Notes under the pieces: generated by a model | Databases searched by the model: none | What the model saw: the letters and a program-made list of their open reading frames with translations, nothing else | What the model was told of the DNA's origin: nothing | Source of the DNA: an uncultured Acidobacteriota bacterium | GTDB taxonomy: Bacteria; Acidobacteriota; Polarisedimenticolia; J045 | Assembly (NCBI GenBank): GCA_963702425.1 | Contig: CAVPCQ010000032.1 | Location: 64,001 to 128,000, forward strand | DNA length: 64,000 bases | Reading direction: 5' to 3' | Shown here: positions 1 to 64,000 of the stretch, one piece after another | Layout: every line of letters starts with the position of its first letter | Position numbering within the stretch: the first letter of the stretch is position 1 | Translations under genes and position numbers: made by a program

Positions 1-1750
1 ACGCGACCTCGACGGCGAGCCGCGGGTTGTCCCCCTCGATCGCGACGCCACCCGCACCGGGCACCAGCGTCGCGTGGTGGAGCGCCAGCGCGCCGAGATG
101 GCCCGACACGGGATTCCCGCCGGAGTCGCTGGCTGCGCCCTTCACCGTGATCGACCCCTCGAGCAGCAGGCCGTTGACGACGAGCGTGCCGGGATCGGGC
201 GACGCTGCGGGCGCGGCCCCCTCGACCTCGAGCTGCCCGGCGAAGTGCGGACGGGTCTCGTCGGCGCGGAACCGCCCCGGGCGGCGTTCGAAGACCCCCG
301 GCGAGCCCGCGACCGGCTCGGCCGGCCAGTCCGCTCCGACGATCAGCAGCTTCGAGCGCTCGGGGATCCGGATCGGCGGGACCGGCGAAGAGGCGTCCTC
401 GAACTCCGACGTGCTGTCCATGAGGACGATCACGCCGGTGGTTCCGGGCGGCTGCGCGTTCCACGCCGCGACCGCGTCGGCCAGGCGGGTGAAGATCGTT
501 TCGCTCCCCTTCGGTGCGGCCACGCGCGAGACGCCGACCTGCCAGTCGGGCGTCGCGAAGGCGGCCGGGATCGAGGACGAGCGGTCGTAGGGGCCGCCGC
601 CGATATCCGCGGGAAAGCCGTAGCGGAAGGTCACGAAGACCCGCTCGGGAACGACGCCCGCCGCGAACGCGAGGCGGCCCGACTGGGGGTCGAGCGACAC
701 GTCGATCGGGAGCGCGACGGTCCCGCCGTCACGCCGGGCGTAGCTGCGGGTCGCGGGCGGCCGGTGCCAGTCCGCCGGCGAAGGGGCCGGAGGCGGTGGG
801 TCCGCGAGGTGGCAGATCGCGATCCGCGCGGGCGGGATCTCGACGAGCCCGCTCCCCCCGGGCGGCTGCCACAGCACGCGCAGGACCGGATTCGCGGGAT
901 CGAACCAGGTGCGCGGCGGCGGCGGCTCGCCGTCCGCGATCGCCTGCCGTTCGGCCTCGAGCTCGGCGTGGAGCGCCCGGCGCCGGAGCGGGCCGGGGAC
1001 GTTGGCCTCTCCGGCGAGCGTCGCGAGGCTCTGCTCGGTGCGCGGCGCGTTGAACAGCGGTCCGCTGAAGCCGAGGGGGCTGAAGGTGTAGCGCCCGTCC
1101 GGCGGGTCGGTGACCGCGCGCGGGGTGGCGTAGTCCGCTGGAAGGCCGCCCGGAACCTCGGGGTCGCGGCCCACCGGGTAGGCCCCGAGCCGCCAGAGGA
1201 ACAGCCCGACGTTGGGGATCGCATAGCGGCCGCGCCGGAGCGCGACGTTCCGCACCTCGAGCGTGTGCGCCGCGCGCTCGAACGGGCCGTGCACCAGCTC
1301 GGCCGCCGAGCCGTCACGCAGCGAGAGCGTGGCGGGGGCATGGAGCCGCGGGTGGTTGGCGTGCTGGCTGACGGCGAGCCGCTCGAAGAACTCGACCGCC
1401 CGCGCCGGCCATCCCGTGACGTCTCGCGCGAGCTGCTCGAGCATCGTCGCCGTTCCCTTGCGGCGGCGGTGGCCGATCGTGTTCGCGACCCAGGCGCGCT
1501 GGCTGAAGGTCTTGGGGGTGACCCGGTGGAGTCCCTTCACGGCCAGCAGGTCGCCGATGTAGGGAACCAGCCACTCCTCGCAGGTCTCGATGAACCAGCC
1601 GTCGTAGAGCCGGTCGACGTCGCGCTCGACGAGTTCCGCCTCGCGGGCGAGGACCTCGATCAGCGCCCGCAGCGCCCCCCCCGATTCCGCGTCGCGGATC
1701 CGGTGGACCGACGGCAGCATCGTCCAGAGCGCGTCGGCGTCGAGGCTCAT
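1..1750 (-). CDS. eCIS baseplate wedge / phage tail protein (P2 gpI/gp7-like), 3' end runs off the window
   Basis: Hand translation from ATG at 1750 (ATGA overlap with upstream stop): MSLDADALWTMLPSVHRIRDAESGGALRALIEV...LYDGWFIETCEEWLVPYIGDLL...RRRKGTATMLEQLARDVTGWPARAVEFF, typical of eCIS tail-I-like proteins. Absent from the ORF track because no stop falls in the window. Confidence 0.8.
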   Translation of the reverse strand, partial: MSLDADALWTMLPSVHRIRDAESGGALRALIEVLAREAELVERDVDRLYDGWFIETCEEWLVPYIGDLLAVKGLHRVTPKTFSQRAWVANTIGHRRRKGTATMLEQLARDVTGWPARAVEFFERLAVSQHANHPRLHAPATLSLRDGSAAELVHGPFERAAHTLEVRNVALRRGRYAIPNVGLFLWRLGAYPVGRDPEVPGGLPADYATPRAVTDPPDGRYTFSPLGFSGPLFNAPRTEQSLATLAGEANVPGPLRRRALHAELEAERQAIADGEPPPPRTWFDPANPVLRVLWQPPGGSGLVEIPPARIAICHLADPPPPAPSPADWHRPPATRSYARRDGGTVALPIDVSLDPQSGRLAFAAGVVPERVFVTFRYGFPADIGGGPYDRSSSIPAAFATPDWQVGVSRVAAPKGSETIFTRLADAVAAWNAQPPGTTGVIVLMDSTSEFEDASSPVPPIRIPERSKLLIVGADWPAEPVAGSPGVFERRPGRFRADETRPHFAGQLEVEGAAPAASPDPGTLVVNGLLLEGSITVKGAASDSGGNPVSGHLGALALHHATLVPGAGGVAIEGDNPRLAVEVA

Positions 1751-4319
1751 GCGAGGGTCTCCCTGACGTCGATCCCGGCGGGATCGATCACGAGGATCTC
1801 CGCCGGCGCGACCCCGTCGGCGTCGGGCCGCGCTCCGCGGGACGGAAGCACGTCTTCGGGCTCCGGGCCGGCCGTCGCCCCGATCAGCGCGAACGTGTCG
1901 AGGTCGGCTGCGATCACGCCGGGGACCGACTGGATCACCGCCAGCACGCGGCTCGCCGCGAGCGACCGCGCGAACTCCATCGCCTCGAACGAAAACGCGT
2001 CCAGCAGCGCGGCCGTGACCGCCGTCTCCACCTCGGCCCGCACGCGGCGCGGATCGACCTTGAGCCGTGCGCCGACGCGGAACGGGAGCAGAGTGCGCGA
2101 CGCGAGGACGACCGGGACGAGCGCGTGGCGCGCGTCGTCGATCGCGGTCCGGAGCGCTTTCGCGGTGTCCGACGCCGGCTCGACGGCAGCGCCCTCCGGT
2201 CCCGCCAGGGTCAGGTGCACGACCCGCCGCGCGCCGTCCCAGGCGAAGTCGCCGCGCGCCTTCGCGATCCCCGAGAAGCCCTGCGCGAAGCTCTCGTAGT
2301 CCGCGAGCGACACGATGCGGTCGAGGGTGAGCACCGTCAGCGGCGCGTTCTGCCGCGCGGCGTCGAGCGACTCCGGGTCGTCGCCACCTTCGGGCGCGAT
2401 CGGGTTGAGCACCTCGCGGACGCCGAGCGGCCGCGTCATCAGGAGGCTGACTTGCCGCGCGCGGACCATGCCGGCGAGACCCGTCCCGGCGCGGTAGCTC
2501 GCCTCGACGTTCTCCGATCCGGTCGGCAGCCGGGCGCCGCGCCGGCCATCGCCGAAGATCAAGTTCACCTTCCCGTCGTCGTTGATCCGCACGACGTAGC
2601 GTGCGTCGGCGGGCCCGCTCTCGAAGAACGACCGCGCCTCGTCCCAGAGAACTCCGTTGACCCGGACTGCGAGCGTGCTCCGGCCGCCCGAGGCGTTCGC
2701 GGCGCGGACGTGGGTCAGCGGCGACTGCCGCAGGGTGAAGCGCTGGAGCGGCCGGGAGGCGTCGCCGCTGCCCAGGACCTCCTTCCAGGATTGCCCGTGG
2801 GTCGCCGGCGCGACGTTGGCGTTGATGCGGACCGAGGCGCGGCGGTAGTCGTGCGCCAGGTCGCCCTCGAACTCGAGCTGCGTCCGGCCGGACACCTCCG
2901 CCACCGCGGTGAGCGCGCGGACCTCGGCCGCCGGCTCACCCCCGGGGTGGCACGTTCCGCTCACCGCGACGCGCCGCCCCACCGACAGCCCTGCCACCCG
3001 GCCCTCGAGCACGACGAAGTTGCGCGGCATCGGCTCGGGCTCCGGCGCCTCCGCCACGACGAGCGGATCGGCAACGGCGAAGACCGTCGTGTCGCGCGGC
3101 TTGAAGGAGGCGATCCCCGAGCCGAAAAGCTCGAGCCGCGTCGTCTTCGCCGAGACGTTCTCGACGACGAGACTTTCCTCGGAGACGGCGTCCACCCGGA
3201 AGAGACCGGTTCGGCTGGGGGAGGAGAGGACCACCCAGCCCGGCGCAACGATCTCGGGGTAGACGGTGTCGAGATTGATCACCGTCGTGCCCGCGACGTA
3301 GTACTGGTCGGCCCACACGGCGATCATGTTCGACGCCGGTGCGCTGGCGAGGGCTTTTTGGACGCCTTCTCGGCCACGATCGGCGCGGCCTCCTCGCCGG
3401 CGGGCACCATCGCCTCGAGGATCGGCTGCGCCGCCAGCTCGACCATGCCGTCCGCCAGCTCGAGCCACTCCGAGGCAGCTTCGACGAGCAGCCCGACCGC
3501 AATCGAGTTGTGGCCGAAGATCGACGCCCGCGTGCGGAACGCGTACAGCGTGGTCGCGGGGGAGGCCTGGGCGCCGAGCGCCGGCGACCACGTGATGTGC
3601 GTGCGGTTCGCCACCCCGTCGGCGGTGACGGTGACGATCCGCCGGAACTCCCAGGCGCTCGGGAAGCCGGACGCGACCGTGTGCACGAACAGCACGCCGT
3701 CGCCGCGGCGCAGCCCGGTCGCGGTCCCTTCGAGCGCGAGCGCGGTGCTCCCCGGCCCGGGGGCGGTCCGGGCGGTGAGCTGCGGCCGGAGCTCGTTCCA
3801 GGTGGGCCGCGCCTCGATCTCTGCGGTGGTTTCGAAGACCTGGGGCAGCTCGTCCTGTCCGGGGATGCTCTGCGCCCTGGTCCCCGCCGGGATCACGGTG
3901 CTCTCTGGCGCCCCGGGAGTGGTCTCGCAGGCGAACGCCAGCCAGGTGGAAGCCGCGACGCCGGGCGATAGCTCGTAGCCGATCGCACGCGCCAGCTCGA
4001 GCACCGAGCGGCGCTCCTCGGCCGTCCTCAGGTAGCCCTCGTTCGCGATCCGCTCGCTGTAGAAGGTGAGCACGTCGAGCGCGGCCGCGAAGGCGTCGGC
4101 GATCGCGATCGACGGGTCGGCGTCGTCGCGGGCGGTCAGCCCGGCGAGGGCCGGCTTCGTGCCGAGGCCGGCCAGGAGGCTGGCCTTGAACCGCGCGTGG
4201 GTCCCGACGCGCCGCGCGAGCCGCGCCTGCCCGGGCGGCGTGCCGGCCGGCACGGGCGTCTCGGGCGCGGCGCCCTCGCAGCAGCCGCAATCGGAGAGCC
4301 GGATGTCGTCGCTGCTCAC
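1747..4319 (-). CDS. baseplate J-like assembly protein (Afp11/12-like), split by a -1 frameshift near 3355-3359
   Basis: N-terminal part (GTG 4319; CGCCEG, DVLTFYSERIANEGYLRTA) is in the frame ending at 3324. C-terminal part (ANVAPATHG, FGDGRRGARLPTG, DRIVSLADYE) is in frame 1747..4290. The frames switch at an A5 run. Confidence 0.8.
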
Positions 4320-6766
4320 AGTCCGCCTCCCGCGTTGATCTCCAACCGCCCCGCCTCGGGCCGGCTGCGGTCGTTGGCCAGCTCGAGGATCTCGAACGGC
4401 CCGGCGGCGATCGCGCCGGCCGCCAGTTCCCCTGCGGCCGGCTTGCCCCAGCGCTGGAACCGTGTGACGTCCACGTAGTCCACGCCTGCTACCGCGCTCG
4501 CGGCGGCGTAGAGCTGGCTCAGGTAGAGCGTGTCGCCGAAGCTGAACCGGTCGGGATGGAAGAACCCCGTGCCGCCGCCGGCCAGCGCACCGCTCCCGAG
4601 CACGGCGAGCAGCGCACGCTTGACCTCCGACGCGAAGTAGCCCGGCCGGACACAGACCTCGAGCGCGATGTCGAGCGGCACGAACCGCGGCGATTCGACC
4701 TCGAGGTCGTAGCCGGCGAGCCGGAAGCGTTCGAGGTGGTCGCGCAGCTCGTCGCGGAACGGGCCGTCGACCGGCCGGCCGGCCCGCCGGTCGATCGAGA
4801 GCAACACCGTGAACCAGCTCCCGGTCCACCGGAAGCGCGCGGCCGCGCGCTGAACCTCGGGGTGGAGTCCCGCCGCGCGGGCGTAGTCGGCCGCGGTCAC
4901 CGCGCGCTCCTGGACGCGGAACGCGACCGGCGCGTCGAGCCTCACCCGCTCGAGCGGCTCGGGGTCGGTCCCGCCACGGGCGGGGAGCGGGTTGCGGACG
5001 GCCGCGACTCCGCCTGTGGCAAGGACGACCTGGCGCAGGCTGCCCGGCCCGACGTTCCCGGCAGCCCCGGTGCCGACGCGGTAGCTGGACCTGAAGCCCG
5101 CCCCGGGACTGGGGCGCTTGCCCTGCACGCCGTCGCCGAACCTGAGGAACGCCGTCCGGTCGTTCTCCGGCTCGACCACGAACTCCGGCGCGAAGCGCTC
5201 ACTGCCGAGGAGGTCGCGCCGCGGCGACCAGCGGTCGCCGTCGCCGTCGAGCGCCACGGCCGGCAGCGCGGCGCGCGGATCCTGCTCGAGCGCCGCCGCG
5301 GCGGGAGTTCGCCGCGCGGCGACGGGATCGAACGGAACGGCGTAGGTCAGGTCGCGCCGCGCGAGGCGAGGCCGCCAGCTCGTGCCCTCCGGCGGCGAGG
5401 CGGGCTCGAGCGGCTCGTTCGCCACTGAGCGGCCGTGATCGGCCAGCACGACGTTCGCGCGCGCGACGCTGACGTCCGGAACCAGGGTCCCTTCGCCGTC
5501 GCGGCCGGAAAGGCAGAGCGGGAAGCGCAGCGCGTCCTCCGCGTCCCACTCGATCTCGACGATCCGCGTCCCGTCGAGCGGATCGGCCACCGCCCGCACC
5601 GCCGTCAGCCGGACCACCTGCCGGTGCGCGGGATCGGCGTCCGCAGCGATCCCGCTCCGTGGCCCGGCCACCTCCTCGAAGACGACGAGATCCCCTGCCG
5701 CGAGGCCGGCCGCCGGGTCGTCGCGCAGCGTCGCCCGGGTCGCGCCGGCCGGCAGGCAGCACTCCTCGTCGCCGAAGGTGTGGAAGCGGATCGTGTTCCG
5801 CGCGGCGGAGAGCGCCACGCCTTCGATCGTTTCGAAGACCGCCGGATGCGCCTCGAGCGCCGCGTCGAGATCGGCGGGAGCGAGCACCGGCGGTGCGTCG
5901 AGCGGCGCGGTCAGGAGCGTCGTCCCGGCCGGGAGCGCGGCACCGTCGGCCGCCCCGCCCGGCGTGACCTCGAACACCACGAACGCCCGCGCGTTGCACC
6001 CCTCGTGGACGAAGTAGTCGAGCAGCCGGGCGTGGCGACGCACCGAGGTCCGGCGCCTCGCGGTGCCCAGGTACGCTTCGGTCGCCACCGCGTCCTGGTA
6101 GTAGCTCAGGTGGTCGGCCGCGTAGGCGAGCAGCTCGACCAGCGTGACGCCGAGGTCGGCCGGGCTGCGATCGCGCCAGTCGGGAGCGAGCGCGGCGATC
6201 CGATCGAGCATCATCCGCCGGATGCTCGCGTAGTCGCGGGCCAGGTAGTCGAGCACCGGCTCTTCGCGCACGACGGGCGGGCACACCGGCACCGGCCGGC
6301 AGTCGAACTCGGAAGGACACTCGACCTTGAACGAGAACTCGATCTCCGAGAGCAGCGGGTCGAGATCGGCGAGCGGCGAGCCGGCTGCGTCCACCAGCCG
6401 CAACCGGTAGGTGGAGAAGTCCCCCTCCGAGTCGGTCCGCACCACGAGCACCTGCCGGGGCGACGGGAGCGCGCCGAAGAACGTCCGCTCGGCCGCGGTC
6501 GCCGGGGGAACCGGCACGTCGTCGGCGCGGTGGACCCAGAGCACGTTCACCGGCGTGACGCGCACCCCTCCGACCAGCTCGAGGTTGGCCGCCACGAGCG
6601 CCGGCGCGTCCTTGAGCATCCGCACCAGGAGGGTGCGCTGGCGGGGGCTGGGGATCGGCTCCGCGTCGCGGTCGAGCACCTCGAGCACGTCGATCCCGTT
6701 GAGGGTCGGGTGTCCGGCCACCTGGACGCGGCGGCGCTCGTGACGGCAGCGGAACTGGACGGCCAT
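4316..6766 (-). CDS. baseplate J-like assembly protein
   Basis: MAVQFRCRHERRR start with GGAGG RBS; DYLARDYAS, LSYYQDAVATEAYLGTARRR, FGDG and RAVTAADY motifs. Confidence 0.85.
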   Translation of the reverse strand: MAVQFRCRHERRRVQVAGHPTLNGIDVLEVLDRDAEPIPSPRQRTLLVRMLKDAPALVAANLELVGGVRVTPVNVLWVHRADDVPVPPATAAERTFFGALPSPRQVLVVRTDSEGDFSTYRLRLVDAAGSPLADLDPLLSEIEFSFKVECPSEFDCRPVPVCPPVVREEPVLDYLARDYASIRRMMLDRIAALAPDWRDRSPADLGVTLVELLAYAADHLSYYQDAVATEAYLGTARRRTSVRRHARLLDYFVHEGCNARAFVVFEVTPGGAADGAALPAGTTLLTAPLDAPPVLAPADLDAALEAHPAVFETIEGVALSAARNTIRFHTFGDEECCLPAGATRATLRDDPAAGLAAGDLVVFEEVAGPRSGIAADADPAHRQVVRLTAVRAVADPLDGTRIVEIEWDAEDALRFPLCLSGRDGEGTLVPDVSVARANVVLADHGRSVANEPLEPASPPEGTSWRPRLARRDLTYAVPFDPVAARRTPAAAALEQDPRAALPAVALDGDGDRWSPRRDLLGSERFAPEFVVEPENDRTAFLRFGDGVQGKRPSPGAGFRSSYRVGTGAAGNVGPGSLRQVVLATGGVAAVRNPLPARGGTDPEPLERVRLDAPVAFRVQERAVTAADYARAAGLHPEVQRAAARFRWTGSWFTVLLSIDRRAGRPVDGPFRDELRDHLERFRLAGYDLEVESPRFVPLDIALEVCVRPGYFASEVKRALLAVLGSGALAGGGTGFFHPDRFSFGDTLYLSQLYAAASAVAGVDYVDVTRFQRWGKPAAGELAAGAIAAGPFEILELANDRSRPEAGRLEINAGGGL

Positions 6767-6777
6767 CGCCCCTCCTC

Positions 6778-7140
6778 CTACACCGCGCGCTGGAACAAGG
6801 CGCGCTGCCGCTCGCCGCTCAGCCGGTCGACGTAGCTCACCGAGACGACCAGCGCGGCGTCGCGCCGCTCGATCTCGACGGCCTCGACCGCGATCTCGTC
6901 CGCCAGCCACTGCGAGAGCGCGCCCTGGACCGCGGCCTGCGTCGCCGTCACCAGCGTGTCGGAGAGCGGCGCGAACACGAGCTGCAGGACGCCGCAACCG
7001 AAGGTCGGCCGGTTCACGCGCTCGCCCGGCGCGGTGAAGAGGACCTGCTCGATCAGGTCGCGCAGGTACCCGGGCCGGTCCGCGGTCGCGGTCCGTCCCC
7101 GGCCGGAGATCACGAGCGGAAAGTCGATGTGCGTCGTCAT
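6778..7140 (-). CDS. GPW/gp25 family baseplate protein (Afp9-like)
   Basis: IEQVLFTAPGERVNRPTFGCG motif. Confidence 0.9.
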   Translation of the reverse strand: MTTHIDFPLVISGRGRTATADRPGYLRDLIEQVLFTAPGERVNRPTFGCGVLQLVFAPLSDTLVTATQAAVQGALSQWLADEIAVEAVEIERRDAALVVSVSYVDRLSGERQRALFQRAV

Positions 7141-7454
7141 GTCGCGATCACCCTCGTTTGCGTCGAAACGACGGCGAGCGGCGTGCCGGTCGGCGCGGCC
7201 AGCGACGCGCTGGCCGTCACCACGACCGGGATCCCGCCCGCGAGGACGCGCGTTGCGCCCGCCAGCCACTGCCCGGTCACGCAGGGCGGGCTGCCCGACC
7301 CCGACAGGCCGCATCCGGCAACGACCATCGGCGTCGTCAGCACGACCACCGGCATCCCGCTCACCGTGACGCGCGGGAAGGGCGCGACGGCCGTCGCGGT
7401 CCCGCCGTGGGAACAGAGGACCACGGCGCTCTGGTGGACGATCGGGCCCGGCAT
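7137..7454 (-). CDS. PAAR-like spike tip protein
   Basis: 105 aa with VLCSHGG, VAGC and PCVT metal-ligand pattern; lies between the spike gene and gp25. Confidence 0.75.
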   Translation of the reverse strand: MPGPIVHQSAVVLCSHGGTATAVAPFPRVTVSGMPVVVLTTPMVVAGCGLSGSGSPPCVTGQWLAGATRVLAGGIPVVVTASASLAAPTGTPLAVVSTQTRVIAT

Positions 7455-7466
7455 CGGCTCTCCCTG

Positions 7467-7982
7467 CTACACGACGCTCAGCGCGCCGTTGTTGATCGTC
7501 ACGGCGGGGCCGACCATCGTGATCATCGCCCCCTGGCCGTTCGAGATCGTGATTCCCGCCTCGCTGATCGAGATGAAGGCCCCGGTCACGTGCTTGAGCA
7601 GGATCCCACCGGTCGGTCCCGGCAGGTCGGAGATCAAGAGCGCCGTCTGGAGCTGCGTCTGCATGATGACGCTCGACAGCGGCGGCATCCCGGGCTGGAC
7701 GAGGGTCGGGATCTCGGCCGTGCTCCCGAACCAGCAGCCGCTCCAGATCGGGTAGTCGGGATTCCCCTGCTCGAACTCGACCCAGACTCCCGAGCCGACC
7801 TGCGGCACGGCGTAGAAGCCGAGCTGCTGGCCCGCGAACGGGAAGCACGGCATCGCCCAGCTCGACAGCCCGGCCCCGAGCACGTCGGGCACCTGCACCT
7901 GGACCCGGCCGATCCGCTCGGGGTCGAGGTTGTTGAGGACCACGCCGCGGTACTTGCCGTAGTAGCGACCGTCGCTGCTCAT
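7467..7982 (-). CDS. baseplate assembly protein V / gp5-like spike (OB fold + short beta region)
   Basis: YYGKYRGVVLNNLDPERIGRVQVQVPDV...PQVGSGVWVEFEQGNPDYPIWSG. Confidence 0.9.
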   Translation of the reverse strand: MSSDGRYYGKYRGVVLNNLDPERIGRVQVQVPDVLGAGLSSWAMPCFPFAGQQLGFYAVPQVGSGVWVEFEQGNPDYPIWSGCWFGSTAEIPTLVQPGMPPLSSVIMQTQLQTALLISDLPGPTGGILLKHVTGAFISISEAGITISNGQGAMITMVGPAVTINNGALSVV

Positions 7983-9106
7983 GCCGGCACCCCGGGAACC
8001 GTCGAGACGAGCCCGTTCCGGACCAGCGAGAAGCTCTGGCGGAACTCCCCGCGGCGGATGCGGCTCGTCACGCGGTTGACGTAGTAGAGCCCGTCGAACG
8101 CCAGGCCCGCCCCGCGCACCCCGACGAGTTGCCGGGCCTTGAGCACCCGGCCGTAGCGCAGCATGTCCAGGCTCCCTTCCCCCCGCACCGCGTCCTGCGA
8201 CCCCGCCGCGCGCGCGAGCCCCTTGGACAGCGCGGTCATCGGGGAGTCCTTCGCGGTGTCCTTGAGCAGCTCGATCTTCTTGATCCCGGGCGGGATCAGC
8301 CCCAGCGGCGGCTTGAGCAGGTCGATCGACGGCACGGGCAGCGGGATCGGGAACTTGGCGATCGGGTTCTGGATGAAGACCACGGGAAGCGTCGCATCGG
8401 TCTGCGCGATGCTGAACTGGAGCGACTCGACGTTGCTGTGGGCATCCATCCCGATGTTGAGTGCCGGCTGCGGCACGCCGACCCGGATCTCGGGTCCCCA
8501 GTACGCGGTGTTCGTCCCCGGCACCGGCCCCGGCTCGACGTAGAAGACGTAGCCGACCTCGCGGGCCAGCTCGTTGACGTAGGCGAGGTCGGTGCCGCGG
8601 TGGGTCGGGATGCGCGAAGTCGGGATCGGGACGTCGGGGAAGAGGCTCGGGACGACGACCGGGATCATCCCGAAAAGGGCGTACTTGGCGAGGATGACGA
8701 GGACGCGCGTCTCGACCGGCATCGCGGGGTACGGCAGGCCGTTCCACTCCTGCTGGTCCATCACCGCGGTCAGGTCCTCCCCGGTCACGGTGAGGGTCGC
8801 CTCGCCCGCCTCGTTCGCCGAGCCGAGCTCCTGGCGCGTGACCACCCCGTCGGCGAGGACGTGCGGCGTGCCGCCGAGCGTCACGACGACGACGACGCGC
8901 AGCCACGGAACCTGGTTGCCCGCGACGAGCAGGAGGGTGTGGAGCGGCGAGCGGTTCGAGATCTTGAACTGGAGCTGGAACCCGCTTCGGCTGCCCGCGC
9001 TCGAGGTCACCTCGACGCTGTCGAGCGCCTCGACGATCGGCCGCGGCGCCGGGATCGGCACCACCGGTCCGGCGAGCAGCGTGAGCTGGATTCCGGGGCT
9101 AGTCAC
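7979..9106 (-). CDS. baseplate hub (gp27/late control D-like; VgrG N-terminal half)
   Basis: TDLAYVNELAREVGYVFYVEPG, DMLRYGRVLKAR and FDGLYYVNRVT motifs; directly upstream of the spike gene. Confidence 0.75.
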   Translation of the reverse strand: MTSPGIQLTLLAGPVVPIPAPRPIVEALDSVEVTSSAGSRSGFQLQFKISNRSPLHTLLLVAGNQVPWLRVVVVVTLGGTPHVLADGVVTRQELGSANEAGEATLTVTGEDLTAVMDQQEWNGLPYPAMPVETRVLVILAKYALFGMIPVVVPSLFPDVPIPTSRIPTHRGTDLAYVNELAREVGYVFYVEPGPVPGTNTAYWGPEIRVGVPQPALNIGMDAHSNVESLQFSIAQTDATLPVVFIQNPIAKFPIPLPVPSIDLLKPPLGLIPPGIKKIELLKDTAKDSPMTALSKGLARAAGSQDAVRGEGSLDMLRYGRVLKARQLVGVRGAGLAFDGLYYVNRVTSRIRRGEFRQSFSLVRNGLVSTVPGVPA

Positions 9107-9419
9107 GCGACGGTCCTGCCAGGCCCTCGGGCAGGGTGATCCGGAGCCGGGTGCCCGGGACGAGCAGCTCGCGCGGGTTCATCGCGCCGTTGGCGTCGGC
9201 GAGGCGCCAGAACTGCTCCGGGTCGCCGAGGTAGGCCGCAGCGAGGTTGTCGAGGCGGTCGCCGTCCTCGACGAGGTGCTCGCGGATCGTCTCGAACCGC
9301 TCCTCGCCGGGGATGAAGCGGCGCTCGAGGTAGACGATCTCGCGCCCATCGGGGAGGACGAGCGTGCGCGTGGCCGTCGGCGCATAGCGGCTGGTCGGAG
9401 CGATCAGGTCGCGTCTCAC
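9099..9419 (-). CDS. LysM/tail-X domain protein
   Basis: HLVEDGDRLDNLAAAYLGDPEQFWRLADAN; GTGA overlap with upstream stop. Confidence 0.85.
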   Translation of the reverse strand: MRRDLIAPTSRYAPTATRTLVLPDGREIVYLERRFIPGEERFETIREHLVEDGDRLDNLAAAYLGDPEQFWRLADANGAMNPRELLVPGTRLRITLPEGLAGPSRD

Positions 9420-10069
9420 GGCAGGGCTCCCAGGCCGAGCGCGCTGAGAGGCCGCGCGGTCGCGCCTCCGGCGAGCCGCTCCTTGGCGCGCTGGTAGACG
9501 AGGAAGACGTTCCCGCCGCGGTGGTCGAACCCCAGGTCGTCCACCGACAGGACCCGCAGGCCGAGGCTCACCTTGGCGCGGATCGGGTTGAGGGCGGTAT
9601 CGAACGCTTCCTCGGTGATCGAGAAGTCGGTGATCCGGACCGGGACCACGCGGTTCTTGCCCCAGACGAAGAGCACGAGCGGCGACTCCAGCGGCGCGAT
9701 CTCGAGCGTCCCTGCCGCTTGCAGGGAGTTGTTCGCCACGAGGGCATCGGCCGCCGGGTAGACGATCGTCTCGAGCGCCGCGAGCTGGTCCGCGATCCCG
9801 ACCTCGACCGCGGTCCCCGAGCCGAGCTCGAGCTGGTCGGTGGCGTCGATCTCGGCGTCGAGCTTGATCGTCTCGATCGGCGGTCCCTTGAGCCGGAGCG
9901 CTTCCGAGCGGTCTCGCGTCTCCCCGCCGACTCCCTGCGGCTGGAGCGTCCGGGTCAGGGTGTCGGGGGTGTATTGCAGCGCGACCACGCGCCGTACGGC
10001 CCCCGAGCCCGGATCGACGAGGACGAGCCCCGCCTTGAGAACGGGCGGCGAGCCCGGAAAGGTCGTCAT
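9416..10069 (-). CDS. CIS tube-initiator protein (Afp7 N-terminal-like)
   Basis: LQYTPDTLTR and LFVWGKNRVVPVRITDFSITEEAFDTALNPIRAKV motifs. Confidence 0.8.
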   Translation of the reverse strand: MTTFPGSPPVLKAGLVLVDPGSGAVRRVVALQYTPDTLTRTLQPQGVGGETRDRSEALRLKGPPIETIKLDAEIDATDQLELGSGTAVEVGIADQLAALETIVYPAADALVANNSLQAAGTLEIAPLESPLVLFVWGKNRVVPVRITDFSITEEAFDTALNPIRAKVSLGLRVLSVDDLGFDHRGGNVFLVYQRAKERLAGGATARPLSALGLGALP

Positions 10070-10374
10070 GGAGTCCTCGGGTAGCGAGCGGCGAAGAAGG
10101 CGCCTGTGGCCGGGCGGACCGGGGCGAGCGAGGCGTGAACCTGCCGGGCCACGGCGGTGCCCAGCGCGGCACCAGCGGGCGGTGCGGGTGCCAACTGCCC
10201 GGCGTCGATCGAGTCGATCCGGGTCGGCCCCTCGGCCAGCGCCCCGAGGCCGCGCTCGGCCAGCAGGCGCTCCAGCTCGGCGACGACCGCGTCGGCGACG
10301 TGGTGGCGAGACCCCGGGGGCACACCGTGGAGCACCAGCTCGCCGATCGCGAGCGAGAGGCGCGGCGTCACCAT
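10066..10374 (-). CDS. small hypothetical eCIS protein
   Basis: MVTPRLSLAIGELVLHGVP...LGTAVARQVHASL; overlaps both neighbours. Confidence 0.65.
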   Translation of the reverse strand: MVTPRLSLAIGELVLHGVPPGSRHHVADAVVAELERLLAERGLGALAEGPTRIDSIDAGQLAPAPPAGAALGTAVARQVHASLAPVRPATGAFFAARYPRTP

Positions 10375-12302
10375 CCGGCCACCTCCGCGTCCGCGAGCGG
10401 CCGCTCGAGCTTGGCGCACTCCGCCTCGGCCGCCGCCCGGAGGTGACGCATCGTGACCGCGCTCTCTTCAGCGGCCGCGAGGAACGCGGCCGAGAGCGCG
10501 ACGTTCCGGATGTTCCCGCCGGGCAGGTTCAGCCGCGCCAGGCGGTCGACGTCCACGCCGTCCTGCGGCAGCTCGCGCGGCAGGACGCGGCGCCAGATCT
10601 CCCGCCGCTCGCCGGCGTCGGGAAACGGGAACTCGACGACGAATCGCAGCCGCCGCATGAACGCCGTGTCGAGTGCGCTCCTGAGATTGGTCGCGAGGAT
10701 CGCGATCCCCTCGTACTGCTCCATCCGCTGGAGCAGGTAGCTGACCTCGACGTTGGCGTAGCGGTCGTGGGAGTCCTTGACCTCCGAGCGCTTGCCGAAC
10801 AGCGCGTCGGCTTCGTCGAAGAAGAGTACCGTTCCGCTCCCCTCGGCGGCGTCGAACACGCGCCTGAGGTTCTTCTCCGTCTCGCCGATGTACTTGCTGA
10901 CCACCGCGGAGAGGTCGACCTGGTAGAGCTCGAGTCCCAGCTCGCCCGCGAGCACTTCGGCCGCCATCGTCTTGCCGGTCCCGCTCGCCCCGGTGAAGAG
11001 CGCCGAGATCCCGAGCCCGCGGCCGGAACGGCGCGCGAAGCCCCAGCGCTCGTGGACCCGCCAGCGGTGATGCGCCTGATCGGCGATCGCGCGGAGCTGC
11101 CGCTTGTGGCGCGCCGCGAGCACGAGGTCGTCCCAGCCTGCGCACGGCACGATGCGCCGTGCGAGGCCGCCGAAGTCGCCGAGCGCGCGCCGGCTGGCGT
11201 CGCGGCACGCCGCGGCCAGAAGCTCGCGGGCACTGTCGCCGGTCGCATCGCCGAGCGACCCGGCGATCGCGCCGATCTCCGCCGCGCGGAGTCGAAAGCT
11301 GCACGCCAGGCGCCCGAGCTCATCGTCGCTCCACTCGGCGTGCGGGGCGAGTGCCGCCCGCCACAGTTCGTGCGCCTCGGTGGGGGTCGGCGTCGGCACC
11401 GCGAAGGCGGGCACCCCGTCCGCCTCGGACGGCCGCGCCCCCGCGTGCCCGAGCAGGATCGGGACGCCGTCGCTCGCGACGCGGCACGCGAGCGCCGCGG
11501 CCTCCGGGGCGTCCGACTCGATCAGGAGCAGCCGCCCGCGCAGGCGGGCCTCGCGCTGCCAGCGGGCCCCGAGCTCCGAGCGCTCGTGCGCGAGCGCGGG
11601 CACCGCCGCCGCGGGAAGCACGAAGGCCTCGCGCCCGAGCGCGGCCGCGGCCGCGAGCGCCAGCGCACGACGGGCAGACGCATCCGTTCCCACCAGCTCG
11701 ACCACCGGCCGAACGCCGGCGAGCGCGTCCACCATCTCGGCCGCCACCGCCCGCTGGCCGGGCGTGAGCGGGACGGCCGGCCTCCATTCCGTGAGCCGAA
11801 CGACGAACGCGGTCAGCCGCTCGTCCTCCGCTGGAGCCCCGGCCAGCCAATGCAGGACCGACTCGTCGAGCCGAAGCTCACGCTCGGTGATTGCCCCCTC
11901 GCCGGCCAGCTCGACGATCCGGTACGCGCGCAGCGGGGCGTCGGGCGAGAGCGCGCTCCAGTGCGGATCCCGCAGCAGCGCGAGCGCGAGGCTGAAGCTC
12001 GGCCAGGGTCTTCCGCCGTTGACGGTCGCGAGCGTGCGGGCGAAGCTCGACGAGAGTTCGCGTCCGGCCGCGAGCAGGACCACTTCCTCCTCGAACGGGG
12101 TGAGGGAGAAAGCTGACACCAGAGTCTCGAGCGCGTCCGGGCGGGGGCGGTCAGGTGCCGTCGTCGGGGCCGTCCCCGCTGCGGCCCCCGGCGCGGCCCC
12201 GTCCAGCGCGGCCGCGCGCTCGATCCGCGCGCGCAGCTCCTCGATCCGCGCGACCAGCTCGCGCTGGTTGGTCTCGACCCGATCCGGGGCCACGGCGCTC
12301 AT
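10368..12302 (-). CDS. AAA+ ATPase (Afp15/Pvc15-like)
   Basis: Walker A GASGTGKT, VVSKYIGETEKNL, Walker B LFFDEAD, DRYANVEVSYLLQ. Confidence 0.92.
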   Translation of the reverse strand: MSAVAPDRVETNQRELVARIEELRARIERAAALDGAAPGAAAGTAPTTAPDRPRPDALETLVSAFSLTPFEEEVVLLAAGRELSSSFARTLATVNGGRPWPSFSLALALLRDPHWSALSPDAPLRAYRIVELAGEGAITERELRLDESVLHWLAGAPAEDERLTAFVVRLTEWRPAVPLTPGQRAVAAEMVDALAGVRPVVELVGTDASARRALALAAAAALGREAFVLPAAAVPALAHERSELGARWQREARLRGRLLLIESDAPEAAALACRVASDGVPILLGHAGARPSEADGVPAFAVPTPTPTEAHELWRAALAPHAEWSDDELGRLACSFRLRAAEIGAIAGSLGDATGDSARELLAAACRDASRRALGDFGGLARRIVPCAGWDDLVLAARHKRQLRAIADQAHHRWRVHERWGFARRSGRGLGISALFTGASGTGKTMAAEVLAGELGLELYQVDLSAVVSKYIGETEKNLRRVFDAAEGSGTVLFFDEADALFGKRSEVKDSHDRYANVEVSYLLQRMEQYEGIAILATNLRSALDTAFMRRLRFVVEFPFPDAGERREIWRRVLPRELPQDGVDVDRLARLNLPGGNIRNVALSAAFLAAAEESAVTMRHLRAAAEAECAKLERPLADAEVAGW

Positions 12303-13552
12303 GTGATCGTCACGCGCGGGCCGGTGAAGGCCTTCTTCAGCGGGTCGGGCTGGACGGCGTCGGACTCGACGGTCAGGGCGCTCTCGGCCCCTTCCACCCT
12401 CAGGCGAACGAGGAACGTCCCGATCGGGAAGTCGGCCGGCACCGTGAACGAGAGCGCGGCCAGGGGCGGCGAGGCGGGCGCGCGCGCCGGCAGTTCGAGC
12501 GAAAGCTCGCCGACGATCAGACGCACGTCCTGGCTCGCCGCGACCGGGGGATCGACGGCGAGCGAGAGCGCCGCGCCGCGCGCGACGCTCGCCGGCACGC
12601 CGGAGATCACCGGGACGAGCATGAACGGGAGGACGTTCGACTCCCACGCGCGATGCGGATCGGAGGGGGTGCCGAACGCCACCTCGTGCACGACCTGGAT
12701 CGTCAACAGGCCCGCCGGGAGACCCGCCGGCACGCCGATCGTCAGCTCGCTCTCCGTGGCGCTCGAGGGCGTGACGAGCGTCCCGCCGACGTTCACACGC
12801 GTCCCCGCGCCCGCCAGGTTCGTGCCCGCGATCGTCAGCGTGCCGCCCGGCGCCACGATCTGCGGAACGACCTCGTGCAGCACCGGGCGGGCCAGCGGAC
12901 GCGCGACGAGGTTGCGCTCGCGTACGGGGAGCGCGCGCCGCGCCGGGCGCCGCGACTCGATCAGCACGACCGACACGAGATAGCAGGCCGACGGACGCAG
13001 GTTCGTCGAGAAGGCGGTCCAGAGCCGCGAGAGGTCCTCGGTGCCGAGGTACTCGGGAGTGATCTTGAGCTGCTCGACCTGCTCGGCGAGATCCGCCGCG
13101 GCGAGCAGCGGGTACCCCCCCGGGAGCACGTCCGAGCCGTCCACCGGCGGGGTGCCTCCCAGGCTGATCCGGATCCGCTCGCGCGGCAGCGCCGGTGTCT
13201 CGTGCAGGAGCTGCATCGCGTAGCCGAGCAGGATCTCGGCGTGGAACGGCTCCTTGCCGTGGGCCGAGAGCAGATAGTGGAGATCCAGCGCGAGCGGCGG
13301 ATTCGTCATGCGGTTGCCGGAGGGATCACGCGCGGGGAGGGCCTCATTGCGCCAGGCCTGGTTCGGGGAGACGCGGTAGAGAAACAGGTTGAGCTGACTG
13401 CCGTCGGAAGCGGCGGGCTTCACGAGGTCGGGAGCGAGCGCGGTGACCTTGACGGTCCCGACCTTCGCGGCGAGGTCGTTGTTGATCACGCCCTCGTTGA
13501 GCAGGTCGCGGAGGACCGCGGTGACGCCGGCCAGCGCGAGCGCGTTGCTCAC
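12299..13552 (-). CDS. DUF4255 / Afp16-like cap (tail terminator) with C-terminal IPT/TIG-like extension
   Basis: MSNALALAGVTAVLRDLL, LNLFLYRVSPN, PPLALDLHYLLSA, LSRLWTAF, RPSACY; then the Ig-like segment PGGTLTIAGTNLAG. Confidence 0.88.
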   Translation of the reverse strand: MSNALALAGVTAVLRDLLNEGVINNDLAAKVGTVKVTALAPDLVKPAASDGSQLNLFLYRVSPNQAWRNEALPARDPSGNRMTNPPLALDLHYLLSAHGKEPFHAEILLGYAMQLLHETPALPRERIRISLGGTPPVDGSDVLPGGYPLLAAADLAEQVEQLKITPEYLGTEDLSRLWTAFSTNLRPSACYLVSVVLIESRRPARRALPVRERNLVARPLARPVLHEVVPQIVAPGGTLTIAGTNLAGAGTRVNVGGTLVTPSSATESELTIGVPAGLPAGLLTIQVVHEVAFGTPSDPHRAWESNVLPFMLVPVISGVPASVARGAALSLAVDPPVAASQDVRLIVGELSLELPARAPASPPLAALSFTVPADFPIGTFLVRLRVEGAESALTVESDAVQPDPLKKAFTGPRVTIT

Positions 13553-14268
13553 CGTCCACTCCTTTCCTTCAGGTACTGCTCGAGTGGCATCGCGCCCGGG
13601 CGGCGCGCGGGGGGCGTGGCCCGGGCCGCGGGGGGCTCGTAGACGGCGCGGACGTCGACGCGCCCGATCGTCACCTGCACCGCGCGGGACCCGGCGCCGC
13701 CTGCATCGAGGCCGAAGCGTTCACGCCGCGCGGCGGGGCTGCGCAGGATGGCCGTGGGGATCGGAAGCGGCCGGCCCATGCTCATCGGGGGCTCCGCGGA
13801 AAGCGCAGCGGCCGCGGCGGGAACCCACTGCGCGTCGTGTGGGGTCGTCGCTGGATGCGGGTTGCGCGGGGCCGCGGGCGACGCGGCCGGCGATGGCGCG
13901 GCGGGCGGCTCGCCGGTCAGGTGGGCCGGGACCGCGAGTTCCGGCGTGCTTCGCGGGGCGTCCACCGGACGGTCGGGGGCCGACGAGCGTTCCGGTTGAG
14001 CGGCCCCGCGCGGTCGCGGTGCGACCCCGCGCGGCGGCGTGCCGATCGCGACCTGGGGCGCATCGCTCGACGTGGAGGCCTCGGGAGGGATTGCCGGCGG
14101 AACGGCCCGCGTTCTGATGTGGGCTCGCTCCGACGGATCATCGGCGCCCGCCGCGAGCCCGGAGCGATCCGCCTCCTGCCACGACGCCTCGAACGGCGTG
14201 AGCCGCCGGGGCCGGATCTCCGGCTCCCGGCCGATCGCTCGATCGCCCAGCCGCGTGAGAGCGCTCAT
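13549..14268 (-). CDS. Pro/Ala-rich hypothetical eCIS protein
   Basis: Low-complexity middle, C-terminal VQVTIGRVDVRA...LEQYLKER; 4-nt overlaps with both neighbours. Confidence 0.65.
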   Translation of the reverse strand: MSALTRLGDRAIGREPEIRPRRLTPFEASWQEADRSGLAAGADDPSERAHIRTRAVPPAIPPEASTSSDAPQVAIGTPPRGVAPRPRGAAQPERSSAPDRPVDAPRSTPELAVPAHLTGEPPAAPSPAASPAAPRNPHPATTPHDAQWVPAAAAALSAEPPMSMGRPLPIPTAILRSPAARRERFGLDAGGAGSRAVQVTIGRVDVRAVYEPPAARATPPARRPGAMPLEQYLKERSGR

Positions 14269-15011
14269 GCGCGGAGCCGCTCCAGGTAGTAGCGGCGCCG
14301 GGTCGGGGCCAGCGCGAGGATCGTCTCCTCGCTCCAGCCGTATCCCGACGCGATGACGTGCACTTCGTCGAGCAGCCGCGCCGCCCAGGCCGACAGCTCC
14401 GACCAGAAGAAGGTGCCCAGATCGAAAGCCTCGCCCCAGCGGTGCCCGCACGCCGGACAGTCGAGTTCGAGGACCTCGTTCAGCCACGGGTCGGCCGCGG
14501 CCATCCGCTCTGCGAGGGCCTCGAGGACGGGAGACGGGAGCTCGGCGGCGGCGAGCTCCCGATCCCTCTCGTCGCGCGCCTCGAGCACGCAGCGCTCCAC
14601 CACCGCGCGCCCCGCGCCGGACTCGTCCTGCAGCGTCCCGGCGGCGAGCAGGTCGGAGGTGTTCGGCAGCCGGAACGCGACGTGGCACTCCCCCACGGTT
14701 GCGGTGAAGCGCGCGTCCGGCGGCGGGGGAACGTCGGAGGCCTCGAGGACGTCCAGGTCGAGAGAGAACTCGAGCCGCTCGCCGCACGCGGGGCAGCGGG
14801 TCTCCGCGTCGGCGCGTCCGCCCAGCGCGCGCCGCCGCAGCTCCGCCAGCCGGCGATCGCGCTCGCCCAGCGGAAGCGACGCGAGCCGGCCGGGCGGCTC
14901 CCCCAGCGCCGTTTCGAGCAGCGCGAGCGGCCGCCCCGCCGGCCCCTCGGTGAGGCCACGCTCCCACGCCGCGAGCAGCGTCCCGGCGCCGATGGGAGCG
15001 GAGAGACTCAC
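14265..15011 (-). CDS. T4 gp26/gp51-like baseplate hub assembly chaperone
   Basis: Two CPACG motifs, FRLPNT, ADP, EVHVIASGYGWSEETILAL. Confidence 0.8.
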   Translation of the reverse strand: MSLSAPIGAGTLLAAWERGLTEGPAGRPLALLETALGEPPGRLASLPLGERDRRLAELRRRALGGRADAETRCPACGERLEFSLDLDVLEASDVPPPPDARFTATVGECHVAFRLPNTSDLLAAGTLQDESGAGRAVVERCVLEARDERDRELAAAELPSPVLEALAERMAAADPWLNEVLELDCPACGHRWGEAFDLGTFFWSELSAWAARLLDEVHVIASGYGWSEETILALAPTRRRYYLERLRA

Positions 15012-15535
15012 GCCACCGGCTCGGTGAAGCTCGGCTCGGCGGGCTCCGAGACCTCGTAGTCGCGCTCCCAGCCCTCGTTCTCGAGCTTGATCGACTGGAT
15101 CAGGACCGCGTTGGCGTTGGCGTCGAGGTCGGCCTGGGACTGGAACTCCGAGACCCAGCAGCGATAGATCTTGTAGGTCGTCACGAGCTGCCCGGCCTCG
15201 TTGTAGAGCTCGACCAGGATGTCCTTCCGGAAGTCCTTGAGCGACACCTCGGACCCCAGGCCGGAGCCGTAGTTCCAGACCTTGTTGGCCCACTTCTCGA
15301 ATTCGGTGTCGTGGGTGACGCCGCGCTCGAGGGTGATCGCCTCGTACTCGGTCCGGCCGGGCGACTTGCGCGAGCTGGACGGGTCGCCCCCCTCGCGGTG
15401 CTTCACGACCTCGGTGGTGCGCTTGAGCGCGCTCACCTTGCTCACGCCCGCGACGTAGCGTCCGTCCCACTTCACGCGGAACTTGAAGTTCTTGTACGGA
15501 TCGAAGCGCTGCGGGTTGACGGTGAACTGTGCCAT
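15008..15535 (-). CDS. tail tube protein (T4 gp19-like)
   Basis: RFDPYKNFKFRVKW, REGGDP, PGRTEYEAITLERG. Confidence 0.93.
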   Translation of the reverse strand: MAQFTVNPQRFDPYKNFKFRVKWDGRYVAGVSKVSALKRTTEVVKHREGGDPSSSRKSPGRTEYEAITLERGVTHDTEFEKWANKVWNYGSGLGSEVSLKDFRKDILVELYNEAGQLVTTYKIYRCWVSEFQSQADLDANANAVLIQSIKLENEGWERDYEVSEPAEPSFTEPVA

Positions 15536-15560
15536 GATCTTCTCCTTCGGCAGGGCCGGC

Positions 15561-17162
15561 TCACGCCTGCGTCTGGCCCGCGAGCTGCTGGATCCTGATT
15601 ACGACGAATTCCGCCGGCTTGAGCGGAGCGAAGCCGACGAGGATGTTGACGATCCCGCGGTTCACGTCGTCCTGGGTCGTCGTCTCGCGGTCGCACTTGA
15701 CGAGGTACGCCTCGCGCGGCGTGGTGCCCTGGAACGCACCCTGGCGGAACAGCGAGTGCATGAACGCGCCGACGTTGAGGCGGATCTGGGCCCACAGCGG
15801 CTCGTCGTTGGGCTCGAACACCACCCACTGCGTGCCGCGGTAGAGCGACTCCTCCAGGAACAGGGCGAGCCGCCGGACCGGGACGTACTTGTACTCGTCC
15901 GCCAGCAGGTCGGCGCCGCGCATCGTGCGCGCTCCCCACACCACGTGCCCGGCCAGCGGGAAGGTGCGCAGGCAGTTGATCCCGAGCGGATTGAGCATCC
16001 CGTTCTCCGGATCGGTGAGCGTGACCGCCAGCCCGGCCGGCCCGTTGACCGCGGCGTCGAGCCCCGCCGGCGCCTTCCACACCCCGCGCTGCTCGTCGGT
16101 TCGCGCCATCACGCCGGCCACCAGGCCGCACGGCACGAAGGTGTCGAGCTGCCCCTCGCGCAGCGGATCGCGCGCCTTGACCCGCGGGAAGTAGACCGCG
16201 GCGTTGCGGGCCATGACGCCCGACAGGCCGAGCGCGGTCAGCGCGGCATTGTTGTTCTTCGTGATCTCGTTGGCACTGGTCCACGCGACCGGCGGGTCCA
16301 CGATCAGCATCGCACGCCGATCGACGCAGAACTTGAGGGCGGCCTTGTAGACATCAGCAGGTGTGTCCCCGCCGCGGGTGTCGGCCGGGATGCAGAGCAG
16401 GTTGAAGAGGTCGGTCTTCTTGAGCGCGTAGAGCGCCGTCTTGTCCCCCTCGCTGCCCGTGAAATCGGCCGTCACGAGGGCGGCGCTGTCGACCGCCTTG
16501 TCCGGGTCGGCGACGCCGGTCGAGGCGTTGGCATCCTCCCAGACCGTCTTCCCCGCCGCGGGTGCCGGGTGCGCCGCGGGAGCAGTCGCCGCCGGCAGCG
16601 CGGTCGAGACCCTGACGAGCTGCGATTCGGCTTTCAGCACGCGGTCGGCGCGCCGGGCGCTCTCCTTGGTCGTCAGGTTGAAGAAGACCTCCTCGGCCCC
16701 GTTCGCCATGTCGCGGACCCGGAGATTGAAGATGTCGGTCGTCGCGACCCCCAGGCGCGTCGCGATCTCCGCGGCCGCGCCCGCGTCGACCGCCTCGACG
16801 CGCGCCCGGAGCGTGTTGCCCCACGCTCCCGCCGAGGCCGCCTCGAGGTTGAAGTTCGTGATCTTGACCGGGGCCTTCTCGTTGCCGGCCGCGGGCTTCT
16901 TGTAGAGCCTCACGATCACGGCCTTGGAGCCGCCGTTGAGGTAGAAGTCGCGAACCGCGTAGCTCAGCGGGAAGTCGACGGCGAGCTTGCCGAATGCGCG
17001 CTCGAAGTCCGCAAAGCTGTTGATGATCACCGGCTCGTTGACCTCGCCCTTGAGGGCGCGGCCCAGGAACGCGGTGATCGAGGTCGCGACGCCGGTGAGC
17101 GTGCGCACACCGCTCGGCACTTCCTCGATGTAGACCCCCGGGTACGTCAGGTTCGATGGCAT
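15561..17162 (-). CDS. contractile tail sheath protein
   Basis: TYPGVYIEEV, GVWKAPAG, WGARTM, YVPVRR, VFEPNDEPLW, PLKPAEFVVIRI. Confidence 0.95.
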   Translation of the reverse strand: MPSNLTYPGVYIEEVPSGVRTLTGVATSITAFLGRALKGEVNEPVIINSFADFERAFGKLAVDFPLSYAVRDFYLNGGSKAVIVRLYKKPAAGNEKAPVKITNFNLEAASAGAWGNTLRARVEAVDAGAAAEIATRLGVATTDIFNLRVRDMANGAEEVFFNLTTKESARRADRVLKAESQLVRVSTALPAATAPAAHPAPAAGKTVWEDANASTGVADPDKAVDSAALVTADFTGSEGDKTALYALKKTDLFNLLCIPADTRGGDTPADVYKAALKFCVDRRAMLIVDPPVAWTSANEITKNNNAALTALGLSGVMARNAAVYFPRVKARDPLREGQLDTFVPCGLVAGVMARTDEQRGVWKAPAGLDAAVNGPAGLAVTLTDPENGMLNPLGINCLRTFPLAGHVVWGARTMRGADLLADEYKYVPVRRLALFLEESLYRGTQWVVFEPNDEPLWAQIRLNVGAFMHSLFRQGAFQGTTPREAYLVKCDRETTTQDDVNRGIVNILVGFAPLKPAEFVVIRIQQLAGQTQA

Positions 17163-17225
17163 GTCCGGCTCCTTGTCTCGTGAACTCCGGTGTGTGCACG
17201 TCCGCGGGGTCGCGGCGTCACGCGT

Positions 17226-17483
17226 TCAGCCAACTCGGTTCGGCCCGCGGTGCGCCGCCCCGTAGATCGCGATGCCGTCGGACAGTCGCTTCTGCGTCAC
17301 CACCCCGTCCGCGATCAGCAGCTCGAGCGCGTGACGCACCGCGTCCGTCGACGCCTCCACCTCCCCCGTGGAGATCCACCAGCGCTGCACCCCCGGGAGG
17401 CTGTCGGAGGCATTCGGGTGGGCGGCGAGGTAGGCCCGGATCGCGGTCGCGATCTGATGGACGGCGGGCGGCTCGAGCACCAT
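17226..17483 (-). CDS. small winged-helix-like hypothetical protein
   Basis: IRAYLAAHPNASDSLPGVQRWWI...VRHALELLIADGVV; GAGGG RBS; first gene after the sigma54 promoter. Confidence 0.65.
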   Translation of the reverse strand: MVLEPPAVHQIATAIRAYLAAHPNASDSLPGVQRWWISTGEVEASTDAVRHALELLIADGVVTQKRLSDGIAIYGAAHRGPNRVG

Positions 17484-17517
17484 CGGGGGGTCCCTCACTG
17501 CAGAGGGGAATCAAGTA

Positions 17518-17533
17518 AGCAAGTCCTGTGCCG
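17518..17533 (-). promoter_or_regulatory. sigma54 (-24/-12) promoter of the eCIS operon
   Basis: Minus strand CGGCAC-AGGAC-TTGCT, exact GG-N10-GC spacing, about 35 nt upstream of the first operon gene and next to a sigma54 activator. Confidence 0.8.
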
Positions 17534-17723
17534 GGGAGGCGCGGCAGGGACAAGTGACTTGGAATCAGCAGGATCGGGCGGCAGCGGGGAGGAACGGCGG
17601 AGCGGGGTGGGTCGCCTGCGCCTCACCCTGCGGCGGGTCGGGCCTCGAAAGGCCTGCGCCGCGGTCGAGCGGTCCGGGGCGCCATTGCCCGGGGGTGGGT
17701 CGAATCCGACCCACGGCGGCGGA

Positions 17724-18731
17724 TCAACTGAGCTCGGGCCGGTATTCCGCGCGGTCGAAGCCGTGCTTCTTGAGCAGGCGGCCCAGCGCTCGCCGCTCCT
17801 TCCCGCTGCGCCGCGCGGCGGCCGACACGTTTCCGTTGGTCTCCACGAGGAGCTGCGCGAGATAGGCGCGCTCGAAGTTCGCGATGGCCTGCTCTTTCGC
17901 GATCTTGAACGCCGGAAACGCGCGCGCGTCCCCGCTCGAGCACTGGTCGACGAGAGCGGTCAGGCGCCTGGGATCGAGCGCGGAGGCCGGGATCTCGAAC
18001 TCCGGGCCGTCGGCCAGCAGGAACTCGCGATGGACGAGGTTCTCGAGCTCCCGCACGTTGCCGGGCCAGTCGTAGCGAAGGAGGCGATCCCGCGACGCCG
18101 CACCGAGCGTCTTCTGCGGCTGGCCGTACTGGCGCGCGAAGCGCCTCGTGAAGTGCTCGACGAGCAGCGGGACGTCCGACCGACGCTCGCGCAGGGGCGG
18201 CATCTCGAGCCCCATGATGTTGAGCCGGAACTGGAGGTCCTGGCGAAACGACCGGCACCGCACCAGCTCTGAGAGGTCCGCATTGCTCGCGGCGATGACC
18301 CGCACGTTTGCAACCAGAGTCTGCCGCCCCCCGAGCGGCCGATAGTGCCGGTCCTGGAGGAATCTCAGCAGCGCAACCTGGGCTCGAGGCGAGAGCGTCT
18401 CGACTTCGTCGAGGAACAGCGTCCCGCCCTCGGCATCGGCGATGACTCCCGAGCGAGTGTCGTGGGCATCCGTGTACGCCCCCGAAGCGTGACCGAACAG
18501 CTCGTTCTCGACGAGGCTGTCCGGAATCGCCCCGCAGTTGACGGGTATGAACGCGAAGTCGCGTCGCGACCCGAGGTAGTGGATCGCGCGCGCCGCGAGC
18601 TCCTTGCCGGTCCCCGTCTCCCCGCACACGAGGACGGTCGCGTCGCACTCTGCATAGCGCCGGATCAGCGCGAGGCAGCGCTCGAAGCTCGGCGAGCAGC
18701 CGACAAGGTTCAGGGTCTCCAACGCCGCCAT
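17724..18731 (-). CDS. sigma54-dependent transcriptional activator (AAA+ + HTH, no N-terminal sensor)
   Basis: GETGTGKE, ENELFGH, GAYTDA (GAFTGA variant), GGTLFLDEVE, FRQDLQFRLN, WPGNVRELEN, C-terminal Fis-type HTH. Confidence 0.9.
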   Translation of the reverse strand: MAALETLNLVGCSPSFERCLALIRRYAECDATVLVCGETGTGKELAARAIHYLGSRRDFAFIPVNCGAIPDSLVENELFGHASGAYTDAHDTRSGVIADAEGGTLFLDEVETLSPRAQVALLRFLQDRHYRPLGGRQTLVANVRVIAASNADLSELVRCRSFRQDLQFRLNIMGLEMPPLRERRSDVPLLVEHFTRRFARQYGQPQKTLGAASRDRLLRYDWPGNVRELENLVHREFLLADGPEFEIPASALDPRRLTALVDQCSSGDARAFPAFKIAKEQAIANFERAYLAQLLVETNGNVSAAARRSGKERRALGRLLKKHGFDRAEYRPELS

Positions 18732-19008
18732 CACGGGCCTCCCCCAGGGCATCGACCGGGCCGTCGGGCTGGAACGGCAGGGCACGATCGTTGCGTATGG
18801 GTGATTCAGCGCCGTTTCCTGTAGTGCGTGAGGCTAGCACGGAAGGGCGCGCGGCGAGCCGGGACGGTCGTCGTTCCGGCGATCGAGCGGTCGTTTACGG
18901 GGGGTTGGCGGCGCGACTGCGGCGCGCCCCACCCAGGGAAACATTATCGAGAGGTAAGGCGCCTTCTCCTCGGAGGCGGCATCGTCGTCGGACGGGACGA
19001 CGGGACCG

Positions 19009-21978
19009 TCAGTTGATCGGCAACAGCTTGTTCTCGGGCTTCCCGAACGGCGCTTCGACGCTCGTGCCGTTCTGGAGATCGAGCATGTGGCGATAGACGA
19101 CGTTCTCCCACCACTCCCCCATGCTTCCGAGAGCTTGGAATGTGGCGCGCAGGCGATCCGCGCTGGCCACCTCCGTGCCGGCCGAAAAGACCTCCGGATG
19201 CTCCCCGATGTGCGTCTGGATCGCCATCTGCTCGGCTCGGATCGGGTGGGCTGCCTGCTGGACGAGGTTCAACTCGGCGTCGAGCGCGTCCGTGTACGGC
19301 TTCACCTTGGAGTCGTAGGCGGCCTGCGCCGCGGCTTTCCCGACGGGAGCCGCCGTCTGCAGTGCCGCGAAGGCGCTCGTGATCGCCGGCTTATGCGTGT
19401 TCCAGAGACCCGCGGCTTTGACGTTCCAGAACGGTAATAGCGACGTGTTGTAGTGCTCCTTGATCAGGCCGAGCAGCTTCAGGTACCGCAGGTAGAACTG
19501 GTAGTTAGGGCTCTTCGGGTCCTTCGTGGACGGTCCGAACAGCCGATCCGCCGCGGGGGCGACGCTGAGCGTGTACTGCTGCCAGAGCTGTGCCTTGAGC
19601 GCCGCCGGCGAACCCTGGGCCCTGACGACATCCACCTGCTTGTACGGCAAGTCAACCCCCGACATGAACGCGTCCGCCATCAGTTCGCCGGAGAACCGGG
19701 GCTCCGTGCCGGACTTCGCCGGTGCCCCCTTCTCGCCTTCCTCGTCGAGCTGGTTCCACTCGCCGCGCATCGATGCGACGTCCGCTGCCGGATAGCGGAC
19801 GATCGAGTCGTTGTTGACGAGGAACGTCGGCAGCCCGTCGCCCGTGATCAGCAGGCCCACGTGCACCGGCATGACGGTGTAGCGGAAGCGCAGTCTCAGT
19901 CTCGGGTGGTCGCGCATCAGCGATAGGATGTAGGCCATGCGCAGGGCGTAGACCCCGCAGTCGTGGATCAGGCGGCCGGCGAGGTCGCGCGGGAACGTCC
20001 TCGTCAGGAGGTTGTCCCCGAAGTCCTCGATGTTGTACGGCGTGTGTGTGGTGAAGACGCGCAGGTACCGTTCCAGGAGGCCCATGACCGCAACGAGCGC
20101 CTTCTCGCGACCCTCGACTGCCTCGTGCTGCTCGAACTTTGCGACCACGAACCGTCTCCAGTCGTCGTCGTTGTGCAGCCGCAGACCCGCCGTACCGAGC
20201 GTCGCGATCGCCGCGGCGTTCTCCTTCGTCTCCGACGTGAGATTCCCCCGGTCGTCTTTCTGTAGTCCGTAGATTTCTTCGATCAGGTGGATCTGCCGCC
20301 GCCGGGCAAGGAACACGCCAGCGAAATCGGACGACATCTCCGAGGCGAGTTCGGGGAGCTGCTCCAGGTCGTAGAACTGCACCTTGACCGAGCGCTTCGC
20401 CCGCGCCGCCTGGGTTCTGGCCAGTGCGTCGAAGTGTACGCCGCCCCCCTTCTTGAACTCGGAGCGCGTGGTCTTGACGGCCACGCCGCCGGCATGCCGG
20501 CTCTTGTCCGCGGGCTCGATCAACGGCAAGAGGCGGCTCTCGAGCCGGTCCTTCGCGGTGGCCAGCATCGCGCCGCCACGCCCGGCCGCGAGATCGTCGA
20601 CGGCTTGGTCCAGGACGACCTGATACGCCGACTGGATGCCCTCGAAGGCTTCGCGCATCAGCCGGACCAGTTCCGCGGCGTAGACGGAGATGGTCTGGTC
20701 ACGCTGGATGAAGTAGTTGTCGAGGGCTGCCGCGCGCTTTGCGGCGTCCTTCTCGATTTCCGCCGCACTCAGCGAGAAGCGCTCCCGCAGGAGCTGGCCG
20801 AGCAGGAGCAACAGCCCGTCGAGCGCCTTCAGCGCCCCCGCGCCGCCCGTCTCCGGAATCCGACCGAGCAGCCGCTCCAGGAGAGCCTCCCACGTGAAGA
20901 TCTCCCGGGAGTAGCCGCGATTGAAGCCCGGCGAGATCGACTTCTCGCGATTCACACCCCAGCGCCGGAGCCGCTCGGATTCGGCGTCCAGCCCGAGGAG
21001 GATCATCCGGCTGGACATCTCCGCCACCAGGGCGTTGGAGGGCGTCGCCAGCGGGAGCCGGTCGGTGTTGGCCGCCAGGAACTCCTCGAGCCGTGACTTG
21101 GTCTCGGGGACCGCTCCCCGGTCGATCGCCTCGCACAGCGCAACGAGTTTCTCGAGGAGCGGAACCGACTCCGGGATGATCTGACTCCGGACGATCGTGA
21201 TGATCTGGCGCCGCTCTGCCGCGAGCGCGTCGATCGCCTCCTGATGGAACGGCCTGGCCGGCGCAACCGCTGCGGTCGCCGGCGCCCGCTGCAGGCCAGT
21301 GGCCGTGGAGCCGCCTCCGAGCATCGGCTTTTCGCCGCGCAGTACGCATGCCGCCGCGCCGTCGGCCTCGGCCTCGGATCGATCGTCCGGCCGGCTGATC
21401 CGGTCGACGATGGGCGTGTTCCCACCGGAACCGCTTCCACACTGTTGAATGACGTGCGCGAACTCGTGGGCGATCACGTGTCGCGCGAGCTCCGAGTCCG
21501 GGCGGTCAGCCTGTGCGCCGAAGACCACGTGGCTCCCGACGGTGTAGGCCGGGGCGTCCACGGACCGCGCGGAGGCGCTCGACCGGGCGTCGTCGTGGAC
21601 GCGCACGTGACCGAAACCGCGCCCGAAGCGTGGCTCGAAGAAGGCGCGGGTGGCCGCGTCCACCGGGCGGCCGGGCGAAGCGAGGACATCGCGGACGACG
21701 CGTGGAATCGGCTGGCCCTCGGCCTGCGGGCCCGAATGCACGGCGATCTGACCGAAATCGTGGCCAGTCCGGTTCGAGATTCCTGCGACCGAGCCAACCG
21801 GAGGTTCTTCCGCCGCGTCTCGTCCTGATCGCCCTACTTTCTCCTGTCCGATCGCGTGCCTTGGGTGAAGGACCTGGTGCGGTTCCGGGGTTCGCCCAGG
21901 GAGCGCCGAAGAGAGTTCCGCGGACTTGGCCGACGGCACGGGTTGCGTCGCTTTCGATCCCTTTGCGAGAGCATGCAT
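19009..21978 (-). CDS. DUF4157 (eCIS core domain) protein with putative transglutaminase/papain-like C-terminal effector domain
   Basis: FFEPRFGRGFGHVRVH, AYTVGSHVVF, AHEFAHVIQQ, LQR linker; C-terminal HDCGVYA...PVHVGL...VNND; GGAGG RBS before ATG 21978. Confidence 0.8.
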   Translation of the reverse strand: MHALAKGSKATQPVPSAKSAELSSALPGRTPEPHQVLHPRHAIGQEKVGRSGRDAAEEPPVGSVAGISNRTGHDFGQIAVHSGPQAEGQPIPRVVRDVLASPGRPVDAATRAFFEPRFGRGFGHVRVHDDARSSASARSVDAPAYTVGSHVVFGAQADRPDSELARHVIAHEFAHVIQQCGSGSGGNTPIVDRISRPDDRSEAEADGAAACVLRGEKPMLGGGSTATGLQRAPATAAVAPARPFHQEAIDALAAERRQIITIVRSQIIPESVPLLEKLVALCEAIDRGAVPETKSRLEEFLAANTDRLPLATPSNALVAEMSSRMILLGLDAESERLRRWGVNREKSISPGFNRGYSREIFTWEALLERLLGRIPETGGAGALKALDGLLLLLGQLLRERFSLSAAEIEKDAAKRAAALDNYFIQRDQTISVYAAELVRLMREAFEGIQSAYQVVLDQAVDDLAAGRGGAMLATAKDRLESRLLPLIEPADKSRHAGGVAVKTTRSEFKKGGGVHFDALARTQAARAKRSVKVQFYDLEQLPELASEMSSDFAGVFLARRRQIHLIEEIYGLQKDDRGNLTSETKENAAAIATLGTAGLRLHNDDDWRRFVVAKFEQHEAVEGREKALVAVMGLLERYLRVFTTHTPYNIEDFGDNLLTRTFPRDLAGRLIHDCGVYALRMAYILSLMRDHPRLRLRFRYTVMPVHVGLLITGDGLPTFLVNNDSIVRYPAADVASMRGEWNQLDEEGEKGAPAKSGTEPRFSGELMADAFMSGVDLPYKQVDVVRAQGSPAALKAQLWQQYTLSVAPAADRLFGPSTKDPKSPNYQFYLRYLKLLGLIKEHYNTSLLPFWNVKAAGLWNTHKPAITSAFAALQTAAPVGKAAAQAAYDSKVKPYTDALDAELNLVQQAAHPIRAEQMAIQTHIGEHPEVFSAGTEVASADRLRATFQALGSMGEWWENVVYRHMLDLQNGTSVEAPFGKPENKLLPIN

Positions 21979-22171
21979 GGCCACTCTCCTCCGCTTCCAT
22001 CGACGGGCGCTCGTCGGCCTGCCAGAGGATACGCCCGAAATCCGTGGCGTCATGGACCGTGCCATCTCTTGCCGGCGCGCTCGCTGACCGCTGCCTGTCG
22101 CCGCGTCGCCGGACCATTGACCGCTCGCTGGACCGGTGGGATGCTCTGCTTCGGAGTGCGAGGAGTCGCTC

Positions 22172-23272
22172 ATGTCGTATGTGGGGACGCCATTCGAGCA
22201 CGACCTCTTCGTGACATACAGCCACGGTGACGACGGCACCGGCAAGGGTTTCCTGCAGCCTTGGTCCGCCGCGTTCGCCCGTGAGCTCGAGGCCGAGCTG
22301 CGGGCCGACCGGACCTACCGTCAAGCGCTCCGGGTCTTCCTGGACGCCGACCTGCGGCCGGGTCACGGCGTGGATCCGCTCGCGCCGCTGACCGACCAAC
22401 TGCGCGATCAGATCGGCGGAGCGGCGCTGCTCGTGAGCCTGATGTCGCCCGACTACCTCGCGTCGACGTGGTGCGCCCGGGAACGCGACTGGTGGTGTGA
22501 ACGGCAGCAACAGCTCGGACTTCCGACCGACGAGCGGATCGCCGTGGTCCGCATCTGGCCGACGAAGGACCCGTGGCCGGCGGCTCTCTGTGATGCGCGC
22601 GGGGAACAGCTCCCGGGCTTCAAGTTCTTCGAGGAGTCTGCGGGTGCACCGCGTCCGCTGGGATGGGCTGATCTCCCGGGAACGTTCACCAGCGAGGCAC
22701 GCAAGGCCTTGCTGACCATCGTCGGACGCCTCTACACGAAGCTCGACGCGATGAAGCAGCGTGCCGAAGCATTGCGCCAGATCGACGCGAATGCCGAACG
22801 GCTGCAGCAGAAGAAGGACCTGGCCATCTACCTGCATGGCCGGGACGACCGCCGCCAGGCCTGGGACCACGCCGCGAGAACGCTGCTCGACGGTGGCTAC
22901 GCCGTTGTCCCCGGAGAGCCGGACCCTGTCGGCGAGACTCCGGAAGCCCTGCTCGAGCTGCGGGAGCGGCGCGTCGAGATACTCGCCGACTGCGATGCAC
23001 TGCTGCTGCTGGGAACCGACGACGGCCGCGCCCTGGACGCGGATCTCGTCACGGTCGGACGGCACGATCGCCAGTCGGCGCGCGCCAGAAGCCAGCGCCT
23101 GCTGCCGTGCGGCGTGCTCGACACCGTCGGACCGCCCGTCGCGACGGCGGTCCGCAAGGCCAGTGCGCGGATCGTGCAGGCCGACTGGCTCGACGGCACC
23201 TGTCCTCCCTGGACACCGCAGGTCCAGCAGTGGCTCGCGGAGCGGGGCGCCGAAGCGGCGAGGCTTCGCTGA
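22172..23272 (+). CDS. TIR domain protein with a second Rossmann-like domain
   Basis: HDLFVTYSHGD, VFLD, SPDYLASTWCARE (catalytic Glu position); C-terminal IYLHG...ADCDALLLLG. Confidence 0.75.
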   Translation: MSYVGTPFEHDLFVTYSHGDDGTGKGFLQPWSAAFARELEAELRADRTYRQALRVFLDADLRPGHGVDPLAPLTDQLRDQIGGAALLVSLMSPDYLASTWCARERDWWCERQQQLGLPTDERIAVVRIWPTKDPWPAALCDARGEQLPGFKFFEESAGAPRPLGWADLPGTFTSEARKALLTIVGRLYTKLDAMKQRAEALRQIDANAERLQQKKDLAIYLHGRDDRRQAWDHAARTLLDGGYAVVPGEPDPVGETPEALLELRERRVEILADCDALLLLGTDDGRALDADLVTVGRHDRQSARARSQRLLPCGVLDTVGPPVATAVRKASARIVQADWLDGTCPPWTPQVQQWLAERGAEAARLR

Positions 23273-25515
23273 TGGAACGGCTGCCCGGCACCGGGGCCGT
23301 ACCTGATGGATCCGCCGCCGGACTACCCCCGCGGCCTTACCCGGGCTTGCGCCCGTTCGAGACCGACGAGTGGCCGGTTTTTTTCGGCCGCGAGCGGATG
23401 GCGGACGAGGTCGTGGCGCGGCTCGTTCGCCAGCGCATCGTGTTCGTCCACGGCGATTCCGGGTGCGGCAAGAGCTCCCTCGTTCGCGCCGGCGTCTTCG
23501 CGCAGCTCCTGAGTGGGAGCGCCGGGGGGCCCTGGCGCACGGCGACCGCGCTGCCGCGGCGGACCCCGCTCTGGAACGTGGCCGCGGCGCTCGCGCGCTT
23601 CGACGATGTCGCAGACGACGACGCGAACGTCTTCGAGTGGCGCCGCGCGCTCAACTTCGGCCGTCACGCCCCGGACGCGCTCACCGAGTTGCGCCGCGGC
23701 CGGGGTGCACCCCAGCCTGCATGCTTGTTGATCGACCAGTTCGAGGAGCTGTTCCAGCACGCTCAACGCGAGGGTCCGGACGAGGCGCAGCGCCTGATCG
23801 AAACGCTCATCGCCTGGCACGAGCGGCCGCCGGAAGGGCTGTACGCCATCCTGACGATGCGCTCGGAGTACCTCGGGGCGTGCGGGCGCTTTCCAGGCTT
23901 CGCCGAGATGGTCAACGCCACCCAGTATCTCCTGCCGCGCATGGATCACGAGGACATGCTGCGCGCGATCCGCGAGCCGGCGCGTCTGTACGACGGCGAA
24001 GTGACCCGCGAGCTTGCCGAGCGGCTGATCGCTGATGCCGGGGGCGGTCAGGACCAGCTTCCGCTGATCCAGCACGGTTTGATGCGGCTCCACCGGCGGC
24101 ACGCCGCGGACACAGCCGGACCGTGGGAACTGGGCCTCGCGGCCTTCCCCGGTTCGGGCGGACTCGCGGGATTGCTGTCCGAACACGCCGACGAGGTGGC
24201 CGCGCAGTGCCGCCCCGCGCTCGCCGCCGTGGGCGCGGAGCGCGCCGTGGAGGACCTGTTCCGGGCGCTGACCGACTGCAACCCCGATGGCCAGCCGATC
24301 CGCCGGCCGCAGACGCTCAAGCAGCTCGCCGAGACGACCGGAACTTCCGAGGCGGTCCTGCGGCCGGTCATCGACGCCTTCCGCGCGGACGGCGTGTCGT
24401 TTCTCACCACCGCGTCCGGTGCGGCGCTCGCGCCGGGCGACCTGATCGACATCGGGCACGAGGCGCTGATCCGCTGCTGGCGCGCGCTGGCCGAGCCATC
24501 CGACGGCTGGCTGGTGCGCGAACTCCGGACCGGACTCGTCTGGCGCTCACTCCTCGTACAGGCCGAGAGCTTCGAGCAGGATCCACGAAACGTGCTCTCC
24601 GCGGCGACGACGGACGAGCGCGAGAGCTGGCTGAAACGGCGCAACAGCCGATGGGCCGAACGCTACGGCGGCGGGTGGGATCGCGTCCAGCGGCTGATTG
24701 ACGCGAGCTGCGCGGCACGCGACCGCGAACGGGCCGAAGCGGCCGCAGCGCTGCGCAAGGCGGGGCGCGAGCGAGCCCTGCGCTGGGGCCTCGCGGTCGC
24801 CGTCGTGTTCGTCCTGGGGCTGGCCCTTGCGCTGTGGACCGCAATGCGCCAGTACCGAGAGAGCCGCATCCAATTCCAGAGAGCCGCGGAGGCGAGCAGC
24901 AGTCGCGACGAACTGAAGAGGGAGACGGACGCTCTGGAAGCCCGGCGTCGCGAGCTGAACCAGCAGCTCGCCCAGTCGGCTGAGGCGCTCGGTCGCGTGC
25001 AGAGAGAGTTGACGCTCGCCGTCAACGAGACCGCCGCGCCCAGCGGCCTCAGGACGAGAATCCTGGACGCCACCAAGGAGCTCGATCAACAGGCCGAGAG
25101 CCTGACGACCGCCGCGAAGGAGCCCCGACCCCTCCCGATTTCCTCCGGCCCGCAAGCCGGCATTCAAGCCACCCTGTACATTCACATCGCCGAGGAATCG
25201 CAACGGCGCAGCGCGATGGCGCTCGAGCGAGCGCTCGAGGCGCTGGCCGGCAAAGAGATCGTCCTGCCCGGCATCGATCTGGTAAAGGACTACCCCTCGA
25301 GGGCCGAGCTGCGCTGCTTCCAGCCCGAGGAGTGCCGCGGCGAGGCGAGGAAGATCCTCGCCATGGTCCAGCGCTCGATCGCGGCGCCGGAGGTGCAGCT
25401 CCGAGACCTGAGCGCCCGTTATGGCAAGGTCGCGGGAGTCCGCCCGCGTCAGTACGAGCTGTGGTTCCCGCCGGGGGAGATCGTGCCTCGGGCGGGGCGG
25501 GGAGGCACGCCTTGA
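23272..25515 (+). CDS. nSTAND1-type P-loop NTPase with TM helix, coiled coil and C-terminal domain
   Basis: PYPGLRPFE..FFGRE, Walker A GDSGCGKSS, LIDQFEELF, LPLIQHGL, HEALIRCW; TM WGLAVAVVFVLGLALALW. Confidence 0.85.
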   Translation: MERLPGTGAVPDGSAAGLPPRPYPGLRPFETDEWPVFFGRERMADEVVARLVRQRIVFVHGDSGCGKSSLVRAGVFAQLLSGSAGGPWRTATALPRRTPLWNVAAALARFDDVADDDANVFEWRRALNFGRHAPDALTELRRGRGAPQPACLLIDQFEELFQHAQREGPDEAQRLIETLIAWHERPPEGLYAILTMRSEYLGACGRFPGFAEMVNATQYLLPRMDHEDMLRAIREPARLYDGEVTRELAERLIADAGGGQDQLPLIQHGLMRLHRRHAADTAGPWELGLAAFPGSGGLAGLLSEHADEVAAQCRPALAAVGAERAVEDLFRALTDCNPDGQPIRRPQTLKQLAETTGTSEAVLRPVIDAFRADGVSFLTTASGAALAPGDLIDIGHEALIRCWRALAEPSDGWLVRELRTGLVWRSLLVQAESFEQDPRNVLSAATTDERESWLKRRNSRWAERYGGGWDRVQRLIDASCAARDRERAEAAAALRKAGRERALRWGLAVAVVFVLGLALALWTAMRQYRESRIQFQRAAEASSSRDELKRETDALEARRRELNQQLAQSAEALGRVQRELTLAVNETAAPSGLRTRILDATKELDQQAESLTTAAKEPRPLPISSGPQAGIQATLYIHIAEESQRRSAMALERALEALAGKEIVLPGIDLVKDYPSRAELRCFQPEECRGEARKILAMVQRSIAAPEVQLRDLSARYGKVAGVRPRQYELWFPPGEIVPRAGRGGTP

Positions 25516-25541
25516 TCTCGTCTCCATCGGACGCCGCATCC

Positions 25542-25672
25542 TGGACCTCCCATGGTTTTCCGGAGACCCCAAAACTCGAGAGGATGGGGTCATGGGAAGA
25601 GCGAGCCAGTTCTCACCTGAGGTCCGGGAGCGCGCGGTCCGGCTGGTTTTGCAGCACCAAGCTGAGCACGAG
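25542..25672 (+). mobile_element. IS3-family remnant (left IR + orfA start)
   Basis: TGGACCTCCCATGGTTTTCCGGAGAC resembles an IS3 IRL; then MGRASQFSPEVRERAVRLVLQH, truncated. Confidence 0.7.
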
Positions 25673-25825
25673 CCGCAGAGGGAATCGCCAACCCATTGCA
25701 TCGCTGTATTCCTGCAGTCTCGCCTGTTCCGGGGATCGGGAAATCACGCCACGTTCGGCTCTTGTTTCCAGCGCCACTCCTCGTATGCTGTATCCGCTAC
25801 GATTCCGTCCTCGGGAGGATCCATC

Positions 25826-26913
25826 GTGAAACCGGAATTCCGCCTCTTCCTCCTGCCCGATTGCGTCGTGAATCCGTCCCCCAAGCCGAAGGCCGGACGG
25901 GCGGTCTTGTCCCTGCTTGGCCTCTTCGCTCCGAAACTCATCGAGCTCGCCATCGGCGGCGTGGCCACCTTGCTCAAGAAGGCTGGTGGCGATCACACCG
26001 TCCACGCTGCTGGCCACGTCTTCTCCAACCTATACATCGCCGACAAGGACCAGGTCCTGCAACCAAACCCTGAGATCGGCTGCCTGCTCGGCGTATTCGG
26101 CGAGTTTCCCGCTTCCGAGTCAAAGGACGCCTCGCGCGATCCCGGCGTCGAACGCATCGTCAAGGCTGGCCTGATTCCGCGAGGCTCCGCAGTCTACGTC
26201 CTCTTCGAAAGCGCCATTCGCCCGACCGCCGATGCAACCGCCTTCTTCCTCGATACGCGCCACATCTCGGTCCGGGAGTTCATCGGCGACGGCATGAAGT
26301 CCGAGCGCGCCTTGGTCGCCACGCTGAACGTCACCGCACCCAGCGCAACCGCCGACGGTGACTCCATCGCCATCGGGAACATCGACTTCGGTCGCGTTAG
26401 CCGCGGTGCCGACCTCATCCCCCGAACCATCCCCTCGACGCCTACCCCCGCTACCAGTCCAACCTCATGCCGTGGGGCAAGATCAACGAGACGTCAAAGT
26501 CCGCCTATGACACGGACTTCGTCGCTGGCAAGGCCGCCGGAAAGGCCTACATGCCCGTGACGTTCCACCTCACCCTCTCGGAGACCTCCGACGGCTCCAA
26601 GTTCCTGCTCGCCCTTGGCGAACTCCTGGAAAATTCCAAGAAGGAGGCCGCGGCCGAGATCGCCAAGAGCGTCCTCCCCGAGGACCGCGCCAAGGCTGAA
26701 GCCGAACGCGCTGCCTCAGCCGAGAAGCTCTACCAGGACGAACTCGACGCCGAAATCGCCGTCCGCGAGGCCCAGAAGGCCCTCGACGCCGCCTCCGATC
26801 CCGCCGACAAGTCCATCAACCGCGCAAAACTCGTTTCGGCCCAACGGAAGCGCGACCGCGCGACCGCGCTCCGCGTGACCGCGGGGCTTCCGGCGCGGGC
26901 CCCGATCCCTTGA
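25826..26913 (+). CDS. hypothetical protein, split by a frameshift at a C-run (26419-26423)
   Basis: GTG start with GGAGG RBS; one extra C joins ...GADLIP to PNHPLDAYPRYQSNLMPW... (ORF 26467..26913); helical/coiled-coil C-terminus. Confidence 0.6.
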
Positions 26914-26988
26914 TGCTTTGCGCATCCTTTGGCGCCGCAAACGTAATCTCTAGGCCGCGCGTGGCGGGCCCCCGCGGCGGGAGGACGC

Positions 26989-27153
26989 ATGCGTGACAGA
27001 GAGCGTCGGCTCACGGCGATCCGGGCGGTCGTCGCACGCGGCGCGGTACGAACGCAGGGGGATCTCTCCTCTCACCTAGCGAAGTCGGGCTTCGAGGTGA
27101 GTCAGTCTACGCTGTGGTTCGCCAAGATCGAATCCACGCGTCGGCATGACTGA
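26989..27153 (+). pseudogene. truncated ArgR-like DNA-binding domain
   Basis: MRDRERRLTAIRAVVARGAVRTQGDLSSHLAKSGFEVSQSTL matches the arginine-repressor winged helix; homology stops near 27114 at an IS remnant. Confidence 0.6.
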
Positions 27154-27189
27154 TGCCTCGGTGTAAGCCGGGGCAGGAGGTACTCGCGA

Positions 27190-28235
27190 TGGCATCGGCG
27201 ACGGTCGCGCCCAACCGCTGGCAAGGATGGCGGCGGAGAGATCGACACCAAGGCACACGCGCTCGGCGACGACGCGGCGGCCGCGGCAGATTGGTCGCGC
27301 GAGAGCGTCAGGCTGCCGGACGCCAGCCGTACCGGTGATGAAGTCCGCCAAGGCGAGGTCGAGCGATGACCTCGGCGGCTGGATCGGGCCTCGTCTCCAC
27401 AGCTCGCATCGCGGGAGCATCCTTCTTCAGGGACAGATGCGTCCGGTCGTCGAGGGTGTACGAGGCGAAGCAGCTCAGAAGGCGCTGCAAGTGTTTCTCG
27501 TTGAGGACGATGACGTGGTCGAGCAGATCGCGGCGTGCGGTGCCTGGTCGTAGGGGAACGCCTCGCGGAGTTGCTGCATGATCCAGGCCGCCGTCGGATG
27601 GCCGGTGACACGGAAGTGCATCAGCGCGCGCCGGGCGTGGTGGACGGCGAAGAAGACTTAGAGCACACGGAACGTGGCGGTGGGGACCGTGAAGAAATCG
27701 ATCTCGGCGATGACCTCGCGGTGGTTGCCGGGGAACGTTCGCCAGCGCTGACGCGCCTCTGGATCGACGGGACGTCGTGGCATGTAGCGGGAGACGGTGC
27801 GCTCGGAGACAACGAAGCCGAGCTTCTGGATCTCGCCGTGGATGCGTGGTGTGCCCCACGACGGATTCGCGGCCGCCATGCGCTGGACGAGAGCGCGGAT
27901 GTCGGTTGTTGTGCTCGGTCGTCCAGCGTGGAGCCGCGATTTCCAGCTCCAGTGCCGTCTGAAGCCCTCGCGATGCCAGCGAATGACGGTTGCGGGCTGA
28001 ACGATCGCGAGCGCCTCCTCCCAGCGAGGCCACCAGCGGCGCAGGGCCAGCCACAGAAGGTGGTCGACCGCGAGAAGGCGGGGCCGGGAGTTCTTCCGCT
28101 GGAGTACGGCAAGGAGGCGGTTGGGCATCCACGCACGATGACGGCGGTAGGGACTGAGGGGAACCGGGCTCGTCCGCGGGCGAGTCAGGTATCCTGGCTA
28201 GGAACGCAACTCTTTGAAGGGCAATGCGGACGGTT
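27190..28235 (-). mobile_element. degenerate integrase-core (rve/DDE) IS transposase, copy 1
   Basis: IVQPATVIRWHREGF, WGTPRIHGE, IDFFTVPT, HVIVLNEKHL, RLGGLHHRY spread over frames with internal deletions. Confidence 0.75.
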
Positions 28236-28485
28236 TATGGTGAGGGACACCCGCTGCGCGAGCGGGGTGACCCAGCCGCCGCGCCTCCCCGGGCTTCCCC
28301 GGCTTCGGCCCAATCTCCGTCCCGCATCCCATCCGCCGGTGCTACCCTGAACCCGTGGCGAAACCCGGACATTACCGGCTATCTGCTACCGCCGCACCGA
28401 AAGCAGCGTCACCATGCCGATTCCGCTGTCCGACGCGGATCGATGTCCGTACACTAGCTGAGCCGTTATGCGAGCTGGAGCCGCG

Positions 28486-28737
28486 ATGAACCGCCCTCTT
28501 TACGTCAACATCCAGCATCTGGTGATGGACGGTATGCCGTTCGACGGTGGACCGAGCGCACCGACAGAATGCGCGGTTGTCTGCCAGCGGACGCGGCTGC
28601 TCGGATACGGCCAAGGTATACCATTGGCACCTGGGGTGCCGCTGGTTGTGGGGCCCTTCATCCATATCGCCGCTCACCGTTCCTCCACCGCGATGCGAAC
28701 CGGTATCGCGCCACGCGTCCATCAGTTGAGGGTCTGA
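28486..28737 (+). CDS. small hypothetical protein, N-terminus like eCIS ORF 10066..10374 (possibly degenerate)
   Basis: LYVNIQHLVMDGMP versus LSLAIGELVLHGVP; directly upstream of a DUF4157 gene. Confidence 0.4.
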   Translation: MNRPLYVNIQHLVMDGMPFDGGPSAPTECAVVCQRTRLLGYGQGIPLAPGVPLVVGPFIHIAAHRSSTAMRTGIAPRVHQLRV

Positions 28738-28742
28738 CCGCG

Positions 28743-31019
28743 ATGAGGAGCGCCACAGTTTCCACGAGGCCGGCACCGAATTACGCCGCGCAGTTCGAGC
28801 ATGCTCCCGGCCGCCCACCGCCGATCGTCGACGAAGTGCTGCGTTCCTCCGGTGCGTCACTCGACACCCCAACGCGTGCGTACATGGAGCCGCGGTTCGG
28901 GCACGACTTCAGCCGAGTGCGTGTGCACAGTGGCGAAAATGCGGCCGCGTCCGCGTTCGCGCTCGGCGCAGAGGCTTACGCCGTCGGGCGCGATATTGTC
29001 TTCGCCGCGGATGCGTTCGCTCCAGAGACCAGCCACGGACGCGAGGTGCTCGCGCACGAACTAGCGCACACGATTCAGCAGCAAGGCGCCTCCGGCGGCC
29101 CCCCGGTTTCCGTCGGCTCCGGCGGCGGCGGGAAACTTGAGGCCAGTGCCAAAGACGCGGCGCGCACGGCTGCGAACGGCGGAGTCTTGTTGCGTGACCT
29201 GCCCGCCTGCGGCATGCGAATCCAACGTTCACCGGCCCCTGACGAACGTTGGAAGAATGATGTCGGGGCGGCCCGCTACCGCGGGCGATTGGTGGCCCGC
29301 CGAATCCGCAAGCACGGCCTGCTCTCCAAGGAGGCACGCGAAAAAATAAATCAGGAGTTGGCCTACTTCGAAGGTGCGGCCAAACAGACGTATCTGGATG
29401 AAGTGAAGCCAGTCCTGGTGAGAACGGTGGAGACCGAGATGCCGGCCACTTCGGCGAGGCGGGTTCCGAAGGTGCCGGAGATCAGGCTCGATGGTCTTGC
29501 GCCCGACCCCCGGCAGATCTCCGATGAAGAGTTGAAGCGCCCGCAGCGCGAACTCGAACAACGCGAGGGCGCTGAGGAAACAGCGGAGCGAACCGCCGAG
29601 ATTGCAAAGCTAGAGGCCAAGACCGCCGATTGGCCGCGCGAGTACCGCGATTTCGCGGTGGATCTCCTTACGTCCGTGCTCATCCAGGCGAAGAGGACCA
29701 ATATTGACCCGCGTGCGATCTCGGACCGCATTCGTCCGCAGATTCTGCAGAAGTTCCGGCTTTGGCTGGAGAATCAGGACGAGTTGATGAAGGAGGTTTG
29801 CGAACACATGCCGGACGGTGTGACCGGCGCTATTCGCAAGTCGCAGGCAAGGTTCCAACCAGCACTAGATCCCTGTCGGCGGTGGTTTGCTGACGAATAC
29901 AGCCACGGGCCTTCCGAACTGCACGAGCTAGAGAGCCGCCTCCGGCTGAACCGCCTCGATTCGGGTGGGGAAACACCGGCCGAGTATGTCTACTACGACG
30001 TCTTTGAGCTGCTCAAGAAGGTTGATCCACGTCTCCTTCAAGAAGCTGAAGACGCCGCTTCGATGGTCAGCGGCTTGGCCGCGACTGGTGGCGCGAGGGC
30101 GCGAGCAGGTGCAGCCGAGAATCTCGGCGCCACTCAGAGCGGCCGCGCCGGGAGTGCTCTTGCCGAATCCAGATCTCCGACGGTCGAAGCCGGTCCGTCG
30201 CCGAGGCCGGAGCCGGCCCCGCAAGGCGCAAGCGGGGCCCCGTCGGCCACCATCAAGTCTTCTCCGCCGCCGCCGCCGCGGCAGGTGCAGCGGCCCGGCG
30301 CGCCCACACCGGTAACCGACGTCGAGCTCGTCAAGGCCAACATCAGCTCGCCGGACTCGATCAAAGTGAAATCGCCGACGGATCATCAGGTGGAGTGGAA
30401 TGCGCGGGGCGGGCCCGAAACTGCACCACCGGCGTATCGCGACGGCCAGGGGAACGTACATGTCAGCGCCGACCATCCCCTCATGGCGAGTGCAAGCCGA
30501 GGAGGTATTCCACCCGTTTCGTCAGGCGCTCGAAGCCCTGCCGGGCCAACGCCTTCGCGGCCGTCGCCCGACACGCCGCGGGTTGTAGCGATTCCGCGCG
30601 GCGAGGTCGGGACCGCGGACACCGGCCAGGCCCCCGCGCCTGCGCCACCGGCAGTCGATCCGATGGCGGGAACACCCGCTGCTCCGGTACCCGCGCAAGC
30701 GCCGCCCGCTGCGCAAAATGTGGCGCCCGGCGCCCAGACCGGTGCCGCAGGTGCTGCGTCGAGACAGCCGCAGGCGCCGCGTCGTGGCTTTGATCCACCG
30801 CAGCCGGTCAGCCCCGAAGCGGTCGAGAAGATGCGGAGCCGACCGCCTCAGGCCGCCGACCCGCGACGCAAGGGTCGTGGCAGCAACGTTAATTACTCCA
30901 CCAATCACAAAGCCCACGAACTCGCGTGGCGACGGCTCGGCGGCCAAGGCGATTCGTCGCCGCCGGGATTCATCTACGACAACCAGGTGTACCTCGACCC
31001 GTCCCGCTGGTCCCGTTGA
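28743..31019 (+). CDS. DUF4157 (eCIS core domain) protein with Pro-rich linkers and a duplicated C-terminal module
   Basis: MEPRFGHDFSRVRVH, AYAVGRDIVF, AHELAHTIQQ, IQR linker. Confidence 0.8.
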   Translation: MRSATVSTRPAPNYAAQFEHAPGRPPPIVDEVLRSSGASLDTPTRAYMEPRFGHDFSRVRVHSGENAAASAFALGAEAYAVGRDIVFAADAFAPETSHGREVLAHELAHTIQQQGASGGPPVSVGSGGGGKLEASAKDAARTAANGGVLLRDLPACGMRIQRSPAPDERWKNDVGAARYRGRLVARRIRKHGLLSKEAREKINQELAYFEGAAKQTYLDEVKPVLVRTVETEMPATSARRVPKVPEIRLDGLAPDPRQISDEELKRPQRELEQREGAEETAERTAEIAKLEAKTADWPREYRDFAVDLLTSVLIQAKRTNIDPRAISDRIRPQILQKFRLWLENQDELMKEVCEHMPDGVTGAIRKSQARFQPALDPCRRWFADEYSHGPSELHELESRLRLNRLDSGGETPAEYVYYDVFELLKKVDPRLLQEAEDAASMVSGLAATGGARARAGAAENLGATQSGRAGSALAESRSPTVEAGPSPRPEPAPQGASGAPSATIKSSPPPPPRQVQRPGAPTPVTDVELVKANISSPDSIKVKSPTDHQVEWNARGGPETAPPAYRDGQGNVHVSADHPLMASASRGGIPPVSSGARSPAGPTPSRPSPDTPRVVAIPRGEVGTADTGQAPAPAPPAVDPMAGTPAAPVPAQAPPAAQNVAPGAQTGAAGAASRQPQAPRRGFDPPQPVSPEAVEKMRSRPPQAADPRRKGRGSNVNYSTNHKAHELAWRRLGGQGDSSPPGFIYDNQVYLDPSRWSR

Positions 31020-31226
31020 CCTGTCAGCCAGTAGGCACTGCGGTCCTACTTGAGCCGTATCCCCTCGTCCAGGGCGCGCAGGATCGCACCTTTGGTGGTC
31101 GAATCGAGCATCGCGGAGTCCATGGCCGACTCCACCGCTGTCCTTCGCCACGATCCCATCCGCCTGATTCCCAGCCGCCTTGTCAGTGTCGGGTTTCGCG
31201 CGCCGCACGGCCCCGCGCGCAGTCGA

Positions 31227-31940
31227 TCAATAGCCCGTGCAGTACTGGAAGTGCATCGGGTCCTTGTTGCTCCCGGGCCAGTCGCCGCCCCACTTGAAGC
31301 CGTGCTCGCGGAGGATCTGGACGAGGCGAGGATCCATGTCGCCGGCCGTCCCCATCGCGTTCGTGTTGGGATTCAGGTCGAGCGCAATACCCCAGCTGTG
31401 AGTCGACGGCCGGCTGCCCATGCGCTTCGGGCGATAGTTGTAGCAGCCGCCGTAGGTGCGTACTGCGCTGCGCAGGCCCGCGCGGTCGACCGCCTGGAAG
31501 ACCTGCACCATGATCGGCGCCAGGAGCTTGTGGCAACGGATCTTCGTGGCGAGCGGCGCGGGATTGCCCCACGCGAGCCGCATCGGGAAGGGCAATCCGA
31601 CGGAGACCATGTTCGTGCTCTCCCAGCGCGGATCGATCGTGCCGTCGGGCCGGATGAAGCGCCCGATCTCACCGAACGTCGCGAGGATCGCCTCGAGCCC
31701 GTGCGGGGGCAACACGCCCAGCGCGGGTTCCGCGACGCCCTCGACGCCTCGTGCCGCGAGTCGCGGCGGCGCCATCTCGCGCCGGCTCGGCAGCTCGATG
31801 ATCGTGCCGACGGCGGGCTTGCCCCCGCGCAGGTAACCGTTGTAGCCCGCCAAGGCTTTCCCGAGCGCCTCGTCACCGTACTGTGCCTTCGCGACCCGCT
31901 TGAACGTGTCCTTCGAGCGAAACGCATAAGTCTTGGCCAT
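31227..31940 (-). CDS. M15 family zinc peptidase with LysM-like N-terminus
   Basis: GGCYNYR, STHSWGIALDLN, WGGDW...DPMHFQ. Confidence 0.88.
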   Translation of the reverse strand: MAKTYAFRSKDTFKRVAKAQYGDEALGKALAGYNGYLRGGKPAVGTIIELPSRREMAPPRLAARGVEGVAEPALGVLPPHGLEAILATFGEIGRFIRPDGTIDPRWESTNMVSVGLPFPMRLAWGNPAPLATKIRCHKLLAPIMVQVFQAVDRAGLRSAVRTYGGCYNYRPKRMGSRPSTHSWGIALDLNPNTNAMGTAGDMDPRLVQILREHGFKWGGDWPGSNKDPMHFQYCTGY

Positions 31941-32062
31941 GCCTGTCTCCTTCAGTCTGTAGAACGGTCCGCACGGGACGAGACCCGGCACCCGCGTCAG
32001 TTCGGGACTCGGGCCGTTCGCCGGGTTGGCCGGGAGCTCCGCCGGTTCGCCTCGGGGTGGCT

Positions 32063-33145
32063 TCAGGCGAACGCGATCTTGGCCTTCTTGATCAGCGGGT
32101 CCTGGCGCAGCTTCGACAGGATCACCGCGTAGTTCGCCTGCCGGTAGCGACCCGCGAAGTGGAGTCCCACGACTCTCTGCGTCTCGAGGTCGATGACGCA
32201 AGAGCCCGAGTTGCCGCCGAGGGTCGAGCAGTCGTGCTCGAACTCCTTCCGCGCGGCGGCGACCTTGGCGATCTCCCCCGGTTGCAGCCGCTTCACGTTG
32301 TAGATGTCGCGGAAGATCTCGCTCATCGGCGTCGGCTCGTTGCGTCGCCCATCCCACGCCGGGTACCCCACCACGTAGACGCGGCCGCGCGCACGAAGCT
32401 TGGGATTCTCCGCGAGCAGCAGCGGTTCCGGGGCGCGGGCACCTTGGGGGGTTTTCCGGGAGGCCTTCAGGAGGGCCAGGTCGTACGTGTCGTGGATTCC
32501 GATGACTGCGGTGAGTGCGAACTCGGCCGGCTTCTTGGCGCCCAACTCCTCCACATAGTCGATCCGGGCCTTCATGCCGGCCTCGAACGCCCAGCCCGCC
32601 CCTTTCTTCCGACTGAATTCCTTGGCCACGTGGCGATTCGTCATCACGACACCGTCCGCGACCAGGAAGCCTGTGCCGATCCAGTCGAGCGAGGGGTGAC
32701 CGGTGACTTCGATGCGGCCGACGCTGCCGAGCGTCGCCTCGATCCCCTCGCGGTGGGCGTTCAGCACCGTCCACTCCTCCGGCGGGTCCTCGAAGCGTCC
32801 GTTCGTGACGAGAAGGGCGGGGCGACCTTCGAGCAGCACGATGGCCTCGAGCGCCGTCTCTTCGGTTGGGCTGAGGCGAGCGTTGGCCCCGTCCTTGCGC
32901 ACTTTCTCGATCGCCTTTCGACCCTCGCTCGCCAGAATCTCGGCGCGTGCTCCCGGGCCGGCGAGGCGACGCTCGGGACTTGCTTCCGACGCGGCGGCCA
33001 CGCTCTCGAGCATCGGAGCGGGGCTGGGCCGGGTCGCCGTGAGGCGTCGCTCCAACGTTGCGGGATCAACGAGCCGTTCGTAGACGGCAGCCAGGTTCGA
33101 GACCTGGCGCATGGCCCGTGCTGCAACCGACTCCATCTTCGCCAT
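32063..33145 (-). CDS. trypsin-like (V8/Trypsin_2) serine protease
   Basis: GTGFLV, TNRHVA, DLALL, HDCSTLGGNSGS; no signal peptide. Confidence 0.9.
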   Translation of the reverse strand: MAKMESVAARAMRQVSNLAAVYERLVDPATLERRLTATRPSPAPMLESVAAASEASPERRLAGPGARAEILASEGRKAIEKVRKDGANARLSPTEETALEAIVLLEGRPALLVTNGRFEDPPEEWTVLNAHREGIEATLGSVGRIEVTGHPSLDWIGTGFLVADGVVMTNRHVAKEFSRKKGAGWAFEAGMKARIDYVEELGAKKPAEFALTAVIGIHDTYDLALLKASRKTPQGARAPEPLLLAENPKLRARGRVYVVGYPAWDGRRNEPTPMSEIFRDIYNVKRLQPGEIAKVAAARKEFEHDCSTLGGNSGSCVIDLETQRVVGLHFAGRYRQANYAVILSKLRQDPLIKKAKIAFA

Positions 33146-33312
33146 CGCTTTCTCCTGTCTTTCGCCACAGGCCCGTCCGCCCGACTCCTCAACGGCCTGC
33201 GCGCAACGCCACTCTACCGCCGAACGGTCGACGGGAGCGTCCCGACGGCCGCCGAGGCTCCCGCCCTGGTCCGGGGATGAGCCTCCGCCGAGGCCTTCCG
33301 GCGCTGACGGAA

Positions 33313-34503
33313 CTACGGATCCCGCGCGCACCGGAACCCGATGTCCTCGCTCCGGAGATCCGGCATTCCGTGGAATCGTTTCGTAGCGACGAGTCGTTCG
33401 CCAGGGTCGAAGCGCCCGCCGCCGCGTATCACCCGACCGGTTCCGGTTTCCGGCCCCTTCGGATTGCGCACGTCGCCCACGGGGAAGCTGTCCGAGTACC
33501 AGTCGGAGACCCATTCGGACGCATTGCCGGCAAGATCGTGGACGCCGAACGGACTGAGACCGGCAGCGTGCGCACCCACCTTGGCGAGACCGCCGTCGTA
33601 GGCTTCGGGCGACGCGTTCTGGTAGTTCGCATGATCGAGCGTCGGCGACGCGTCGCCCCAGGGATAGCGACGGGCGTCGGTGCCGCGCGCTGCCTTCTCC
33701 CACTCTGCATCGGTCGGCAGGCGTCGGCCGGCCCACTTGCAGTAGGCCGTCGCGTCGTTCCAGTCGACACCGATCACGGGAAGCTCGTCACCGCGACTGA
33801 GATCGAGCGCTTCCCAACCGTCCGGCGGGTGTGAAGACCCGGTGGCGGCGAGGAACCTCCCATAGCGGCCGGTGGTGACTTCGTACCGATCGATGTAGAA
33901 CGCATCGAGGTAGACCTCGCGGCGCGGGGACTCCTCATCGTCCCCCATCGTGAAGTTCCCCGCCGGAACGAGCACGGCGGGAGCGCCGTCCGTGCCGGTG
34001 ATCTCCGAGGCCGGAGCTCCGGGCAAACGCACAAACCAGACGACTGCCGTAATCAGCGCGGCCACCGCGATGCCCCCGGCGACCTTCCATTGGGTCGCGC
34101 GGCGCCGGCGGCGCGCGATGCGATGCACCGCATCGGCCACGGCGGCGGGGATGTTCCCCGGCGAGTCGAGCACCGTCACGGACTTCAGGAACGGCGGCAG
34201 CCGGTCGACCGCCGTGGGCCGCAACAGCACCGGCAGCAACCGCCCGGACGCCTGCTTGAGGTTCTTCTCGGCGACGTCGAGTTCGTTCAGCGTGTAGCTG
34301 CCCGGATCGATCGCATCCTCGCTCACGAGGAACACGAACAGGCCCGCCTCCTCGATCGCGCGCCGGATGCGGATGTGGAATTCCTCGCCGGGCGGCAGAT
34401 CCTCGCGGTCGAAGAACACATCGTGTCCCTGTTCGAGCAGCGCCCGGTTGATCGACTCCGCGAGCGGGCGGTCCTGGGAGGCGTAGCTCAGGAAGATCTT
34501 CAT
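33313..34503 (-). CDS. TIR domain + TM + FGE-sulfatase (SUMF1) domain protein
   Basis: KIFLSYASQDR, SYTLNEL; TM helix; RLPTDAEWEKAARG, DLAGNASEWV, GFRC. Confidence 0.9.
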   Translation of the reverse strand: MKIFLSYASQDRPLAESINRALLEQGHDVFFDREDLPPGEEFHIRIRRAIEEAGLFVFLVSEDAIDPGSYTLNELDVAEKNLKQASGRLLPVLLRPTAVDRLPPFLKSVTVLDSPGNIPAAVADAVHRIARRRRRATQWKVAGGIAVAALITAVVWFVRLPGAPASEITGTDGAPAVLVPAGNFTMGDDEESPRREVYLDAFYIDRYEVTTGRYGRFLAATGSSHPPDGWEALDLSRGDELPVIGVDWNDATAYCKWAGRRLPTDAEWEKAARGTDARRYPWGDASPTLDHANYQNASPEAYDGGLAKVGAHAAGLSPFGVHDLAGNASEWVSDWYSDSFPVGDVRNPKGPETGTGRVIRGGGRFDPGERLVATKRFHGMPDLRSEDIGFRCARDP

Positions 34504-34628
34504 GTCGACACGTTCTCGCCCGTCATGGACTGGGTGCAGCGGGACGTTCCGCCCGCCACGCGCGCAGGGTCCAGGCAGGACTCGCGAAGTCCTTCACCGA
34601 ACTCGCCGATGCCACCAGCACCGGACCG

Positions 34629-35726
34629 TCAGCGCAGTCGCGGGGATCCATTCAGCTCCAGCCAGCTCCGGATGTCGGTCGCGTCCGGGTTTTCCATGAC
34701 CTGCTCCCAATCCGCGTCGAGCTCGCGACGTGCCTGCCGGAGCGCCTCGACCACCGCGGCGCGCGTCGCGGCATCGGCTGGCTGTCGCGCGGCATACTGC
34801 GCGTCCAGGCTGATCAGGCAGAGCGCCCGGCTGTACTGGTAGAATCGCCCTTCCTCTACGCGATCCCCTCGCAGCATCACAGCGTGGGTGAGGCTCTGCA
34901 GGGCACCCTGCCAGTCCGGCGTCAGCTGGTCCTTCAGGGCGTATCCGAGGTTCCCGTGTGGCGCATGCCACTTGGGATCGGCGCGAACCAGCGCCTGGAA
35001 CACGGGGATCGTGCGCTCCATCTGGTGCTTGTCCGTGAACCAGTTCTCGCGGCGCACGTCCTGGGCCATGTTGAAGATCGCGGTCCGCACTTGGCGGCTG
35101 GCCCGGAGCACGGCGGCGGAGAGGCGCCTCGCGTCCGGCTTGTCCCCGCCCGTGTCCCCGAACAGCTGGCGGTAGCAAAGCAGCAACGCGATTTCTCCGA
35201 TCTTCGACTGCGGGGTGGTGTCGGTGATCTCGGTCGACGCGGTGCCATCCCCGCCGTAGAGCAGCTCGAGCTGGCGACTGAACTGCCACTGCAGATCCTC
35301 GGTGTTGCGGTAGTACGTGGGGTAGTGCTCGAGCGCCTGGAGCCTGGTCTTGAAGTCCAGGAGGCTCTTGACGTTCTCGTCGAGATCGCCCGTGAGGACG
35401 AAGTCGTTGCGGAAGTAGGTGTAGATCTGCGGCCCGGTGCCGGCCTTGAGGTCGGCGAAAGCGGTCTCGAACTCCTCCAGGGTGTAGCGCCCGACCTTGG
35501 TGAAGAAGAGCATCACGAAGATGTCGCACTCCTGGACGGCCTTGTCGTACTCCTTCTGCAAGCCTTCCTTCGACATCGCGTCGACGAAGTTCTCCCAGAC
35601 CACGAGCTCGAAGGTGATGTCCCGCGGTCGCCATTGGGGGTTGAGGCGCGCGAGCATGAGTTCGAACGAGCGCCGGTCGTCCTTCAGTTCTTCGGACGAC
35701 GCGAGGAAGATTTTCTTCACCTGCAT
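34629..35726 (-). CDS. DUF4062/TIR-like N-terminal domain + helical (TPR-like) C-terminus
   Basis: KIFLASSEELKDDR, QECDIFVMLFFTKVGRYTLEEF. Confidence 0.7.
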   Translation of the reverse strand: MQVKKIFLASSEELKDDRRSFELMLARLNPQWRPRDITFELVVWENFVDAMSKEGLQKEYDKAVQECDIFVMLFFTKVGRYTLEEFETAFADLKAGTGPQIYTYFRNDFVLTGDLDENVKSLLDFKTRLQALEHYPTYYRNTEDLQWQFSRQLELLYGGDGTASTEITDTTPQSKIGEIALLLCYRQLFGDTGGDKPDARRLSAAVLRASRQVRTAIFNMAQDVRRENWFTDKHQMERTIPVFQALVRADPKWHAPHGNLGYALKDQLTPDWQGALQSLTHAVMLRGDRVEEGRFYQYSRALCLISLDAQYAARQPADAATRAAVVEALRQARRELDADWEQVMENPDATDIRSWLELNGSPRLR

Positions 35727-35919
35727 GGCGCCTCGACCTGGCTCGTGGGGAGGAGAGGTCCTTTCAGCCCGCGTTCCAAAGCGGGACGAGGGTAGCACCG
35801 GCAGGTTCGGAGCGGAGCCCCGCCGGCGTCGTCGGGTCCTGGCACAGTGGGCCTCCCGGTCCTGGCCGCCTGTGACTCGGCATATCTCCGTCCGCGTTGC
35901 CGCTCAGAAAATCACATTC

Positions 35920-36075
35920 CGACGAGCTACTGCGCCGAGTTTTCGCTCTGGACGCCCTCCGCTGCCCGCGCTGCTCGTCCCGCATGGAGGTCCTGGCCCG
36001 GCTCCACCCGCCCGATACGGCCCGCGCGATCCTCGACTGCCTCGGGCTCGCCGCCCGTGCCCCGCCCCGCTACAG
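35920..36075 (+). mobile_element. IS91-like transposase C-terminal remnant
   Basis: ELLRRVFALDALRCPRCSSRMEVLARLHPPDTARAILDCLGL..RAPP; related copy at about 39635-39745. Confidence 0.6.
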
Positions 36076-37341
36076 TCCCGCCGTCCCCGGGTTGAGCCGC
36101 GCGCGATCCATGAGCTCCACCAGGTAGCTGCGCGCCAGCCGCGCGTTCAGCGCCGCCTTGTCCATCACGTCCACCCGGTCCGCCGGCTCCGATGCCAGGG
36201 GCCCCGGTAAGCGCCGAACCACCGGGATGTAGTCCCCCGGGTAGTCGAGCAGGCGCAGGATGTCGACCACCGAGGCGCGCTGCAGGTCGGCGATGCGGAG
36301 TGGCTGCCGCAGCATGGCTTCGCCGAACCATCGCCGCAGCAGGTCCGCCGTGACGTCCACCTTGGCCTGCATCTCGCTCTGCGGGAACGGCATCCCGAAG
36401 GCCCCCTGCCAGAGCTGCAGGATGTCCTGGATCTCCGGGTCGAGCAGGGTGAACGCGAGCGGGCGCTGGCGCAGCTGCGCCTCGAACGCCGCGAGGGCAG
36501 GGACCATCGGCCGGATGGTCGACAGGATGGTCCCGGTGGACACCTGGCCGACGAAGCGCTCACTGCGCGGCCCCGGCGCGGCCCCGCGGGAGTCCACGAT
36601 GAGGATGCGGCGAACGCCCGTGAATCGCTCGGCGAGCGCCGCGATCAGGAAGAGCCGCGTTGACCACCAGGTCGTCGCGAGGTCGATCTTGAGGGCACGC
36701 TGCGTGTCCCCGGCCTCGGTGATGGCCCGCTGGATGCCAAACGAGGCACTGCTGTCGCCGGCCACGCCGGTCGCCGCGTCGAGCGTCGTGGCGGGCTGCA
36801 GGTCCAGCTGGTTGGTGAGCCCCGTCATCGTGATCGCCGCACTCACGCGCGCCTCGAGGTCCGACGGCGTCGTAAACCATGCCACCACGCGCTCCTGTTG
36901 CAGCGCGGTCCGGAGCGTGCGGATCCTCGTCGTATCCGGCTCGCTGCCCACCAGCCCCCGGTCGAACCCGTCAACCAGGCGCGGCGACCAGGGATAGCCC
37001 TCCTCCAGGAGGAAGGCGAGGATCGGGAGCTTCCGGTCCTTCGCCTTGAGGTACTCGTAGTGCGTGATCGAGGTACCGCCCGCTACGGCGCCCGGCACGG
37101 CAGGTGCCGGAGACACGCCCGGGGCCGCGGCCGGCGGCACGTAGCCGTAGCGCCAGGCGAAGATCCCGACGTATGCCTCCGCGCGATCCACCATTTCCAG
37201 CACCTTGGAGAGCGGGGCGGTGGCGCCGGCGGTCATGTCCTCCATGGCGAGGACCTCGTGGCCGAGCTGCCGCAGGATGCGGATGGCGGCGGCGCGGTGC
37301 TCCTGCAGGTCGACAAACGACGATGAGACGAAGACGCGCAT
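36070..37341 (-). CDS. DUF4062 domain protein
   Basis: MRVFVSSSFVDLQEHR, YVGIFAWRYGYVP, SITHYEY. Confidence 0.85.
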   Translation of the reverse strand: MRVFVSSSFVDLQEHRAAAIRILRQLGHEVLAMEDMTAGATAPLSKVLEMVDRAEAYVGIFAWRYGYVPPAAAPGVSPAPAVPGAVAGGTSITHYEYLKAKDRKLPILAFLLEEGYPWSPRLVDGFDRGLVGSEPDTTRIRTLRTALQQERVVAWFTTPSDLEARVSAAITMTGLTNQLDLQPATTLDAATGVAGDSSASFGIQRAITEAGDTQRALKIDLATTWWSTRLFLIAALAERFTGVRRILIVDSRGAAPGPRSERFVGQVSTGTILSTIRPMVPALAAFEAQLRQRPLAFTLLDPEIQDILQLWQGAFGMPFPQSEMQAKVDVTADLLRRWFGEAMLRQPLRIADLQRASVVDILRLLDYPGDYIPVVRRLPGPLASEPADRVDVMDKAALNARLARSYLVELMDRARLNPGTAGL

Positions 37342-37564
37342 GGTCGATTCCTCGCGAGGGGCTGCCTCGAAGCTAGCACGGGTGGGGGCGAGCGGACACT
37401 GGATGATCCCCGCGCCCGTTCTTGACGGCCTCAAACGAATGCGCGCGACGCCTGAAAGCTATCCGACCCTCCCGGCATCTCCTGATGTGCCTCACCAGGC
37501 TCGGCAGCGCTGGCCTCGGCGCATGTTCGCTTGCCCAACCGCGTTCCGGGAGTCCTGACGCGGC

Positions 37565-38360
37565 CTACATCGCCACCTTGAGCCTCGACAAGTCCGCCCG
37601 CGAGATGAACCCCGCGGCCGCACCGAACCAGATCATCCGCGTCTGCCGGTCGTAGACCATGTGCCGCACCGTGTTCCGGTCGCCGGGAATCTCCGTCACG
37701 TTGAAGAACGCCTGCGTCTTCGGGTCGAACCCCACCAGGCGGTTCGGGCGCGCCGGGTTCGCCTCGGCGACCCACACCCGGTCGCGCTCGTCGATCGTCA
37801 TCCCGTACGGCAGCGAGTTCGCCCCGCCGGGGAGCGCCCACTCGTCCACCTTCCCCGTGGCGGGGTCCGGCCGGCCGAGATAGCCGCGCGTGTAGTCGGT
37901 GTAGCAGAGCTTGTCGTCAGAGGAGATCGCGATGCGGCGGTCGCACGTGCGCTCGTTCCCTAACGGGTACGTCGTGAGCTTGAGCCTCGCGGGGTCGAGG
38001 GTCCCGATGGTATTCGTGCCGAAGAGGTCGAACCACGGGTGCCCCTTCGAGTCCATCGCGATGCCATAGCGGCGCGAGCCGGGCTGCGGCATCTTCACGG
38101 GACGGAACTGCTTCGTCGTGACGTCGAGGTGCCCCGCCACGTTCTAGTTCTGGGCGGTGAACCAGATGTTCCCCTGCTTGTCCCACACCATGGTATCCGG
38201 GTCGCGCACGCCATCGGGGATCTCGAAGCGCGTGACCTCGCCCGTGCGGGGATCCAGCCGGCCGGTGGTGCCGTTGGTGTTTCCCGGGTACGACACCATT
38301 CCCTTCGCGTCCACGACGTAGCTGTGGGGATGGGCGTTCTCGTCGCTGCCCTTCCCGCTT
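37565..38360 (-). pseudogene. virginiamycin B lyase (Vgb)-like beta-propeller, 5'-truncated with in-frame TAG at 38144-38146
   Basis: Repeats HPHSYVVDAKG, DKQGNIWFT, YGIAMDSKGHPWF, PYGMTIDERDRVW; two in-frame ORFs separated by one amber codon. Confidence 0.75.
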
Positions 38361-38428
38361 GAAGGTCCTGACGCTGTCCCCACAAATGGCGAATTCGAGT
38401 TCGAGGCCTCCCTGCCGCGGCCGCCGGC

Positions 38429-38659
38429 GTGTGGGCGCGCCGCTTTGGGGTCTCGGAGCGCCAGTCGCGCCGCTACGCCGAGCAGGCGCGCGACGGGGGC
38501 ACGCAGGCCGTCCCGCCGCCGAAGGTCGTCTTCACGGTCAAGCTGCCCGCCGACGCCGTGCGACGGGTCCGGCAGCGGGCGAGAAGTCGGCGGCAAGCGC
38601 TCAGCGCTCTCGTCGAGCAGGTTCTCGCGGACTTCTTGTCCGCGGATCCGGCTGGATGA
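38429..38659 (+). CDS. small HTH/ribbon-helix-helix-like protein upstream of the recombinase (probably 5'-truncated)
   Basis: ARRFGVSERQSRRY...VVFTVKLP...LSALVEQVLADFL. Confidence 0.5.
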   Translation: MWARRFGVSERQSRRYAEQARDGGTQAVPPPKVVFTVKLPADAVRRVRQRARSRRQALSALVEQVLADFLSADPAG

Positions 38660-38784
38660 CGTGGCGGCGGCTCGACGCGTCGCGATCGAGTACGTCTTCG
38701 ACCGGCTGGGCCGGCTGCGCCTCGCCGAGACTGACGAGCTTCTCGTTCCCGAGCGTCGCCGGAGGACCGACGGAGGACAGGATC

Positions 38785-39610
38785 ATGCCGTGTGCAGCGC
38801 TCTACGCACGAGTCTCGACGCTGGGTCAGAAGGAGGAGGAGACGATCGCCAGCCAGACCGCGGAGCTGAAGGAGCAGGCGCGGTCGGCGGGCCTGATCGT
38901 ACCGCCCGAGTGGGTGTTTGAAGACGCGGAGTGCTCGGGTTCCACGCTGATCCGGCCGGCGCTCGAACGGCTTCGCGATCTGGTCGTCCAGGAGCGCGTC
39001 GACGTGATTCTCTGTCACGCGCCGGACCGGCTGGCTCGGCGCTGCGCCTGCCAGGTGCTGCTGATGGAGGAGTTCGCGCGCACCGGGACCGAGGTCCGGT
39101 TCATCAAGGCGCCGCCGACCGCTACATCCGCAAGGGACCGGACAGCCCGGCGCGCTACGAGATCGTCGAACACGACGCACGGATCGTGCGGGAGTTGTTC
39201 CGGCGGTACGCGGAGGGACGGACCTCGCCGCGCGCATTGGGGCGGTGGCTGACCGAGCGTGCGATCCCGACGGGAGCGGGCAGGGCGTTCTGGGACCAAT
39301 CGACGGTGGCTCAGATCCTGCGCAATCCCGCCTGCCGCGGGTGTGTGGCCTTCGGCCGGAGGGCGCCGGTGGACGACCCGCCGCGGGTCACGCCTTCGCG
39401 CCGTCTGGCCGGTGCAAAGGCCGCGCGGCGCTTCGACGACATCCGGCGCTTCTCGGCTCGCCGCACGAAGGAGCCGTGCGAGGCGGCCGCCGGCACGTTG
39501 GTCCTCGAACGCCAGCGCGTCGTCCGACTCGTCGTCCGGGACGTCCTCGTGGACACCGACACCGTGGTCATTCGGCACACGATCCCCGGACTGGACTCGG
39601 GCGGACGACC
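38785..39610 (+). pseudogene. large serine recombinase remnant
   Basis: ALYARVST, SGSTLIRPALERL, DRLAR; frameshift/deletion near 39120; then recombinase-domain WDQSTVAQILRNP. Confidence 0.8.
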
Positions 39611-39634
39611 CGTTTGCCGCTCGTGGGGACCCCG

Positions 39635-39745
39635 TGTTGGCCCAGATCCACCCGCCCGACACCGCCCGCGTGATCCTCGACTGCCTCGGGCTGGCCTCCC
39701 GTGCCCCGCCCCGCACGCCGGCCCGCGCCGAGCCGGACTCGCTCC
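39635..39745 (+). mobile_element. second IS91-like C-terminal remnant
   Basis: VLAQIHPPDTARVILDCLGLASRAPP, near-identical to 35990-36070. Confidence 0.55.
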
Positions 39746-40203
39746 CCTTTCCCGCCAACACCGCCGCGGACTGAACTCCTGGACGAACGCCCCGGCCCAC
39801 GCGGGTCCTGACCACCTGGAGGGTGGATCTCCGCCGCCATGGCGGCCCTCCGCGCGTCCCATCCGGGGCCGCTCTCGCCGCCGCGCAGCGCTCGACCACG
39901 CTCCATCCACGCGGCCGGCCGTTCCCGCCGCTGGCGGCGCACCGACTTCGGCTGGCGTGTCATGAACGCGGCACTCCAGCTGCGCTACCGGGAGTTCCCA
40001 GCCTCCTTCGCTGCGGCGGCTTGAATCTGCTGCCCACTTCTCTTCGGTATGCGGAGAAGTTACAAAGCAATGATTTATCTTCCGGCCGGGGGTGAGTTGC
40101 CCGGGAGGCTTGTCCGCGAAGTCTGCCACGTCCACCACGACGCGTATCGCCGGGCGAACCCCGCCTGTTCGGCGTACGCTCCCCCTCATGAAAGGGGAAA
40201 GAC

Positions 40204-41952
40204 ATGCAAACTCCCAAGGATGGTGGCAAGCCCAAGAATGGTGGAATGCCCGGCAGAAAAATCGAAGTGGGCTCCTTCCGCGGAAAGGAGGTGACGTTCC
40301 TCGCACGCCGGCTGGTGATCCAGCTGGCGGCGTCGGAGGATGAGAAGTTGCTCATGGAATCCGTGGCGACCCTGATGGCCAAGGCCAAGGGCGCACGCGT
40401 GATGCGCGGGCCGAGTGCCACAGGTCGGATCCTGGTCATGCTGCCGGAAGGCCAGAGCGTGATCGAATGGGCCGCACGCTTCTCCGACGAGCGCGCCGTC
40501 GCCTACGCCGAGCCGGACATGCTGGAGCGGCTCCAGATCGTGCCGAACGACACACTGTACTCGAGCCAGTGGAGTCCGGGGATGGTGAATGCGGAGCAAG
40601 CCTGGGACCTCGAGACCGGCAAGACCAATGTGATCATCGGGATCATCGACTCCGGGATCTCCATCACCGGCGGGGCACTGGACCATGACGACCTCAACAC
40701 GCCGGGGCGCTTCGTCCTGGGGACGGACTTCGTGGATGGGGGCACGCCTCGCGACCTGAACGGCCACGGCACACACGTGACGGGGATTGCGGCAGCGATG
40801 GGCGACAACGGCACTGGGATCGCGGGGATGAACTGGGGATCGCAAGTATACATCTGTCGGACGTTCGATGCGGGAGGGAACGGCAGCTCGGCGGACTTTG
40901 CCGACGCCGTCGAGGAGATCACGGATTTCGCCGTGGCCAACGGGCTGAAGGCAGTGATCAACTACAGCGGCGGCGGCGTGGACAACCAGACTAAACAAGA
41001 CGCCGCCACGTACGCGTCGAACAACGGGATGCTCCTGGTTGCGGCGACCGGCAACGACAACGGCGGACCGGTGATCTTCCCGGCCGCGTATTCGACCACG
41101 ATCACGGGAGTCATCGCGGTCGGATCGACGGATTCCAACGACACCGTCTCGGGATTCTCGAACGTTGGACCCGAGGTGACCGTGGTGGCGCCGGGCGGCG
41201 ACATCCTATCGACGACGCCAACCTACAACGTGACCCTCTCGGGCCCGCCGGCCAACCTCGCGCTCAACCACGGCAACCTGAGCGGAACTTCCATGGCGAC
41301 GCCCATGGTCACTGGGTTGGCGGCCTTGATGTGGAGCCGGCACCCCAGCCACACGAATCAGAAGGTCAAGCAGTGCCTGATCGACACGGCCGTCAAGCTG
41401 GGCTCGGGGAACTTCGACAACAGCTGGGGCTTCGGCCGAATCGACGCGTACGCCGCACTCAAGTGCGGAGACTGGATCATGCCCTCGAAGCTAATCCTCT
41501 GCAAGTCGAGGCTGGTCCTCTGCACGTCGAAGCTGAGCACTTGCAGGACGCAGCTGTCCGTCTGCAAGTCGAAGCTGACCATCTGCAGCTCGCAGCTGGT
41601 AATCTGCAAATCGCAGTTGACAGTCTGCAAGTCGCAACTGACGCTCTGCGGAAAGTCGCAGTTGGTTCTCTGCCCAACCAAGTCGTTCCTCGATGCCTGC
41701 CCGGTCAGGTCGGTCCTGGCGGCCTGCCCTTCAGCGGTGGACGCGTGCCCGTCGACGCCCGGAGGATGCGAGTTCGTCGACCCGAGAGAACTTCTGGTCG
41801 ACCCGCTCATCCGGATCGCGGGACTTGAGTACCGGCTTCAGGAGCTCAAGACGGAGCTGTGGTACGGTGCGGGCGCGGCCAAGGCGCCCGATGCCGGCGA
41901 CGACGACGGTTGGTTCGTCCTCGACGACGGTGGCAATATCCACCTCATCTAA
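40204..41952 (+). CDS. S8 subtilisin-like peptidase (propeptide + catalytic domain) fused to a Ser/Cys-repeat putative lanthipeptide precursor tail
   Basis: Propeptide ending YAEPD; triad IIDSG / NGHGTHVTG / SGTSMATP; oxyanion Asn AATGND; then 13 x (S/T)X4C. Alternative start at 40246. Confidence 0.9.
   Translation: MQTPKDGGKPKNGGMPGRKIEVGSFRGKEVTFLARRLVIQLAASEDEKLLMESVATLMAKAKGARVMRGPSATGRILVMLPEGQSVIEWAARFSDERAVAYAEPDMLERLQIVPNDTLYSSQWSPGMVNAEQAWDLETGKTNVIIGIIDSGISITGGALDHDDLNTPGRFVLGTDFVDGGTPRDLNGHGTHVTGIAAAMGDNGTGIAGMNWGSQVYICRTFDAGGNGSSADFADAVEEITDFAVANGLKAVINYSGGGVDNQTKQDAATYASNNGMLLVAATGNDNGGPVIFPAAYSTTITGVIAVGSTDSNDTVSGFSNVGPEVTVVAPGGDILSTTPTYNVTLSGPPANLALNHGNLSGTSMATPMVTGLAALMWSRHPSHTNQKVKQCLIDTAVKLGSGNFDNSWGFGRIDAYAALKCGDWIMPSKLILCKSRLVLCTSKLSTCRTQLSVCKSKLTICSSQLVICKSQLTVCKSQLTLCGKSQLVLCPTKSFLDACPVRSVLAACPSAVDACPSTPGGCEFVDPRELLVDPLIRIAGLEYRLQELKTELWYGAGAAKAPDAGDDDGWFVLDDGGNIHLI
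41485..41769 (+). repeat. 13 tandem coding repeats (21-27 nt) encoding (S/T)-X4-C
   Basis: Examples TCGAAGCTGACCATCTGCAGC / TCGCAGCTGGTAATCTGCAAA / TCGCAGTTGACAGTCTGCAAG. Confidence 0.95.
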
Positions 41953-41973
41953 GTCAAGCAGGAGGACTGTGGT

Positions 41974-43005
41974 GTGAGTGAACTGGGACTGGCCCGGCGG
42001 GCTGCGCGATTCGTGATCACACGTGGGTTGATCTCGCACGAGGAGGTCCATCGCTACGGGATCCGAGCCCGGGACCTATCCCAGTCCAACGGCGTTGCGC
42101 TGGTCGAGTCCGGCAACGGACGAGGCTTCGTGGCGAAGGATATGAGGCCGACGCGCTCGGGGGACCAGGGTTCCCCCGAGCGCGAACTCGGCCTCTACCG
42201 GGCCATCTCGGGCCGGAAGGAGCTCGAGGCCTTCACGCCGCGGTTCCATGGGTACGACGACGGGGAACACATCCTGCTCATCGAGGGCCTTTCGTCGTCT
42301 CGGCGCCTCGATCAGCTCGGCGGCGGGCGAAGCGTGCTGGATCCTGAACTAGCGGGTCGGGTCGGCGCGGCCTTGGGTCTGTGGCACCTGCGTGCGGCGG
42401 CGCTGGACGGTCTGGATCGAGCCGTGATCTGGTTCCTCGGCATCGACGGCGAGAACCGCCTGGCCGTACTCGATGCTGATGCGCGTCTGCGCGAGCTCAC
42501 CCTGAAGATCCTCTCCGACCCAGAGTTGAAGAAGTGCCTGGTGCGCGTGCGTGCCCACTGGACGGACGAGACGGTGATCCACGGCGATGTGCGCTTCGCC
42601 AACGTCATGGTCTGTCCCGCACCGCAAGTCGTTCGCTTCATCGACTGGGAGACCAGCGGGATGGGCGATCCGGCCTGGGACGTGGCGGGCGGCGTCCAGG
42701 AGTATCTGAGCGTAGGGATCGCGGGCGGACATCCGCTGGAGAGTTCGCCGGCCGGAGATCCGGTGGAGGCGTTCCTCAGGCGCTACCGGGAGACGTCTCG
42801 CAGCTCGATGCCGTGGTCGCGCTTCGCGCCCTTCGTCGCGTGCCGCCTGATGATGCGGGCGCTGCAGCTGACGTTGTGGGATGGGGACGCACGGGAGGCG
42901 ACCGAGCAGCACCTGAAACTGGCCGCAGAGATCGGCACAAGGACGGAAAGTCCGTTCGAGCGCGTTCCGCAGGACGACCCGGCACTCCAGTCCACGGACC
43001 AATGA
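41974..43005 (+). CDS. APH/phosphotransferase-family kinase (LanK-like)
   Basis: FVAK, IHGDVRFANVMV, FIDWE, GDPAWDVA. Confidence 0.85.
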   Translation: MSELGLARRAARFVITRGLISHEEVHRYGIRARDLSQSNGVALVESGNGRGFVAKDMRPTRSGDQGSPERELGLYRAISGRKELEAFTPRFHGYDDGEHILLIEGLSSSRRLDQLGGGRSVLDPELAGRVGAALGLWHLRAAALDGLDRAVIWFLGIDGENRLAVLDADARLRELTLKILSDPELKKCLVRVRAHWTDETVIHGDVRFANVMVCPAPQVVRFIDWETSGMGDPAWDVAGGVQEYLSVGIAGGHPLESSPAGDPVEAFLRRYRETSRSSMPWSRFAPFVACRLMMRALQLTLWDGDAREATEQHLKLAAEIGTRTESPFERVPQDDPALQSTDQ

Positions 43006-43937
43006 TCAGCGCCATGCACGGCGATCTCCTCGAAGCGGCTGAGTGGTTGGTCGACCAAACCCTACGCCACGAGGCAGCGAACGAGGGTCCTGACGAGCTG
43101 GCGCTCAGGCTCTACGATTGGTACCTGAATACGTCGCCGCTGCCCAAGCCCACGGGTCCACTGCTCCCCTATGAGCTCAACCTGCCGGCTGCCGTGCGCG
43201 GTGCACACCATGAAACGCCCCGCTTCGAGGGCGGATGGAAGGCGCAGACCGCTTCATCGTGGGGGCGGGTGGTGGCGAACAAGGGAGACGAGACCCGAGT
43301 GCTCGAGCGCAGCGAGTATACGGTTCCCGGCCGACGTGGGTTGCGCGCCCAACACGGCGACGCTCTCCTCGTCTCCCGCTGCTGGGACTGGGTCGACGAG
43401 GAGACCGGATTCTGGCACTACAGGCGCGGGACCTGGCCTCCCCCCGGAGCGGACCGCCTCGTCCGGATCTATTGGAACTGTGTGCCTGCCGAGGCTCCGC
43501 GCGTCATTGCGCAGGTGTCCCTGGTTCTGGGCGCCGCGGCCGATGTCCCGTTCATGGTGAAGACCCCCGCGCGATCCGATCACAACGGACGCGCGGACGC
43601 CGTCGTGAGCTACCTGGGACCCGATGGGTATTCGAGATTCGAGTGCGAGCTCCGAGCGACCGCGGAGTCGCTCGCTGTGTGCCTGCGGCCGCAGACTCCG
43701 CGAATGACGCATCGGCTGGCCCCCGGAGTAGCCCTCACCGAAGGCAAACTGGGCGGAGACAGCTTCGGCGATGTGCGTTGCCGACTCTTGGCCGATACGT
43801 TTTGCGAGGCAAGCGCCGAGGCTCGCCGCTCGGTGCCGCAGCTTGTGGAGAGGATCGGTGCAGACTTCCGAGCGACGGGCCTGGACCCCGCACGCCCATA
43901 CCTCGAGCCAGGGCCGGTTCGTGACTACGACGGTTGA
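43002..43937 (+). CDS. HopA1-like protein (LanY-like phospho-lyase)
   Basis: LVRIYWN, PFMVK, RADAVVSY, GDSFGDVRCRLLA, GLDPARPY; ATGA overlap with the kinase stop. Confidence 0.75.
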   Translation: MISAMHGDLLEAAEWLVDQTLRHEAANEGPDELALRLYDWYLNTSPLPKPTGPLLPYELNLPAAVRGAHHETPRFEGGWKAQTASSWGRVVANKGDETRVLERSEYTVPGRRGLRAQHGDALLVSRCWDWVDEETGFWHYRRGTWPPPGADRLVRIYWNCVPAEAPRVIAQVSLVLGAAADVPFMVKTPARSDHNGRADAVVSYLGPDGYSRFECELRATAESLAVCLRPQTPRMTHRLAPGVALTEGKLGGDSFGDVRCRLLADTFCEASAEARRSVPQLVERIGADFRATGLDPARPYLEPGPVRDYDG

Positions 43938-45408
43938 CTACCTGGCGCTCGCGGGCGGCATCGCGAATCGGCTGTGCGACGAGGCCATCCGCAGCCAGGG
44001 GCGCGCGACGTGGCTCGGCGACGAGAAGGAGAGTTTCGACGGAAGCTGGGAGGTCGTTTGCAAGACCGTCGACGGAGACCTGTACGGTGGCACGGCCGGA
44101 ATCGGCCTGTTCCTCGCCCGGATGGCCGCCGCGACGAAGGACCCTCGTTACCGCACCACAGCGCTCGAGGCCTTGGCCCACGCGACGGAGTGGACGCGGC
44201 GCACTCGATCCCTGGGCACGCTCTACGGCGGAGCGGCGGGCGTAGCAGCTGAGCTGGCGGAAGCCGGAAGGCTGCTCGATGAGCCGGGATTGACGGACGA
44301 GGCCTTTCGTGTCGCAGGCGAGAGCATCGACCACCCACCTCAGGGGGCGAACGACTTGATCTCCGGCCGGGCGGGGTCGATCGTCGCGCTTCTGCACCTC
44401 GCGCGGACGTTGCCCTTCGACGCCGCGTTGGAAGCAGCTCGCGAGCTCGGCGAGCAGATCGTGAAGGCCGCTGTGGGAACGCCATTCCCGGGCGCTGCCT
44501 GGCCATCGGACATCGGGCCGAACGAGCCTCCCCTGTGCGGACTCTCGCACGGTGCCTCGGGTATCGCCTGGGCCCTGGAGGAACTCGCGCTGATCACCGG
44601 AGAGCAACGCTACAGCCAGGTTGCTGCTTCCGCGGCCGCCTATGAACGGGCCTGGTACCAGCGGGAGGAGGGGAACTGGCCGGACCTCCGAGAGTTCACT
44701 CGCGCCAAGCTGGCGCGCGGCGAAGCCCCCGGCTTCCCGATGTTCTGGTGCCACGGTGCCGTCGGGATCGGTCTGGTGCGCCTGCGCCAATTCGAATTGA
44801 CCGGGGAGACGGTCTACGCCGTAGAGGCCGAAGCTGCCATGATGTCCGCCGAGAAACAGATCGCAGAGGTCTTCGAGGCACCGCGAGTCGACCTATCCCT
44901 GTGCCACGGTGTGGCTGGATTCGCTGAACTGTTCCTCGAGGGGGCTCGGGTCTTCGCACAACCGCTCTTGCGTGAGAAGGCGCTGTCCTGCGTCGACTTG
45001 GCGGCGCGCTGTGGGCAAGACGGGGCAGGGCCGTGGCCGTGCGGCATCCCCGACGGTGGCGAGAACCCCAGCCTCATGGTCGGGCTCGCGGGTATCGGGA
45101 TGATGTTCCTCAGAGCGGCCGATTCCAGCGTGCCTTCGGTGGGCCTGCCCTATACTCTACCGATCATGATTCCCCGATTGATCGTCCAGCTCAAAGTCAC
45201 CGAATCGCCGGCCGACCTGCAGGCTCGCGCAGCCGAGGTCGCCGCACTTCTGCCCGGCAGCCGCATAGAACGGATCTCTCGGCGCGGGCGCGTCCTCATT
45301 CGCCTACCCGCGGGTGCATCCGCAGAGTCTGCGGCACGATCGCTTTCCGGCCGCCAGGGAGTGGAGTACGCCGAACCCGACGCCGTGGACCACCAGACTG
45401 GCGAGTAG
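43921..45408 (+). CDS. LanC-like lanthionine cyclase with C-terminal subtilisin-propeptide-like domain
   Basis: LYGGTAGI, GLSHGASGI, WCHGAVG and SLCHGVAG (Zn ligands), LMVGLAGIG; about 80-aa tail ending VEYAEPD. Confidence 0.9.
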   Translation: MTTTVDYLALAGGIANRLCDEAIRSQGRATWLGDEKESFDGSWEVVCKTVDGDLYGGTAGIGLFLARMAAATKDPRYRTTALEALAHATEWTRRTRSLGTLYGGAAGVAAELAEAGRLLDEPGLTDEAFRVAGESIDHPPQGANDLISGRAGSIVALLHLARTLPFDAALEAARELGEQIVKAAVGTPFPGAAWPSDIGPNEPPLCGLSHGASGIAWALEELALITGEQRYSQVAASAAAYERAWYQREEGNWPDLREFTRAKLARGEAPGFPMFWCHGAVGIGLVRLRQFELTGETVYAVEAEAAMMSAEKQIAEVFEAPRVDLSLCHGVAGFAELFLEGARVFAQPLLREKALSCVDLAARCGQDGAGPWPCGIPDGGENPSLMVGLAGIGMMFLRAADSSVPSVGLPYTLPIMIPRLIVQLKVTESPADLQARAAEVAALLPGSRIERISRRGRVLIRLPAGASAESAARSLSGRQGVEYAEPDAVDHQTGE

Positions 45409-45468
45409 GGTTTCGAAGGCGTTGTTGGCTAGATGCATCAAAGAGGCAGGAGTGTGCCTGGCCACTAC

Positions 45469-46020
45469 CCCGTCCGCCTTGCCCTTCAACGAGTTGCGTT
45501 CCGATGCAGGAGATCCGGATCGCCATCATTCAGCCCGCAACCGTCATTCGCTGGCATCGCAAAGGTTTCAGACGGTACTGGCACTGGAAGTCGCGGCGCC
45601 ACGCTGGACGCCCGACCTCAACGGCCAATACCCGCGCTCTCGTCCACCTCATGGCGGCCGAGAATCCGTCGCGGGGCGCGCCGCGATCTCCTCGACCACG
45701 TCATCGTCCTCAACGAGAAGCACCTGCAGCGCCTTGTGGCCTGCTTCGCCTCGTACGGCCTCGACAACCGGACGCACTTGTCCCTGAAGAGGGATGCGCC
45801 CGCGATGCGAGCCGTGGAGTCGAGCCCGCATCCAGCCGCCGAGATCATCGCTCGACCTCGCCTCGGCGGGCTTCATCATCGCTACGCTTGGCGCCGCGCG
45901 GCTTGACGATTCCGCTCGACCCGTCCACCGCCGCGGCCTCGTCGTGGAGCGGCTGTGCCTTTGTGGAAGGCAGACCGTCGCCATCTCTGTCAACCGATGG
46001 GCATGACCGTCCCCGACACA
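45469..46020 (+). mobile_element. degenerate integrase-core IS remnant, copy 2 (inverted relative to 27190-28235)
   Basis: IIQPATVIRWHRKGF, HVIVLNEKHLQRL, RLGGLHHRY; shared flank CCGTCCGC.TTGCCCTTCAA.GAGTTGCGTTCC. Confidence 0.75.
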
Positions 46021-46368
46021 CGTAGGGGCGCGTTCGGCCGGCGTGTTTGCCTGCCATTCCAAGCCGCGTGAGCCATCAGCAATGCGCCTGCTCGATATTG
46101 GCGAAGAACAGGTGGCTCGGGAGCTGGCGGGCTGGACTTCCAGCGGCTCTTCGGGTGCGGCCCCTTCGTGGCCGGCCTCTGCGAGCGAGCGCGGCGGGGA
46201 GCGGCGGCACGGCTCCATGCCCCCCGGACTCCGCCTGCCGGCGCGAGGCCGATCCGAGAGGCGCCGGAGGCGGTCTCCGGGCGTTGCCAGGAAGAGCGGC
46301 GCTGGAGTAGTCTCGCGCCGTTCGCAACAGGCGATCCGCGCCGTGCGCGGTCGCGCGGAGGACTCGAG

Positions 46369-47196
46369 ATGAGGCCAGGCTGGAGTATCGGTCGTCGGGC
46401 GGCGTTATTAAGCCTCGCGGTCGCCGCGCTGGTTCCAGCGGTGTCGCGGGCCGAGGTGCCGGCGGACAAGTGGGAGTGGCGCGTCACCCTCTACGGCTGG
46501 TTCCCGGCGATCGACGGAACCACGGACTTCCCGACCGGCGGGACCGGCCCGTCGTTCCAGGTCGACGCCAGCTCCATCATCGAGAACCTGAAGTTCGCCG
46601 CGATGGGCACGTTTGCGGGGCGCAAGGGACGGTGGGGCGGGTGGGCCGACGTGCTGTACGCCAACGTCGGCGACGACAAGTCCCGATCGCGCGACTTCAC
46701 CATCGGCGGGGCCGAGGTGCCCGGCGACGTCAACGTGGACGCCAACCTCGATATCAAGTCTTGGCTCGTGACCGCGGCCGGGACCTACCTGCTGAGCAAG
46801 ACCCCGCGGAATGAAACCGAATTGCTGGGCGGCTTCCGCATGCTCAACATGGACCAGACGCTCGAGTGGAGCGTCGACGGAAACATCGGCCCGCTCGAAT
46901 TGCCCGGTCGCAACGGCACCGCCGCCATCAGTGCGTCGAACTGGGACGGCATCATCGGCCTGAAGGGAATCGCAACGCTGAGCGGAAACGGGCACTGGAT
47001 CCTGCCGTACTACCTGGACGTGGGGACGGGCCAGTCGGATCTCACCTGGCAGGCCTTCGCCGCGATCGGCTACCGGTTCAAGTGGGGCGCGACGACCCTC
47101 GGCTGGCGCTACCTCGATTACCAGTTCGATTCGGACATGCGGCTCCAGGATCTCAGCCTGAATGGGCCGTTCGTCAGCCTGAGCTTTGCTTGGTGA
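46369..47196 (+). CDS. outer-membrane beta-barrel protein
   Basis: Signal peptide, alternating beta strands, C-terminal aromatic residue (LSFAW). Confidence 0.75.
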   Translation: MRPGWSIGRRAALLSLAVAALVPAVSRAEVPADKWEWRVTLYGWFPAIDGTTDFPTGGTGPSFQVDASSIIENLKFAAMGTFAGRKGRWGGWADVLYANVGDDKSRSRDFTIGGAEVPGDVNVDANLDIKSWLVTAAGTYLLSKTPRNETELLGGFRMLNMDQTLEWSVDGNIGPLELPGRNGTAAISASNWDGIIGLKGIATLSGNGHWILPYYLDVGTGQSDLTWQAFAAIGYRFKWGATTLGWRYLDYQFDSDMRLQDLSLNGPFVSLSFAW

Positions 47197-47314
47197 CCTG
47201 ATCCGCGCGGCGTGCCGTTCGCCGCGCCCCGGTGCCACGAATCGCGGGATGCGGGCAGGATCGCTCGTCCGTCGAGGTTGTTTCAGGCGCAGGCCGGATC
47301 AAGGAGGCACGGAA

Positions 47315-48193
47315 ATGAAGAGTTCGAAGACGAATCGCTCCGTCAAGACGGCCCTTGTTGTTTCCCTTCTGCTCCTGCTGTTCGGTGCCGCCGTAGCGGA
47401 CGCCGTCAGGGTGCAGGGCGTCATCAACGGACGAAGCGGGGCCACCATGACCGTCCGGAGCCCGGATTCGGGGATCGTGACCGTCCTCCTCACCCCGTCC
47501 ACGCATGTCGACGAGATGGAGTCGATCTTCGTCACGAACCGCCTGGCGCTGACGGCGCTGGTTCCCGGGCTCCAGGTCACCGTGGAAGGTGCGTTCGACT
47601 CCAGCAAGCAGCTGGTCGCGGACAAGGTCCTGTTCCAGGGCTCCGCGCTCCAGACGGCGCAGGACATCCAGGCGGGCCTGACGCCGGTCCAGCAGCAGCT
47701 CCAGCAGGATCAGAAGCAGATCCAGGCGGAGCAGAAAGCCACCGCCGCCCAGGCGGCGGCGATCGCCGCGAACAAGGCGGCCATCGCGGAGGCCAACAAG
47801 CGCTTCGGCGAGCTTGGCGACTACAACATCCTGGGCGAGGCCACCGTCCTGTTCGGGAACGGCACGGTCGCGGTGGATCCGCAATACAAGCCGCAGCTTC
47901 TGAAGCTGGCCGCGCAGGCCAAGGGGATCAAGGGCTACGTGATCTCGGTGCAGGGATACGCCTCGAAAGTCGGAAGCGCCGCGCTGAACCAGAAGCTGAG
48001 CTCTGAACGCGCGGCTAACGTGACGGCCTTCCTGGAGCAGGAGGGCGGGATCCCGCTGACCAACATGCTCGCTCCCGGCGCGATGGGGACGAGCAAGCAG
48101 GTGGCGCCGGATGCTACGGCGGAAGGGCAGGCTGAGAATCGGCGGGTCGTGGTCAGGATCCTGCAGAACAAGGCAATCGCCGGCGTCAACTGA
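47315..48193 (+). CDS. OmpA-family protein with N-terminal OB-like (DUF5666-like) domain and coiled coil
   Basis: Signal peptide; NQKLSSERAANV, GQAENRRVVV. Confidence 0.88.
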   Translation: MKSSKTNRSVKTALVVSLLLLLFGAAVADAVRVQGVINGRSGATMTVRSPDSGIVTVLLTPSTHVDEMESIFVTNRLALTALVPGLQVTVEGAFDSSKQLVADKVLFQGSALQTAQDIQAGLTPVQQQLQQDQKQIQAEQKATAAQAAAIAANKAAIAEANKRFGELGDYNILGEATVLFGNGTVAVDPQYKPQLLKLAAQAKGIKGYVISVQGYASKVGSAALNQKLSSERAANVTAFLEQEGGIPLTNMLAPGAMGTSKQVAPDATAEGQAENRRVVVRILQNKAIAGVN

Positions 48194-48700
48194 GACATGC
48201 GCATGCAACAGGGCGGACCTGCGACTCGTCGCAGGCCCGCGGCGGGGGCAACTCGGGCGTGCCGCCGGGGCTGACGCCGGTGCTGCGCTCGGGCTGCTTC
48301 CCTGGGTCTATCCGACGTACTTCGGGATGTAGGGCGCGACCTTTTCGCGGGGCCGGGCGCGGAAGCGTCCCTCGTAGGCCTCGCGGAATCCCCGGGGGAG
48401 CCCGGTGCGGCGCGGAAAGCGTCTCCGCTGGCACAGGCCGGCCCAGCCGCGCGGCCGCCACAGGTCATACGTCTCGACCGGCGCCATGTTATGCGGGCAG
48501 TCGGGGTTGGGGCAGAACGGCGGGACGAAGTCACGCACCCGCTCGGAGTTCCTTGCCGCGGCCCATGCGTCAAGGAGACCACGCGGGCGGCGGTCGCGCA
48601 GCTTCCGTTCGCTCGTGATGCCCCGGAAGCGGGAATCCCGGTGACCACGGGGCCCTCTGCAGGCCCCGTGGTCGACCGTGCGCTGTTTCCAGCGCACCTC

Positions 48701-49114
48701 TCAGTGCTTGTTCGGCGCCATCGGCACGCCGCGGCGCTCGTACGTGATGTAGCTCTCCAGCGCGATCATCATCGGATCGTCGACCTTGAGCGGCTGCCCC
48801 TCCAGCGGCTGCTGGATGCACCAGTTGATCATGTCGCGCAGCGGGATCACCCGCCCCAGCTGCTGCTGGAACTTCGGATAGGTTTCGGGGTGGGTGTTGG
48901 CCGCGTTGGGGTGGCACTGCGCGCAGGCCACGCCGTTCGTCCCCAGCTCGGGGCTCGTCCAGAGCGCCCGGCCCTTGGCGACGACGCTCATGTACTCCTT
49001 GTCCCAGCGCGCCAGGTCCTCCTTGGTGAACTCGTCGGCCGTGAGCAGCCCGTGACCGACGAGGGCCGCCACGCCCAGCACGAGAGCACCGATGATCCAG
49101 GATCTCCTCTTCAT
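48701..49114 (-). CDS. mono-heme cytochrome c
   Basis: Signal peptide, CAQCH, INWCI. Confidence 0.85.
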   Translation of the reverse strand: MKRRSWIIGALVLGVAALVGHGLLTADEFTKEDLARWDKEYMSVVAKGRALWTSPELGTNGVACAQCHPNAANTHPETYPKFQQQLGRVIPLRDMINWCIQQPLEGQPLKVDDPMMIALESYITYERRGVPMAPNKH

Positions 49115-49128
49115 CGCACTCTCTCCTT

Positions 49129-50211
49129 CTAGTAGTGGATCTGCGGCGAGATGCGCTTCGCCGGATCCTGGTAGACCGTGTCCGCGGGCATGCCGGTCTT
49201 CGGATCGTAGGCCACGACCCGGCTGGTGTTTTCGTAGAGGTTGTACTTGACGGCGGCTCGGCCGGCGGCCACGTCGATCGTCTGCCAGCCCGTCGCGTCG
49301 CGCTCGAAGAACGGGTTGGCGCGGTTCATCGGCACCGTCATCTTCGGCATCGCCTGCTCGGCCTGGGCGTAGCTCTCGGGGTACGGCCAGGGCCACGCCG
49401 TCGCCATCACCGAGTGGAAGGTGATGTTGCCGATCTGGTTGTACTGGATCTGGTGCACGTGACCGTAGACCACGGTCGGCGTCTTGAACGGCTGGAGCAG
49501 CGCCTGCACCTGTTCGGCGTCGTCGGTCCAGAAGTTCCAGCCCTTGTAGATCTTCTGGATCGGCGAGTGCGAGAAGACGACCAGCGGCGTCTCCTTGCTC
49601 ACCTTCGCCAGGTCCTCGGCCAGCCAGGCCCGCTGCTTCTCGCCGACCATGAACGGCGAGCCGTTGGGGTTGTCGAGCCCGGCCATCTCCAGCATCCGTT
49701 GCTGGGCCGTCGGCCAGCGCTTGTAGGTCCACTCGTCGGTCGTGAGGATGCTGTTGAGCACGACGAAGTGGACCCCCTTGTGGTCGAAGCTGTAGTACTG
49801 CGGGCCGAAGAGCTTCGACCAGTATTCCCCGAGGTCGAGGTAGTAGTCGTGCTCGCCCATGACGCAACGGAGCTTCCCCTGGAGCTTCGACAGCATCTCG
49901 GCGCCGTGGTCCAGCTCGGCCTGGTTGCCGAGCTGCGCCAGGTCGCCGCCGAACATCACGAAGTCCGGGGCCGGGGTGAGCAGGTTCGTCTCCGCGACGG
50001 CCCGGATCAGGCCGCGGTCCCAGTTGCGGACGAACTGCGTCCCCTTGATGTGCTGGATGTGCGCGTCGGAGATGTAGGCGAAGGTGAAGTTCTGGGCCGG
50101 GTCGGCGAACGCCAGCTCGACGAGGCTCACCGGAAGGGCCGTCGCTGCAGCCGCGGCTCCCGCGGTCTTCAGGAAGGTCCGCCGATCGACGGTGGTGATG
50201 GCTTCGTTCAT
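49129..50211 (-). CDS. Tat-exported metallophosphoesterase
   Basis: DRRTFLK Tat motif; SDAH, GGD, GEHD, SH and GHVH motifs. Confidence 0.88.
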   Translation of the reverse strand: MNEAITTVDRRTFLKTAGAAAAATALPVSLVELAFADPAQNFTFAYISDAHIQHIKGTQFVRNWDRGLIRAVAETNLLTPAPDFVMFGGDLAQLGNQAELDHGAEMLSKLQGKLRCVMGEHDYYLDLGEYWSKLFGPQYYSFDHKGVHFVVLNSILTTDEWTYKRWPTAQQRMLEMAGLDNPNGSPFMVGEKQRAWLAEDLAKVSKETPLVVFSHSPIQKIYKGWNFWTDDAEQVQALLQPFKTPTVVYGHVHQIQYNQIGNITFHSVMATAWPWPYPESYAQAEQAMPKMTVPMNRANPFFERDATGWQTIDVAAGRAAVKYNLYENTSRVVAYDPKTGMPADTVYQDPAKRISPQIHY

Positions 50212-50227
50212 CCGCTCCTCCTTCCCG

Positions 50228-51376
50228 TCACTTCTTGGCCGCGGGCGCGGCCGCAGGGGCGTACTCGGGGCTGGTGAGCGTCTCCATGAACGCCACGAGG
50301 TCGTCGATCTCGGGTTCGGTCAGGTTGAGCGGCCGGATGCCGCCGCTGAGGAAGTCGTTCACCGGATCGCCGGGCTTCGTCACGCCGCCGTTGTTGTAGT
50401 GGACGACGACCTCCCGCAGCGTCTCGAGGCTGCCGTCGTGCATGTACGGCGCCGTCACGGCGATGTTCCGGAGGGTCGGCGTCTTGAACGACCCCAGGTC
50501 GTCGAGGCCGCGCGTCACCGCGAAGCGGCCCAACTCCGAGGTGCGCTTGTCGCTGAGGACCTGCTTGTCGACCTCTGCCAGCGTGGCCTGGGCCTTGAGG
50601 AACTCCTTCGCCAGGGACGGGACGTCCTTCTGGATCGCGTTGATGCCGACGCCGACGTTGTGGAACCGGTTGTCGGTGAAGATCGCCTGGGTCTGCTCGA
50701 TCACGTGGCAGGAGACGCATCGGCCCTTGTTCACGTACAGGTCGAAGCCGCGCTTGGCGGCGTCGCTGACCGCCTTCCCCTCCCCGCCGAAGTACCAGCG
50801 GTCGAAGGGCGAGTTCCCGGAGACCTGCACGCGCTCGAACGAAGCGATCGCCTGCGTCACCTCGACCATCGTGATCGCGTTGCCGCTCTTCGCGAAGACC
50901 GCCTGGAAGGCTTTGACGTACTCGGGATCGGTCCGCACGATCTTCAGGATCGGGTCGTGGTTCGGAAGCCCCATCTCGACCGGGTTGACGAACGGGTGGA
51001 GCGCCTGGTCCTCGAGGTCGGGCGAGCGCCCGTCCCAGAACATCTTCTCCATGTAGACGGCGTTGACGACGGTCGGCGCGTTGCGCGTTCCGTTCAGTTT
51101 CCGGATCCCCTCGGAGACCGGGAGCGGGCTGTCGGTGAAGGCCTTGGTGGCGTCGTGGCAGTTGGCGCACGCCACCTCGCCGGTCGAGCTGAACCGCTTG
51201 TCGTGGAAGAGCTTCTTGCCCAGCGCGACCTTGGCCTCGGACTGCGGGTTGTGGGCCGACACCGGCGCGGGCGGCAGGCCGAGCGGAGGGCCCCCCGCGG
51301 TGTCGCCGCCGCTCGCCGGCAGGGCGGCGGCCAGCGCCCCCAGGACGAAGAGCGCCGCTTTCCTCTGGATCCGCAT
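50228..51376 (-). CDS. di-heme cytochrome c peroxidase / MauG family
   Basis: CANCH, RNAPT, FWDGR, CVSCH, FKTPTLRN, PYMHDG. Confidence 0.92.
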   Translation of the reverse strand: MRIQRKAALFVLGALAAALPASGGDTAGGPPLGLPPAPVSAHNPQSEAKVALGKKLFHDKRFSSTGEVACANCHDATKAFTDSPLPVSEGIRKLNGTRNAPTVVNAVYMEKMFWDGRSPDLEDQALHPFVNPVEMGLPNHDPILKIVRTDPEYVKAFQAVFAKSGNAITMVEVTQAIASFERVQVSGNSPFDRWYFGGEGKAVSDAAKRGFDLYVNKGRCVSCHVIEQTQAIFTDNRFHNVGVGINAIQKDVPSLAKEFLKAQATLAEVDKQVLSDKRTSELGRFAVTRGLDDLGSFKTPTLRNIAVTAPYMHDGSLETLREVVVHYNNGGVTKPGDPVNDFLSGGIRPLNLTEPEIDDLVAFMETLTSPEYAPAAAPAAKK

Positions 51377-51380
51377 CGCC

Positions 51381-51935
51381 TCACCTCCTCTTCTTGCTTG
51401 CCTGCTTGCTCGTGGGCCGGGCCTTGCCCGGCGGCCGGCGGCGCCCGGACAGCGGGGCGCGGCAGGTCCGGCACAGGCCCCGAAACTGCACGACGAAATC
51501 GCTCACCTCGAAACCGAGGCGCGATGTATCCGGCATGGGAAGGGCGTCGAGCGCCGGGTCGACGATGTCGATCACCGCCTCGCAGCCGCTGCAGACCAGG
51601 TGGTGGTGCGCGTCGAGCCGCGCATCGTAGCGGGCCGCGCGGCCCGGAACGCCCGCCTTGGCGAGCAATCCCAGGCGCACGAAGGTCTCGAGCGTGCGGT
51701 GGATCGTCGCCCGCGACACGCCGGGGAGGCGCCGGCGCACGATGGCCAGGACGTCGTCGACCGTGGGGTGCTCGCCGCGCTCGAGGACGACGTCGAGGAT
51801 GATGCGCCGCTGCACGGTGAGCGGGAGGCCCTCCTCGCGGCAGAGCGCTTCGAGCTGCTGGCGTCGCTTGTCCCGCTGGTGCGCGTCCACGAACCGCTCC
51901 CGGCGCGGGGGGGCCGCGTCGATTCGTTGAGACAC
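51381..51935 (-). CDS. Fur/PerR family transcriptional regulator
   Basis: TVQRRII, HPT, SRATIHRTL, HHHLVCSGC, CRTC. Confidence 0.9.
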   Translation of the reverse strand: MSQRIDAAPPRRERFVDAHQRDKRRQQLEALCREEGLPLTVQRRIILDVVLERGEHPTVDDVLAIVRRRLPGVSRATIHRTLETFVRLGLLAKAGVPGRAARYDARLDAHHHLVCSGCEAVIDIVDPALDALPMPDTSRLGFEVSDFVVQFRGLCRTCRAPLSGRRRPPGKARPTSKQASKKRR

Positions 51936-52011
51936 TATGGCAGATGAGATCCGATCTCAAGGGCTGAAAGCGAGCGAAACCGTCGCAGTAAGCCCCCTTT
52001 CCGACGCCTCT

Positions 52012-52401
52012 TTACGCCAGTTCGGCCAGGTTCCGCCCGGCCTTCTGCGCCTCCCGCAGCTGGCCCAGCGTGTCGACCGCGTGACGCAGGTGCGGGATGA
52101 CGATCGAGCCGCCGACGACCAGCGCGACGTTGAGCGCCTCGAGCAGCTCCTCGTCGGTGCTCCCCTGCCGGGCGCACTGGATCAGGTGGTAGTCGATGCA
52201 GTCGTTGCAGCGCAGCACCGTCGACGCAACGAGGCCGAGCAGCTCCTTCGTCTGAGCCGGGAGCGCACCGTCGACGTAGGCTTGGGTGTCGAGGTTGAAG
52301 AAGCGCTTGATGCCGAGCTGGCCGCTCCCGAGGATCTTCTCGTTCATCGCCTTGCGGTAGGTCGTGTAGCCGTCGAGGTCGAACCGGGAGCCGTCCGCCA
52401 T
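52012..52401 (-). CDS. carboxymuconolactone decarboxylase / AhpD-like protein
   Basis: KELLGLVAS..LRCNDCIDYH. Confidence 0.85.
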   Translation of the reverse strand: MADGSRFDLDGYTTYRKAMNEKILGSGQLGIKRFFNLDTQAYVDGALPAQTKELLGLVASTVLRCNDCIDYHLIQCARQGSTDEELLEALNVALVVGGSIVIPHLRHAVDTLGQLREAQKAGRNLAELA

Positions 52402-52507
52402 GCCTGGTCCTCCGTCCCCGGTGCCGCTTGACGTGCCGCGGGGGCGGGGTCAATTTAGCGCACCTTGAGGACCGGGAGGCGGGTCTGGGCATGAGGCACC
52501 GGCGCCG

Positions 52508-52978
52508 ATGACGACGAACACCACCGAGCGGGCCGTCCGCTACGAGCGGATCGCGGGCCAGCTGGCGGAGCTGTTCGGCAAGACCCCCGACCCGACCGCG
52601 CGCATGGCGACCGCGGTGGCGCTCCTGCACCACAAGATGCCGCACTTCTTCTGGACCGGGTTCTACCGGCTCGTGGACGGCGACCTGGTCGTCGGGCCCT
52701 ACCAGGGGCCGCTCGCCTGCCAGGTCCTCGAGCGCGACAAGGGGGTCTGCTGGGCCGGCGTCCGGCGCGCGGCCCCGGTGCTGGTCCCGAACGTCCACGA
52801 GTTCCCCGGCCACATCGCCTGCGACGCCCGGTCGCAGAGCGAGGTCGTCGTCCCGCTCCGCGACGCCTCGGGCCGCGTCGTCGGCGTGCTCGACGTCGAC
52901 AGCGACAGGCTGGCCGCGTTTTCGGAAGCGGACGTGGCCGGGCTCGAGAGGATCGTCGACATGATCTACGGGCGCTGA
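52508..52978 (+). CDS. GAF domain protein (free methionine-R-sulfoxide reductase-like)
   Basis: WTGFY, GPYQGPLAC, GVC, FPGHIACD, SEVVVP, VLDVDS. Confidence 0.85.
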   Translation: MTTNTTERAVRYERIAGQLAELFGKTPDPTARMATAVALLHHKMPHFFWTGFYRLVDGDLVVGPYQGPLACQVLERDKGVCWAGVRRAAPVLVPNVHEFPGHIACDARSQSEVVVPLRDASGRVVGVLDVDSDRLAAFSEADVAGLERIVDMIYGR

Positions 52979-53005
52979 CGCCCGGGGCCACTGCCGGAGA
53001 CCGCC

Positions 53006-53824
53006 ATGGACACCTCGCTCATCCAGCTCGACGCCGACCACCCCGGGTTCAACGATGCCGCCTACCGCGCACGCCGCGACGAGATCGCGCGCCTGGCGAT
53101 GGACCACAAGGAGGGTGATCCGCCGCCGCGCGTCTCCTACACCGAGAGCGAGACGACGACCTGGGGCACCGTGCTGCGGGAGCTGCGCAAGCTGTTCCCG
53201 AAGCACGCCTGCCGCGAGTTCAACGAGGTCTTCGAGGAGATCGGCTACCGCGAGGACCAGATTGCGCAGCAGGCCGACCTGCACGCCTTCCTGCGCCAGA
53301 AGACCGGCTTCTCGGTCTCGCCGGTCGCGGGGCTGGTCAGCTCGCGCGACTTCCTCGGCGCGCTGGCGCGCCGGATCTTCCCCTGCACGCAGTACATCCG
53401 GCACCACAGCTCGCCGTACTACACGCCGGAGCCGGACATCTGCCACGAGATGCTCGGCCACATCCCGATGCTGGCCAACCGCGACTTCTCGAATCTGACG
53501 CAGAAATTCGGCGACGCCTCGATCGGGGCGACGGACGCCGAGATCGACCAGCTCGGGCGACTCTACTGGTACACGGTGGAATTCGGGGTGGTGCGGCAGG
53601 ACGGCCAGCTGCGGGCCTACGGCGCCGGCCTGCTGTCGAGCTTCGGGGAACTGGAGAACTCCCTGTCGGGGAAGGCCGAGATCCGCCGCTTCGACCCCGA
53701 GGTGGTGCGGCAGATCGTCTACCCGATCACGACCTACCAGCCGTTCCTGTTCGAGGTCTCCTCGATCGCCGAGGCGTTCGACCGGATGTCGGCCTTCGTG
53801 GAGCGGATGAAGGCCGAGCGCTGA
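53006..53824 (+). CDS. phhA: phenylalanine 4-monooxygenase
   Basis: FPCTQYIRH, YTPEPDICHEMLGH, LYWYTVEFG, AYGAGLLSSFGE. Confidence 0.9.
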   Translation: MDTSLIQLDADHPGFNDAAYRARRDEIARLAMDHKEGDPPPRVSYTESETTTWGTVLRELRKLFPKHACREFNEVFEEIGYREDQIAQQADLHAFLRQKTGFSVSPVAGLVSSRDFLGALARRIFPCTQYIRHHSSPYYTPEPDICHEMLGHIPMLANRDFSNLTQKFGDASIGATDAEIDQLGRLYWYTVEFGVVRQDGQLRAYGAGLLSSFGELENSLSGKAEIRRFDPEVVRQIVYPITTYQPFLFEVSSIAEAFDRMSAFVERMKAER

Positions 53825-53966
53825 CGGGGTTCGGCGTACCCGCTCGTTAGCCGTCAATTCCCTCGGCAGCGGCGGCCCCTCCGGCCGTCTCGCCCCGGGT
53901 CCCGGACCCGGCTAACATGCCGGTCTCACGTCTTCCCGGGGCCCGGACACCGGGCCGGAGAGCCTC

Positions 53967-55166
53967 ATGTCGAGCACGCCCGACGCGCCGAAGAACCTCG
54001 GCATCATCGGCTGGGACCACTACGAGTTCATCGTTCACGACCTCGAGCGCAGCCAGCGCTTCTACACGCGGATGATGGACATGCCGCAGGCCGGCCGCCT
54101 GGACGACCGCGCCGCCGCGGAGCGGGGCGAGAAGGGCCTGCTCTTCCGCGCCGGCAAGGCGACGTTCGCGTGCCTCACGCCGACCGAGCGCAACGGCCGC
54201 GCCGAGCGCTGGCTCCGGCGACACCCGGACGGTGTGGCCGTCATGGCGCTGCGCGTGCGCGACCTCGAGCAGACGCGGCAGCTCCTCGCCGCGCGCGGCG
54301 CGACCTTCTGCACCGGCACCCTCGAGACGACCGACCACACCGGCGCACCGTACCGCTGGTTCGAGATCGCGACCTCGCTCGGCGACGTCCGCTTCCGCTT
54401 CGTCGAGCGCGGTGCGGAGGCGCTGCCCCCGGGCTTCCTGCCGCTCGCCGAAACCCCGGCCCAGCAGAACCGCTACGGCTTCCAGGTCATCGACCACGTC
54501 ACCTCGAACTTCCTGACGATCGCCCCGCACATCGCCTGGCTGCGCGACGTGATGGGGATGGAGGAGTACTGGCGGGTCCACTTCCACACCGCCGACGTCA
54601 CGCGGCGCAAGGATTTCGGCTCCGGACTGGCCTCGATCGTGATGTGGGACCCCGAGTCCGGGATCAAGCTCGCCAACAACGAGCCGGTGACGCCCAACTA
54701 CGAGGCCAGCCAGATCTACACCTTCGTCGAGTCCAATCACGGCGCCGGGGTGCAGCACATCGCGTTCCACGTACCGCAGATCATCCCGGCGGTCGACGGC
54801 CTGCGGCAGGGGGGAATCGAGTTCCTCGCGACCCCCGCGACCTACTACGACATGCTGCCGGAGCGGCTCGTGCAGCAGAAGGTCGGAACCATGAAAGAGG
54901 ACATCGAGACGCTCCGGCGGCTCGGGATCCTGGTCGACGGTGCCGACGACCGCTACCTGCTCCAGATCTTCATGGTCGAGGGCGGCGTGCTCTACGACGA
55001 CCTCCACGCCGGCCCGTTCTTCTACGAGGTGATCCAGCGCTGCGGGTCCCGGAGCTTCGGCGAGGGGAACTTCCGCGCACTGTTCGAAGCGATCGAGCGC
55101 GACCAGGTCGCGCGCGGCGTCGTCACATCCGCGCCGTCGCAGCTGGACGCCGGCGCCGGATCGTAG
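53967..55166 (+). CDS. hppD: 4-hydroxyphenylpyruvate dioxygenase
   Basis: IDHVT, GAGVQHIAF, LLQIF, FFYEVIQR, FGEGNFRALFEAIE. Confidence 0.92.
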   Translation: MSSTPDAPKNLGIIGWDHYEFIVHDLERSQRFYTRMMDMPQAGRLDDRAAAERGEKGLLFRAGKATFACLTPTERNGRAERWLRRHPDGVAVMALRVRDLEQTRQLLAARGATFCTGTLETTDHTGAPYRWFEIATSLGDVRFRFVERGAEALPPGFLPLAETPAQQNRYGFQVIDHVTSNFLTIAPHIAWLRDVMGMEEYWRVHFHTADVTRRKDFGSGLASIVMWDPESGIKLANNEPVTPNYEASQIYTFVESNHGAGVQHIAFHVPQIIPAVDGLRQGGIEFLATPATYYDMLPERLVQQKVGTMKEDIETLRRLGILVDGADDRYLLQIFMVEGGVLYDDLHAGPFFYEVIQRCGSRSFGEGNFRALFEAIERDQVARGVVTSAPSQLDAGAGS

Positions 55167-55170
55167 GCAC

Positions 55171-55229
55171 GTAGGGGCCGGCCTCCGTGCCGGCCCGGAA
55201 GACGTAGGGGCCGGCCTCCGTGCTGGCCC
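55171..55229 (+). repeat. two tandem GTAG-type REP palindromes
   Basis: GTAGGGGCCGGCCTCCGTGCCGGCCC (55171-55196) and GTAGGGGCCGGCCTCCGTGCTGGCCC (55204-55229): GTAG plus GC hairpin. Confidence 0.75.
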
Positions 55230-55246
55230 GTGAAAGAGGTGAACGC

Positions 55247-56413
55247 ATGATCCACCGGATGCAACTGGGCGACGTGCCGAGCAAGCACCACATCGTCTTC
55301 AAGCCCGGCGGGAAGCTCGCCTTCGAGCACTGCTTCACGCGCCAGGGGTTCGACGGCGCCTACACGATCATGTACCACCGTGAGCCTCCGCACTGGGTGG
55401 CGACCGAGGAGGATCTCGGTGCGCACCCCGGTCTCGCCGGCTCGAACTGGGACGGTCCGCTGCGCCGCCGGCACTTCGTGACCTCCCGGATGGCGCTCGG
55501 CGGCTCGCCCTTCACCGGCCGCAGGCTGCTGCTGGAGAATGCCGACGTCGGCGTCTTCATGGTCCACGCCGACCGCGACGACGAGACCGTCGTCAGCAAC
55601 GGCGATGGCGACGAGCTGGTCTTCGTGCACCGCGGATCGGGGCGGCTCGAGACCCCGCTGGGTGTCGTGCGCTTCGGTCCCGAGGACTACGTCTACGTCC
55701 CGCGCGCCCTTCCCTACCGCTGGCGGCTGGATGGCCCCGCGTCGATGTTCATCACGGAAGGACGCAGCTACATCGACATCCCGAAGCAGTTCCGCAACGC
55801 CTACGGGCAGCTGACGCTGGACGCCCCCTACTGCCACCGCGATTTCCGGGGTCCCGAGTGGCCCGCGGGCGGCCCGGAGTCGCTGGGCGCCCCGGCCCGG
55901 CTGATCGCGCAGCGATACGGCCGGCTGACCGCCTTCACGCTCGGCTCCGACCCCTTCAACGTGGTCGGCTGGGACGGCAGCATGTGGCCGTTCGCGTTCA
56001 ACGTCCGCAACTACCAGCCGCGGACCGGCCTCGTCCACCTCCCGCCGACGATCCACCTGACCTTCGCGGGCGGCGGCTTCATCGTCTGTTCTTTCGTGCC
56101 GCGCAAGACCGACTTCCACCCGCAGGCGATCCCCTGCCCCTACCCGCACTCGTCGGTCCACTGCGACGAAGTGATCTACTACGTCGAGGGGAACTTCACG
56201 AGCCGCAAGGGGATCGAGCCGGGCTCGGTCTCGCTGCACCCGATGGGGATGCCGCACGGGCCGCACCCCGGCACCTACGAGGCCTCGATCGGCACGACCG
56301 AGACGAGCGAGCTGGCGGTCATGCTCGACACGTTCAAGGCACTGATGCCCACCGACACCGCGCGCGAGATCGAGGACAAGGGCTACAACCTCAGTTGGGC
56401 GCCCCACCTGTGA
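55247..56413 (+). CDS. hmgA: homogentisate 1,2-dioxygenase
   Basis: NGDGDELVFVH, GWDG, HLPPTIH, PYPHSSVHCDE, SLHPMGMPHGPHPG, ELAVMLDTF. Confidence 0.9.
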   Translation: MIHRMQLGDVPSKHHIVFKPGGKLAFEHCFTRQGFDGAYTIMYHREPPHWVATEEDLGAHPGLAGSNWDGPLRRRHFVTSRMALGGSPFTGRRLLLENADVGVFMVHADRDDETVVSNGDGDELVFVHRGSGRLETPLGVVRFGPEDYVYVPRALPYRWRLDGPASMFITEGRSYIDIPKQFRNAYGQLTLDAPYCHRDFRGPEWPAGGPESLGAPARLIAQRYGRLTAFTLGSDPFNVVGWDGSMWPFAFNVRNYQPRTGLVHLPPTIHLTFAGGGFIVCSFVPRKTDFHPQAIPCPYPHSSVHCDEVIYYVEGNFTSRKGIEPGSVSLHPMGMPHGPHPGTYEASIGTTETSELAVMLDTFKALMPTDTAREIEDKGYNLSWAPHL

Positions 56414-58353
56414 CCCGCTCGAATCACGTCTGGGAGCCTCGGCTCGACGACCTGTCGCACTCGCACGTGGCGCGCCTCATGGACCGCCACGGGATCGGGA
56501 CGCCCGACGAGCTGCGGCGGCGCGCAGCGACCGATCCGGACTGGTTCTACCCGGCGATCAGCGACGACCTGGGGATCGAGTGGTTCAGGCCCTACGACAC
56601 GCTGAAGGACGGGTCCCGCGGCCTTCCCTGGACCGACTGGTTCATCGGCGGACAGCTCAACCTGGTGCACAACTGCCTCGACCGGCACGTCTCCGCCGGC
56701 CATGGCGGCGAGCCGGCCGTCATCTCGGAGGACGACGACGGGAAGGTCACGCGCCTCAGCTACCGGGAGCTGCACGAGCGGGTCCAGCGTCTCGCGGGCG
56801 CGCTCGCCGGGCTGGGGGTGGGAGTCGACGACGCCGTCGGCCTCTACCTCCCGACGTGCGCGGACGCCGTGGTCGCGCTCCTGGCCTGCCTCCGGATCGG
56901 CGCGGTGGCGGTGCCGGTCTTCTCCGGCTTCGGTCCCGAGGCGCTGGCGGTGCGACTGGCCGACGCGAAGGTCAAGCTCTTGATCACCGCCGACGGCACG
57001 CGCCGGCGCGGGCGGCCAGTTCCGCTCAAGCCGGCCGCCGACCACGCCGCCGGCCTTTCGGGGACAGTGCGGCAGGTCGTCGTGCTGCGCCGGACCGGCG
57101 CACAGAACCCCTGCGACAAGGACCACGACGTCTCATGGGAGGAGATCGAAGCCGCGGCCGCGCCGTCATATCCGACCGTTCCGCTGAACGGCGCCGCGCG
57201 CGCGCTGATCCTCCACACGCCGGGCACGACCGGACCGCCCAAGGGCGCGATCCACACCCACGCCGGCGTGCAGGTCGTCACGGCCAAGGAAGTCGGCTAC
57301 CACCTCGACCTGCGCCCCGGCGAGACGATGTTCTGGCTGACCGATATCGGCTGGATGATGGGGCCCTGGGAGATCCTCGGCGTTCTGTTCCACCGCGGCA
57401 CCGTCGTGCTGCTCGACGGGACGCTCGACTACCCGGGATTCGATCGCCTGTTCCGGATCGTGGAGCGTCACCGCGTAACTCACCTCGCGATCACGCCGAC
57501 CCGCGCGCGCCAGCTGGCCGCCAACCAGGGCGCGATCGGGCGCGGCCACGACCTGTCCTCGGTGCGCGTGCTCGGTTCGACGGGCGAGCCCTGGGACGAA
57601 GCGAGCTATCTCTGGGCGTTCCACAATCTCGGCCGCGGCCGTTGCCCGATCATCAACATCTCGGGCGGCACCGAGCTGATGGGCTGCCTGCTCGCGCCGC
57701 TGGTCGTCGCTCCGCTGACGCCGACCACGCTGCAGGGCCCGGCCCTGGGGATGGACATCGACGTCGTGGACGACGCCGGGAGACCGGTGCGCGGCGCGGT
57801 CGGCTACCTCGTCTGCCGCAACGCCGCGCCCAACATGACGCGCGGCTTTCTCGGCGACCCGCAGCGTTATCTCGAGACCTACTTCGCCCGCTTCGGCGAG
57901 TCGATCTGGTGCCACGGCGACTGGGCCCGCGTCGACAACGCCGGCTTCTGGTACCTCTCCGGCCGCACCGACGACACGCTCAAGATCGCCGGCCGTCGGA
58001 TCGGCCCGGGTGAGGTCGAGTCCGCGGCCGTGTCGCACCCGGCGGTCCGCGAGGCGGCGGCGATCGGGATCGACGATCCGATGGAAGGGACGCGACTCGT
58101 GCTGGTGCTCGTGCCCAAGCCCGGTACGAGGCCGTCGGACGCACTCGGCCGCGACGTCGCGTTGCACGTCGCCGACCAGCTCGGGACCGCGATGCGTCCC
58201 GCGACGGTGCGGTGGGTCGAAGCGCTGCCCGCGACGCGGGCCGGGCGGATCCTGCGCGGCGTGGTCCGCAAGGTCCTGTCGGGCGAGGATCCTGGGAGCC
58301 TCGCGCTGGTGGCCAACCCCGACGCGGTCGAGGCCCTCAAGCGGACGCGCTAG
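56410..58353 (+). CDS. acyl-CoA synthetase (acetate/acetoacetate-CoA ligase-like)
   Basis: ACS fold motifs TDIGWMMGPW, STGEPW, INISGGTE, HGDW, GRTDD; P-loop and A10 motif are non-canonical. Confidence 0.82.
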   Translation: MTRSNHVWEPRLDDLSHSHVARLMDRHGIGTPDELRRRAATDPDWFYPAISDDLGIEWFRPYDTLKDGSRGLPWTDWFIGGQLNLVHNCLDRHVSAGHGGEPAVISEDDDGKVTRLSYRELHERVQRLAGALAGLGVGVDDAVGLYLPTCADAVVALLACLRIGAVAVPVFSGFGPEALAVRLADAKVKLLITADGTRRRGRPVPLKPAADHAAGLSGTVRQVVVLRRTGAQNPCDKDHDVSWEEIEAAAAPSYPTVPLNGAARALILHTPGTTGPPKGAIHTHAGVQVVTAKEVGYHLDLRPGETMFWLTDIGWMMGPWEILGVLFHRGTVVLLDGTLDYPGFDRLFRIVERHRVTHLAITPTRARQLAANQGAIGRGHDLSSVRVLGSTGEPWDEASYLWAFHNLGRGRCPIINISGGTELMGCLLAPLVVAPLTPTTLQGPALGMDIDVVDDAGRPVRGAVGYLVCRNAAPNMTRGFLGDPQRYLETYFARFGESIWCHGDWARVDNAGFWYLSGRTDDTLKIAGRRIGPGEVESAAVSHPAVREAAAIGIDDPMEGTRLVLVLVPKPGTRPSDALGRDVALHVADQLGTAMRPATVRWVEALPATRAGRILRGVVRKVLSGEDPGSLALVANPDAVEALKRTR

Positions 58354-58375
58354 ACGGATCAGTTCGGGGGGGGCG

Positions 58376-58714
58376 GTGGGTACTCTCGACTGGCTCAAGG
58401 CATTCACGGGCCGCGCAGTCCGTCCTGTGTCCTTCCGCGGAAGTCGCCTTGGGGGAGTCCGTTTTGAAGGTGGTGACGGTGAGACCATCACCACGGCCGT
58501 TGTTGTTCGCGGCGCTGACTCCGACCTGGCGGGGACCTACAGTGAGTTCGCGTGGCTCGTACGCAAGTACGGGGAGAAGGAAAAGGACTGGAAGCTGCTC
58601 GCGCACTCTCACGGACAGCACGAGGGTCGAGACATCGACACATTCGAGATCGAGCTCAAGAGCGGGGTTCGCCTGTGCGTGTACTTTGACTGTACCGAGT
58701 CATTCGGTAGGTGA
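58376..58714 (+). CDS. small hypothetical protein (possible integron cassette gene)
   Basis: GGDGETITTAVVV...EFAWL...GRDIDTFEI...YFDCTESFG; lower GC; followed by an attC R''-like GCCTAAC. Confidence 0.6.
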   Translation: MGTLDWLKAFTGRAVRPVSFRGSRLGGVRFEGGDGETITTAVVVRGADSDLAGTYSEFAWLVRKYGEKEKDWKLLAHSHGQHEGRDIDTFEIELKSGVRLCVYFDCTESFGR

Positions 58715-58792
58715 GATCACTGGCCAGAGGCTGCATCGGACTCTAGATACAGCCTGGGAAGAGGCTTCAAGATCGCGTGCCGCCTAACTTCG

Positions 58793-60006
58793 TATCTGGA
58801 CTCCTCCCGCAAGCCCTCCGGTAACGAACTGGCCCCTCAGTGATCGATCTCAACGGAGAGACGATCTGACTGCAGTCGTATCTCTGGCTTTTGCCGTACC
58901 GCGGTAGCTCTCTCCGGAACGCCAGACCGCCCACAGGACGCGGGCCAGTTTGTTCGCCAGCGCCGTGGCCGCCTTGTTGTGTCCGCGCCGGGCCTCGACT
59001 CGCAAGACCCAGCGGCGGAGTGTGTCGGGGGACTTCATCGTCTTCGAGCTGAGCAGAACCACTCGGGCCCCGTGGATCAGCAGCATCCGGATGTAGGTGT
59101 CGCCCCGCTTGCTGATCGCGCCGAGGCGCCGGACCTGGCCCGATGACCGCTCCCGGGGGGTCAAGCCGCGGTAGCTCGCAAAGTGCCTGCCCGAGGGGAA
59201 GCGCTCGACATCACCGACGAAGGCGACGAGGGTCGTCCCGCTCAGCAGGCCGACGCCGGGCACGCTCATCAGCCGCCGCACCAGCGCCGATTGCCGCGCG
59301 TGCGCCCGCAGGTCCCGCTCGATCGCCCCGATCCGCTGCTCCAGCTCGTGGATTTCGGCGCACAAGGCGGCCAGGACGTCCCGCAGCGGCAGCGTCAGGG
59401 GCGCGTCGGCGTCGCTGAGCAGTTCCTGAACCCGCGGTACGACCTTCCCCGCGCCGATCGGGATCACGAACCCGAGCTCGCGCAGCACTCCACGCACCGT
59501 GTTGATCCGCGCCGTTCGTGTCGCCATCCACCCCGATCGGATCCGATGGAACGCGGTCAGCGCCTGCTGCTCTTCCGACTTGACCGGCACCGGCTCGATG
59601 TCGTCGTTCCGCAGCGCCTCCAGAATGCCCTTGGCGTCGGTCCGGTCGGTCTTGTTGCGGGTGATGTAGGGCCGGACCGCGTGCGGCGGCAGCAGCAGGA
59701 CCCGGTGCCCGGCGGCCTCGATCCGCCGGCCCCAGTAGTGCGCGCTGCCACACGCCTCCATCGCCACCGTCGCTTGCGCCCGCCCGTGGAAGAATTGCTC
59801 GAACTTCGTCCGGGTTAGCCGGTGTCGTTCGGAGACCCGACCCGGGTGGGCCGACACCGCGACTTCGAAGACCGACTTGGCCACGTCCACGGCGATCGTT
59901 GCGTTACAATCCACGGCGGACTCCTCCTTGGGCGGTACACCCAGTGCACGATGACTTTGGCACGATCGATGCCGCGTTCGGTCATCGGGAGGAGTCCATT
60001 GCGTCA
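58793..60006 (-). mobile_element. IS110 family, IS1111-type element
   Basis: Sub-terminal IRs CTGGACTCCTCCC (58796-58808) and GGGAGGAGTCCAT (59987-59999); exact ends approximate. Confidence 0.8.
58850..59914 (-). CDS. IS110 family transposase
   Basis: AVDVAK, MEACG, KTDRTDA (DEDD), SVPGVG, GLTPRERSSG, ISKRGD, ALANKLAR. Confidence 0.92.
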   Translation of the reverse strand: MDCNATIAVDVAKSVFEVAVSAHPGRVSERHRLTRTKFEQFFHGRAQATVAMEACGSAHYWGRRIEAAGHRVLLLPPHAVRPYITRNKTDRTDAKGILEALRNDDIEPVPVKSEEQQALTAFHRIRSGWMATRTARINTVRGVLRELGFVIPIGAGKVVPRVQELLSDADAPLTLPLRDVLAALCAEIHELEQRIGAIERDLRAHARQSALVRRLMSVPGVGLLSGTTLVAFVGDVERFPSGRHFASYRGLTPRERSSGQVRRLGAISKRGDTYIRMLLIHGARVVLLSSKTMKSPDTLRRWVLRVEARRGHNKAATALANKLARVLWAVWRSGESYRGTAKARDTTAVRSSLR

Positions 60007-60081
60007 TAGCAGCTGTCGGGCGGCCCGGAGGCTTGCGCGAGCAGAATGAACGTGGGGCCGCTCGCAGCTGAACGCAACTTA

Positions 60082-61371
60082 GGGTTCGTAACGAAATAAC
60101 TTGACTAGACATCCATTCTGTTCGACCATGGCGGCATGGGAGCCGAGCAGGGGATTCGAGCGAAGTACCGCGCGCTGCTGCCGGCAATGGACGAGCGTCA
60201 CCGGCGTCTGTGGGCCGGTACGGAGGCTAGGGCTCTGGGGCGGGGGGGCATTGCGGTGGTCGCCCGCGCGACCGGCCTGGCGCGCAATACGGTCGTTCGC
60301 GGGCTCGCGGAATTGGCGCAGAAGAAACCGCTGTCTCCCGATCGGGTGCGACGTCCGGGAGCGGGGCGGAAGCGGACGACCTTGCTGGCCCCGGGACTGG
60401 CCACGGCCTTGGAAGAACTGGTGGAGCCCGTGACGCGCGGGGATCCGGAATCGCCGTTGCGCTGGACCAGCAAGAGTACGCGACACCTGGCCGAGGAACT
60501 GAAGGCCCAGGGCTACGAGGTCAGCCATGCGTTGGTGGCCGGACTGCTGCACGACCTGGAATACAGCCTGCAGGCAAACCGGAAGACGCTGGAGGGAACC
60601 GCTCATCCGGATCGGAATGCGCAGTTCGAGCACATCAATGAGCGTGTCAAGAGCCAGTTGAAGCAGGGCCAGCCGGCGGTTTCAGTGGACACCAAGAAGA
60701 AGGAACTGGTCGGGCGGTTCAAGAACGCAGGGCAGGCGTGGCGGCCGCAGGGGAAGCCGGAGAGAGTGAAGGTCCATGACTTCTTGGAACCCGAGAACGG
60801 CAAGGCGATCCCCTATGGCGTGTACGATCTTGGTCGCAACCTCGGCTGGGTCAGCGTGGGGGTGAACCACGACACGGCCGCCTTCGCCGTGGCCACGATC
60901 CGGCGCTGGTGGCGCGAACTGGGACGTCAGCACTACCCTCGCGCCACGTCGCTCCTCATCACCGTTGACAGTGGCGGGAGCAACGGTTCCCGACTCCGCC
61001 TCTGGAAATGGGAGCTCCAGAAACTCGCCCGGCAGACGGGACTGGTCATTTCGGTCTGTCATCTCCCGCCGGGGACCAGCAAGTGGAACAAGATCGAGCA
61101 TCGTCTGTTCTCGTTCATCTCGCAGAACTGGCGCGGCCAGCCGCTGTTGACGCATGCCGCCATCGTGAGCCTCATCGCGGCCACGCGAACCCAGGCGGGC
61201 CTCAAGGTCCGTTGCGTTCTCGACACTCGCGAGTATTCCAAGGGGCTGAGGCCTACCGACGAACAGATGGCCGCCATCAACCTGAAACCGGATCCATTCC
61301 ACGGGGACTGGAACTACACCATCCTCCCTCGCGGGAAATCACAACTAGTCACCTAATTTCGTTACAAGCCC
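60082..61371 (+). mobile_element. ISAzo13 family insertion sequence
   Basis: Terminal IRs GGGTTCGTAACGAAATAACTTGACTAG / CTAGTCACCTAATTTCGTTACAAGCCC; 3-bp TTA direct repeats at 60079-60081 and 61372-61374. Confidence 0.9.
60136..61356 (+). CDS. ISAzo13 family transposase
   Basis: RGDPESPLRWTSKS, SVDTKKKELVG, DSGGSNG, PPGTSKWNKIEHRLFS. Confidence 0.93.
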   Translation: MGAEQGIRAKYRALLPAMDERHRRLWAGTEARALGRGGIAVVARATGLARNTVVRGLAELAQKKPLSPDRVRRPGAGRKRTTLLAPGLATALEELVEPVTRGDPESPLRWTSKSTRHLAEELKAQGYEVSHALVAGLLHDLEYSLQANRKTLEGTAHPDRNAQFEHINERVKSQLKQGQPAVSVDTKKKELVGRFKNAGQAWRPQGKPERVKVHDFLEPENGKAIPYGVYDLGRNLGWVSVGVNHDTAAFAVATIRRWWRELGRQHYPRATSLLITVDSGGSNGSRLRLWKWELQKLARQTGLVISVCHLPPGTSKWNKIEHRLFSFISQNWRGQPLLTHAAIVSLIAATRTQAGLKVRCVLDTREYSKGLRPTDEQMAAINLKPDPFHGDWNYTILPRGKSQLVT

Positions 61372-61394
61372 TTAGGCGCCCGGAAGGTCACGCC

Positions 61395-62225
61395 ATGCAG
61401 GATCTTGAAGAGAGGGTAGTCGGGCTCCTGATCGGTTTGGCGGCAGGGGACAAGATTGGTGGACCGGTCCGGATGGCCCTCCGAGTTGCCGAGAGTCTCC
61501 GCGATTGTGGCGGCCTCGATGTGTCCGATCTGGGAATGCGCTACCTCGACTGGTGGCGTGAGGGTGCATTCGATACCGGACCTACGGTCGCGCTGGTCCT
61601 GAGGCTGGTCGAATCCGGAGTCCTATTCGAGCAGGCTGTCATTCGAGTCGACGAAAAAGCCGGGGGCATGACGGCTGGCTGTAATCCCGCGCATCGAAAC
61701 GCCCCGTTGGCCATGTGTGCGTCGATCGAGGATTCCGGGCTGGACCGGGCGGCGAATGCAGAGGCGCGACTCACCCACAAACACCCGCTTGCCGGTGACG
61801 TCGCTTCCGCAGTCTCGTGTCTTTGTCGTGCGCTGATTCGCGGCCTGCCGTGGTCAGTTGCTCTCCGCGTAGCCGCTGAGGGCCGGAGTCCAGAGACCCG
61901 CCGCGCTCTCGACATCCCAGCTTTCGAAGGGCTCTCGCGGACCGGTTTCGCTCCAGACGTGTTGGGCGCGGCCATCTATTTCACGAATTCGTCAGCTTCT
62001 TTCTCGACCGCGCTCGCCCGATCGATCGACTTCGCCGGTCCGGCCAACTACTGCCCTGTGCTTGTCGGTAGCATTGGGGGTGCGCGGTGGGGGCGCTCCC
62101 GAATCGACGACAACTCGCTTCACCACCATGAGAACTTGGTGCCACGATTGAATTCAGCAGCGGTCGCTCTCGCGAATGGGTGGCAGGATGTTGAAGCATA
62201 CCAACATGAGAGGTCGGACATCTAG
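61395..62225 (+). CDS. ADP-ribosylglycohydrolase family protein (cassette-like)
   Basis: GLLIGLAAGD, FDTGPTV, ARLTHKHP, VGSIGGARWG; canonical TDD motif not seen. Confidence 0.75.
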   Translation: MQDLEERVVGLLIGLAAGDKIGGPVRMALRVAESLRDCGGLDVSDLGMRYLDWWREGAFDTGPTVALVLRLVESGVLFEQAVIRVDEKAGGMTAGCNPAHRNAPLAMCASIEDSGLDRAANAEARLTHKHPLAGDVASAVSCLCRALIRGLPWSVALRVAAEGRSPETRRALDIPAFEGLSRTGFAPDVLGAAIYFTNSSASFSTALARSIDFAGPANYCPVLVGSIGGARWGRSRIDDNSLHHHENLVPRLNSAAVALANGWQDVEAYQHERSDI

Positions 62226-62273
62226 CAATGGCATTCAGCTGCCGGCGCTGCGCGCCGCAGGTGATGCCAAGCG
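62220..62273 (+). other. degenerate attC-like site
   Basis: ATCTAGC-AATG-GCATTCAGCTGCCGGCGCTGCGCGCCGCAGGTGATGCC hairpin overlapping the stop codon; R' box missing. Confidence 0.5.
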
Positions 62274-62279
62274 CCGCCT

Positions 62280-63920
62280 TCACGACGGCGGCCGCAACCG
62301 CAGCGGCGTCACGTAGCGCAGGGGCAGCCTGCGCGCCTTCAGCCAGTCGAGAACCTCTTCCTGCGGCCGCGGCGAGGCGAAGATCCAGAAGCGGTCCTCG
62401 CCGACGTCGGGAACCTCGACGCAGTAGACCAGGATGCCGTCCCTGGCCCACGGCATGACGGGCTGCGGAACCTGCGGCGGCAGGAAGGGCCGCCGGAAGA
62501 AGAAGTCGTTGTAGATGTCCGCGAACATCACCCGACGCGCGACGATGTCCTCCCAGCTCGCGCGGCGCCGGTGATAGAGCACCTGGTCGCGATCGAACGG
62601 CCGGCTGGCAATCTCGGGATCGTTCAGTCCCCAGACGTCGAGATGCCACGCTCCGCTGACGTAGGGAAGCGCACCGGCCCAGCCGATCGCGATCCGGTCT
62701 GCGGGCGAAAGATAGCGCGCCAGCGCACGCCCCTGGCGGAGCATCTCGTCGGCCTGGGCTTTCATGTTGCCGGTCGAAGCGACCGCGCCGAAGCCGCGGA
62801 ACGGGCGCACCAGCGTGGCGGCCTGCGAGGCGACGAGCGCCGCGGCGAGGACCACGGCGAGCGCCGTGCGACGACGCGGGACACGAGCCGCGAGCGCGTC
62901 GATCCCGGCGACGGAGAGCAGGGCCAGTGCCGGGAGCAGCGGCACGAAGAAACGGAACTCCCACGCGTCCCCGCCGACCGCGACGACCCACGCCGTCAGC
63001 GCCAGCGCCTGCGCCGCGAGCGCCGCTGCCAGCGGCCGGCGACGCGCGGTGCCGATCACGCCCACGACCGCCAGGGGAAGCCAGAGCCAGGCGTGGGTCT
63101 GGAGCAGGAACTGGCCGAGATAGCGCGCTCCCTCGTCGAGCTGCAGACCGCCGACCTTGGCGTAGAAGGTGTTCGGGAGCGGGCGCCCGAAGTAGGCGAC
63201 GCGGAAGAGCACGAGCCCCGCCAGCAGCACGGCGTGGCTCGCGCCCGACACCGCGACGACGCGCCACGCGTCGCGCGAGCGTCGGACCGTCGCGAGACCC
63301 AGACCCGCCGCCAGGTGCATCAGCGGCATCTCGGGACGCAGCAGGGTCGCAACGAAGAAGAGCAGCCCACTGACCCAGGGCCGGCGGCCGGTCCCGCTCC
63401 CATCTCCCACCTCGCGGGCCATCCGGATCGTCGCCGCGAGGGCGACGACCGTGGCCGCGGTGGTCTCCATCGCCGAAACGCCCCAGACGACCCACTGGCG
63501 CCCCAGCGCCAGCGACAGCGCCGCGGCGACGGCGAGCCAGGCTGGCAGCCCGAGGTCTCGCTCCCCGGTGCGCGTCACCAGCCACAACCCGGCGAGAGCG
63601 GCGACCAGCCCCGCGAGCTGCGAGACGACGAGGGGGTCGAGTCCCGCGGCGATCGCGCCGGCGTTCATCAGCATCCAGCCGGGCGAAGTGCTCCCCTCCA
63701 CCCGGACCGGTTCGACCGTGTTCCAGACGATCCCGTGCCCGGCCGCGACGTTGGATGCGTAGCGCAGCGTGATGAAGGTGTCGTCGTTGTACCAGCGCCT
63801 CGGCCAGGCGACCGCCACGAGCAGGATGAGCACGGCGACGAGCGCGAACACCGCCGGCAGCCGGCGCCCTCTGGGGGAGGACGCCGAACTCGGCACCGAG
63901 GAGGAGGACGGGGCGCTCAT
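62280..63920 (-). CDS. polytopic membrane protein, GT-C / arabinofuranosyltransferase-like
   Basis: DDTFITLRYASN, VEGSTSPGW, MET, RPE, PLPNTFYAK, RFFVP, DVWGLND; multiple TM helices. Confidence 0.75.
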   Translation of the reverse strand: MSAPSSSSVPSSASSPRGRRLPAVFALVAVLILLVAVAWPRRWYNDDTFITLRYASNVAAGHGIVWNTVEPVRVEGSTSPGWMLMNAGAIAAGLDPLVVSQLAGLVAALAGLWLVTRTGERDLGLPAWLAVAAALSLALGRQWVVWGVSAMETTAATVVALAATIRMAREVGDGSGTGRRPWVSGLLFFVATLLRPEMPLMHLAAGLGLATVRRSRDAWRVVAVSGASHAVLLAGLVLFRVAYFGRPLPNTFYAKVGGLQLDEGARYLGQFLLQTHAWLWLPLAVVGVIGTARRRPLAAALAAQALALTAWVVAVGGDAWEFRFFVPLLPALALLSVAGIDALAARVPRRRTALAVVLAAALVASQAATLVRPFRGFGAVASTGNMKAQADEMLRQGRALARYLSPADRIAIGWAGALPYVSGAWHLDVWGLNDPEIASRPFDRDQVLYHRRRASWEDIVARRVMFADIYNDFFFRRPFLPPQVPQPVMPWARDGILVYCVEVPDVGEDRFWIFASPRPQEEVLDWLKARRLPLRYVTPLRLRPPS

Positions 63921-64000
63921 CGCGGATTCGTGACGGAGCGGGCGGGCATTCGGCGACGCACCGGACCGGGTCAGGACCCGGACCTCAGCCTGGCCGTATA

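Follow-up and report, generated by a model that had tools for sequence, protein, structure and literature searches.

A class Vb-type lanthionine operon whose probable substrate is the C-terminal tail of its own subtilisin-like protease

Positions 40204 to 45408 of the DNA analyzed in this study, a stretch of 64,000 nucleotides referred to as the window, encode a kinase, a lyase and a cyclase of lanthionine formation next to an S8 protease. This raises the question of which polypeptide these enzymes modify. Judged from sequence, the locus probably represents a class Vb-type lanthionine system in which the C-terminal tail of the S8 protease serves as substrate in place of a small peptide.

Organization of the operon

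ORF inspection revealed four intact, translationally coupled genes on the plus strand, coding for an S8 protease, an APH-fold kinase, a HopA1-type lyase and a LanC cyclase, and profile searches matched Peptidase_S8, APH, HopA1 and LANC_like in genes 1 to 4. The tightly coupled, co-oriented operon of the initial annotation is therefore confirmed, although the gap between genes 1 and 2 measures 21 nt instead of the 22 nt reported there. An AGGAGGA motif is located upstream of gene 2. Gene 3 most likely starts at the ATG at 43002, overlapping the stop codon of gene 2 as ATGA, and gene 4 most likely at the GTG at 43921 with a 17-nt overlap to gene 3. Intergenic space within the operon is nowhere larger than 21 nt.

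Gene 1 (40204-41952) encodes 582 aa. Pfam family Peptidase_S8 (PF00082) covers residues 141-411 (E 2.5e-48), and all of 8 orthologues retain D149, H188, S363 and N284, in agreement with the intact D/H/S triad claimed initially. The closest solved relatives, thermitase and Ak.1 protease, match residues 113-419 (E 1e-42). Because these mature enzymes align from residue 113, residues 1-112 (40204-40539) were assigned to an N-terminal prodomain, which is followed by the catalytic domain at residues 113-420 (40540-41463). No signal peptide is visible, the N-terminus being devoid of a hydrophobic stretch.

The Ser/Cys-repeat tail that had been noticed on the protease consists of 13 Ser/Thr-x4-Cys units at residues 428-522 (41485-41769), ends with CPSAVDACPSTPGGC and is the proposed lanthionine core. 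Its first 8 units are strict heptads, and 14 out of the 16 Cys of the protein lie within the last 164 residues. On the DNA level, TRF detected 7.2 copies of a 21-nt period at 41498-41649; in a related strain (run X1) the array is longer by exactly one 21-nt unit, added in frame after 41630. The remaining residues 523-582 with the stop codon (41770-41952) form a Cys-free follower, in which a predicted helix precedes an acidic stretch that runs into a W-F-x-x-D-D-x-G-x-x-H hairpin motif at its end. Within this motif, 8 fusion proteins share W570, F571, D574, D575, G577 and H580 without exception. This motif is confined to the protease-fused branch, with a diverged form in a second S8 subfamily that has a like tail (L063, P0040). 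An AlphaFold2 model of the full-length protein was unusable (mean pLDDT 40.2).

Gene 2 (41974-43005, plus strand, 343 aa) codes for a LanK-type APH-fold kinase (PF01636, E 5.2e-16) with HGD...N and IDWE motifs. Among NCBIfam models it matches class V LxmK best, reaching 47.7 bits where the cut-off is 315. Gene 3 (43002-43937, plus strand, 311 aa) codes for a LanY-type HopA1-like phosphoSer/Thr lyase (PF17914, E 2.1e-20) with 11 relatives of 47-59% identity. The invariant residues R155, K187, R197 and Y204 show the same spacing as the catalytic residues R187, K219, R229 and Y236 given for CaoY in PMC9486802. Both family assignments had been made from the sequence at the outset.

The LanC cyclase domain of gene 4 occupies residues 1-410 (43921-45150, plus strand; PF05147, LANC_like, E 1.3e-51), and the top NCBIfam match is the LanM C-terminal cyclase (243.6 bits). 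H210 and the zinc-ligand motifs WCHG (276-279) and CHG (328-330), the latter two already recognized in the initial annotation, are invariant in 7 orthologues. A further domain is missing from that account: residues 411-495 with the stop codon (45151-45408) match the Fervidolysin_NPro-like prodomain (PF22148, E 4.7e-8, 33.7 bits versus a cut-off of 21) and share 36% identity over 74 aa with the prodomain of gene 1 (BLASTP, E 4e-11). This prodomain copy may serve as a docking and inhibitory module.

Distribution of the repeat tail and its enzymes

Two public collections were searched with the tail motifs CPSA[VLI]DACP and W[FY][YV][VL]DD[DG]G alone. From each of them 24 loci were confirmed, giving 48 loci from several phyla, some of which represent the same lineage present in both collections. 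A LanK gene was located directly downstream of the repeat gene in 45 out of 48 loci (22 out of 24 and 23 out of 24), and at all of these LanK was followed by LanY and LanC as far as the contig reached. As for the three others, L022 is a class I LanB/LanC cluster, and in L026 and L052 the contigs end inside the repeat gene. Lanthipeptide enzymes were thus found at all 46 informative loci out of the 48, and a tail motif without such enzymes nearby was not observed among them. In the initial annotation, the occurrence of S8-tail fusions next to kinase, HopA1 and LanC genes elsewhere had been proposed as a check on the locus, and an equal occurrence of the tail in S8 proteins apart from these enzymes, or a separate small precursor in homologous operons, as arguments against it. 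Such fusions do exist, the enzymes accompany them, and in the homologous operons the fusion recurs and a separate small precursor is lacking.

The fusion of protease and tail occurs in 12 lineages (the window; L004/L042/L043; L006; L007; L008; L009; L011; L018; L044; L045; L049; L051), among them Planctomycetota and Actinomycetota records. Only the four operon genes are conserved around these loci. In the LanK and LanY trees the protease-fused branch is separated from a sister branch with support of 100/100.

When all six frames of the window were scanned along its full length for C-x-[ST]-x(2-6) arrays, gene 1 alone gave a convincing array; the remaining 4 matches were short stretches in Arg/Ser-rich shadow frames. 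Neither the window nor the genes conserved across fusion loci include a transporter. The lack of a short precursor ORF and of a transporter, first noted for the immediate vicinity of the genes, extends to this larger scope. The genome (5.1-Mb assembly, 91% complete) contains one such tail and one LanY only. Decayed mobile-element genes adjoin the operon, and its LanY type was not found among 22 same-family genomes searched. The operon may be a recent, possibly idle acquisition, though all four frames are open.

Members of the sister family are proteins of 230-690 aa in which an unannotated N-terminal domain of ~110 aa precedes up to 58 Cys in like repeats. Their genes are located upstream of LanK-LanY-LanC in records of Acidobacteriota, Gemmatimonadota, Chloroflexota and Planctomycetota. 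Repeat type, the terminal CPSAVDACPSAPGGC motif and gene order are the same as in the window operon, whereas the follower motif and the prodomain copy on LanC are lacking: this copy was present in 8 out of 8 fusion-type LanC with a complete 3'-end and in none of the sister-type LanC (408-443 aa). Comparison by hhalign showed no relationship of the sister N-terminal domain to S8 or its prodomain (probability 0.2%). The domain had no match in Pfam, NCBIfam or PDB, and its model (mean pLDDT 75.8) gave no significant fold match. The CPSAVDACPSAPGGC core was also found in a short Bacteroidota-type precursor of the canonical class I cluster L022, which comprises four short precursors, a C39-ABC transporter, LanC, HlyD and LanB.

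In the window array, Ser/Thr is located at -5 for 13 out of 13 Cys. This holds for 49% of 99 Cys in 8 fusion tails, compared to 5-25% at other offsets, and for 51% of 492 Cys in 14 sister proteins. The SX4C pattern described initially is exact in the window protein, but family-wide it applies to only about half of the Cys. Ser/Thr at +2 follows 64 out of 99 Cys in the fusion tails and 257 out of 492 in the sister proteins. This Ser/Thr at +2 is the steadier family feature, together with a Cys-Cys spacing of 5-10; the Ser-to-Cys distance is not fixed. Hence, the proposed ring sizes are candidates only, and the rings might even run in the other direction, from each Cys to the Ser/Thr at +2.

Proposed mechanism

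The same fusions elsewhere, the constant linkage to the enzymes and the lack of a separate precursor strongly support the protease tail as the likely substrate of kinase, lyase and cyclase, as the initial annotation had supposed. The protease would be made in the cytoplasm and its own prodomain autoprocessed. LanC would then dock on the catalytic domain via its C-terminal prodomain copy. Since the protease retains its own prodomain in cis, such docking requires prior autoprocessing, an assumption that counts against the scheme. With the last 11 LanC residues in the active-site cleft, the protease would be held inactive and the cyclase positioned beside the tail. LanK would phosphorylate Ser/Thr of the 13 units, LanY would eliminate phosphate to yield dehydro-residues, and LanC would add the Cys five residues downstream, resulting in up to 13 consecutive, non-overlapping thioether rings. 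Departure of LanC would leave the protease free to act on its own tail. We lean slightly towards liberation of the ring chain, whole or in fragments; retention of the chain as a stapled appendage is a realistic outcome just short of an even chance.

In this scheme the protease domain would take the role of the leader peptide of ordinary lanthipeptides. It speaks against the scheme that no leader peptide precedes the core in the gene 1 protein; for cacaoidin, PMC9486802 describes binding of the leader to LanK.

A modelled complex of the S8 catalytic domain with the C-terminal domain of LanC scored 0.89 as the median of three runs, compared to 0.00 for the best control, with a partner pLDDT of at least 84 and at least 98% of contacts shared between runs. 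The mark used for this score was reached by 58 out of 80 solved complexes and 2 out of 110 mismatched pairs, counts that are only rough because own alignments were used. The interface includes protease residues 149-150, 188-189, 281-284 and 359-364, and the modelled pose is propeptide-like with the C-terminal strand of LanC in the active-site cleft. Since the model resembles solved subtilisin-propeptide complexes, the score may reflect memory of these structures rather than evidence for this pair.

Alternative explanations

The tail may be stapled but never released, so that an active intracellular protease would keep it as an appendage laddered with thioethers and resistant to proteases. The terminal hairpin motif would then be a binding or targeting element and the LanC prodomain copy mainly a removable inhibitor. 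We consider this less likely than the scheme above, though several observations fit: neither a transporter nor a signal peptide was seen in the window or the conserved gene set, the follower motif is conserved beyond the rings and diverged in L063 and P0040, and the triad is invariant in 8 out of 8 aligned fusion proteins, indicating that the protease itself is under selection. On the other hand, the same core motif occurs in the ordinary exported class I precursor of L022 and in sister proteins without a protease domain, which suggests an independent function of the ring chain. Moreover, a separate S8 protease is encoded nearby on the opposite strand at several sister loci, which is what release by cleavage would predict.

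In lanthipeptide clusters, leader removal usually falls to S8 proteases. The gene 1 protein could accordingly be an ordinary LanP-like enzyme with an unrelated appendage, the true precursor being small and encoded elsewhere or missed, and unclustered lanthipeptide components are indeed known (PMC8960859). This is very improbable given that neither the window nor the 5.1-Mb assembly (91% complete) contains another repeat-bearing frame, that the operon leaves at most 21 nt between genes and that only its four genes are conserved across fusion loci. In addition, the tail motif alone retrieved lanthipeptide enzyme clusters at every informative locus, and sister repeats hold the same place upstream of LanK with no protease fused.

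Very improbable, too, is a purely structural role of the Cys repeat, be it as a disulfide ladder, a metal-binding element or coiled-coil-like heptads, with the enzymes acting on other cellular targets, for instance by LanC-like thiol addition to dehydrated phosphoproteins. In favor of this reading, strict heptads with Leu at position 3 make up the first 8 units, and glutathione is added to dehydro-residues in proteins by LanC-like proteins of eukaryotes. Against it, a cytoplasmic disulfide ladder is unlikely in a protein without signal peptide, orthologues lose the heptad regularity while keeping the pairing of Cys with Ser/Thr, linkage of the repeat genes to LanK/LanY/LanC is strict across phyla, and the LanK and LanY trees indicate that the enzymes co-diversify with substrate type.

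Relation to known systems

Stand-alone LanK kinase, LanY HopA1-like lyase and LanC cyclase define class Vb in the accounts of PMC12328550, PMC11186320 and PMC12291118, through which we also cite its characterized example, mSmoA from Streptomyces (Pei et al., J Am Chem Soc 2022). The architecture of the locus had initially appeared unfamiliar. This does not hold for the enzyme trio, which is the known class Vb lanthionine synthetase (PMC12291118, PMC11186320); the unusual part is the substrate arrangement, and in the literature searched we found no paper describing a protease that carries its own lanthipeptide tail. The window operon shares with class Vb the three stand-alone families in one operon (PF01636, PF17914, PF05147), the spacing of LanY catalytic residues and the LanC zinc motifs. 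It differs in that a 582-aa protease provides the putative substrate with its tail, instead of a short leader-core peptide, that LanC has an extra protease-prodomain copy and that the kinase falls far short of the LxmK equivalog cut-off. The tail offers 13 candidate tandem rings, in contrast to a maximum of seven bridges in characterized lanthipeptides according to the figures in PMC11251773. Class V members are described in PMC12328550 as so far restricted to actinobacteria, whereas the tail family spans several phyla.

With LanP/NisP-type proteases the gene 1 protein shares the S8 fold, the intact triad and the location in a lanthipeptide operon, but protease and core form one polypeptide and a signal peptide is missing. 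A 2023 review of RiPP leader proteases covers proteases fused to exporters or recognition elements, and its treatment of fused proteases does not mention fusion to a precursor (PMC10885120).

The C-terminal domain of LanC resembles subtilisin propeptides (I9-like or fervidolysin N-terminal prodomains), which act as intramolecular chaperones and tight inhibitors: it matches PF22148 and the prodomain of the operon's own protease, and was modelled in a propeptide-like pose. In contrast to these propeptides, it is carried by the cyclase and not by the protease. It appears to extend two residues beyond the point that corresponds to the pro-cleavage site. A core peptide fused to its own modifying enzyme, a methyltransferase, is found in borosin-type precursors such as OphMA. 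There, too, the RiPP core is located at the C-terminus of a large enzyme instead of following a short leader; in the window, however, the fused enzyme is a protease and the modifying enzymes are separate.

Operon layout and gene identities

The operon at 40204-45408 (+) consists of four intact, co-oriented genes, and profile searches matched the four domains that the initial annotation had proposed for them. Gene 1 (+, 582 aa) carries a Peptidase_S8 domain (PF00082, E 2.5e-48), gene 2 (+, 343 aa) encodes an APH-fold kinase (LanK; PF01636, E 5.2e-16, 59.6 bits against a cut-off of 23.2), gene 3 (+) a HopA1-family protein (LanY; PF17914, E 2.1e-20, 73.7 bits against a cut-off of 22.7), and gene 4 (+) a LanC-like cyclase (PF05147, E 1.3e-51). 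The C-terminus of gene 4 additionally matched a fervidolysin-type prodomain (PF22148, E 4.7e-8, 33.7 bits against a curated cut-off of 21). Genes 1 and 2 are separated by 21 nt, with an AGGAGGA box, genes 2 and 3 overlap in ATGA, and the most likely start of gene 4 is a GTG overlapping gene 3 by 17 nt. A scan of 39600-45900 yielded no promoter-like site and three terminator-like sites against 2.6 expected, and was uninformative.

The D/H/S triad of the protease, described as intact in the initial annotation, proved invariant in orthologues (D149, H188, S363), together with the oxyanion Asn N284. Residues 113-419 match mature thermitase-type enzymes (thermitase and Ak.1, E 1e-42 to 2e-39). Because this match begins at residue 113, residues 1-112 were assigned as the prodomain. 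The last 160 residues are without a relative of solved structure. A hydrophobic stretch could not be read at the N-terminus of gene 1, so that the protein looks cytoplasmic from its sequence. In gene 2 the kinase motifs HGD...N and IDWE were read; its best NCBIfam match is LxmK (NF038156, 47.7 bits against a cut-off of 315), which on sequence grounds marks a kinase related to LxmK and not an equivalog. In gene 4 the WCHG and CHG motifs and H210 are invariant in 7 orthologues, and we take them, after NisC, to be the zinc ligands and the catalytic acid. The invariant residues R155, K187, R197 and Y204 of gene 3 are spaced by 32, 10 and 7 positions, the spacing of the catalytic residues R187, K219, R229 and Y236 named for CaoY in PMC9486802; the likeness to CaoY is one of spacing.

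The repeat tail of the protease

Residues 428-522 of gene 1 comprise 13 Ser/Thr-x4-Cys units, of which the first eight are exact S-x-L-x-x-C-x heptads. The tail DNA contains 7.2 copies of a 21-nt period. Sequence and linker length have drifted in the last four units, which keep the spacing, and the array ends in CPSAVDACPSTPGGC. After the array comes a Cys-free follower of 60 residues that ends in W-F-x-x-D-D-x-G-x-x-H.

An S-x4-C rule had been proposed for the tail. It is exact in the window, where all 13 array cysteines have Ser/Thr at position -5, but in the family it describes one ring size among several. Position -5 is Ser/Thr for 49% of 99 cysteines in eight tails of the fusion type (S8 protease plus tail), compared to 5-25% at other offsets, and for 51% of 492 cysteines in 14 proteins of a sister type, in which an unannotated N-domain of about 110 aa precedes the same repeats. 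The steadier feature is Ser/Thr at +2 after Cys (64 of 99 in fusion and 257 of 492 in sister proteins). The spacing from one cysteine to the next is 5-10, most often 7.

In a public sediment sequencing run (X1), the operon is covered by contigs of about 98-99% identity that contain one extra in-frame 21-nt unit after 41630, which adds an S-Q-L-T-V-C unit read against the window sequence. Hence, the tail copy number varies by whole units in nature. The related strain in this run also differs at scattered single bases across the operon. For three further runs (X2, X3 and X5), operon parts without contig cover carry no meaning. One X2 contig shows a 'skip' joint of 2068 nt, which was rejected as too weak because one of its sides has 20 letters. 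An AlphaFold2 model of full gene 1 from 8 sequences was unusable (mean pLDDT 40.2), and a search of the ESM Atlas with the tail returned no usable match.

Association of the tail with lanthipeptide enzymes

A word-index search with the tail returned the query alone, and an exhaustive profile-free search was used instead, which yielded 101 proteins at E <= 0.001. Three groups of real relatives were found. The first comprises P0015 together with two fragments, P0036 and P0062, all of them S8 proteases with the same tail and follower; the second is represented by P0040, a different kind of S8 protease whose tail is similar. In the third, the N-domain of about 110 aa is followed by many C-x-[ST]-x(3-6) repeats ending in CPSAVDACPSAPGGC. 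Six proteins (P0014, P0018, P0019, P0022, P0025 and P0027) were judged by eye to be unrelated low-complexity Cys heptads and set aside.

Species-representative genomes and metagenomes were then scanned with two tail motifs and no enzyme gene in the query, resulting in 24 confirmed loci in each collection. According to tblastn with the window proteins, a LanK gene lies directly 3' of the repeat gene in 22 of the 24 genome loci and in 23 of the 24 metagenome loci, three of the latter being visible solely with closer kinase queries. LanY and LanC come next wherever the contig extends. The exceptions are L026 and L052, where the contig ends inside the repeat gene, and L022, where a class I cluster of canonical type encodes four short precursors of the Bacteroidota type along with a C39-ABC exporter, LanC, HlyD and LanB. 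This last locus, from a Cyclobacteriaceae MAG, encodes at 1261-1548, as one of the four, a class I type precursor of 95 aa with a Bacteroidota leader, a GG site and an identical CPSAVDACPSAPGGC core; the core motif thus crosses lanthipeptide classes. Among the 48 loci, two of them on contigs that end too early, the tail motif was never seen without adjacent lanthipeptide enzymes. These loci are not all independent, since several lineages occur in both collections (e.g. L004, L042 and L043).

When the window was scanned in six frames, no second frame with convincing repeats turned up, in agreement with the initial annotation, which had reported no free-standing short precursor ORF. Neither a second tail nor a second LanY was detected in the window's own 5.1-Mb assembly (91% complete). 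In an all-against-all comparison of nine fusion-type stretches, nothing but the four genes with their shadow frames was common across lineages, and a short free-standing precursor ORF was neither present in the window nor conserved in the related loci. Core-like sequence is confined to the tail of the 582-aa protease.

The initial annotation had regarded this tail as the substrate and expected such tails next to kinase, HopA1 and LanC genes. The linkage of the tail-motif loci to LanK, LanY and LanC supports this, and the opposite pattern, a tail equally common apart from lanthipeptide enzymes, was not encountered. We consider it likely that the three enzymes carry out phosphorylation, dehydration and cyclisation on a tail that is still joined to the protease, although we infer every step of this mechanism.

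A copy of the protease prodomain on LanC

The last 85 residues of LanC share 36% identity over 74 residues with the gene 1 prodomain (E 4e-11), and both contain a Y-A-E-P-D motif. Judged from the prodomain alignment and the thermitase match that locates the mature N-terminus, LanC appears to end two residues past the equivalent of the pro-cleavage site. All 8 fusion-type LanC proteins with an available 3' end carry this extension (window, L001/L043, L006, L007, L009, L011, L018 and L051); the diverged copy of L051 was confirmed by profile comparison alone (hhalign probability 94.8%). LanC proteins of the sister type have 408-443 aa and end just past the cyclase domain.

A complex model of gene 1 residues 106-425 with LanC 411-495 scored 0.89 (median of three runs), and the best control 0.00. 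The partner had a pLDDT of at least 84 and contacts agreed to at least 98% between runs. The mark applied is one that 58 of 80 solved complexes and 2 of 110 mismatched pairs attained, counts that apply here only roughly, given that our own alignments were used. In the model, LanC places its residues 485-495 on the active site (149-150, 188-189, 281-284 and 359-364). Complexes of subtilisin with its propeptide have already been solved, and the pass may therefore reflect likeness to these and not this particular pair. With this proviso the modelling supports binding of the LanC C-terminal domain to the catalytic domain. Provided that the tail is modified, we lean towards a prodomain copy that docks on the protease and blocks it. 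A borrowed protease prodomain, instead of a leader-binding element, would then guide the cyclase to its substrate.

The sister family and a second S8 subfamily

Proteins of the sister family reach 690 aa with 58 Cys and 31 S/T-x4-C motifs, and their genes lie 5' of LanK-LanY-LanC. Locus L010 contains two of them, of 690 and 180 aa (7300-9372 and 9480-10022); others are found in L005, L012-L021 and L023-L027. In some of these proteins the whole core module occurs three times with Gly-rich spacers in between. The N-domain is conserved within the family but has no profile likeness to the prodomain and no sequence match in the PDB. Its model (mean pLDDT 75.8) gave a best Foldseek match to Hcp with E 0.034 and TM 0.26, so that no fold was assigned, and the idea of a prodomain-like N-domain was dropped.

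A distant S8 subfamily of about 800 aa with a long insert is represented by P0040 and by 1308-4070 of the metagenome contig L063. Both are fused to a tail of Cys repeats that holds the same core motif, and their acidic C-terminal end resembles W-F-D-x-D-D-G. L063 shares 34% identity with the catalytic domain of the window, has a diverged follower, and is followed by LanK and LanY. With P0040 as query, the genome-contig scan returned 14 loci matching the S8 domain only, with no match to kinase, lyase, cyclase or tail. A further metagenome contig (L065:3-443) encodes a tail fragment with the core motif and two W-I-D-D-x-G copies in place of the follower hairpin; LanK, LanY and LanC lie downstream, and the contig end cuts off the N-terminus.

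Phylogeny and genomic setting

Trees of 28 rows were calculated for LanY by a careful and for LanK by a quick search. Left out were L001, L004, L042, L046, L047, L048, L049, L056, L060 and L062 as duplicates or partials, and every locus with a kinase below 300 aa or a lyase below 290 aa. A 100/100 branch separates 17 sister-type rows from nine fusion rows, L063 and L065. Since L063, of the second S8 subfamily, falls on the fusion side of this branch, the protease-fused lineage may have a single origin.

Among the fusion rows, the window is placed next to a Planctomycetota-titled lineage and then to an Actinomycetes MAG, not to its own relatives. The five best matches of one other gene of the window, encoding an Acs-like protein, are in Acidobacteriota MAGs at 65-68% identity, which gives a lead to the host phylum from one gene. 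The LanY type of the window was not found in the 22 genomes of the same family that were searched (completeness 74-100%), and it was present, weakly (E 4e-16), in 1 of 18 genomes of the same class. Directly 5' of the operon, a large serine recombinase extends over two frames (38359-39965 (+); Resolvase N-terminal domain 38359-39252, Recombinase domain 38931-39965) and looks like a frameshifted remnant. Tree placement, LanY occurrence, the host matches of the Acs-like protein and the split recombinase together point to horizontal spread of the operon, as far as sequence comparison can tell. The first 2 kb of the operon have a GC content of 63% versus 66-75% elsewhere in the window, which is too weak alone to define an island.

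Two ORF fragments without Pfam match (35897-36127 (+) and 39259-39774 (+)) have near-identical C-termini of the form HPPDTAR.ILDCLGL..RAPP. This stretch presumably resembles the C-terminus of IS91-family transposases, and the fragments may be repeated debris of a mobile element on either side of the 36-40 kb stretch. The ORFs at 36070-37434 (-) and 37565-38596 (-), just 5' of the recombinase remnant, belong to a stretch in which a DUF4062 (TIR-like) protein is encoded and two adjacent ORFs together resemble a split beta-propeller of the virginiamycin B lyase type, the second ORF by eye.

Possible fate and role of the proposed ring chain

Whether the ring chain would be released or remain permanently stapled to the protease appears to us about evenly balanced. 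The fusion would allow cleavage by the protease in cis or of itself, which we infer from the architecture alone. A more specific proposal is a 'lanthi-protein', an intracellular protease that permanently bears up to 13 thioether rings as a ladder, gated by a prodomain-bearing cyclase that plugs the active site. We regard this version as rather unlikely. It would describe a self-contained, horizontally moving module whose intracellular role could be defence or regulated proteolysis, and if true, the fused and sister types, with up to 58 Cys, would extend lanthionine chemistry to protein-sized substrates, well past the seven rings known as the maximum.

A defence role of the operon is speculation. 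In L001, a contig of a Planctomycetota MAG, a large protein (2400-4204) with an N-terminus of TIR type by eye, followed by repeats, is encoded directly 3' of the LanC-prodomain gene. This neighbour and the DUF4062 genes of the window are a weak hint of a defence-island setting. PADLOC assigned gene 1 to a generic subtilase model with a weak IetS match and returned nothing for genes 2-4.

Comparison with known lanthipeptide systems

Class Vb is described by a stand-alone LanK (PF01636), LanY (PF17914) and LanC, with mSmoA as an example (PMC12291118, PMC11186320, PMC12328550). The window operon has a stand-alone kinase, a stand-alone HopA1-family protein as putative lyase and a stand-alone cyclase, and the presence of LanC places it with class Vb rather than Va. 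The expected chemistry is that of known class Vb, but substrate, recognition device and phyletic spread differ. Unlike in class Vb, the proposed substrate is a protease tail with 13 candidate rings, and a prodomain copy on LanC would, according to the model, serve for recognition. Unlike class V, the family is spread widely across phyla.

Lanthipeptide genome mining usually seeks short precursor ORFs. The class V precursor survey described in PMC9486802 took ORFs of < 110 residues alone, a filter by which a family with substrates in large proteins would be missed. Our literature search did not find a protease-fused lanthipeptide precursor or a LanC-prodomain fusion, though the surveys in the original Vb paper or the supplements of PMC9486802 could list such clusters; the tail motif string returned 0 papers.

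If the proposed modification of the tail is true, this would be the first case found in which a RiPP core and its maturation protease are fused. The borrowed prodomain would be a new substrate-finding device for a modifying enzyme, and could serve again as a handle for engineering. Arrays with 13 or more rings in tandem would also lie well above the maximum of seven bridges that PMC11251773 quotes for characterised lanthipeptides. Carriers of the operon in culture are four Acrocarpospora species and one Nonomuraea strain, which makes the idea directly testable.

Follow-up and report, generated by a model that had tools for sequence, protein, structure and literature searches.

Genes and domains of the cassette

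The DNA analysed, hereafter the window, is a stretch of 64,000 nt in which a subtilase gene with a repeat tail is followed by the genes for a kinase, a lyase and a LanC-like cyclase. Precisely, we considered the following features, all on the + strand:

38359-39965, +: serine recombinase split over two frames (Pfam)
40204-41952, +: S8 subtilase with a repeat tail, 582 aa (ORF; Pfam Peptidase_S8)
40276-40545, +: N-terminal prodomain of the subtilase, limits approximate (aligns with the LanC C-terminal domain)
41485-41769, +: thirteen [S/T]-x4-C units, proposed core (substrate) region, residues 428-522 of the 582-aa ORF
41770-41949, +: Cys-free follower of 60 residues, predicted helix and acidic beta-hairpin
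41974-43005, +: stand-alone APH-fold kinase, LanK-type (Pfam APH, PF01636)
43002-43937, +: HopA1-type phospho-Ser/Thr lyase, LanY-type (Pfam HopA1, PF17914)
43771-45408, +: LanC-like cyclase with an appended prodomain copy (Pfam LANC_like, PF05147)
45178-45381, +: C-terminal LanC domain, a homologue of the subtilase prodomain (Pfam Fervidolysin_NPro-like; BLASTP)

Upstream of the subtilase gene lies a recombinase split between two reading frames, 38359-39252 carrying the Resolvase match (PF00239) and 38931-39965 the Recombinase match (PF07508); it is likely the edge of an acquired island. On the other side, the ORFs just past LanC (45314-45906) had the look of transposase remnants by eye, with no Pfam match.

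The S8 domain of the subtilase (Peptidase_S8, PF00082; E-value 2.5e-48, 165.3 bits, residues 141-411) contains the catalytic triad of its family (D149, H188 and S363), which is invariant in 8 orthologues; with the triad intact, the protease carrier is apparently active. The best NCBIfam match of this domain was mycosin, below the cut-off (158 vs 279 bits), with no LanP model, and PADLOC returned a generic subtilase match and nothing else. The array of units is not a free-standing peptide, as 60 further residues lie C-terminal of it in the ORF. This follower is predicted to form a helix at about residues 534-557 and then a terminal acidic beta-hairpin ending in W-F-x-x-D-D-x-G-x-x-H, of which W150, D154, D155 and G157 (tail-query numbering) are invariant in 13 rows. 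The AF2 model of the tail, built on the same number of rows, gave mean pLDDT values of 71 and 83 for the helix and of 88 and 76 for the hairpin, and the repeats were modelled as coil with pLDDT < 50, which at so shallow an alignment is weak evidence of disorder. For the full-length subtilase (8 rows) the mean pLDDT was 40.2, the S8 domain being poor too, with the prodomain alone at 73-87.

The kinase gene begins 22 nt past the subtilase stop, the kinase stop and the lyase start overlap as ATGA, and both candidate starts of LanC (ATG at 43771 or the in-frame GTG at 43921, the choice being uncertain) overlap the lyase gene; the three enzyme genes are adjacent and overlap or nearly abut. The kinase was recognised by the APH model (E-value 5.2e-16, 59.6 bits vs a cut-off of 23.2 bits), and its translation contains H-G-D...N and I-D-W-E stretches that we take to be kinase motifs. 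Its best NCBIfam match was LxmK (NF038156), which at 47.7 bits is far under the equivalog cut-off of 315 bits. The lyase matched HopA1 (E-value 8.5e-21, 75 bits vs a cut-off of 22.7 bits) and is the sole HopA1 match in the genome, while LANC_like covered residues 100-453 of LanC (E-value 1.3e-51, 175.7 bits), whose SHG, WCHG and LCHG motifs could be aligned with their counterparts in LicM2 (PDB 6st5). A search of the genome (91% complete) for a LanB dehydratase (PF04738) gave no match, weak evidence of absence because the control genomes gave none either; the four conserved genes of the cassette do not include LanB.

The C-terminal domain of LanC (Fervidolysin_NPro-like, E-value 4.7e-08, residues 470-537) shares 27 of 74 aligned residues with the subtilase prodomain (BLASTP E-value 2e-11; joint alignment A3). 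Among the relatives described below, this prodomain copy is found in every complete LanC of the protease-type loci (8/8) and in none of the other carrier type (0/16). A predicted complex between the S8 catalytic domain and the prodomain copy of LanC scored 0.89, but one control reached 0.71, and the prediction is taken as evidence neither way on binding.

Repeat array and its relatives

An earlier reading made from the letters alone (the sequence-only reading) had proposed 13 (S/T)-X4-C units in the tail, and translation of 41485-41769 gave exactly the 95 residues that it quoted, with 13 consecutive and non-overlapping units. The linkers are of 1 residue (10 cases), 2 residues (1 case) or 3 residues (2 cases), and within the gene of the window the Ser/Thr-to-Cys distance is fixed, as had been claimed. 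The period is of seven residues, with Leu at unit position 3 in 11 of the 13 units. Codon position 1 of the unit is TCG in 11 cases and TCA and ACG in one case each, position 6 is always TGC (13/13), and position 4 is occupied by 13 different codons. Tandem Repeats Finder also bore out the proposed 21-nt tandem expansion (period 21, 7.2 copies, 72% matches, 41498-41649; periods 42 and 63 over the array too). When the 95 residues were shuffled 20,000 times with their composition preserved, no shuffle had 13 [S/T]-x4-C matches, and the maximum, 11, was reached once; as tandem duplicates, however, the 13 units do not count as independent of one another.

An assembly artefact is ruled out for the array by an independent contig from a public sequencing run (X1), which spans it. 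Across 41462-41971, this contig differs by 4 letters and by one in-frame insertion of 21 letters behind 41630; a related strain thus has one extra unit, and the copy number changes by whole units. A sequence joint from 41447 to 43516 in another run (X2) was set aside as a probable artefact (short side of 20 letters, depth 2.3).

Relatives were gathered with the tail motifs alone, without using the enzymes as queries, which gave 41 non-redundant loci. Their named records come from at least six phyla (Planctomycetota, Chloroflexota, Actinomycetota, Acidobacteriota, Gemmatimonadota and Bacteroidota). Among these loci, 32 have at least 1.2 kb of downstream sequence, and in 31 of them a kinase lies next to the tail gene; 23 have at least 4.2 kb, and 22 of these show the order kinase, lyase, LanC. 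L031 alone departs from this order, being a cluster of the class I lanthipeptide type that encodes a C39-ABC exporter, LanC, HlyD and a split LanB; its precursor of 95 aa has a pinensin-family leader (NF038180, 47.4 bits vs a cut-off of 24 bits) and its core ends in C-P-S-A-V-D-A-C-P-S-A-P-G-G-C, the same motif as the end of the tail in the window. Only the four cassette genes are common to the window and the related loci, among which no exporter or immunity gene is conserved and no alternative substrate is evident. The sole conserved Cys-bearing candidate is the tail of the 582-aa protease, in place of the leader-plus-core precursor of class Vb.

A second carrier type has an N-terminal domain for which no Pfam or NCBIfam family and only spurious PDB matches were found. 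It is unrelated to the prodomain profile (hhalign probability 0.2%), and its atlas neighbours were below the recognition mark. Other searches had a narrower yield: a word-based search with the tail matched only the window's own protein; among 60 relatives of the genome (including the unpublished G034) the S8 domains had at most 41% identity and none had the tail; and LanC as a single query against the genome contigs gave 79 pattern matches, 0 of which were confirmed. Four eukaryote-like low-complexity phmmer matches (P0003, P0007, P0012 and P0013) were set aside as repeat-composition matches. No RNA dataset containing the locus was listed among the public sequencing runs.

Comparison of the homologous tails showed which properties of the array are kept. 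The spacing that the sequence-only reading had called invariant is a property of the window gene only: Ser/Thr is found at -5 for 46% of 78 Cys in 7 orthologous protease tails (21% in shuffles) and for 52% of 551 Cys in 16 relatives of the other carrier type (16% in shuffles), and distances from 3 to 6 occur in the relatives. What is kept is one or more Ser/Thr in every segment between two Cys (segments of 5-11 residues), in 577 of 577 cases, that is 12/12 in the window, 71/71 in the orthologues and 494/494 in the other carrier type. Shuffles gave a mean of 57 and a maximum of 64 in 1000 for the orthologues, and a mean of 330 and a maximum of 356 for the other carrier type; these controls overstate the significance, because kin and tandem paralogues are not independent. 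The copy number varies, with 9-14 tail Cys in the orthologues and up to 58 in the other carrier type, so that 13 is not the unusually high count it had been taken for.

Proposed modification of the tail

We consider it probable (about 0.7) that the 13-unit stretch is the core of a self-contained lanthionine cassette of four genes, in which the precursor would be the C-terminal tail of an S8 subtilase. Of the interpretation given in the sequence-only reading, the central idea, that Ser/Thr and Cys are paired to become lanthionine rings, gains strong genetic support from genes on which that reading had not drawn, as kinase, lyase and LanC follow the tail in the window and in nearly all the loci long enough to judge; the fixed spacing does not hold beyond the window gene. 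Gene order and coupling, domain families, catalytic motifs, tail-enzyme linkage, the presence of a Ser/Thr for each Cys and the whole-unit change of copy number were directly observed; the chemical steps, the arrangement of the rings, the docking and what becomes of the tail are inferred. In each unit the APH-fold kinase would phosphorylate the Ser/Thr; removal of the phosphate by the HopA1-type lyase would leave dehydroalanine or dehydrobutyrine, to which the zinc-type LanC would add the Cys thiols, so that up to 13 thioether rings would form. For the window gene the simplest pattern would be i to i+5 rings, 13 in a row. Instead of a leader peptide, the enzymes may recognise the folded surroundings of the core, namely the body of the protease together with the follower's helix and hairpin, and LanC is probably brought to its substrate by the appended copy of the protease prodomain.

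Alternatively, the tail could be a multi-core precursor and the fused protease a built-in LanP, which would cut the Lys/Arg linkers after ring formation and release small cationic lanthipeptides of one or two rings. Lys or Arg does precede 10 of the 13 units (7 of the 8 single-residue linkers of units 1-9, plus GK, PTK and PVR), but these basic linkers are not conserved, the orthologous tails having mostly Pro, rather than Lys/Arg, after each Cys. In lanthipeptide clusters, leader peptidases of the subtilisin type are a standard component (PMC7268733), the triad is invariant as described above, and five loci of the other carrier type (L017, L022, L023, L024 and L026) have a separate S8 gene downstream of LanC, encoded on the opposite strand; against this, a lone ring of six residues would make an unusually small product and no exporter is conserved with the cassette. 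We hold release of this kind to be unlikely and prefer a cassette in which the ringed tail would be retained on the protease.

A different thioether pattern, with overlapping or reverse-direction rings, or with intermolecular links that would make a cross-linked protein material, appears somewhat less probable still. Non-overlapping i to i+5 rings cannot simply be assumed, because in mSmoA, the only class Vb product characterised, the rings overlap and depend on the cyclase (PMC11186320, PMC12328550). Other patterns are also conceivable because in the relatives Ser/Thr at +2 after the preceding Cys is about as frequent, and as conserved, as at -5 before the next one, and the relatives with up to 58 Cys have Gly-rich spacers and resemble structural proteins. 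In the window gene, however, the linkers vary from 1 to 3 residues while the Ser-to-Cys distance is constant at 5, which points to Ser paired with the following Cys.

That the Cys are not thioether partners at all, but belong to a disulfide- or metal-bound stalk (Cys-rich repeats are often metal-binding or disulfide-forming) or to a heptad coiled coil suggested by the seven-residue period and the Leu at position 3, with the enzymes acting elsewhere, is very improbable: the Ser/Thr rule (577/577) has no role in such models, Pro after most Cys in the orthologues (10-13% of tail residues) and the coil of the shallow AF2 model do not fit a coiled coil, no hydrophobic signal peptide was seen by eye at the subtilase N-terminus, so that the protein would stay in a reducing compartment, and the tail-enzyme linkage in 22/23 loci would be left unexplained with no alternative substrate conserved.

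Returning to the cassette with a retained tail, lanthipeptide enzymes are commonly thought to act on short leader-plus-core peptides, and here the substrate appears to be a whole enzyme. More tentatively, lanthionine chemistry might act here as a protein modification, giving a cytoplasmic subtilase a permanent, protease-proof rod of about 13 thioether rings, with LanC docked on the catalytic domain through its prodomain copy and the folded enzyme replacing the leader; the same trio of enzymes might serve the second, unannotated family, with up to 58 Cys and in at least six phyla, and such "lanthio-proteins" might be a widespread, unrecognised class. If true, prodomain docking in place of a leader peptide would be a new principle of substrate recognition for RiPP enzymes, engineers would gain in the tail a natural beads-on-a-string scaffold built from many small thioether rings, and the locus would be an entry to a large unannotated Cys-repeat family of Acidobacteriota, Chloroflexota, Gemmatimonadota, Planctomycetota and Actinomycetota. 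As the system consists of four genes, it is directly testable in E. coli.

Comparison with known lanthipeptide systems

A class Vb system in which SmoK, SmoY and SmoC act on SmoA was reportedly described by Pei et al. (JACS, 2022). Class Vb is defined, in PMC12291118, by a stand-alone LanK (PF01636), a LanY (PF17914) and a LanC; judged by its domain families, the enzyme set of the window is this published lanthionine synthetase set, and its precursor does not fit the class. The Smo system (PMC12328550, PMC11186320 and PMC12291118) and the window both have the stand-alone APH-fold kinase, the HopA1-type lyase and LanC, with lanthionine as the sole cross-link (in the window a predicted one) and without LanD or LanX, a likeness by family and description. 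SmoA, however, is described as a leader-plus-core peptide that becomes a three-ring stapled product, whereas the putative substrate in the window is the tail of a 582-aa protease, with 13 units and a folded follower, and the LanC of the window has an added copy of the protease prodomain.

The class Va pairs CaoK/CaoY (cacaoidin), LxmK/LxmY and TvaC/TvaD (thioamitides) use the same two Pfam families for phosphorylation and elimination, and dehydration by CaoK/CaoY has been reconstituted in vitro (PMC9486802). The class Va clusters are without LanC and have LanD and LanX for AviMeCys, whereas the window has a LanC. The pinensin-type class I clusters of Bacteroidota (NF038180; PMC7268733) are linked to the window by the two-ring motif at the end of the L031 precursor, but in that locus dehydration is by a split LanB, the precursor is 95 aa long with a classical leader, and there is an exporter.

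Among solved structures, the LanC of the window has its best relative in LicM2 (PDB 6st5; E-value 3.4e-20), a class II LanM. The LanM/LanL cyclase models TIGR03897 (245.9 vs 304 bits) and NF038150 (131.1 vs 650 bits), as well as NF038151 (85 vs a cut-off of 575 bits), covered the cyclase part of LanC only, and kinase, lyase and cyclase are three separate genes in the window, not the fusion of classes III and IV or the single protein of LanM/LanL. The LanP subtilisin leader peptidases (LanPA in PMC7268733) likewise place an S8 protease in a lanthipeptide cluster, but in the window protease and substrate are one polypeptide.

A literature search found no protease-fused or tandem-repeat class V precursor, although such proteins could be listed in any class Vb precursor survey made by Pei et al. 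(2022). The enzymology appears to be of a known type (class Vb), and what differs is the protease tail as putative substrate, its change by 21-nt units, even between strains, and a cyclase with a copy of the protease prodomain just in the loci whose substrate is protease-borne.

The repeat array and its Ser/Thr-Cys pairing

41485-41769, + strand: repeat array, residues 428-522 of the 582-aa open reading frame 40204-41952

The sequence-only reading had translated this array as 13 consecutive [S/T]-x4-C units joined by linkers of 1-3 residues, and the translation is exact. Apart from the array, the open reading frame encodes a prodomain at its N-terminus, a Peptidase_S8 domain (E 2.5e-48) and, C-terminally, a Cys-free follower of 60 residues. 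Position 1 of the units is encoded by TCG, TCA or ACG and position 6 by TGC in 13/13; position 3 is Leu in 11 of the 13 units, while 13 different codons are found at position 4. Tandem Repeats Finder returned a 21-nt period with 72% matches. Thirteen [S/T]-x4-C matches were reached by 0 of 20,000 composition-preserving shuffles, the units being tandem paralogues and hence not 13 independent events.

The invariance of Ser/Thr five residues before each Cys, also proposed from the sequence, holds in the window gene but not in its relatives. Precisely, Ser/Thr occupies this position for 46% of the 78 Cys in 7 orthologous tails (shuffle, 21%) and for 52% of the 551 Cys in 16 proteins of a second family, namely unannotated precursors served by the same kinase, lyase and LanC (shuffle, 16%). 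In these relatives the distance from the first Ser/Thr to the next Cys ranges from 3 to 6 or more. What holds across phyla is the presence of at least one Ser/Thr in every inter-Cys segment: 12/12 in the window array, 71/71 in orthologues (shuffle mean 57, maximum 64 in 1000) and 494/494 in the second family (shuffle mean 330, maximum 356), with kin and paralogues inflating the shuffle figures.

Thirteen rings, considered unusually many in the sequence-only reading, is an ordinary count here, as tails have 9-14 Cys in orthologues and up to 58 in the second family. An independent contig from a public sediment metagenome run (X1), ~1-2% divergent over the cassette, covers the entire array and carries one extra 21-letter insertion behind 41630, in frame and readable as one more S-x4-C unit; copy number thus varies by whole units between strains.

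Relatives of the tail and the adjacent enzymes

With residues 421-582 as query, HMMER was run in full against 1.84 billion representatives and matched 94 proteins at E up to 1e-3. Among these were an orthologue with the same architecture as the window's subtilase (P0002), fragments of further orthologues (P0047, P0059) and members of the second family (P0004, P0005, P0011, P0014, P0015, P0052, P0069). The latter have an unannotated N-terminal domain of ~110 aa, conserved and with no relative in Pfam, NCBIfam or PDB, followed by Cys-repeat regions much longer than the window's (100-550 residues, 10-58 Cys). In both families the repeat modules end in C-P-S-A-V-D-A-C-P-S-A-P-G-G-C or close variants; second-family modules end in the C-P-S-A-V-D-A-C-P motif, with Gly-rich spacers and tails.

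Two collections, 185,579 species genomes and the JGI metagenomes, were scanned by tail motifs alone, so that the enzymes played no role in the choice of loci. The two scans yielded 24 loci apiece; 7 of those from metagenomes nearly duplicated genome loci, leaving 41 non-redundant ones. A kinase gene came next in 31 of the 32 loci having at least 1.2 kb downstream, and the order kinase, lyase, LanC was found in 22 of the 23 having at least 4.2 kb. The single exception was L031, a Cyclobacteriaceae MAG, in which 416-11440 is a class I lanthipeptide cluster (C39-ABC exporter, LanC, HlyD, split LanB) with four pinensin-leader precursors, one of which (1261-1548) shares the end motif of the window tail. 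The end motif thus accompanies lanthionine machineries whose dehydratases are of two types.

The protease-borne form was represented by 11 further loci, those named being from Planctomycetota and Actinomycetota, with S8 domains 60-70% identical to the window's. Second-family loci were from Pyrinomonadaceae (L017, L021, L023-L026, L030, L035), Roseiflexaceae (L014) and Gemmatimonadota (L020, L034, L036), together with L029 and L032. A separate S8 gene lies on the minus strand 0.7-3.7 kb past LanC in the second-family loci L017, L022, L023, L024 and L026, 25-27% identical to the window's, and a subtilase may be a regular partner even when unfused. A different S8 lineage (L058:1308-4073 and protein P0026; ~35% identical over the aligned part) likewise has a tail of Cys repeats that closes in this end motif, an acidic aromatic C-terminus, and kinase then lyase downstream.

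In the window, the enzymes begin with the following gene:

22 nt past the subtilase stop: APH-fold kinase gene (PF01636)

Its stop overlaps the start of a HopA1-family gene (PF17914) as ATGA, and this overlaps in turn a LanC-like gene (PF05147) encoding a protein with a C-terminal Fervidolysin_NPro-like domain. LanC retains the SHG, WCHG and LCHG stretches, which can be aligned to the cyclase domain of the LanM enzyme LicM2. HopA1 is single-copy in the whole genome, and LanB was not found in this 91% complete genome. Stand-alone LanK (PF01636) and LanY (PF17914) define class V lanthipeptide dehydration and LanC use sets subgroup Vb apart (PMC12291118), CaoK/CaoY are reported to dehydrate in vitro (PMC9486802), and up to 2024 mSmoA was described as the only member of class Vb (PMC11186320). 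Because PF01636 and PF17914 are stand-alone and LanC is present, the predicted enzyme set of the window matches class Vb by family content.

Protease carrier and origin of the cassette

All 8 aligned subtilases share the catalytic Asp, His and Ser. The C-terminal domain of LanC and the prodomain of the subtilase are homologues (36% identity, E 2e-11; BLASTP and joint prodomain alignment A3), and this prodomain copy on LanC occurs in 8/8 protease-type loci with a complete LanC versus 0/16 loci of the other type; the most divergent one, in L046, gave an hhalign match at 95.7% probability. We read this co-variation as a putative docking device for LanC. The follower keeps W, D-D and G in all 13 rows of the tail alignment and is the sole confident part of the AF2 tail model (block-mean pLDDT, helix 71-83, hairpin 76-88); the repeats are modelled as coil with pLDDT below 50, weakly, given an alignment of 13 rows. 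A tail fragment, L060:3-446, has the follower-type motif (aromatic-aromatic-x-D-D-x-G) twice, and this doubling suggests a modular recognition element.

38359-39965, + strand: serine recombinase immediately upstream of the cassette, with Resolvase and Recombinase domains read in separate, overlapping frames; probably frameshifted

Only the four cassette genes are common to the window and related loci. GC over the subtilase gene (40000-41999) is 63% versus 67-73% in the neighbouring kilobases. Among 401 genomes sampled from the phylum, the source genome alone matched the tail profile, and 0 of 60 relatives of the genome had the subtilase orthologue. The restricted sharing, the split recombinase, the GC dip and this rarity point to a self-contained four-gene cassette gained horizontally. 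Further upstream, 28569-37434 holds a defence-like block encoding an eCIS-core-domain protein, an M15 peptidase, a trypsin-like protease, a TIR and FGE-sulfatase-fold protein and a DUF4062 protein.

Proposed chemistry and comparison with known systems

We consider it likely (probability roughly 0.7) that the kinase and lyase would dehydrate residues of the tail and that LanC would then cyclise it, still attached to the protease, to up to 13 thioether rings. These rings could be overlapping rather than consecutive, as in the sole known class Vb product (PMC11186320, PMC12328550). The modified tail may be kept on the protease; alternatively, the protease that bears it may cleave it at the Lys/Arg linkers, although these are not conserved among orthologues. 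A disulfide, metal or coiled-coil element is very improbable, as it accounts neither for the Ser/Thr in every segment, nor for the Pro-rich units of orthologues, nor for the enzyme linkage.

No comparable system was found in the literature searched, which covered neither Pei et al. 2022 nor any supplements. The enzymology of the thioether reading is of a known kind. Three features are new with respect to the literature covered: a substrate of tandem repeats carried by a protease, a LanC bearing a prodomain, and the second family, which is large.

What the first reader, a model, noticed from the sequence alone, without database searches (positions are those of the whole stretch)
45166..45408. 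LanC cyclase carries a copy of the partner protease's propeptide
Seen: the LanC tail RLIVQLKVTESPADLQARAAEVAALLPGSRIER-ISRRGRVLIRLPAGASAESAARSLSGRQGVEYAEPD (45175-45381) aligns with the S8 propeptide RLVIQLAASEDEKLLMESVATLMAKAKGARVMRGPSATGRILVMLPEGQSVIEWAARFSDERAVAYAEPD (40309-40518), 27 identities in 70 columns by hand with one gap. Established: subtilisin propeptides (I9-like fold) bind the catalytic domain tightly as chaperone and inhibitor. Inference: the cyclase uses a propeptide mimic to dock on the protease domain, so the folded protease acts as the 'leader', and/or to keep it inhibited until all rings are made. The residues after YAEPD differ (AVDHQTGE-stop versus MLERLQ), consistent with a non-cleaved inhibitor. 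This would be an unusual substrate-recognition and timing mechanism for a RiPP.
Basis: partly seen in the sequence, partly recalled or inferred. Interest (0 to 1): 0.9.

Follow-up and report, generated by a model that had tools for sequence, protein, structure and literature searches.

The report
Lanthionine cyclase fused to protease prodomain
A ring-forming enzyme (LanC) ends in an old, conserved copy of the safety-cap domain of the protease encoded three genes upstream, which most likely lets it clamp onto, and silence, that protease while it modifies the protease's cysteine-rich tail.

Summary
The last 80 codons of the LanC gene (45166-45405) are in frame with the cyclase. They match Pfam PF22148 (subtilase N-terminal prodomain; 38.5 bits, cut-off 21) and the S8 protease's own prodomain (27/73 identical, E 7e-12).

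It is not an artefact, a relic or unique:
- 38 of the 120 best LanC homologues carry the same tail.
- 10 of 80 genome loci have the fusion. Two more encode the domain as a separate, translationally coupled gene.
- Independent metagenome contigs bridge the junction.

The tail is an old paralogue, not a recent copy.

A model puts it on the S8 catalytic domain in the classical prodomain pose (ipSAE 0.90, best control 0.27). Such complexes are solved, so this shows likeness only.

A second prodomain copy accompanies 25 of 26 assessable protease-led operons, usually as a free small gene. Inhibition is therefore probably its general role, and tethering LanC a clade-specific addition.

This scan had noted the protease-with-tail operon and free prodomain copies on other DNA.

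The parts
40204..41952 (+). S8 (subtilisin-family) protease gene, 582 aa, first gene of the operon
   Evidence: Pfam Peptidase_S8 at residues 141-411, 165.3 bits. Asp149, His188 and Ser363 motifs located and invariant in 44 homologues.
40309..40536 (+). The S8's own N-terminal prodomain (residues 36-111), paralogue of the LanC tail
   Evidence: BLASTP to the tail E 7e-12. Local prodomain HMM 86.0 bits. Pfam PF22148 gives only 17.2 bits here, below the cut-off of 21, but many close S8 homologues carry PF22148 precomputed.
40537..41463 (+). S8 catalytic domain (residues 112-420), modelled binding partner of the tail
   Evidence: complex prediction interface residues 149-150, 186-189, 220-234, 255-270, 281-284 and 359-366. 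Coordinates.
41485..41769 (+). Thirteen Ser/Thr-x4-Cys units (residues 428-522), the likely lanthionine core carried by the protease
   Evidence: A regex count of 13 units starting at residues 428, 435... 517. Related proteases in other loci carry similar tails.
41974..43005 (+). APH-fold kinase (LanK-like)
   Evidence: Pfam APH 59.6 bits. NCBIfam LxmK 47.7 bits, far below its cut-off of 315.
43002..43937 (+). HopA1-family lyase (LanY-like); its ATG overlaps the kinase stop (ATGA)
   Evidence: Pfam HopA1 73.7 bits. Start codon located.
43921..45144 (+). LanC cyclase domain (residues 1-408 of the 495-aa protein P0007)
   Evidence: Pfam LANC_like 175.7 bits. WCHG (276-279), LCHG (327-330) and GLSHG (207-211) are invariant in 38 homologues. 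The fold matches LicM2, CuvL, LanCL1/2 and NisC.
45145..45174 (+). Linker between cyclase and tail (LPYTLPIMIP)
   Evidence: No regular secondary structure between H389-400 and E419 in the AlphaFold2 model. Variable in the alignment.
45175..45378 (+). Prodomain-fold core of the tail (residues 419-486, beta-alpha-beta-beta-alpha-beta)
   Evidence: AlphaFold2 elements E419-424, H430-442, E448-452, E457-461, H468-475, E481-486, pLDDT mostly 83-94. PF22148 match. The best two PDB fold hits are the subtilisin BPN' and E prosegments.
45379..45408 (+). C-terminal strand DAVDHQTGE plus stop, modelled in the protease's substrate cleft
   Evidence: Disordered in the free model, pLDDT below 50 for residues 490-495. 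Residues 485-495 all touch S8 in the complex model. D487 is invariant and D490 is kept in at least 90% of homologues.

Best explanation
The C-terminal 80 residues of LanC are a subtilase prodomain (PF22148 type). It is an old paralogue of the prodomain at the N-terminus of the operon's S8 protease, and it ends about where a processed prodomain would end.

Proposed mechanism (inferred):
- It binds the folded S8 catalytic domain in the classical prodomain pose. Its beta-sheet sits on the two surface helices and its acidic C-terminal strand lies in the substrate cleft next to Asp149, His188 and Ser363.
- This blocks the protease, as free prodomains and prodomain-like inhibitors do.
- Because the domain is covalently joined to LanC, it also holds the cyclase on the protein whose Ser/Thr-x4-Cys tail is to be cyclised.

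Shown here: family membership, conservation of the fusion, an interface of conserved residues in a model, and the split forms.

Inferred: actual binding, inhibition, and any effect on ring formation or its timing.
For: 1. Domain identity. PF22148 at 38.5 bits against a cut-off of 21. Beta-alpha-beta-beta-alpha-beta fold at pLDDT 83-94. The top two PDB fold hits are subtilisin prosegments 1spb_P and 1scj_B, TM 0.57-0.65 but E only 4-6e-3.

2. Conservation.
- 38 of the 120 best-listed LanC homologues (464-530 aa) carry the tail, with R451, G456, R457, E485 and D487 invariant.
- 10 of 80 genome loci have the fusion: a Planctomycetota MAG, an Actinomycetes MAG, Acrocarpospora x4, Sinosporangium x2, Nonomuraea and a Solirubrobacteraceae MAG.
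- Wherever the contig reaches far enough (8 of those 10 loci, plus the window), an S8 51-56% identical to the window's leads the operon.

3. Rosetta-stone pattern. In L015 and L033 the same domain is a separate gene whose GTG overlaps the LanC stop (GTGA). On the tree these group with the fused tails (84/94).

4. Complex model of S8 112-425 with tail 408-495.
- ipSAE 0.90 in 3 of 3 runs; best of 3 controls 0.27.
- That mark was reached by 58 of 80 solved complexes and 2 of 110 mismatched pairs. These counts hold only roughly, because my own alignments were used.
- The runs agree in at least 98% of contacts, and the partner's pLDDT is at least 82.
- Contacts include the catalytic triad region and tail residues 485-495.

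5. The invariant tail residues E485 and D487, and D490, touch S8 residues 221-230 and 255-263, many of which are invariant in 44 S8 homologues.

6. Where the copies end.
- Free small copies end exactly 6 residues after YAExD in 43 of the 79 that have the motif.
- Fused tails end 6-9 residues after it in 26 of 38.
- The S8s have 8 residues between YAExD and the PND motif of the mature enzyme in 40 of 44.

7. Established knowledge. Prodomain C-terminal tails bind the subtilase cleft in a product-like manner, and free prodomains are tight, slow-binding inhibitors (PMC10580911, discussion passages). A free-standing prodomain-like protein, SUB1-ProM, potently inhibits its cognate subtilase (PMC6993865, abstract).
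Against: - Subtilisin-prosegment complexes are solved structures, so the high complex score may come from memory. It shows likeness, not that this copy binds.
- The S8 keeps its own prodomain, which by homology uses the same site. LanC could therefore dock only after that one has left, which sits awkwardly with 'inhibited from the start'.
- Three other protease clades run the same kinase-lyase-LanC chemistry with a tail-less LanC and a free prodomain gene. Tethering is therefore not needed for modification in general.
- The AlphaFold2 model of the whole protein has pTM 0.91, which suggests the tail packs against LanC. I could not get coordinates to see whether its protease-binding face is free.
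- The sequence-only search of the PDB gave no significant prosegment hit (best E 0.5-0.7).
- No experiment of any kind bears on this.
Confidence: 0.6

Rival explanations
1. Dedicated protease inhibitor only. The extra prodomain is the bacterial counterpart of free-standing prodomain-like inhibitors. It keeps a cytoplasmic, signal-less subtilase latent. Its fusion to LanC in this clade is a neutral gene fusion of neighbours and has no role in substrate recruitment.
For: - A second prodomain copy occurs in 25 of 26 assessable protease-led operons. It is free-standing in 16 of those 25: L015, 9 of clade 2, 5 of clade 3, and L064.
- 82 of the best 150 cluster representatives matching the tail profile are small proteins (56-123 aa) that end at the prodomain's end.
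- Earlier notes of this scan report free prodomain copies beside subtilases that have no lanthionine enzymes (unchecked leads).
- SUB1-ProM is a precedent.
Against: - The fusion has been kept across at least two phyla and 38 sequence clusters, with the linker length conserved.
- In the split loci the gene stays translationally coupled to LanC rather than to the protease. This points to stoichiometric co-production with LanC.
Confidence: 0.25
2. Trans-acting folding chaperone. The extra prodomain helps the S8 catalytic domain to fold or refold, for example after its own prodomain is lost. It is not primarily an inhibitor or a tether.
For: Prodomains are intramolecular chaperones in mesophilic subtilases (PMC10580911, abstract seen in the listing). 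The tail keeps the same conserved interface residues as the S8's own prodomain.
Against: The S8 already has an intact prodomain, as conserved as the tails (S-S 42.9% identity, T-T 42.5%), so a second foldase seems redundant. Nothing in the data separates chaperone from inhibitor.
Confidence: 0.08
3. The tail binds something other than the S8 catalytic domain, such as LanC itself, the kinase or lyase, or the S8's C-terminal follower. It would then act as a regulatory or assembly module that only looks like a prodomain.
For: pTM of 0.91 for the whole LanC-plus-tail model hints at a fixed packing of the tail on LanC. The ferredoxin-like fold is common, and many non-prodomain folds appear among the PDB hits at similar E-values.
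Against: - The residues conserved in the tail are the same as those conserved in true S8 prodomains, including the YAExDxxD strand that fits the protease cleft.
- The domain occurs only in loci led by an S8 of the matching type: HMM hits in 21 of 80 loci, all with such a protease or cut off before it.
Confidence: 0.05
4. Artefact or relic: an assembly error, or the stump of a second S8 gene cut off by the repeat element that starts about 60 nt downstream.
For: A multi-copy, internally deleted repeat begins near 45468. ATG 45166 could in principle start a separate ORF.
Against: - 38 homologues end at the same place.
- Contigs from two other public studies bridge the junction: X4 record 23 (45060-45255) with no differences, and X2 record 9 (44800-45502) with substitutions only inside the gene.
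- No S8 catalytic remnant lies downstream.
Confidence: 0.02

Closest known systems
Subtilase N-terminal prodomains (Pfam PF22148 Fervidolysin_NPro-like; same fold as the subtilisin BPN'/E prosegments, PDB 1spb_P and 1scj_B)
   Same: Sequence family, beta-alpha-beta-beta-alpha-beta fold, the conserved YAExD motif followed by a short strand modelled in the active-site cleft, and an end near the processing junction.
   Different: It sits at the C-terminus of a LanC cyclase rather than the N-terminus of a protease. It is never joined to a catalytic domain, so it needs no autoprocessing. It is a second copy in addition to the protease's own prodomain.
Free-standing prodomain-like subtilase inhibitors: Plasmodium SUB1-ProM (PMC6993865, abstract read), fungal YIB2 and POIA1 (named in PMC10580911, discussion passage)
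   Same: A prodomain paralogue encoded apart from the protease, next to it in the genome, and expected to inhibit the cognate enzyme. The split forms in L015 and L033 and the small genes in other clades are direct bacterial counterparts.
   Different: Those are independent small proteins of eukaryotes. Here the domain is fused to an enzyme that is expected to modify the protease itself. Inhibition has not been measured for any of the bacterial copies.
Class Vb lanthipeptide synthetases: split LanK kinase, LanY HopA1-type lyase and a dedicated LanC (described in PMC11186320, introduction passages, which cite work I could not read)
   Same: Three separate enzymes of the same folds in one operon.
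   Different: - No short precursor gene. The 8 Cys-rich small ORFs between 38000 and 47500 all overlap larger genes or the repeat.
- The probable substrate is the tail of a 582-aa protease.
- LanC carries a prodomain.
- The kinase scores far below the LxmK cut-off (47.7 against 315).
Leader-peptide recognition in RiPP enzymes (leader bound by the enzyme or an RRE domain; general knowledge, recalled)
   Same: A non-catalytic module on or beside the modifying enzyme that would hold the substrate through a part that is not itself modified.
   Different: The recognised element would be a folded 310-residue enzyme domain bound through a protease-inhibitor interface, not a short linear leader. The fold is not an RRE winged helix.

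Membership tests
Subtilase prodomain, Pfam PF22148 (Fervidolysin_NPro-like) | Sequence match above Pfam's gathering score | tested here: met
   33.7 bits in the whole ORF and 38.5 bits for the tail alone, against a cut-off of 21.
Subtilase prodomain, Pfam PF22148 (Fervidolysin_NPro-like) | Beta-alpha-beta-beta-alpha-beta fold like solved prosegments | tested here: met
   The topology appears in two AlphaFold2 models. The best two PDB fold hits are 1spb_P and 1scj_B, TM 0.57-0.65, but with E 3.8e-3 and 5.9e-3, not below 1e-3.
Subtilase prodomain, Pfam PF22148 (Fervidolysin_NPro-like) | Lies N-terminal to an S8 catalytic domain in one polypeptide and is removed by autoprocessing | tested here: not met
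   It follows a LanC domain and is followed by a stop codon. No S8 remnant lies downstream.
Subtilase prodomain, Pfam PF22148 (Fervidolysin_NPro-like) | Binds the catalytic domain with its C-terminal strand in the substrate cleft | tested here: inconclusive
   The model scores ipSAE 0.90 against 0.27 for the best control, with the cleft contacts expected. Like complexes are solved, so this shows likeness only.
Free-standing prodomain-like inhibitors (SUB1-ProM, YIB2, POIA1 type) | Prodomain paralogue not attached to a protease | tested here: met
   It groups apart from the S8's own prodomains on the tree.
Free-standing prodomain-like inhibitors (SUB1-ProM, YIB2, POIA1 type) | Independent small protein | tested here: not met
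   Fused to LanC in the window and in 10 of 80 loci. It is met only by the split genes of L015 and L033.
Free-standing prodomain-like inhibitors (SUB1-ProM, YIB2, POIA1 type) | Measured inhibition of the cognate subtilase | not testable with these tools
   Needs enzyme kinetics.
LanC lanthionine cyclase (Pfam PF05147) | Family match and alpha,alpha-toroid fold | tested here: met
   175.7 bits. Foldseek matches to LicM2, CuvL, LanCL1/2, MadC and NisC at E 4e-14 to 4e-8.
LanC lanthionine cyclase (Pfam PF05147) | Cys-Cys-His zinc ligands and the catalytic His (their roles are recalled from NisC, not taken from a call) | tested here: met
   C277, H278, C328, H329 and H210 are invariant in 38 sequences. 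The motifs were located.
Class Vb lanthipeptide system (LanK + LanY + LanC + short precursor) | Split kinase and HopA1-type lyase beside a dedicated LanC | tested here: met
   APH 59.6 bits, HopA1 73.7 bits, LANC_like 175.7 bits. However, the NCBIfam LxmK equivalog scores 47.7 against a cut-off of 315.
Class Vb lanthipeptide system (LanK + LanY + LanC + short precursor) | Short precursor peptide with leader and Cys/Ser/Thr core | tested here: not met
   No free-standing candidate between 38000 and 47500. All 8 Cys-rich small ORFs overlap larger genes or the repeat. The only regular Ser/Thr-x4-Cys array is in the S8 tail.

The most novel reading that the evidence does not exclude
The folded protease domain serves as the 'leader'. 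LanC finds its protein-sized substrate through a prodomain-protease lock-and-key contact instead of a leader peptide. The same contact keeps the protease off until cyclisation is over, so that substrate recognition and protease latency are one interaction. In clades where the prodomain is a free gene, it would act as an adaptor between protease and cyclase.
Probability: 0.3. Interest if true: 0.85.

Novelty: new variant of a known kind. Interest (0 to 1): 0.65.

Why it matters
- It gives an independent, physical-interaction argument that the S8 protease itself is the cyclase's substrate. That supports the idea of a protein-sized lanthipeptide, raised earlier in this scan for other genomes.
- It suggests a way of recruiting a RiPP enzyme that I did not find described: docking on a folded domain through an inhibitor-type interface. 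This is directly testable with two recombinant proteins and could be reused to aim a cyclase at chosen proteins.
- It adds a bacterial, enzyme-fused member to the prodomain-like subtilase inhibitors. The characterised examples I saw are eukaryotic.
- It shows that a second prodomain copy is a near-constant companion of protease-led lanthionine operons (25 of 26 assessable).

Tried and rejected
- **Truncated second S8 gene or assembly artefact:** rejected.
- **Recent duplication of the partner's propeptide:** rejected. Cognate pairs are no closer than non-cognate pairs, and tails form a separate group.
- **Known anti-phage system:** PADLOC gave only a generic subtilase match (81.4 bits) and weak chance-level hits, so it was not pursued.
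- **Sequence-only PDB search with the tail profile:** nothing significant. NapD scored E 0.07 and the prosegments E 0.5-0.7.
- **Pfam on the small ORFs of protease clade 3 (L009, L065, L028), on L015 and on L019:** no family. Their kinship to the neighbouring protease's N-terminus rests on tblastn (E 1e-9 to 3e-17) or on my own HMM.
- **Tail-only word search among proteins of 44-140 aa:** one hit, P0246. The profile search without a word index was far more sensitive.
- **Pfam on the two frames of the downstream repeat:** no family. My reading of it as a transposase remnant is from memory of similar sequences only.
- **Expression:** no RNA holder listed by the look-up of sequencing runs, so nothing can be said.
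- **Relatives:** the LanC-plus-tail protein was not found in 4 same-genus genomes. Only tail-less LanCs turned up, in 2 of the 40 other genomes searched.
- **Literature:** searches found no paper describing a LanC fused to a protease prodomain or a protease carrying a lanthionine tail. The library lacks most subscription journals. The class Vb founding paper was seen only as a citation inside PMC11186320.
- **Coordinates of the structure models** were not available to scripts. I could not check whether the tail's binding face is free in the full-length model, nor measure the distance from the LanC zinc site to the S8 tail.
- **No baseline was computed** for how often ordinary S8 genes have a second prodomain copy nearby.
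Full report
**What is there**

Four co-oriented, tightly packed genes lie on the + strand:
- an S8 protease (40204-41952, 582 aa);
- an APH-fold kinase (41974-43005);
- a HopA1-family lyase (43002-43937, its ATG overlapping the kinase stop);
- a LanC cyclase (GTG 43921 to stop 45408, 495 aa as called in the database).

The protease has three parts:
- its own N-terminal prodomain (residues 36-111);
- a catalytic domain with the Asp149, His188 and Ser363 motifs;
- a tail of 13 Ser/Thr-x4-Cys units (residues 428-522).

The finding concerns the last 80 residues of LanC.

**Check of the observation**

- The tail is in frame with LanC, with no stop between them.
- BLASTP against the S8 prodomain gives 27/73 identities with one gap, E 7e-12.
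- 2000 shuffles never came near the real Smith-Waterman score: 107 against a maximum of 51, z = 15.8.
- Pfam places the tail in PF22148, the fervidolysin-type subtilase prodomain, at 38.5 bits against a cut-off of 21.
- AlphaFold2 folds the whole protein with mean pLDDT 93.5. The tail forms a beta-alpha-beta-beta-alpha-beta domain, and its last six residues are disordered.
- Folded alone, its best two PDB matches are the subtilisin BPN' and subtilisin E prosegments, at modest E-values of 4-6e-3.

**Not an artefact, a relic or a one-off**

- Of the 120 best-listed LanC homologues, 38 (464-530 aa) cover the tail. A fragment (P0027) does too. The remaining 81 stop after the cyclase domain.
- In the alignment of the 38, R451, G456, R457, E485 and D487 are invariant and D490 is nearly so.
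- A scan of one genome per species returned 80 loci. Ten have the fusion: a Planctomycetota MAG 63% identical to the window, an Actinomycetes MAG, four Acrocarpospora, two Sinosporangium, a Nonomuraea and a Solirubrobacteraceae MAG.
- Public metagenome contigs from other studies bridge the LanC/tail junction. One has no differences (X4, 45060-45255). One comes from a roughly 98% identical strain, with substitutions only inside the gene (X2, 44800-45502).
- No S8 catalytic remnant follows the tail.
- A multi-copy, internally deleted repeat starts about 60 nt after the stop. Because homologues end at the same residue, it has not truncated the gene.

**How old is the copy?**

For 18 LanC/S8 pairs, the tail and the cognate S8 prodomain are 32.5% identical. 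Non-cognate pairs are 31.9% identical (n=306). I paired 17 of the 18 by equal contig length in the search tables, which is an inference. Tails among themselves are 42.5% identical, and S8 prodomains among themselves 42.9%. On a maximum-likelihood tree the tails form one group (support 84/94) apart from the S8 prodomains. The tree has few columns and many unresolved forks. So this is an old paralogue kept under selection, not a recent copy of the partner's propeptide.

**Split forms and the wider pattern**

In two Actinomycetota loci (L015, L033) LanC stops before the tail. The prodomain is then a separate gene whose GTG overlaps the LanC stop (GTGA), behind a purine-rich stretch. These two group with the fused tails.

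I then asked whether other protease-led operons have something similar. Twenty-six loci, including the window, have a protease gene with its N-terminus on the contig.

| Protease clade | Identity to window S8 | Second prodomain copy | Format |
|---|---|---|---|
| 1 (window's clade) | 51-56% | 10 of 10 | 9 fused to LanC, 1 separate |
| 2 (longer prodomain) | 32-35% | 9 of 9 (two weak: E 0.0046 and 0.0009) | small gene on the opposite strand beside the operon |
| 3 (different prodomain type) | 24-28% | 5 of 5 | separate ORF 34-37% identical to that protease's own N-terminus |
| 4 (large proteases) | 28-29% | 1 of 2 | separate ORF |

- That totals 25 of 26. These loci are kin, so the number of independent events is nearer four.
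- My prodomain HMM hit 21 of 80 loci and none of the 59 others.
- Three of the free copies pass Pfam's PF22148 cut-off (L041, L049, L033).
- A profile search of 1.84 billion cluster representatives found 342 matches at E <= 0.001. I sorted the best 150:
  - 82 are small proteins of 56-123 aa that end at the prodomain's end (some may be gene fragments);
  - 13 are LanC fusions;
  - 20 are ordinary prodomain-S8 proteins;
  - 35 are other or unclear.

**Where the copies end**

- Free small copies stop exactly six residues after the YAExD motif in 43 of the 79 that have the motif.
- Fused tails stop 6-9 residues after it in 26 of 38. The mode is 8, as in the window.
- The S8s have eight residues between YAExD and the PND motif of the mature enzyme in 40 of 44.

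The extra copies are therefore cut off by their stop codons at or within about two residues of the prodomain/mature junction, like an already processed prodomain. The exact cleavage site of these S8s is not known. The statement that the BPN' prosegment also ends six residues after the equivalent motif is recalled. It is consistent with the non-significant profile alignment.

**Binding model**

A complex of S8 residues 112-425 (alignment of 44) with LanC residues 408-495 (alignment of 38) scored ipSAE 0.90 in all three runs.
- The best of three controls scored 0.27.
- That mark was reached by 58 of 80 solved complexes and 2 of 110 mismatched pairs. The counts hold only roughly, because my own alignments were used.
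- The runs agree in at least 98% of contacts, and the partner's pLDDT is at least 82.
- The interface covers S8 residues 149-150, 186-189, 220-234, 255-270, 281-284 and 359-366, and tail residues 419-423, 451-459 and 483-495. This is the classical pose, with the C-terminal strand in the cleft beside the triad.
- The conserved tail residues E485, D487 and D490 touch S8 residues 221-230 and 255-263, many of which are invariant.

Subtilisin-prosegment complexes are textbook solved structures. This pass therefore shows that the pair looks like them, not that this copy binds.

**Most likely mechanism**

Prodomain C-terminal tails bind the subtilase cleft in a product-like way, and free prodomains are tight, slow-binding inhibitors (PMC10580911, discussion passages). 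A free-standing prodomain-like protein encoded next to subtilase genes, SUB1-ProM, is a potent and selective inhibitor of its cognate enzyme (PMC6993865, abstract).

I therefore read the extra prodomain as a dedicated inhibitor or latency partner of a signal-less, presumably cytoplasmic protease. In this clade its fusion to LanC, or translational coupling to it, additionally tethers the cyclase to the protein whose tail it must cyclise.

The fusion is also independent evidence that the protease is LanC's substrate. The general inhibitor role is favoured by the free-standing forms. The tether role is favoured by the long conservation of the fusion and by the coupling to LanC rather than to the protease. 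Nothing here tests timing ('inhibited until all rings are made').

A real difficulty is that the protease's own prodomain should occupy the same site first.

**Comparison with what is known**

- The domain meets the sequence and fold criteria of a subtilase prodomain. It fails the positional one, because it is not N-terminal to a protease and is not autoprocessed.
- It works like the free-standing prodomain-type inhibitors but is not a free small protein.
- The enzymes resemble class Vb lanthipeptide synthetases: split LanK and LanY plus a dedicated LanC (PMC11186320, introduction passages). There is, however, no short precursor gene, and the kinase is far below the LxmK model's cut-off.
- Seven full-text searches found no paper on a LanC fused to a protease prodomain. 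Databases already auto-label some homologues with both Pfam domains.
- Earlier notes of this scan had recorded the protease-with-tail operon in other genomes, and free prodomain copies beside ordinary subtilases. My look-ups found none that records the LanC fusion.

**Verdict**

The feature is real and conserved. Its identity as a prodomain paralogue is nearly certain. Binding to the S8 catalytic domain is likely, at about 0.6-0.7. The specific roles (inhibitor, tether, timer) are inferred.

It is a new variant of a known kind: a prodomain-like inhibitor module fused to a RiPP cyclase.

Noticed in passing
window 45468-45910: A repeat begins about 60 nt after the LanC stop. Three segments of it (1-65, 61-226 and 217-451 of the query) recur at 65 places in the genome, and elsewhere they are separated by extra DNA. 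The copy here is therefore an internally deleted derivative. Translations resemble the N- and C-terminal ends of a transposase (recalled), but Pfam finds no family.
   Followed up: partly
L015:11368-11685 and L033:1572-1850: In two Actinomycetota genomes the LanC tail is a separate gene whose GTG overlaps the LanC stop codon (GTGA), behind a GGAGG-like stretch. This is a natural split form of the fusion.
   Followed up: yes
L018, L019, L041, L047, L049, L050, L059, L069, L077 (for example L041:6488-6703 on the minus strand): Operons led by a different S8 clade have a tail-less LanC plus a free prodomain gene of about 75 aa on the opposite strand. It often ends YAEPDxxQ(S/T)GF, that is, six residues after the motif with an aromatic last residue.
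   Followed up: partly
L009:11235-11570(-), L023:371-625, L028:5807-6139, L065:11364-11609, L074:2737-2988, L064:3546-3809: Proteases of two further clades, with a prodomain type that Pfam does not recognise, also have a separate ORF 30-37% identical to their own N-terminal region right beside the kinase-lyase-LanC operon.
   Followed up: partly
L010:7286-7723 and L020:7334-7522: In some loci the gene ahead of the kinase is not hit by the S8 catalytic domain. It matches only the Cys-repeat part of the window's S8 tail, so non-protease proteins may carry the same kind of core.
   Followed up: no
proteins P0062, P0114, P0125 (765-773 aa): Homologues in which the HopA1 lyase and LanC are fused into one protein (precomputed PF17914 plus PF05147), without a prodomain tail.
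   Followed up: no
window 40204-45408 against relatives G001-G040: The operon is patchy. LanC-plus-tail was not found in 4 same-genus genomes (81-96% complete). Only tail-less LanCs were found, in 2 of the 40 other genomes searched. The closest genome locus is a Planctomycetota MAG at 63% identity, which fits horizontal transfer.
   Followed up: partly
window 41770-41949: After the last Cys the S8 has a 60-residue Cys-free segment ending in an acidic, aromatic stretch. Similar acidic and aromatic ends close the protease tails in all the other clades printed, so it may be a shared recognition or export element.
   Followed up: no
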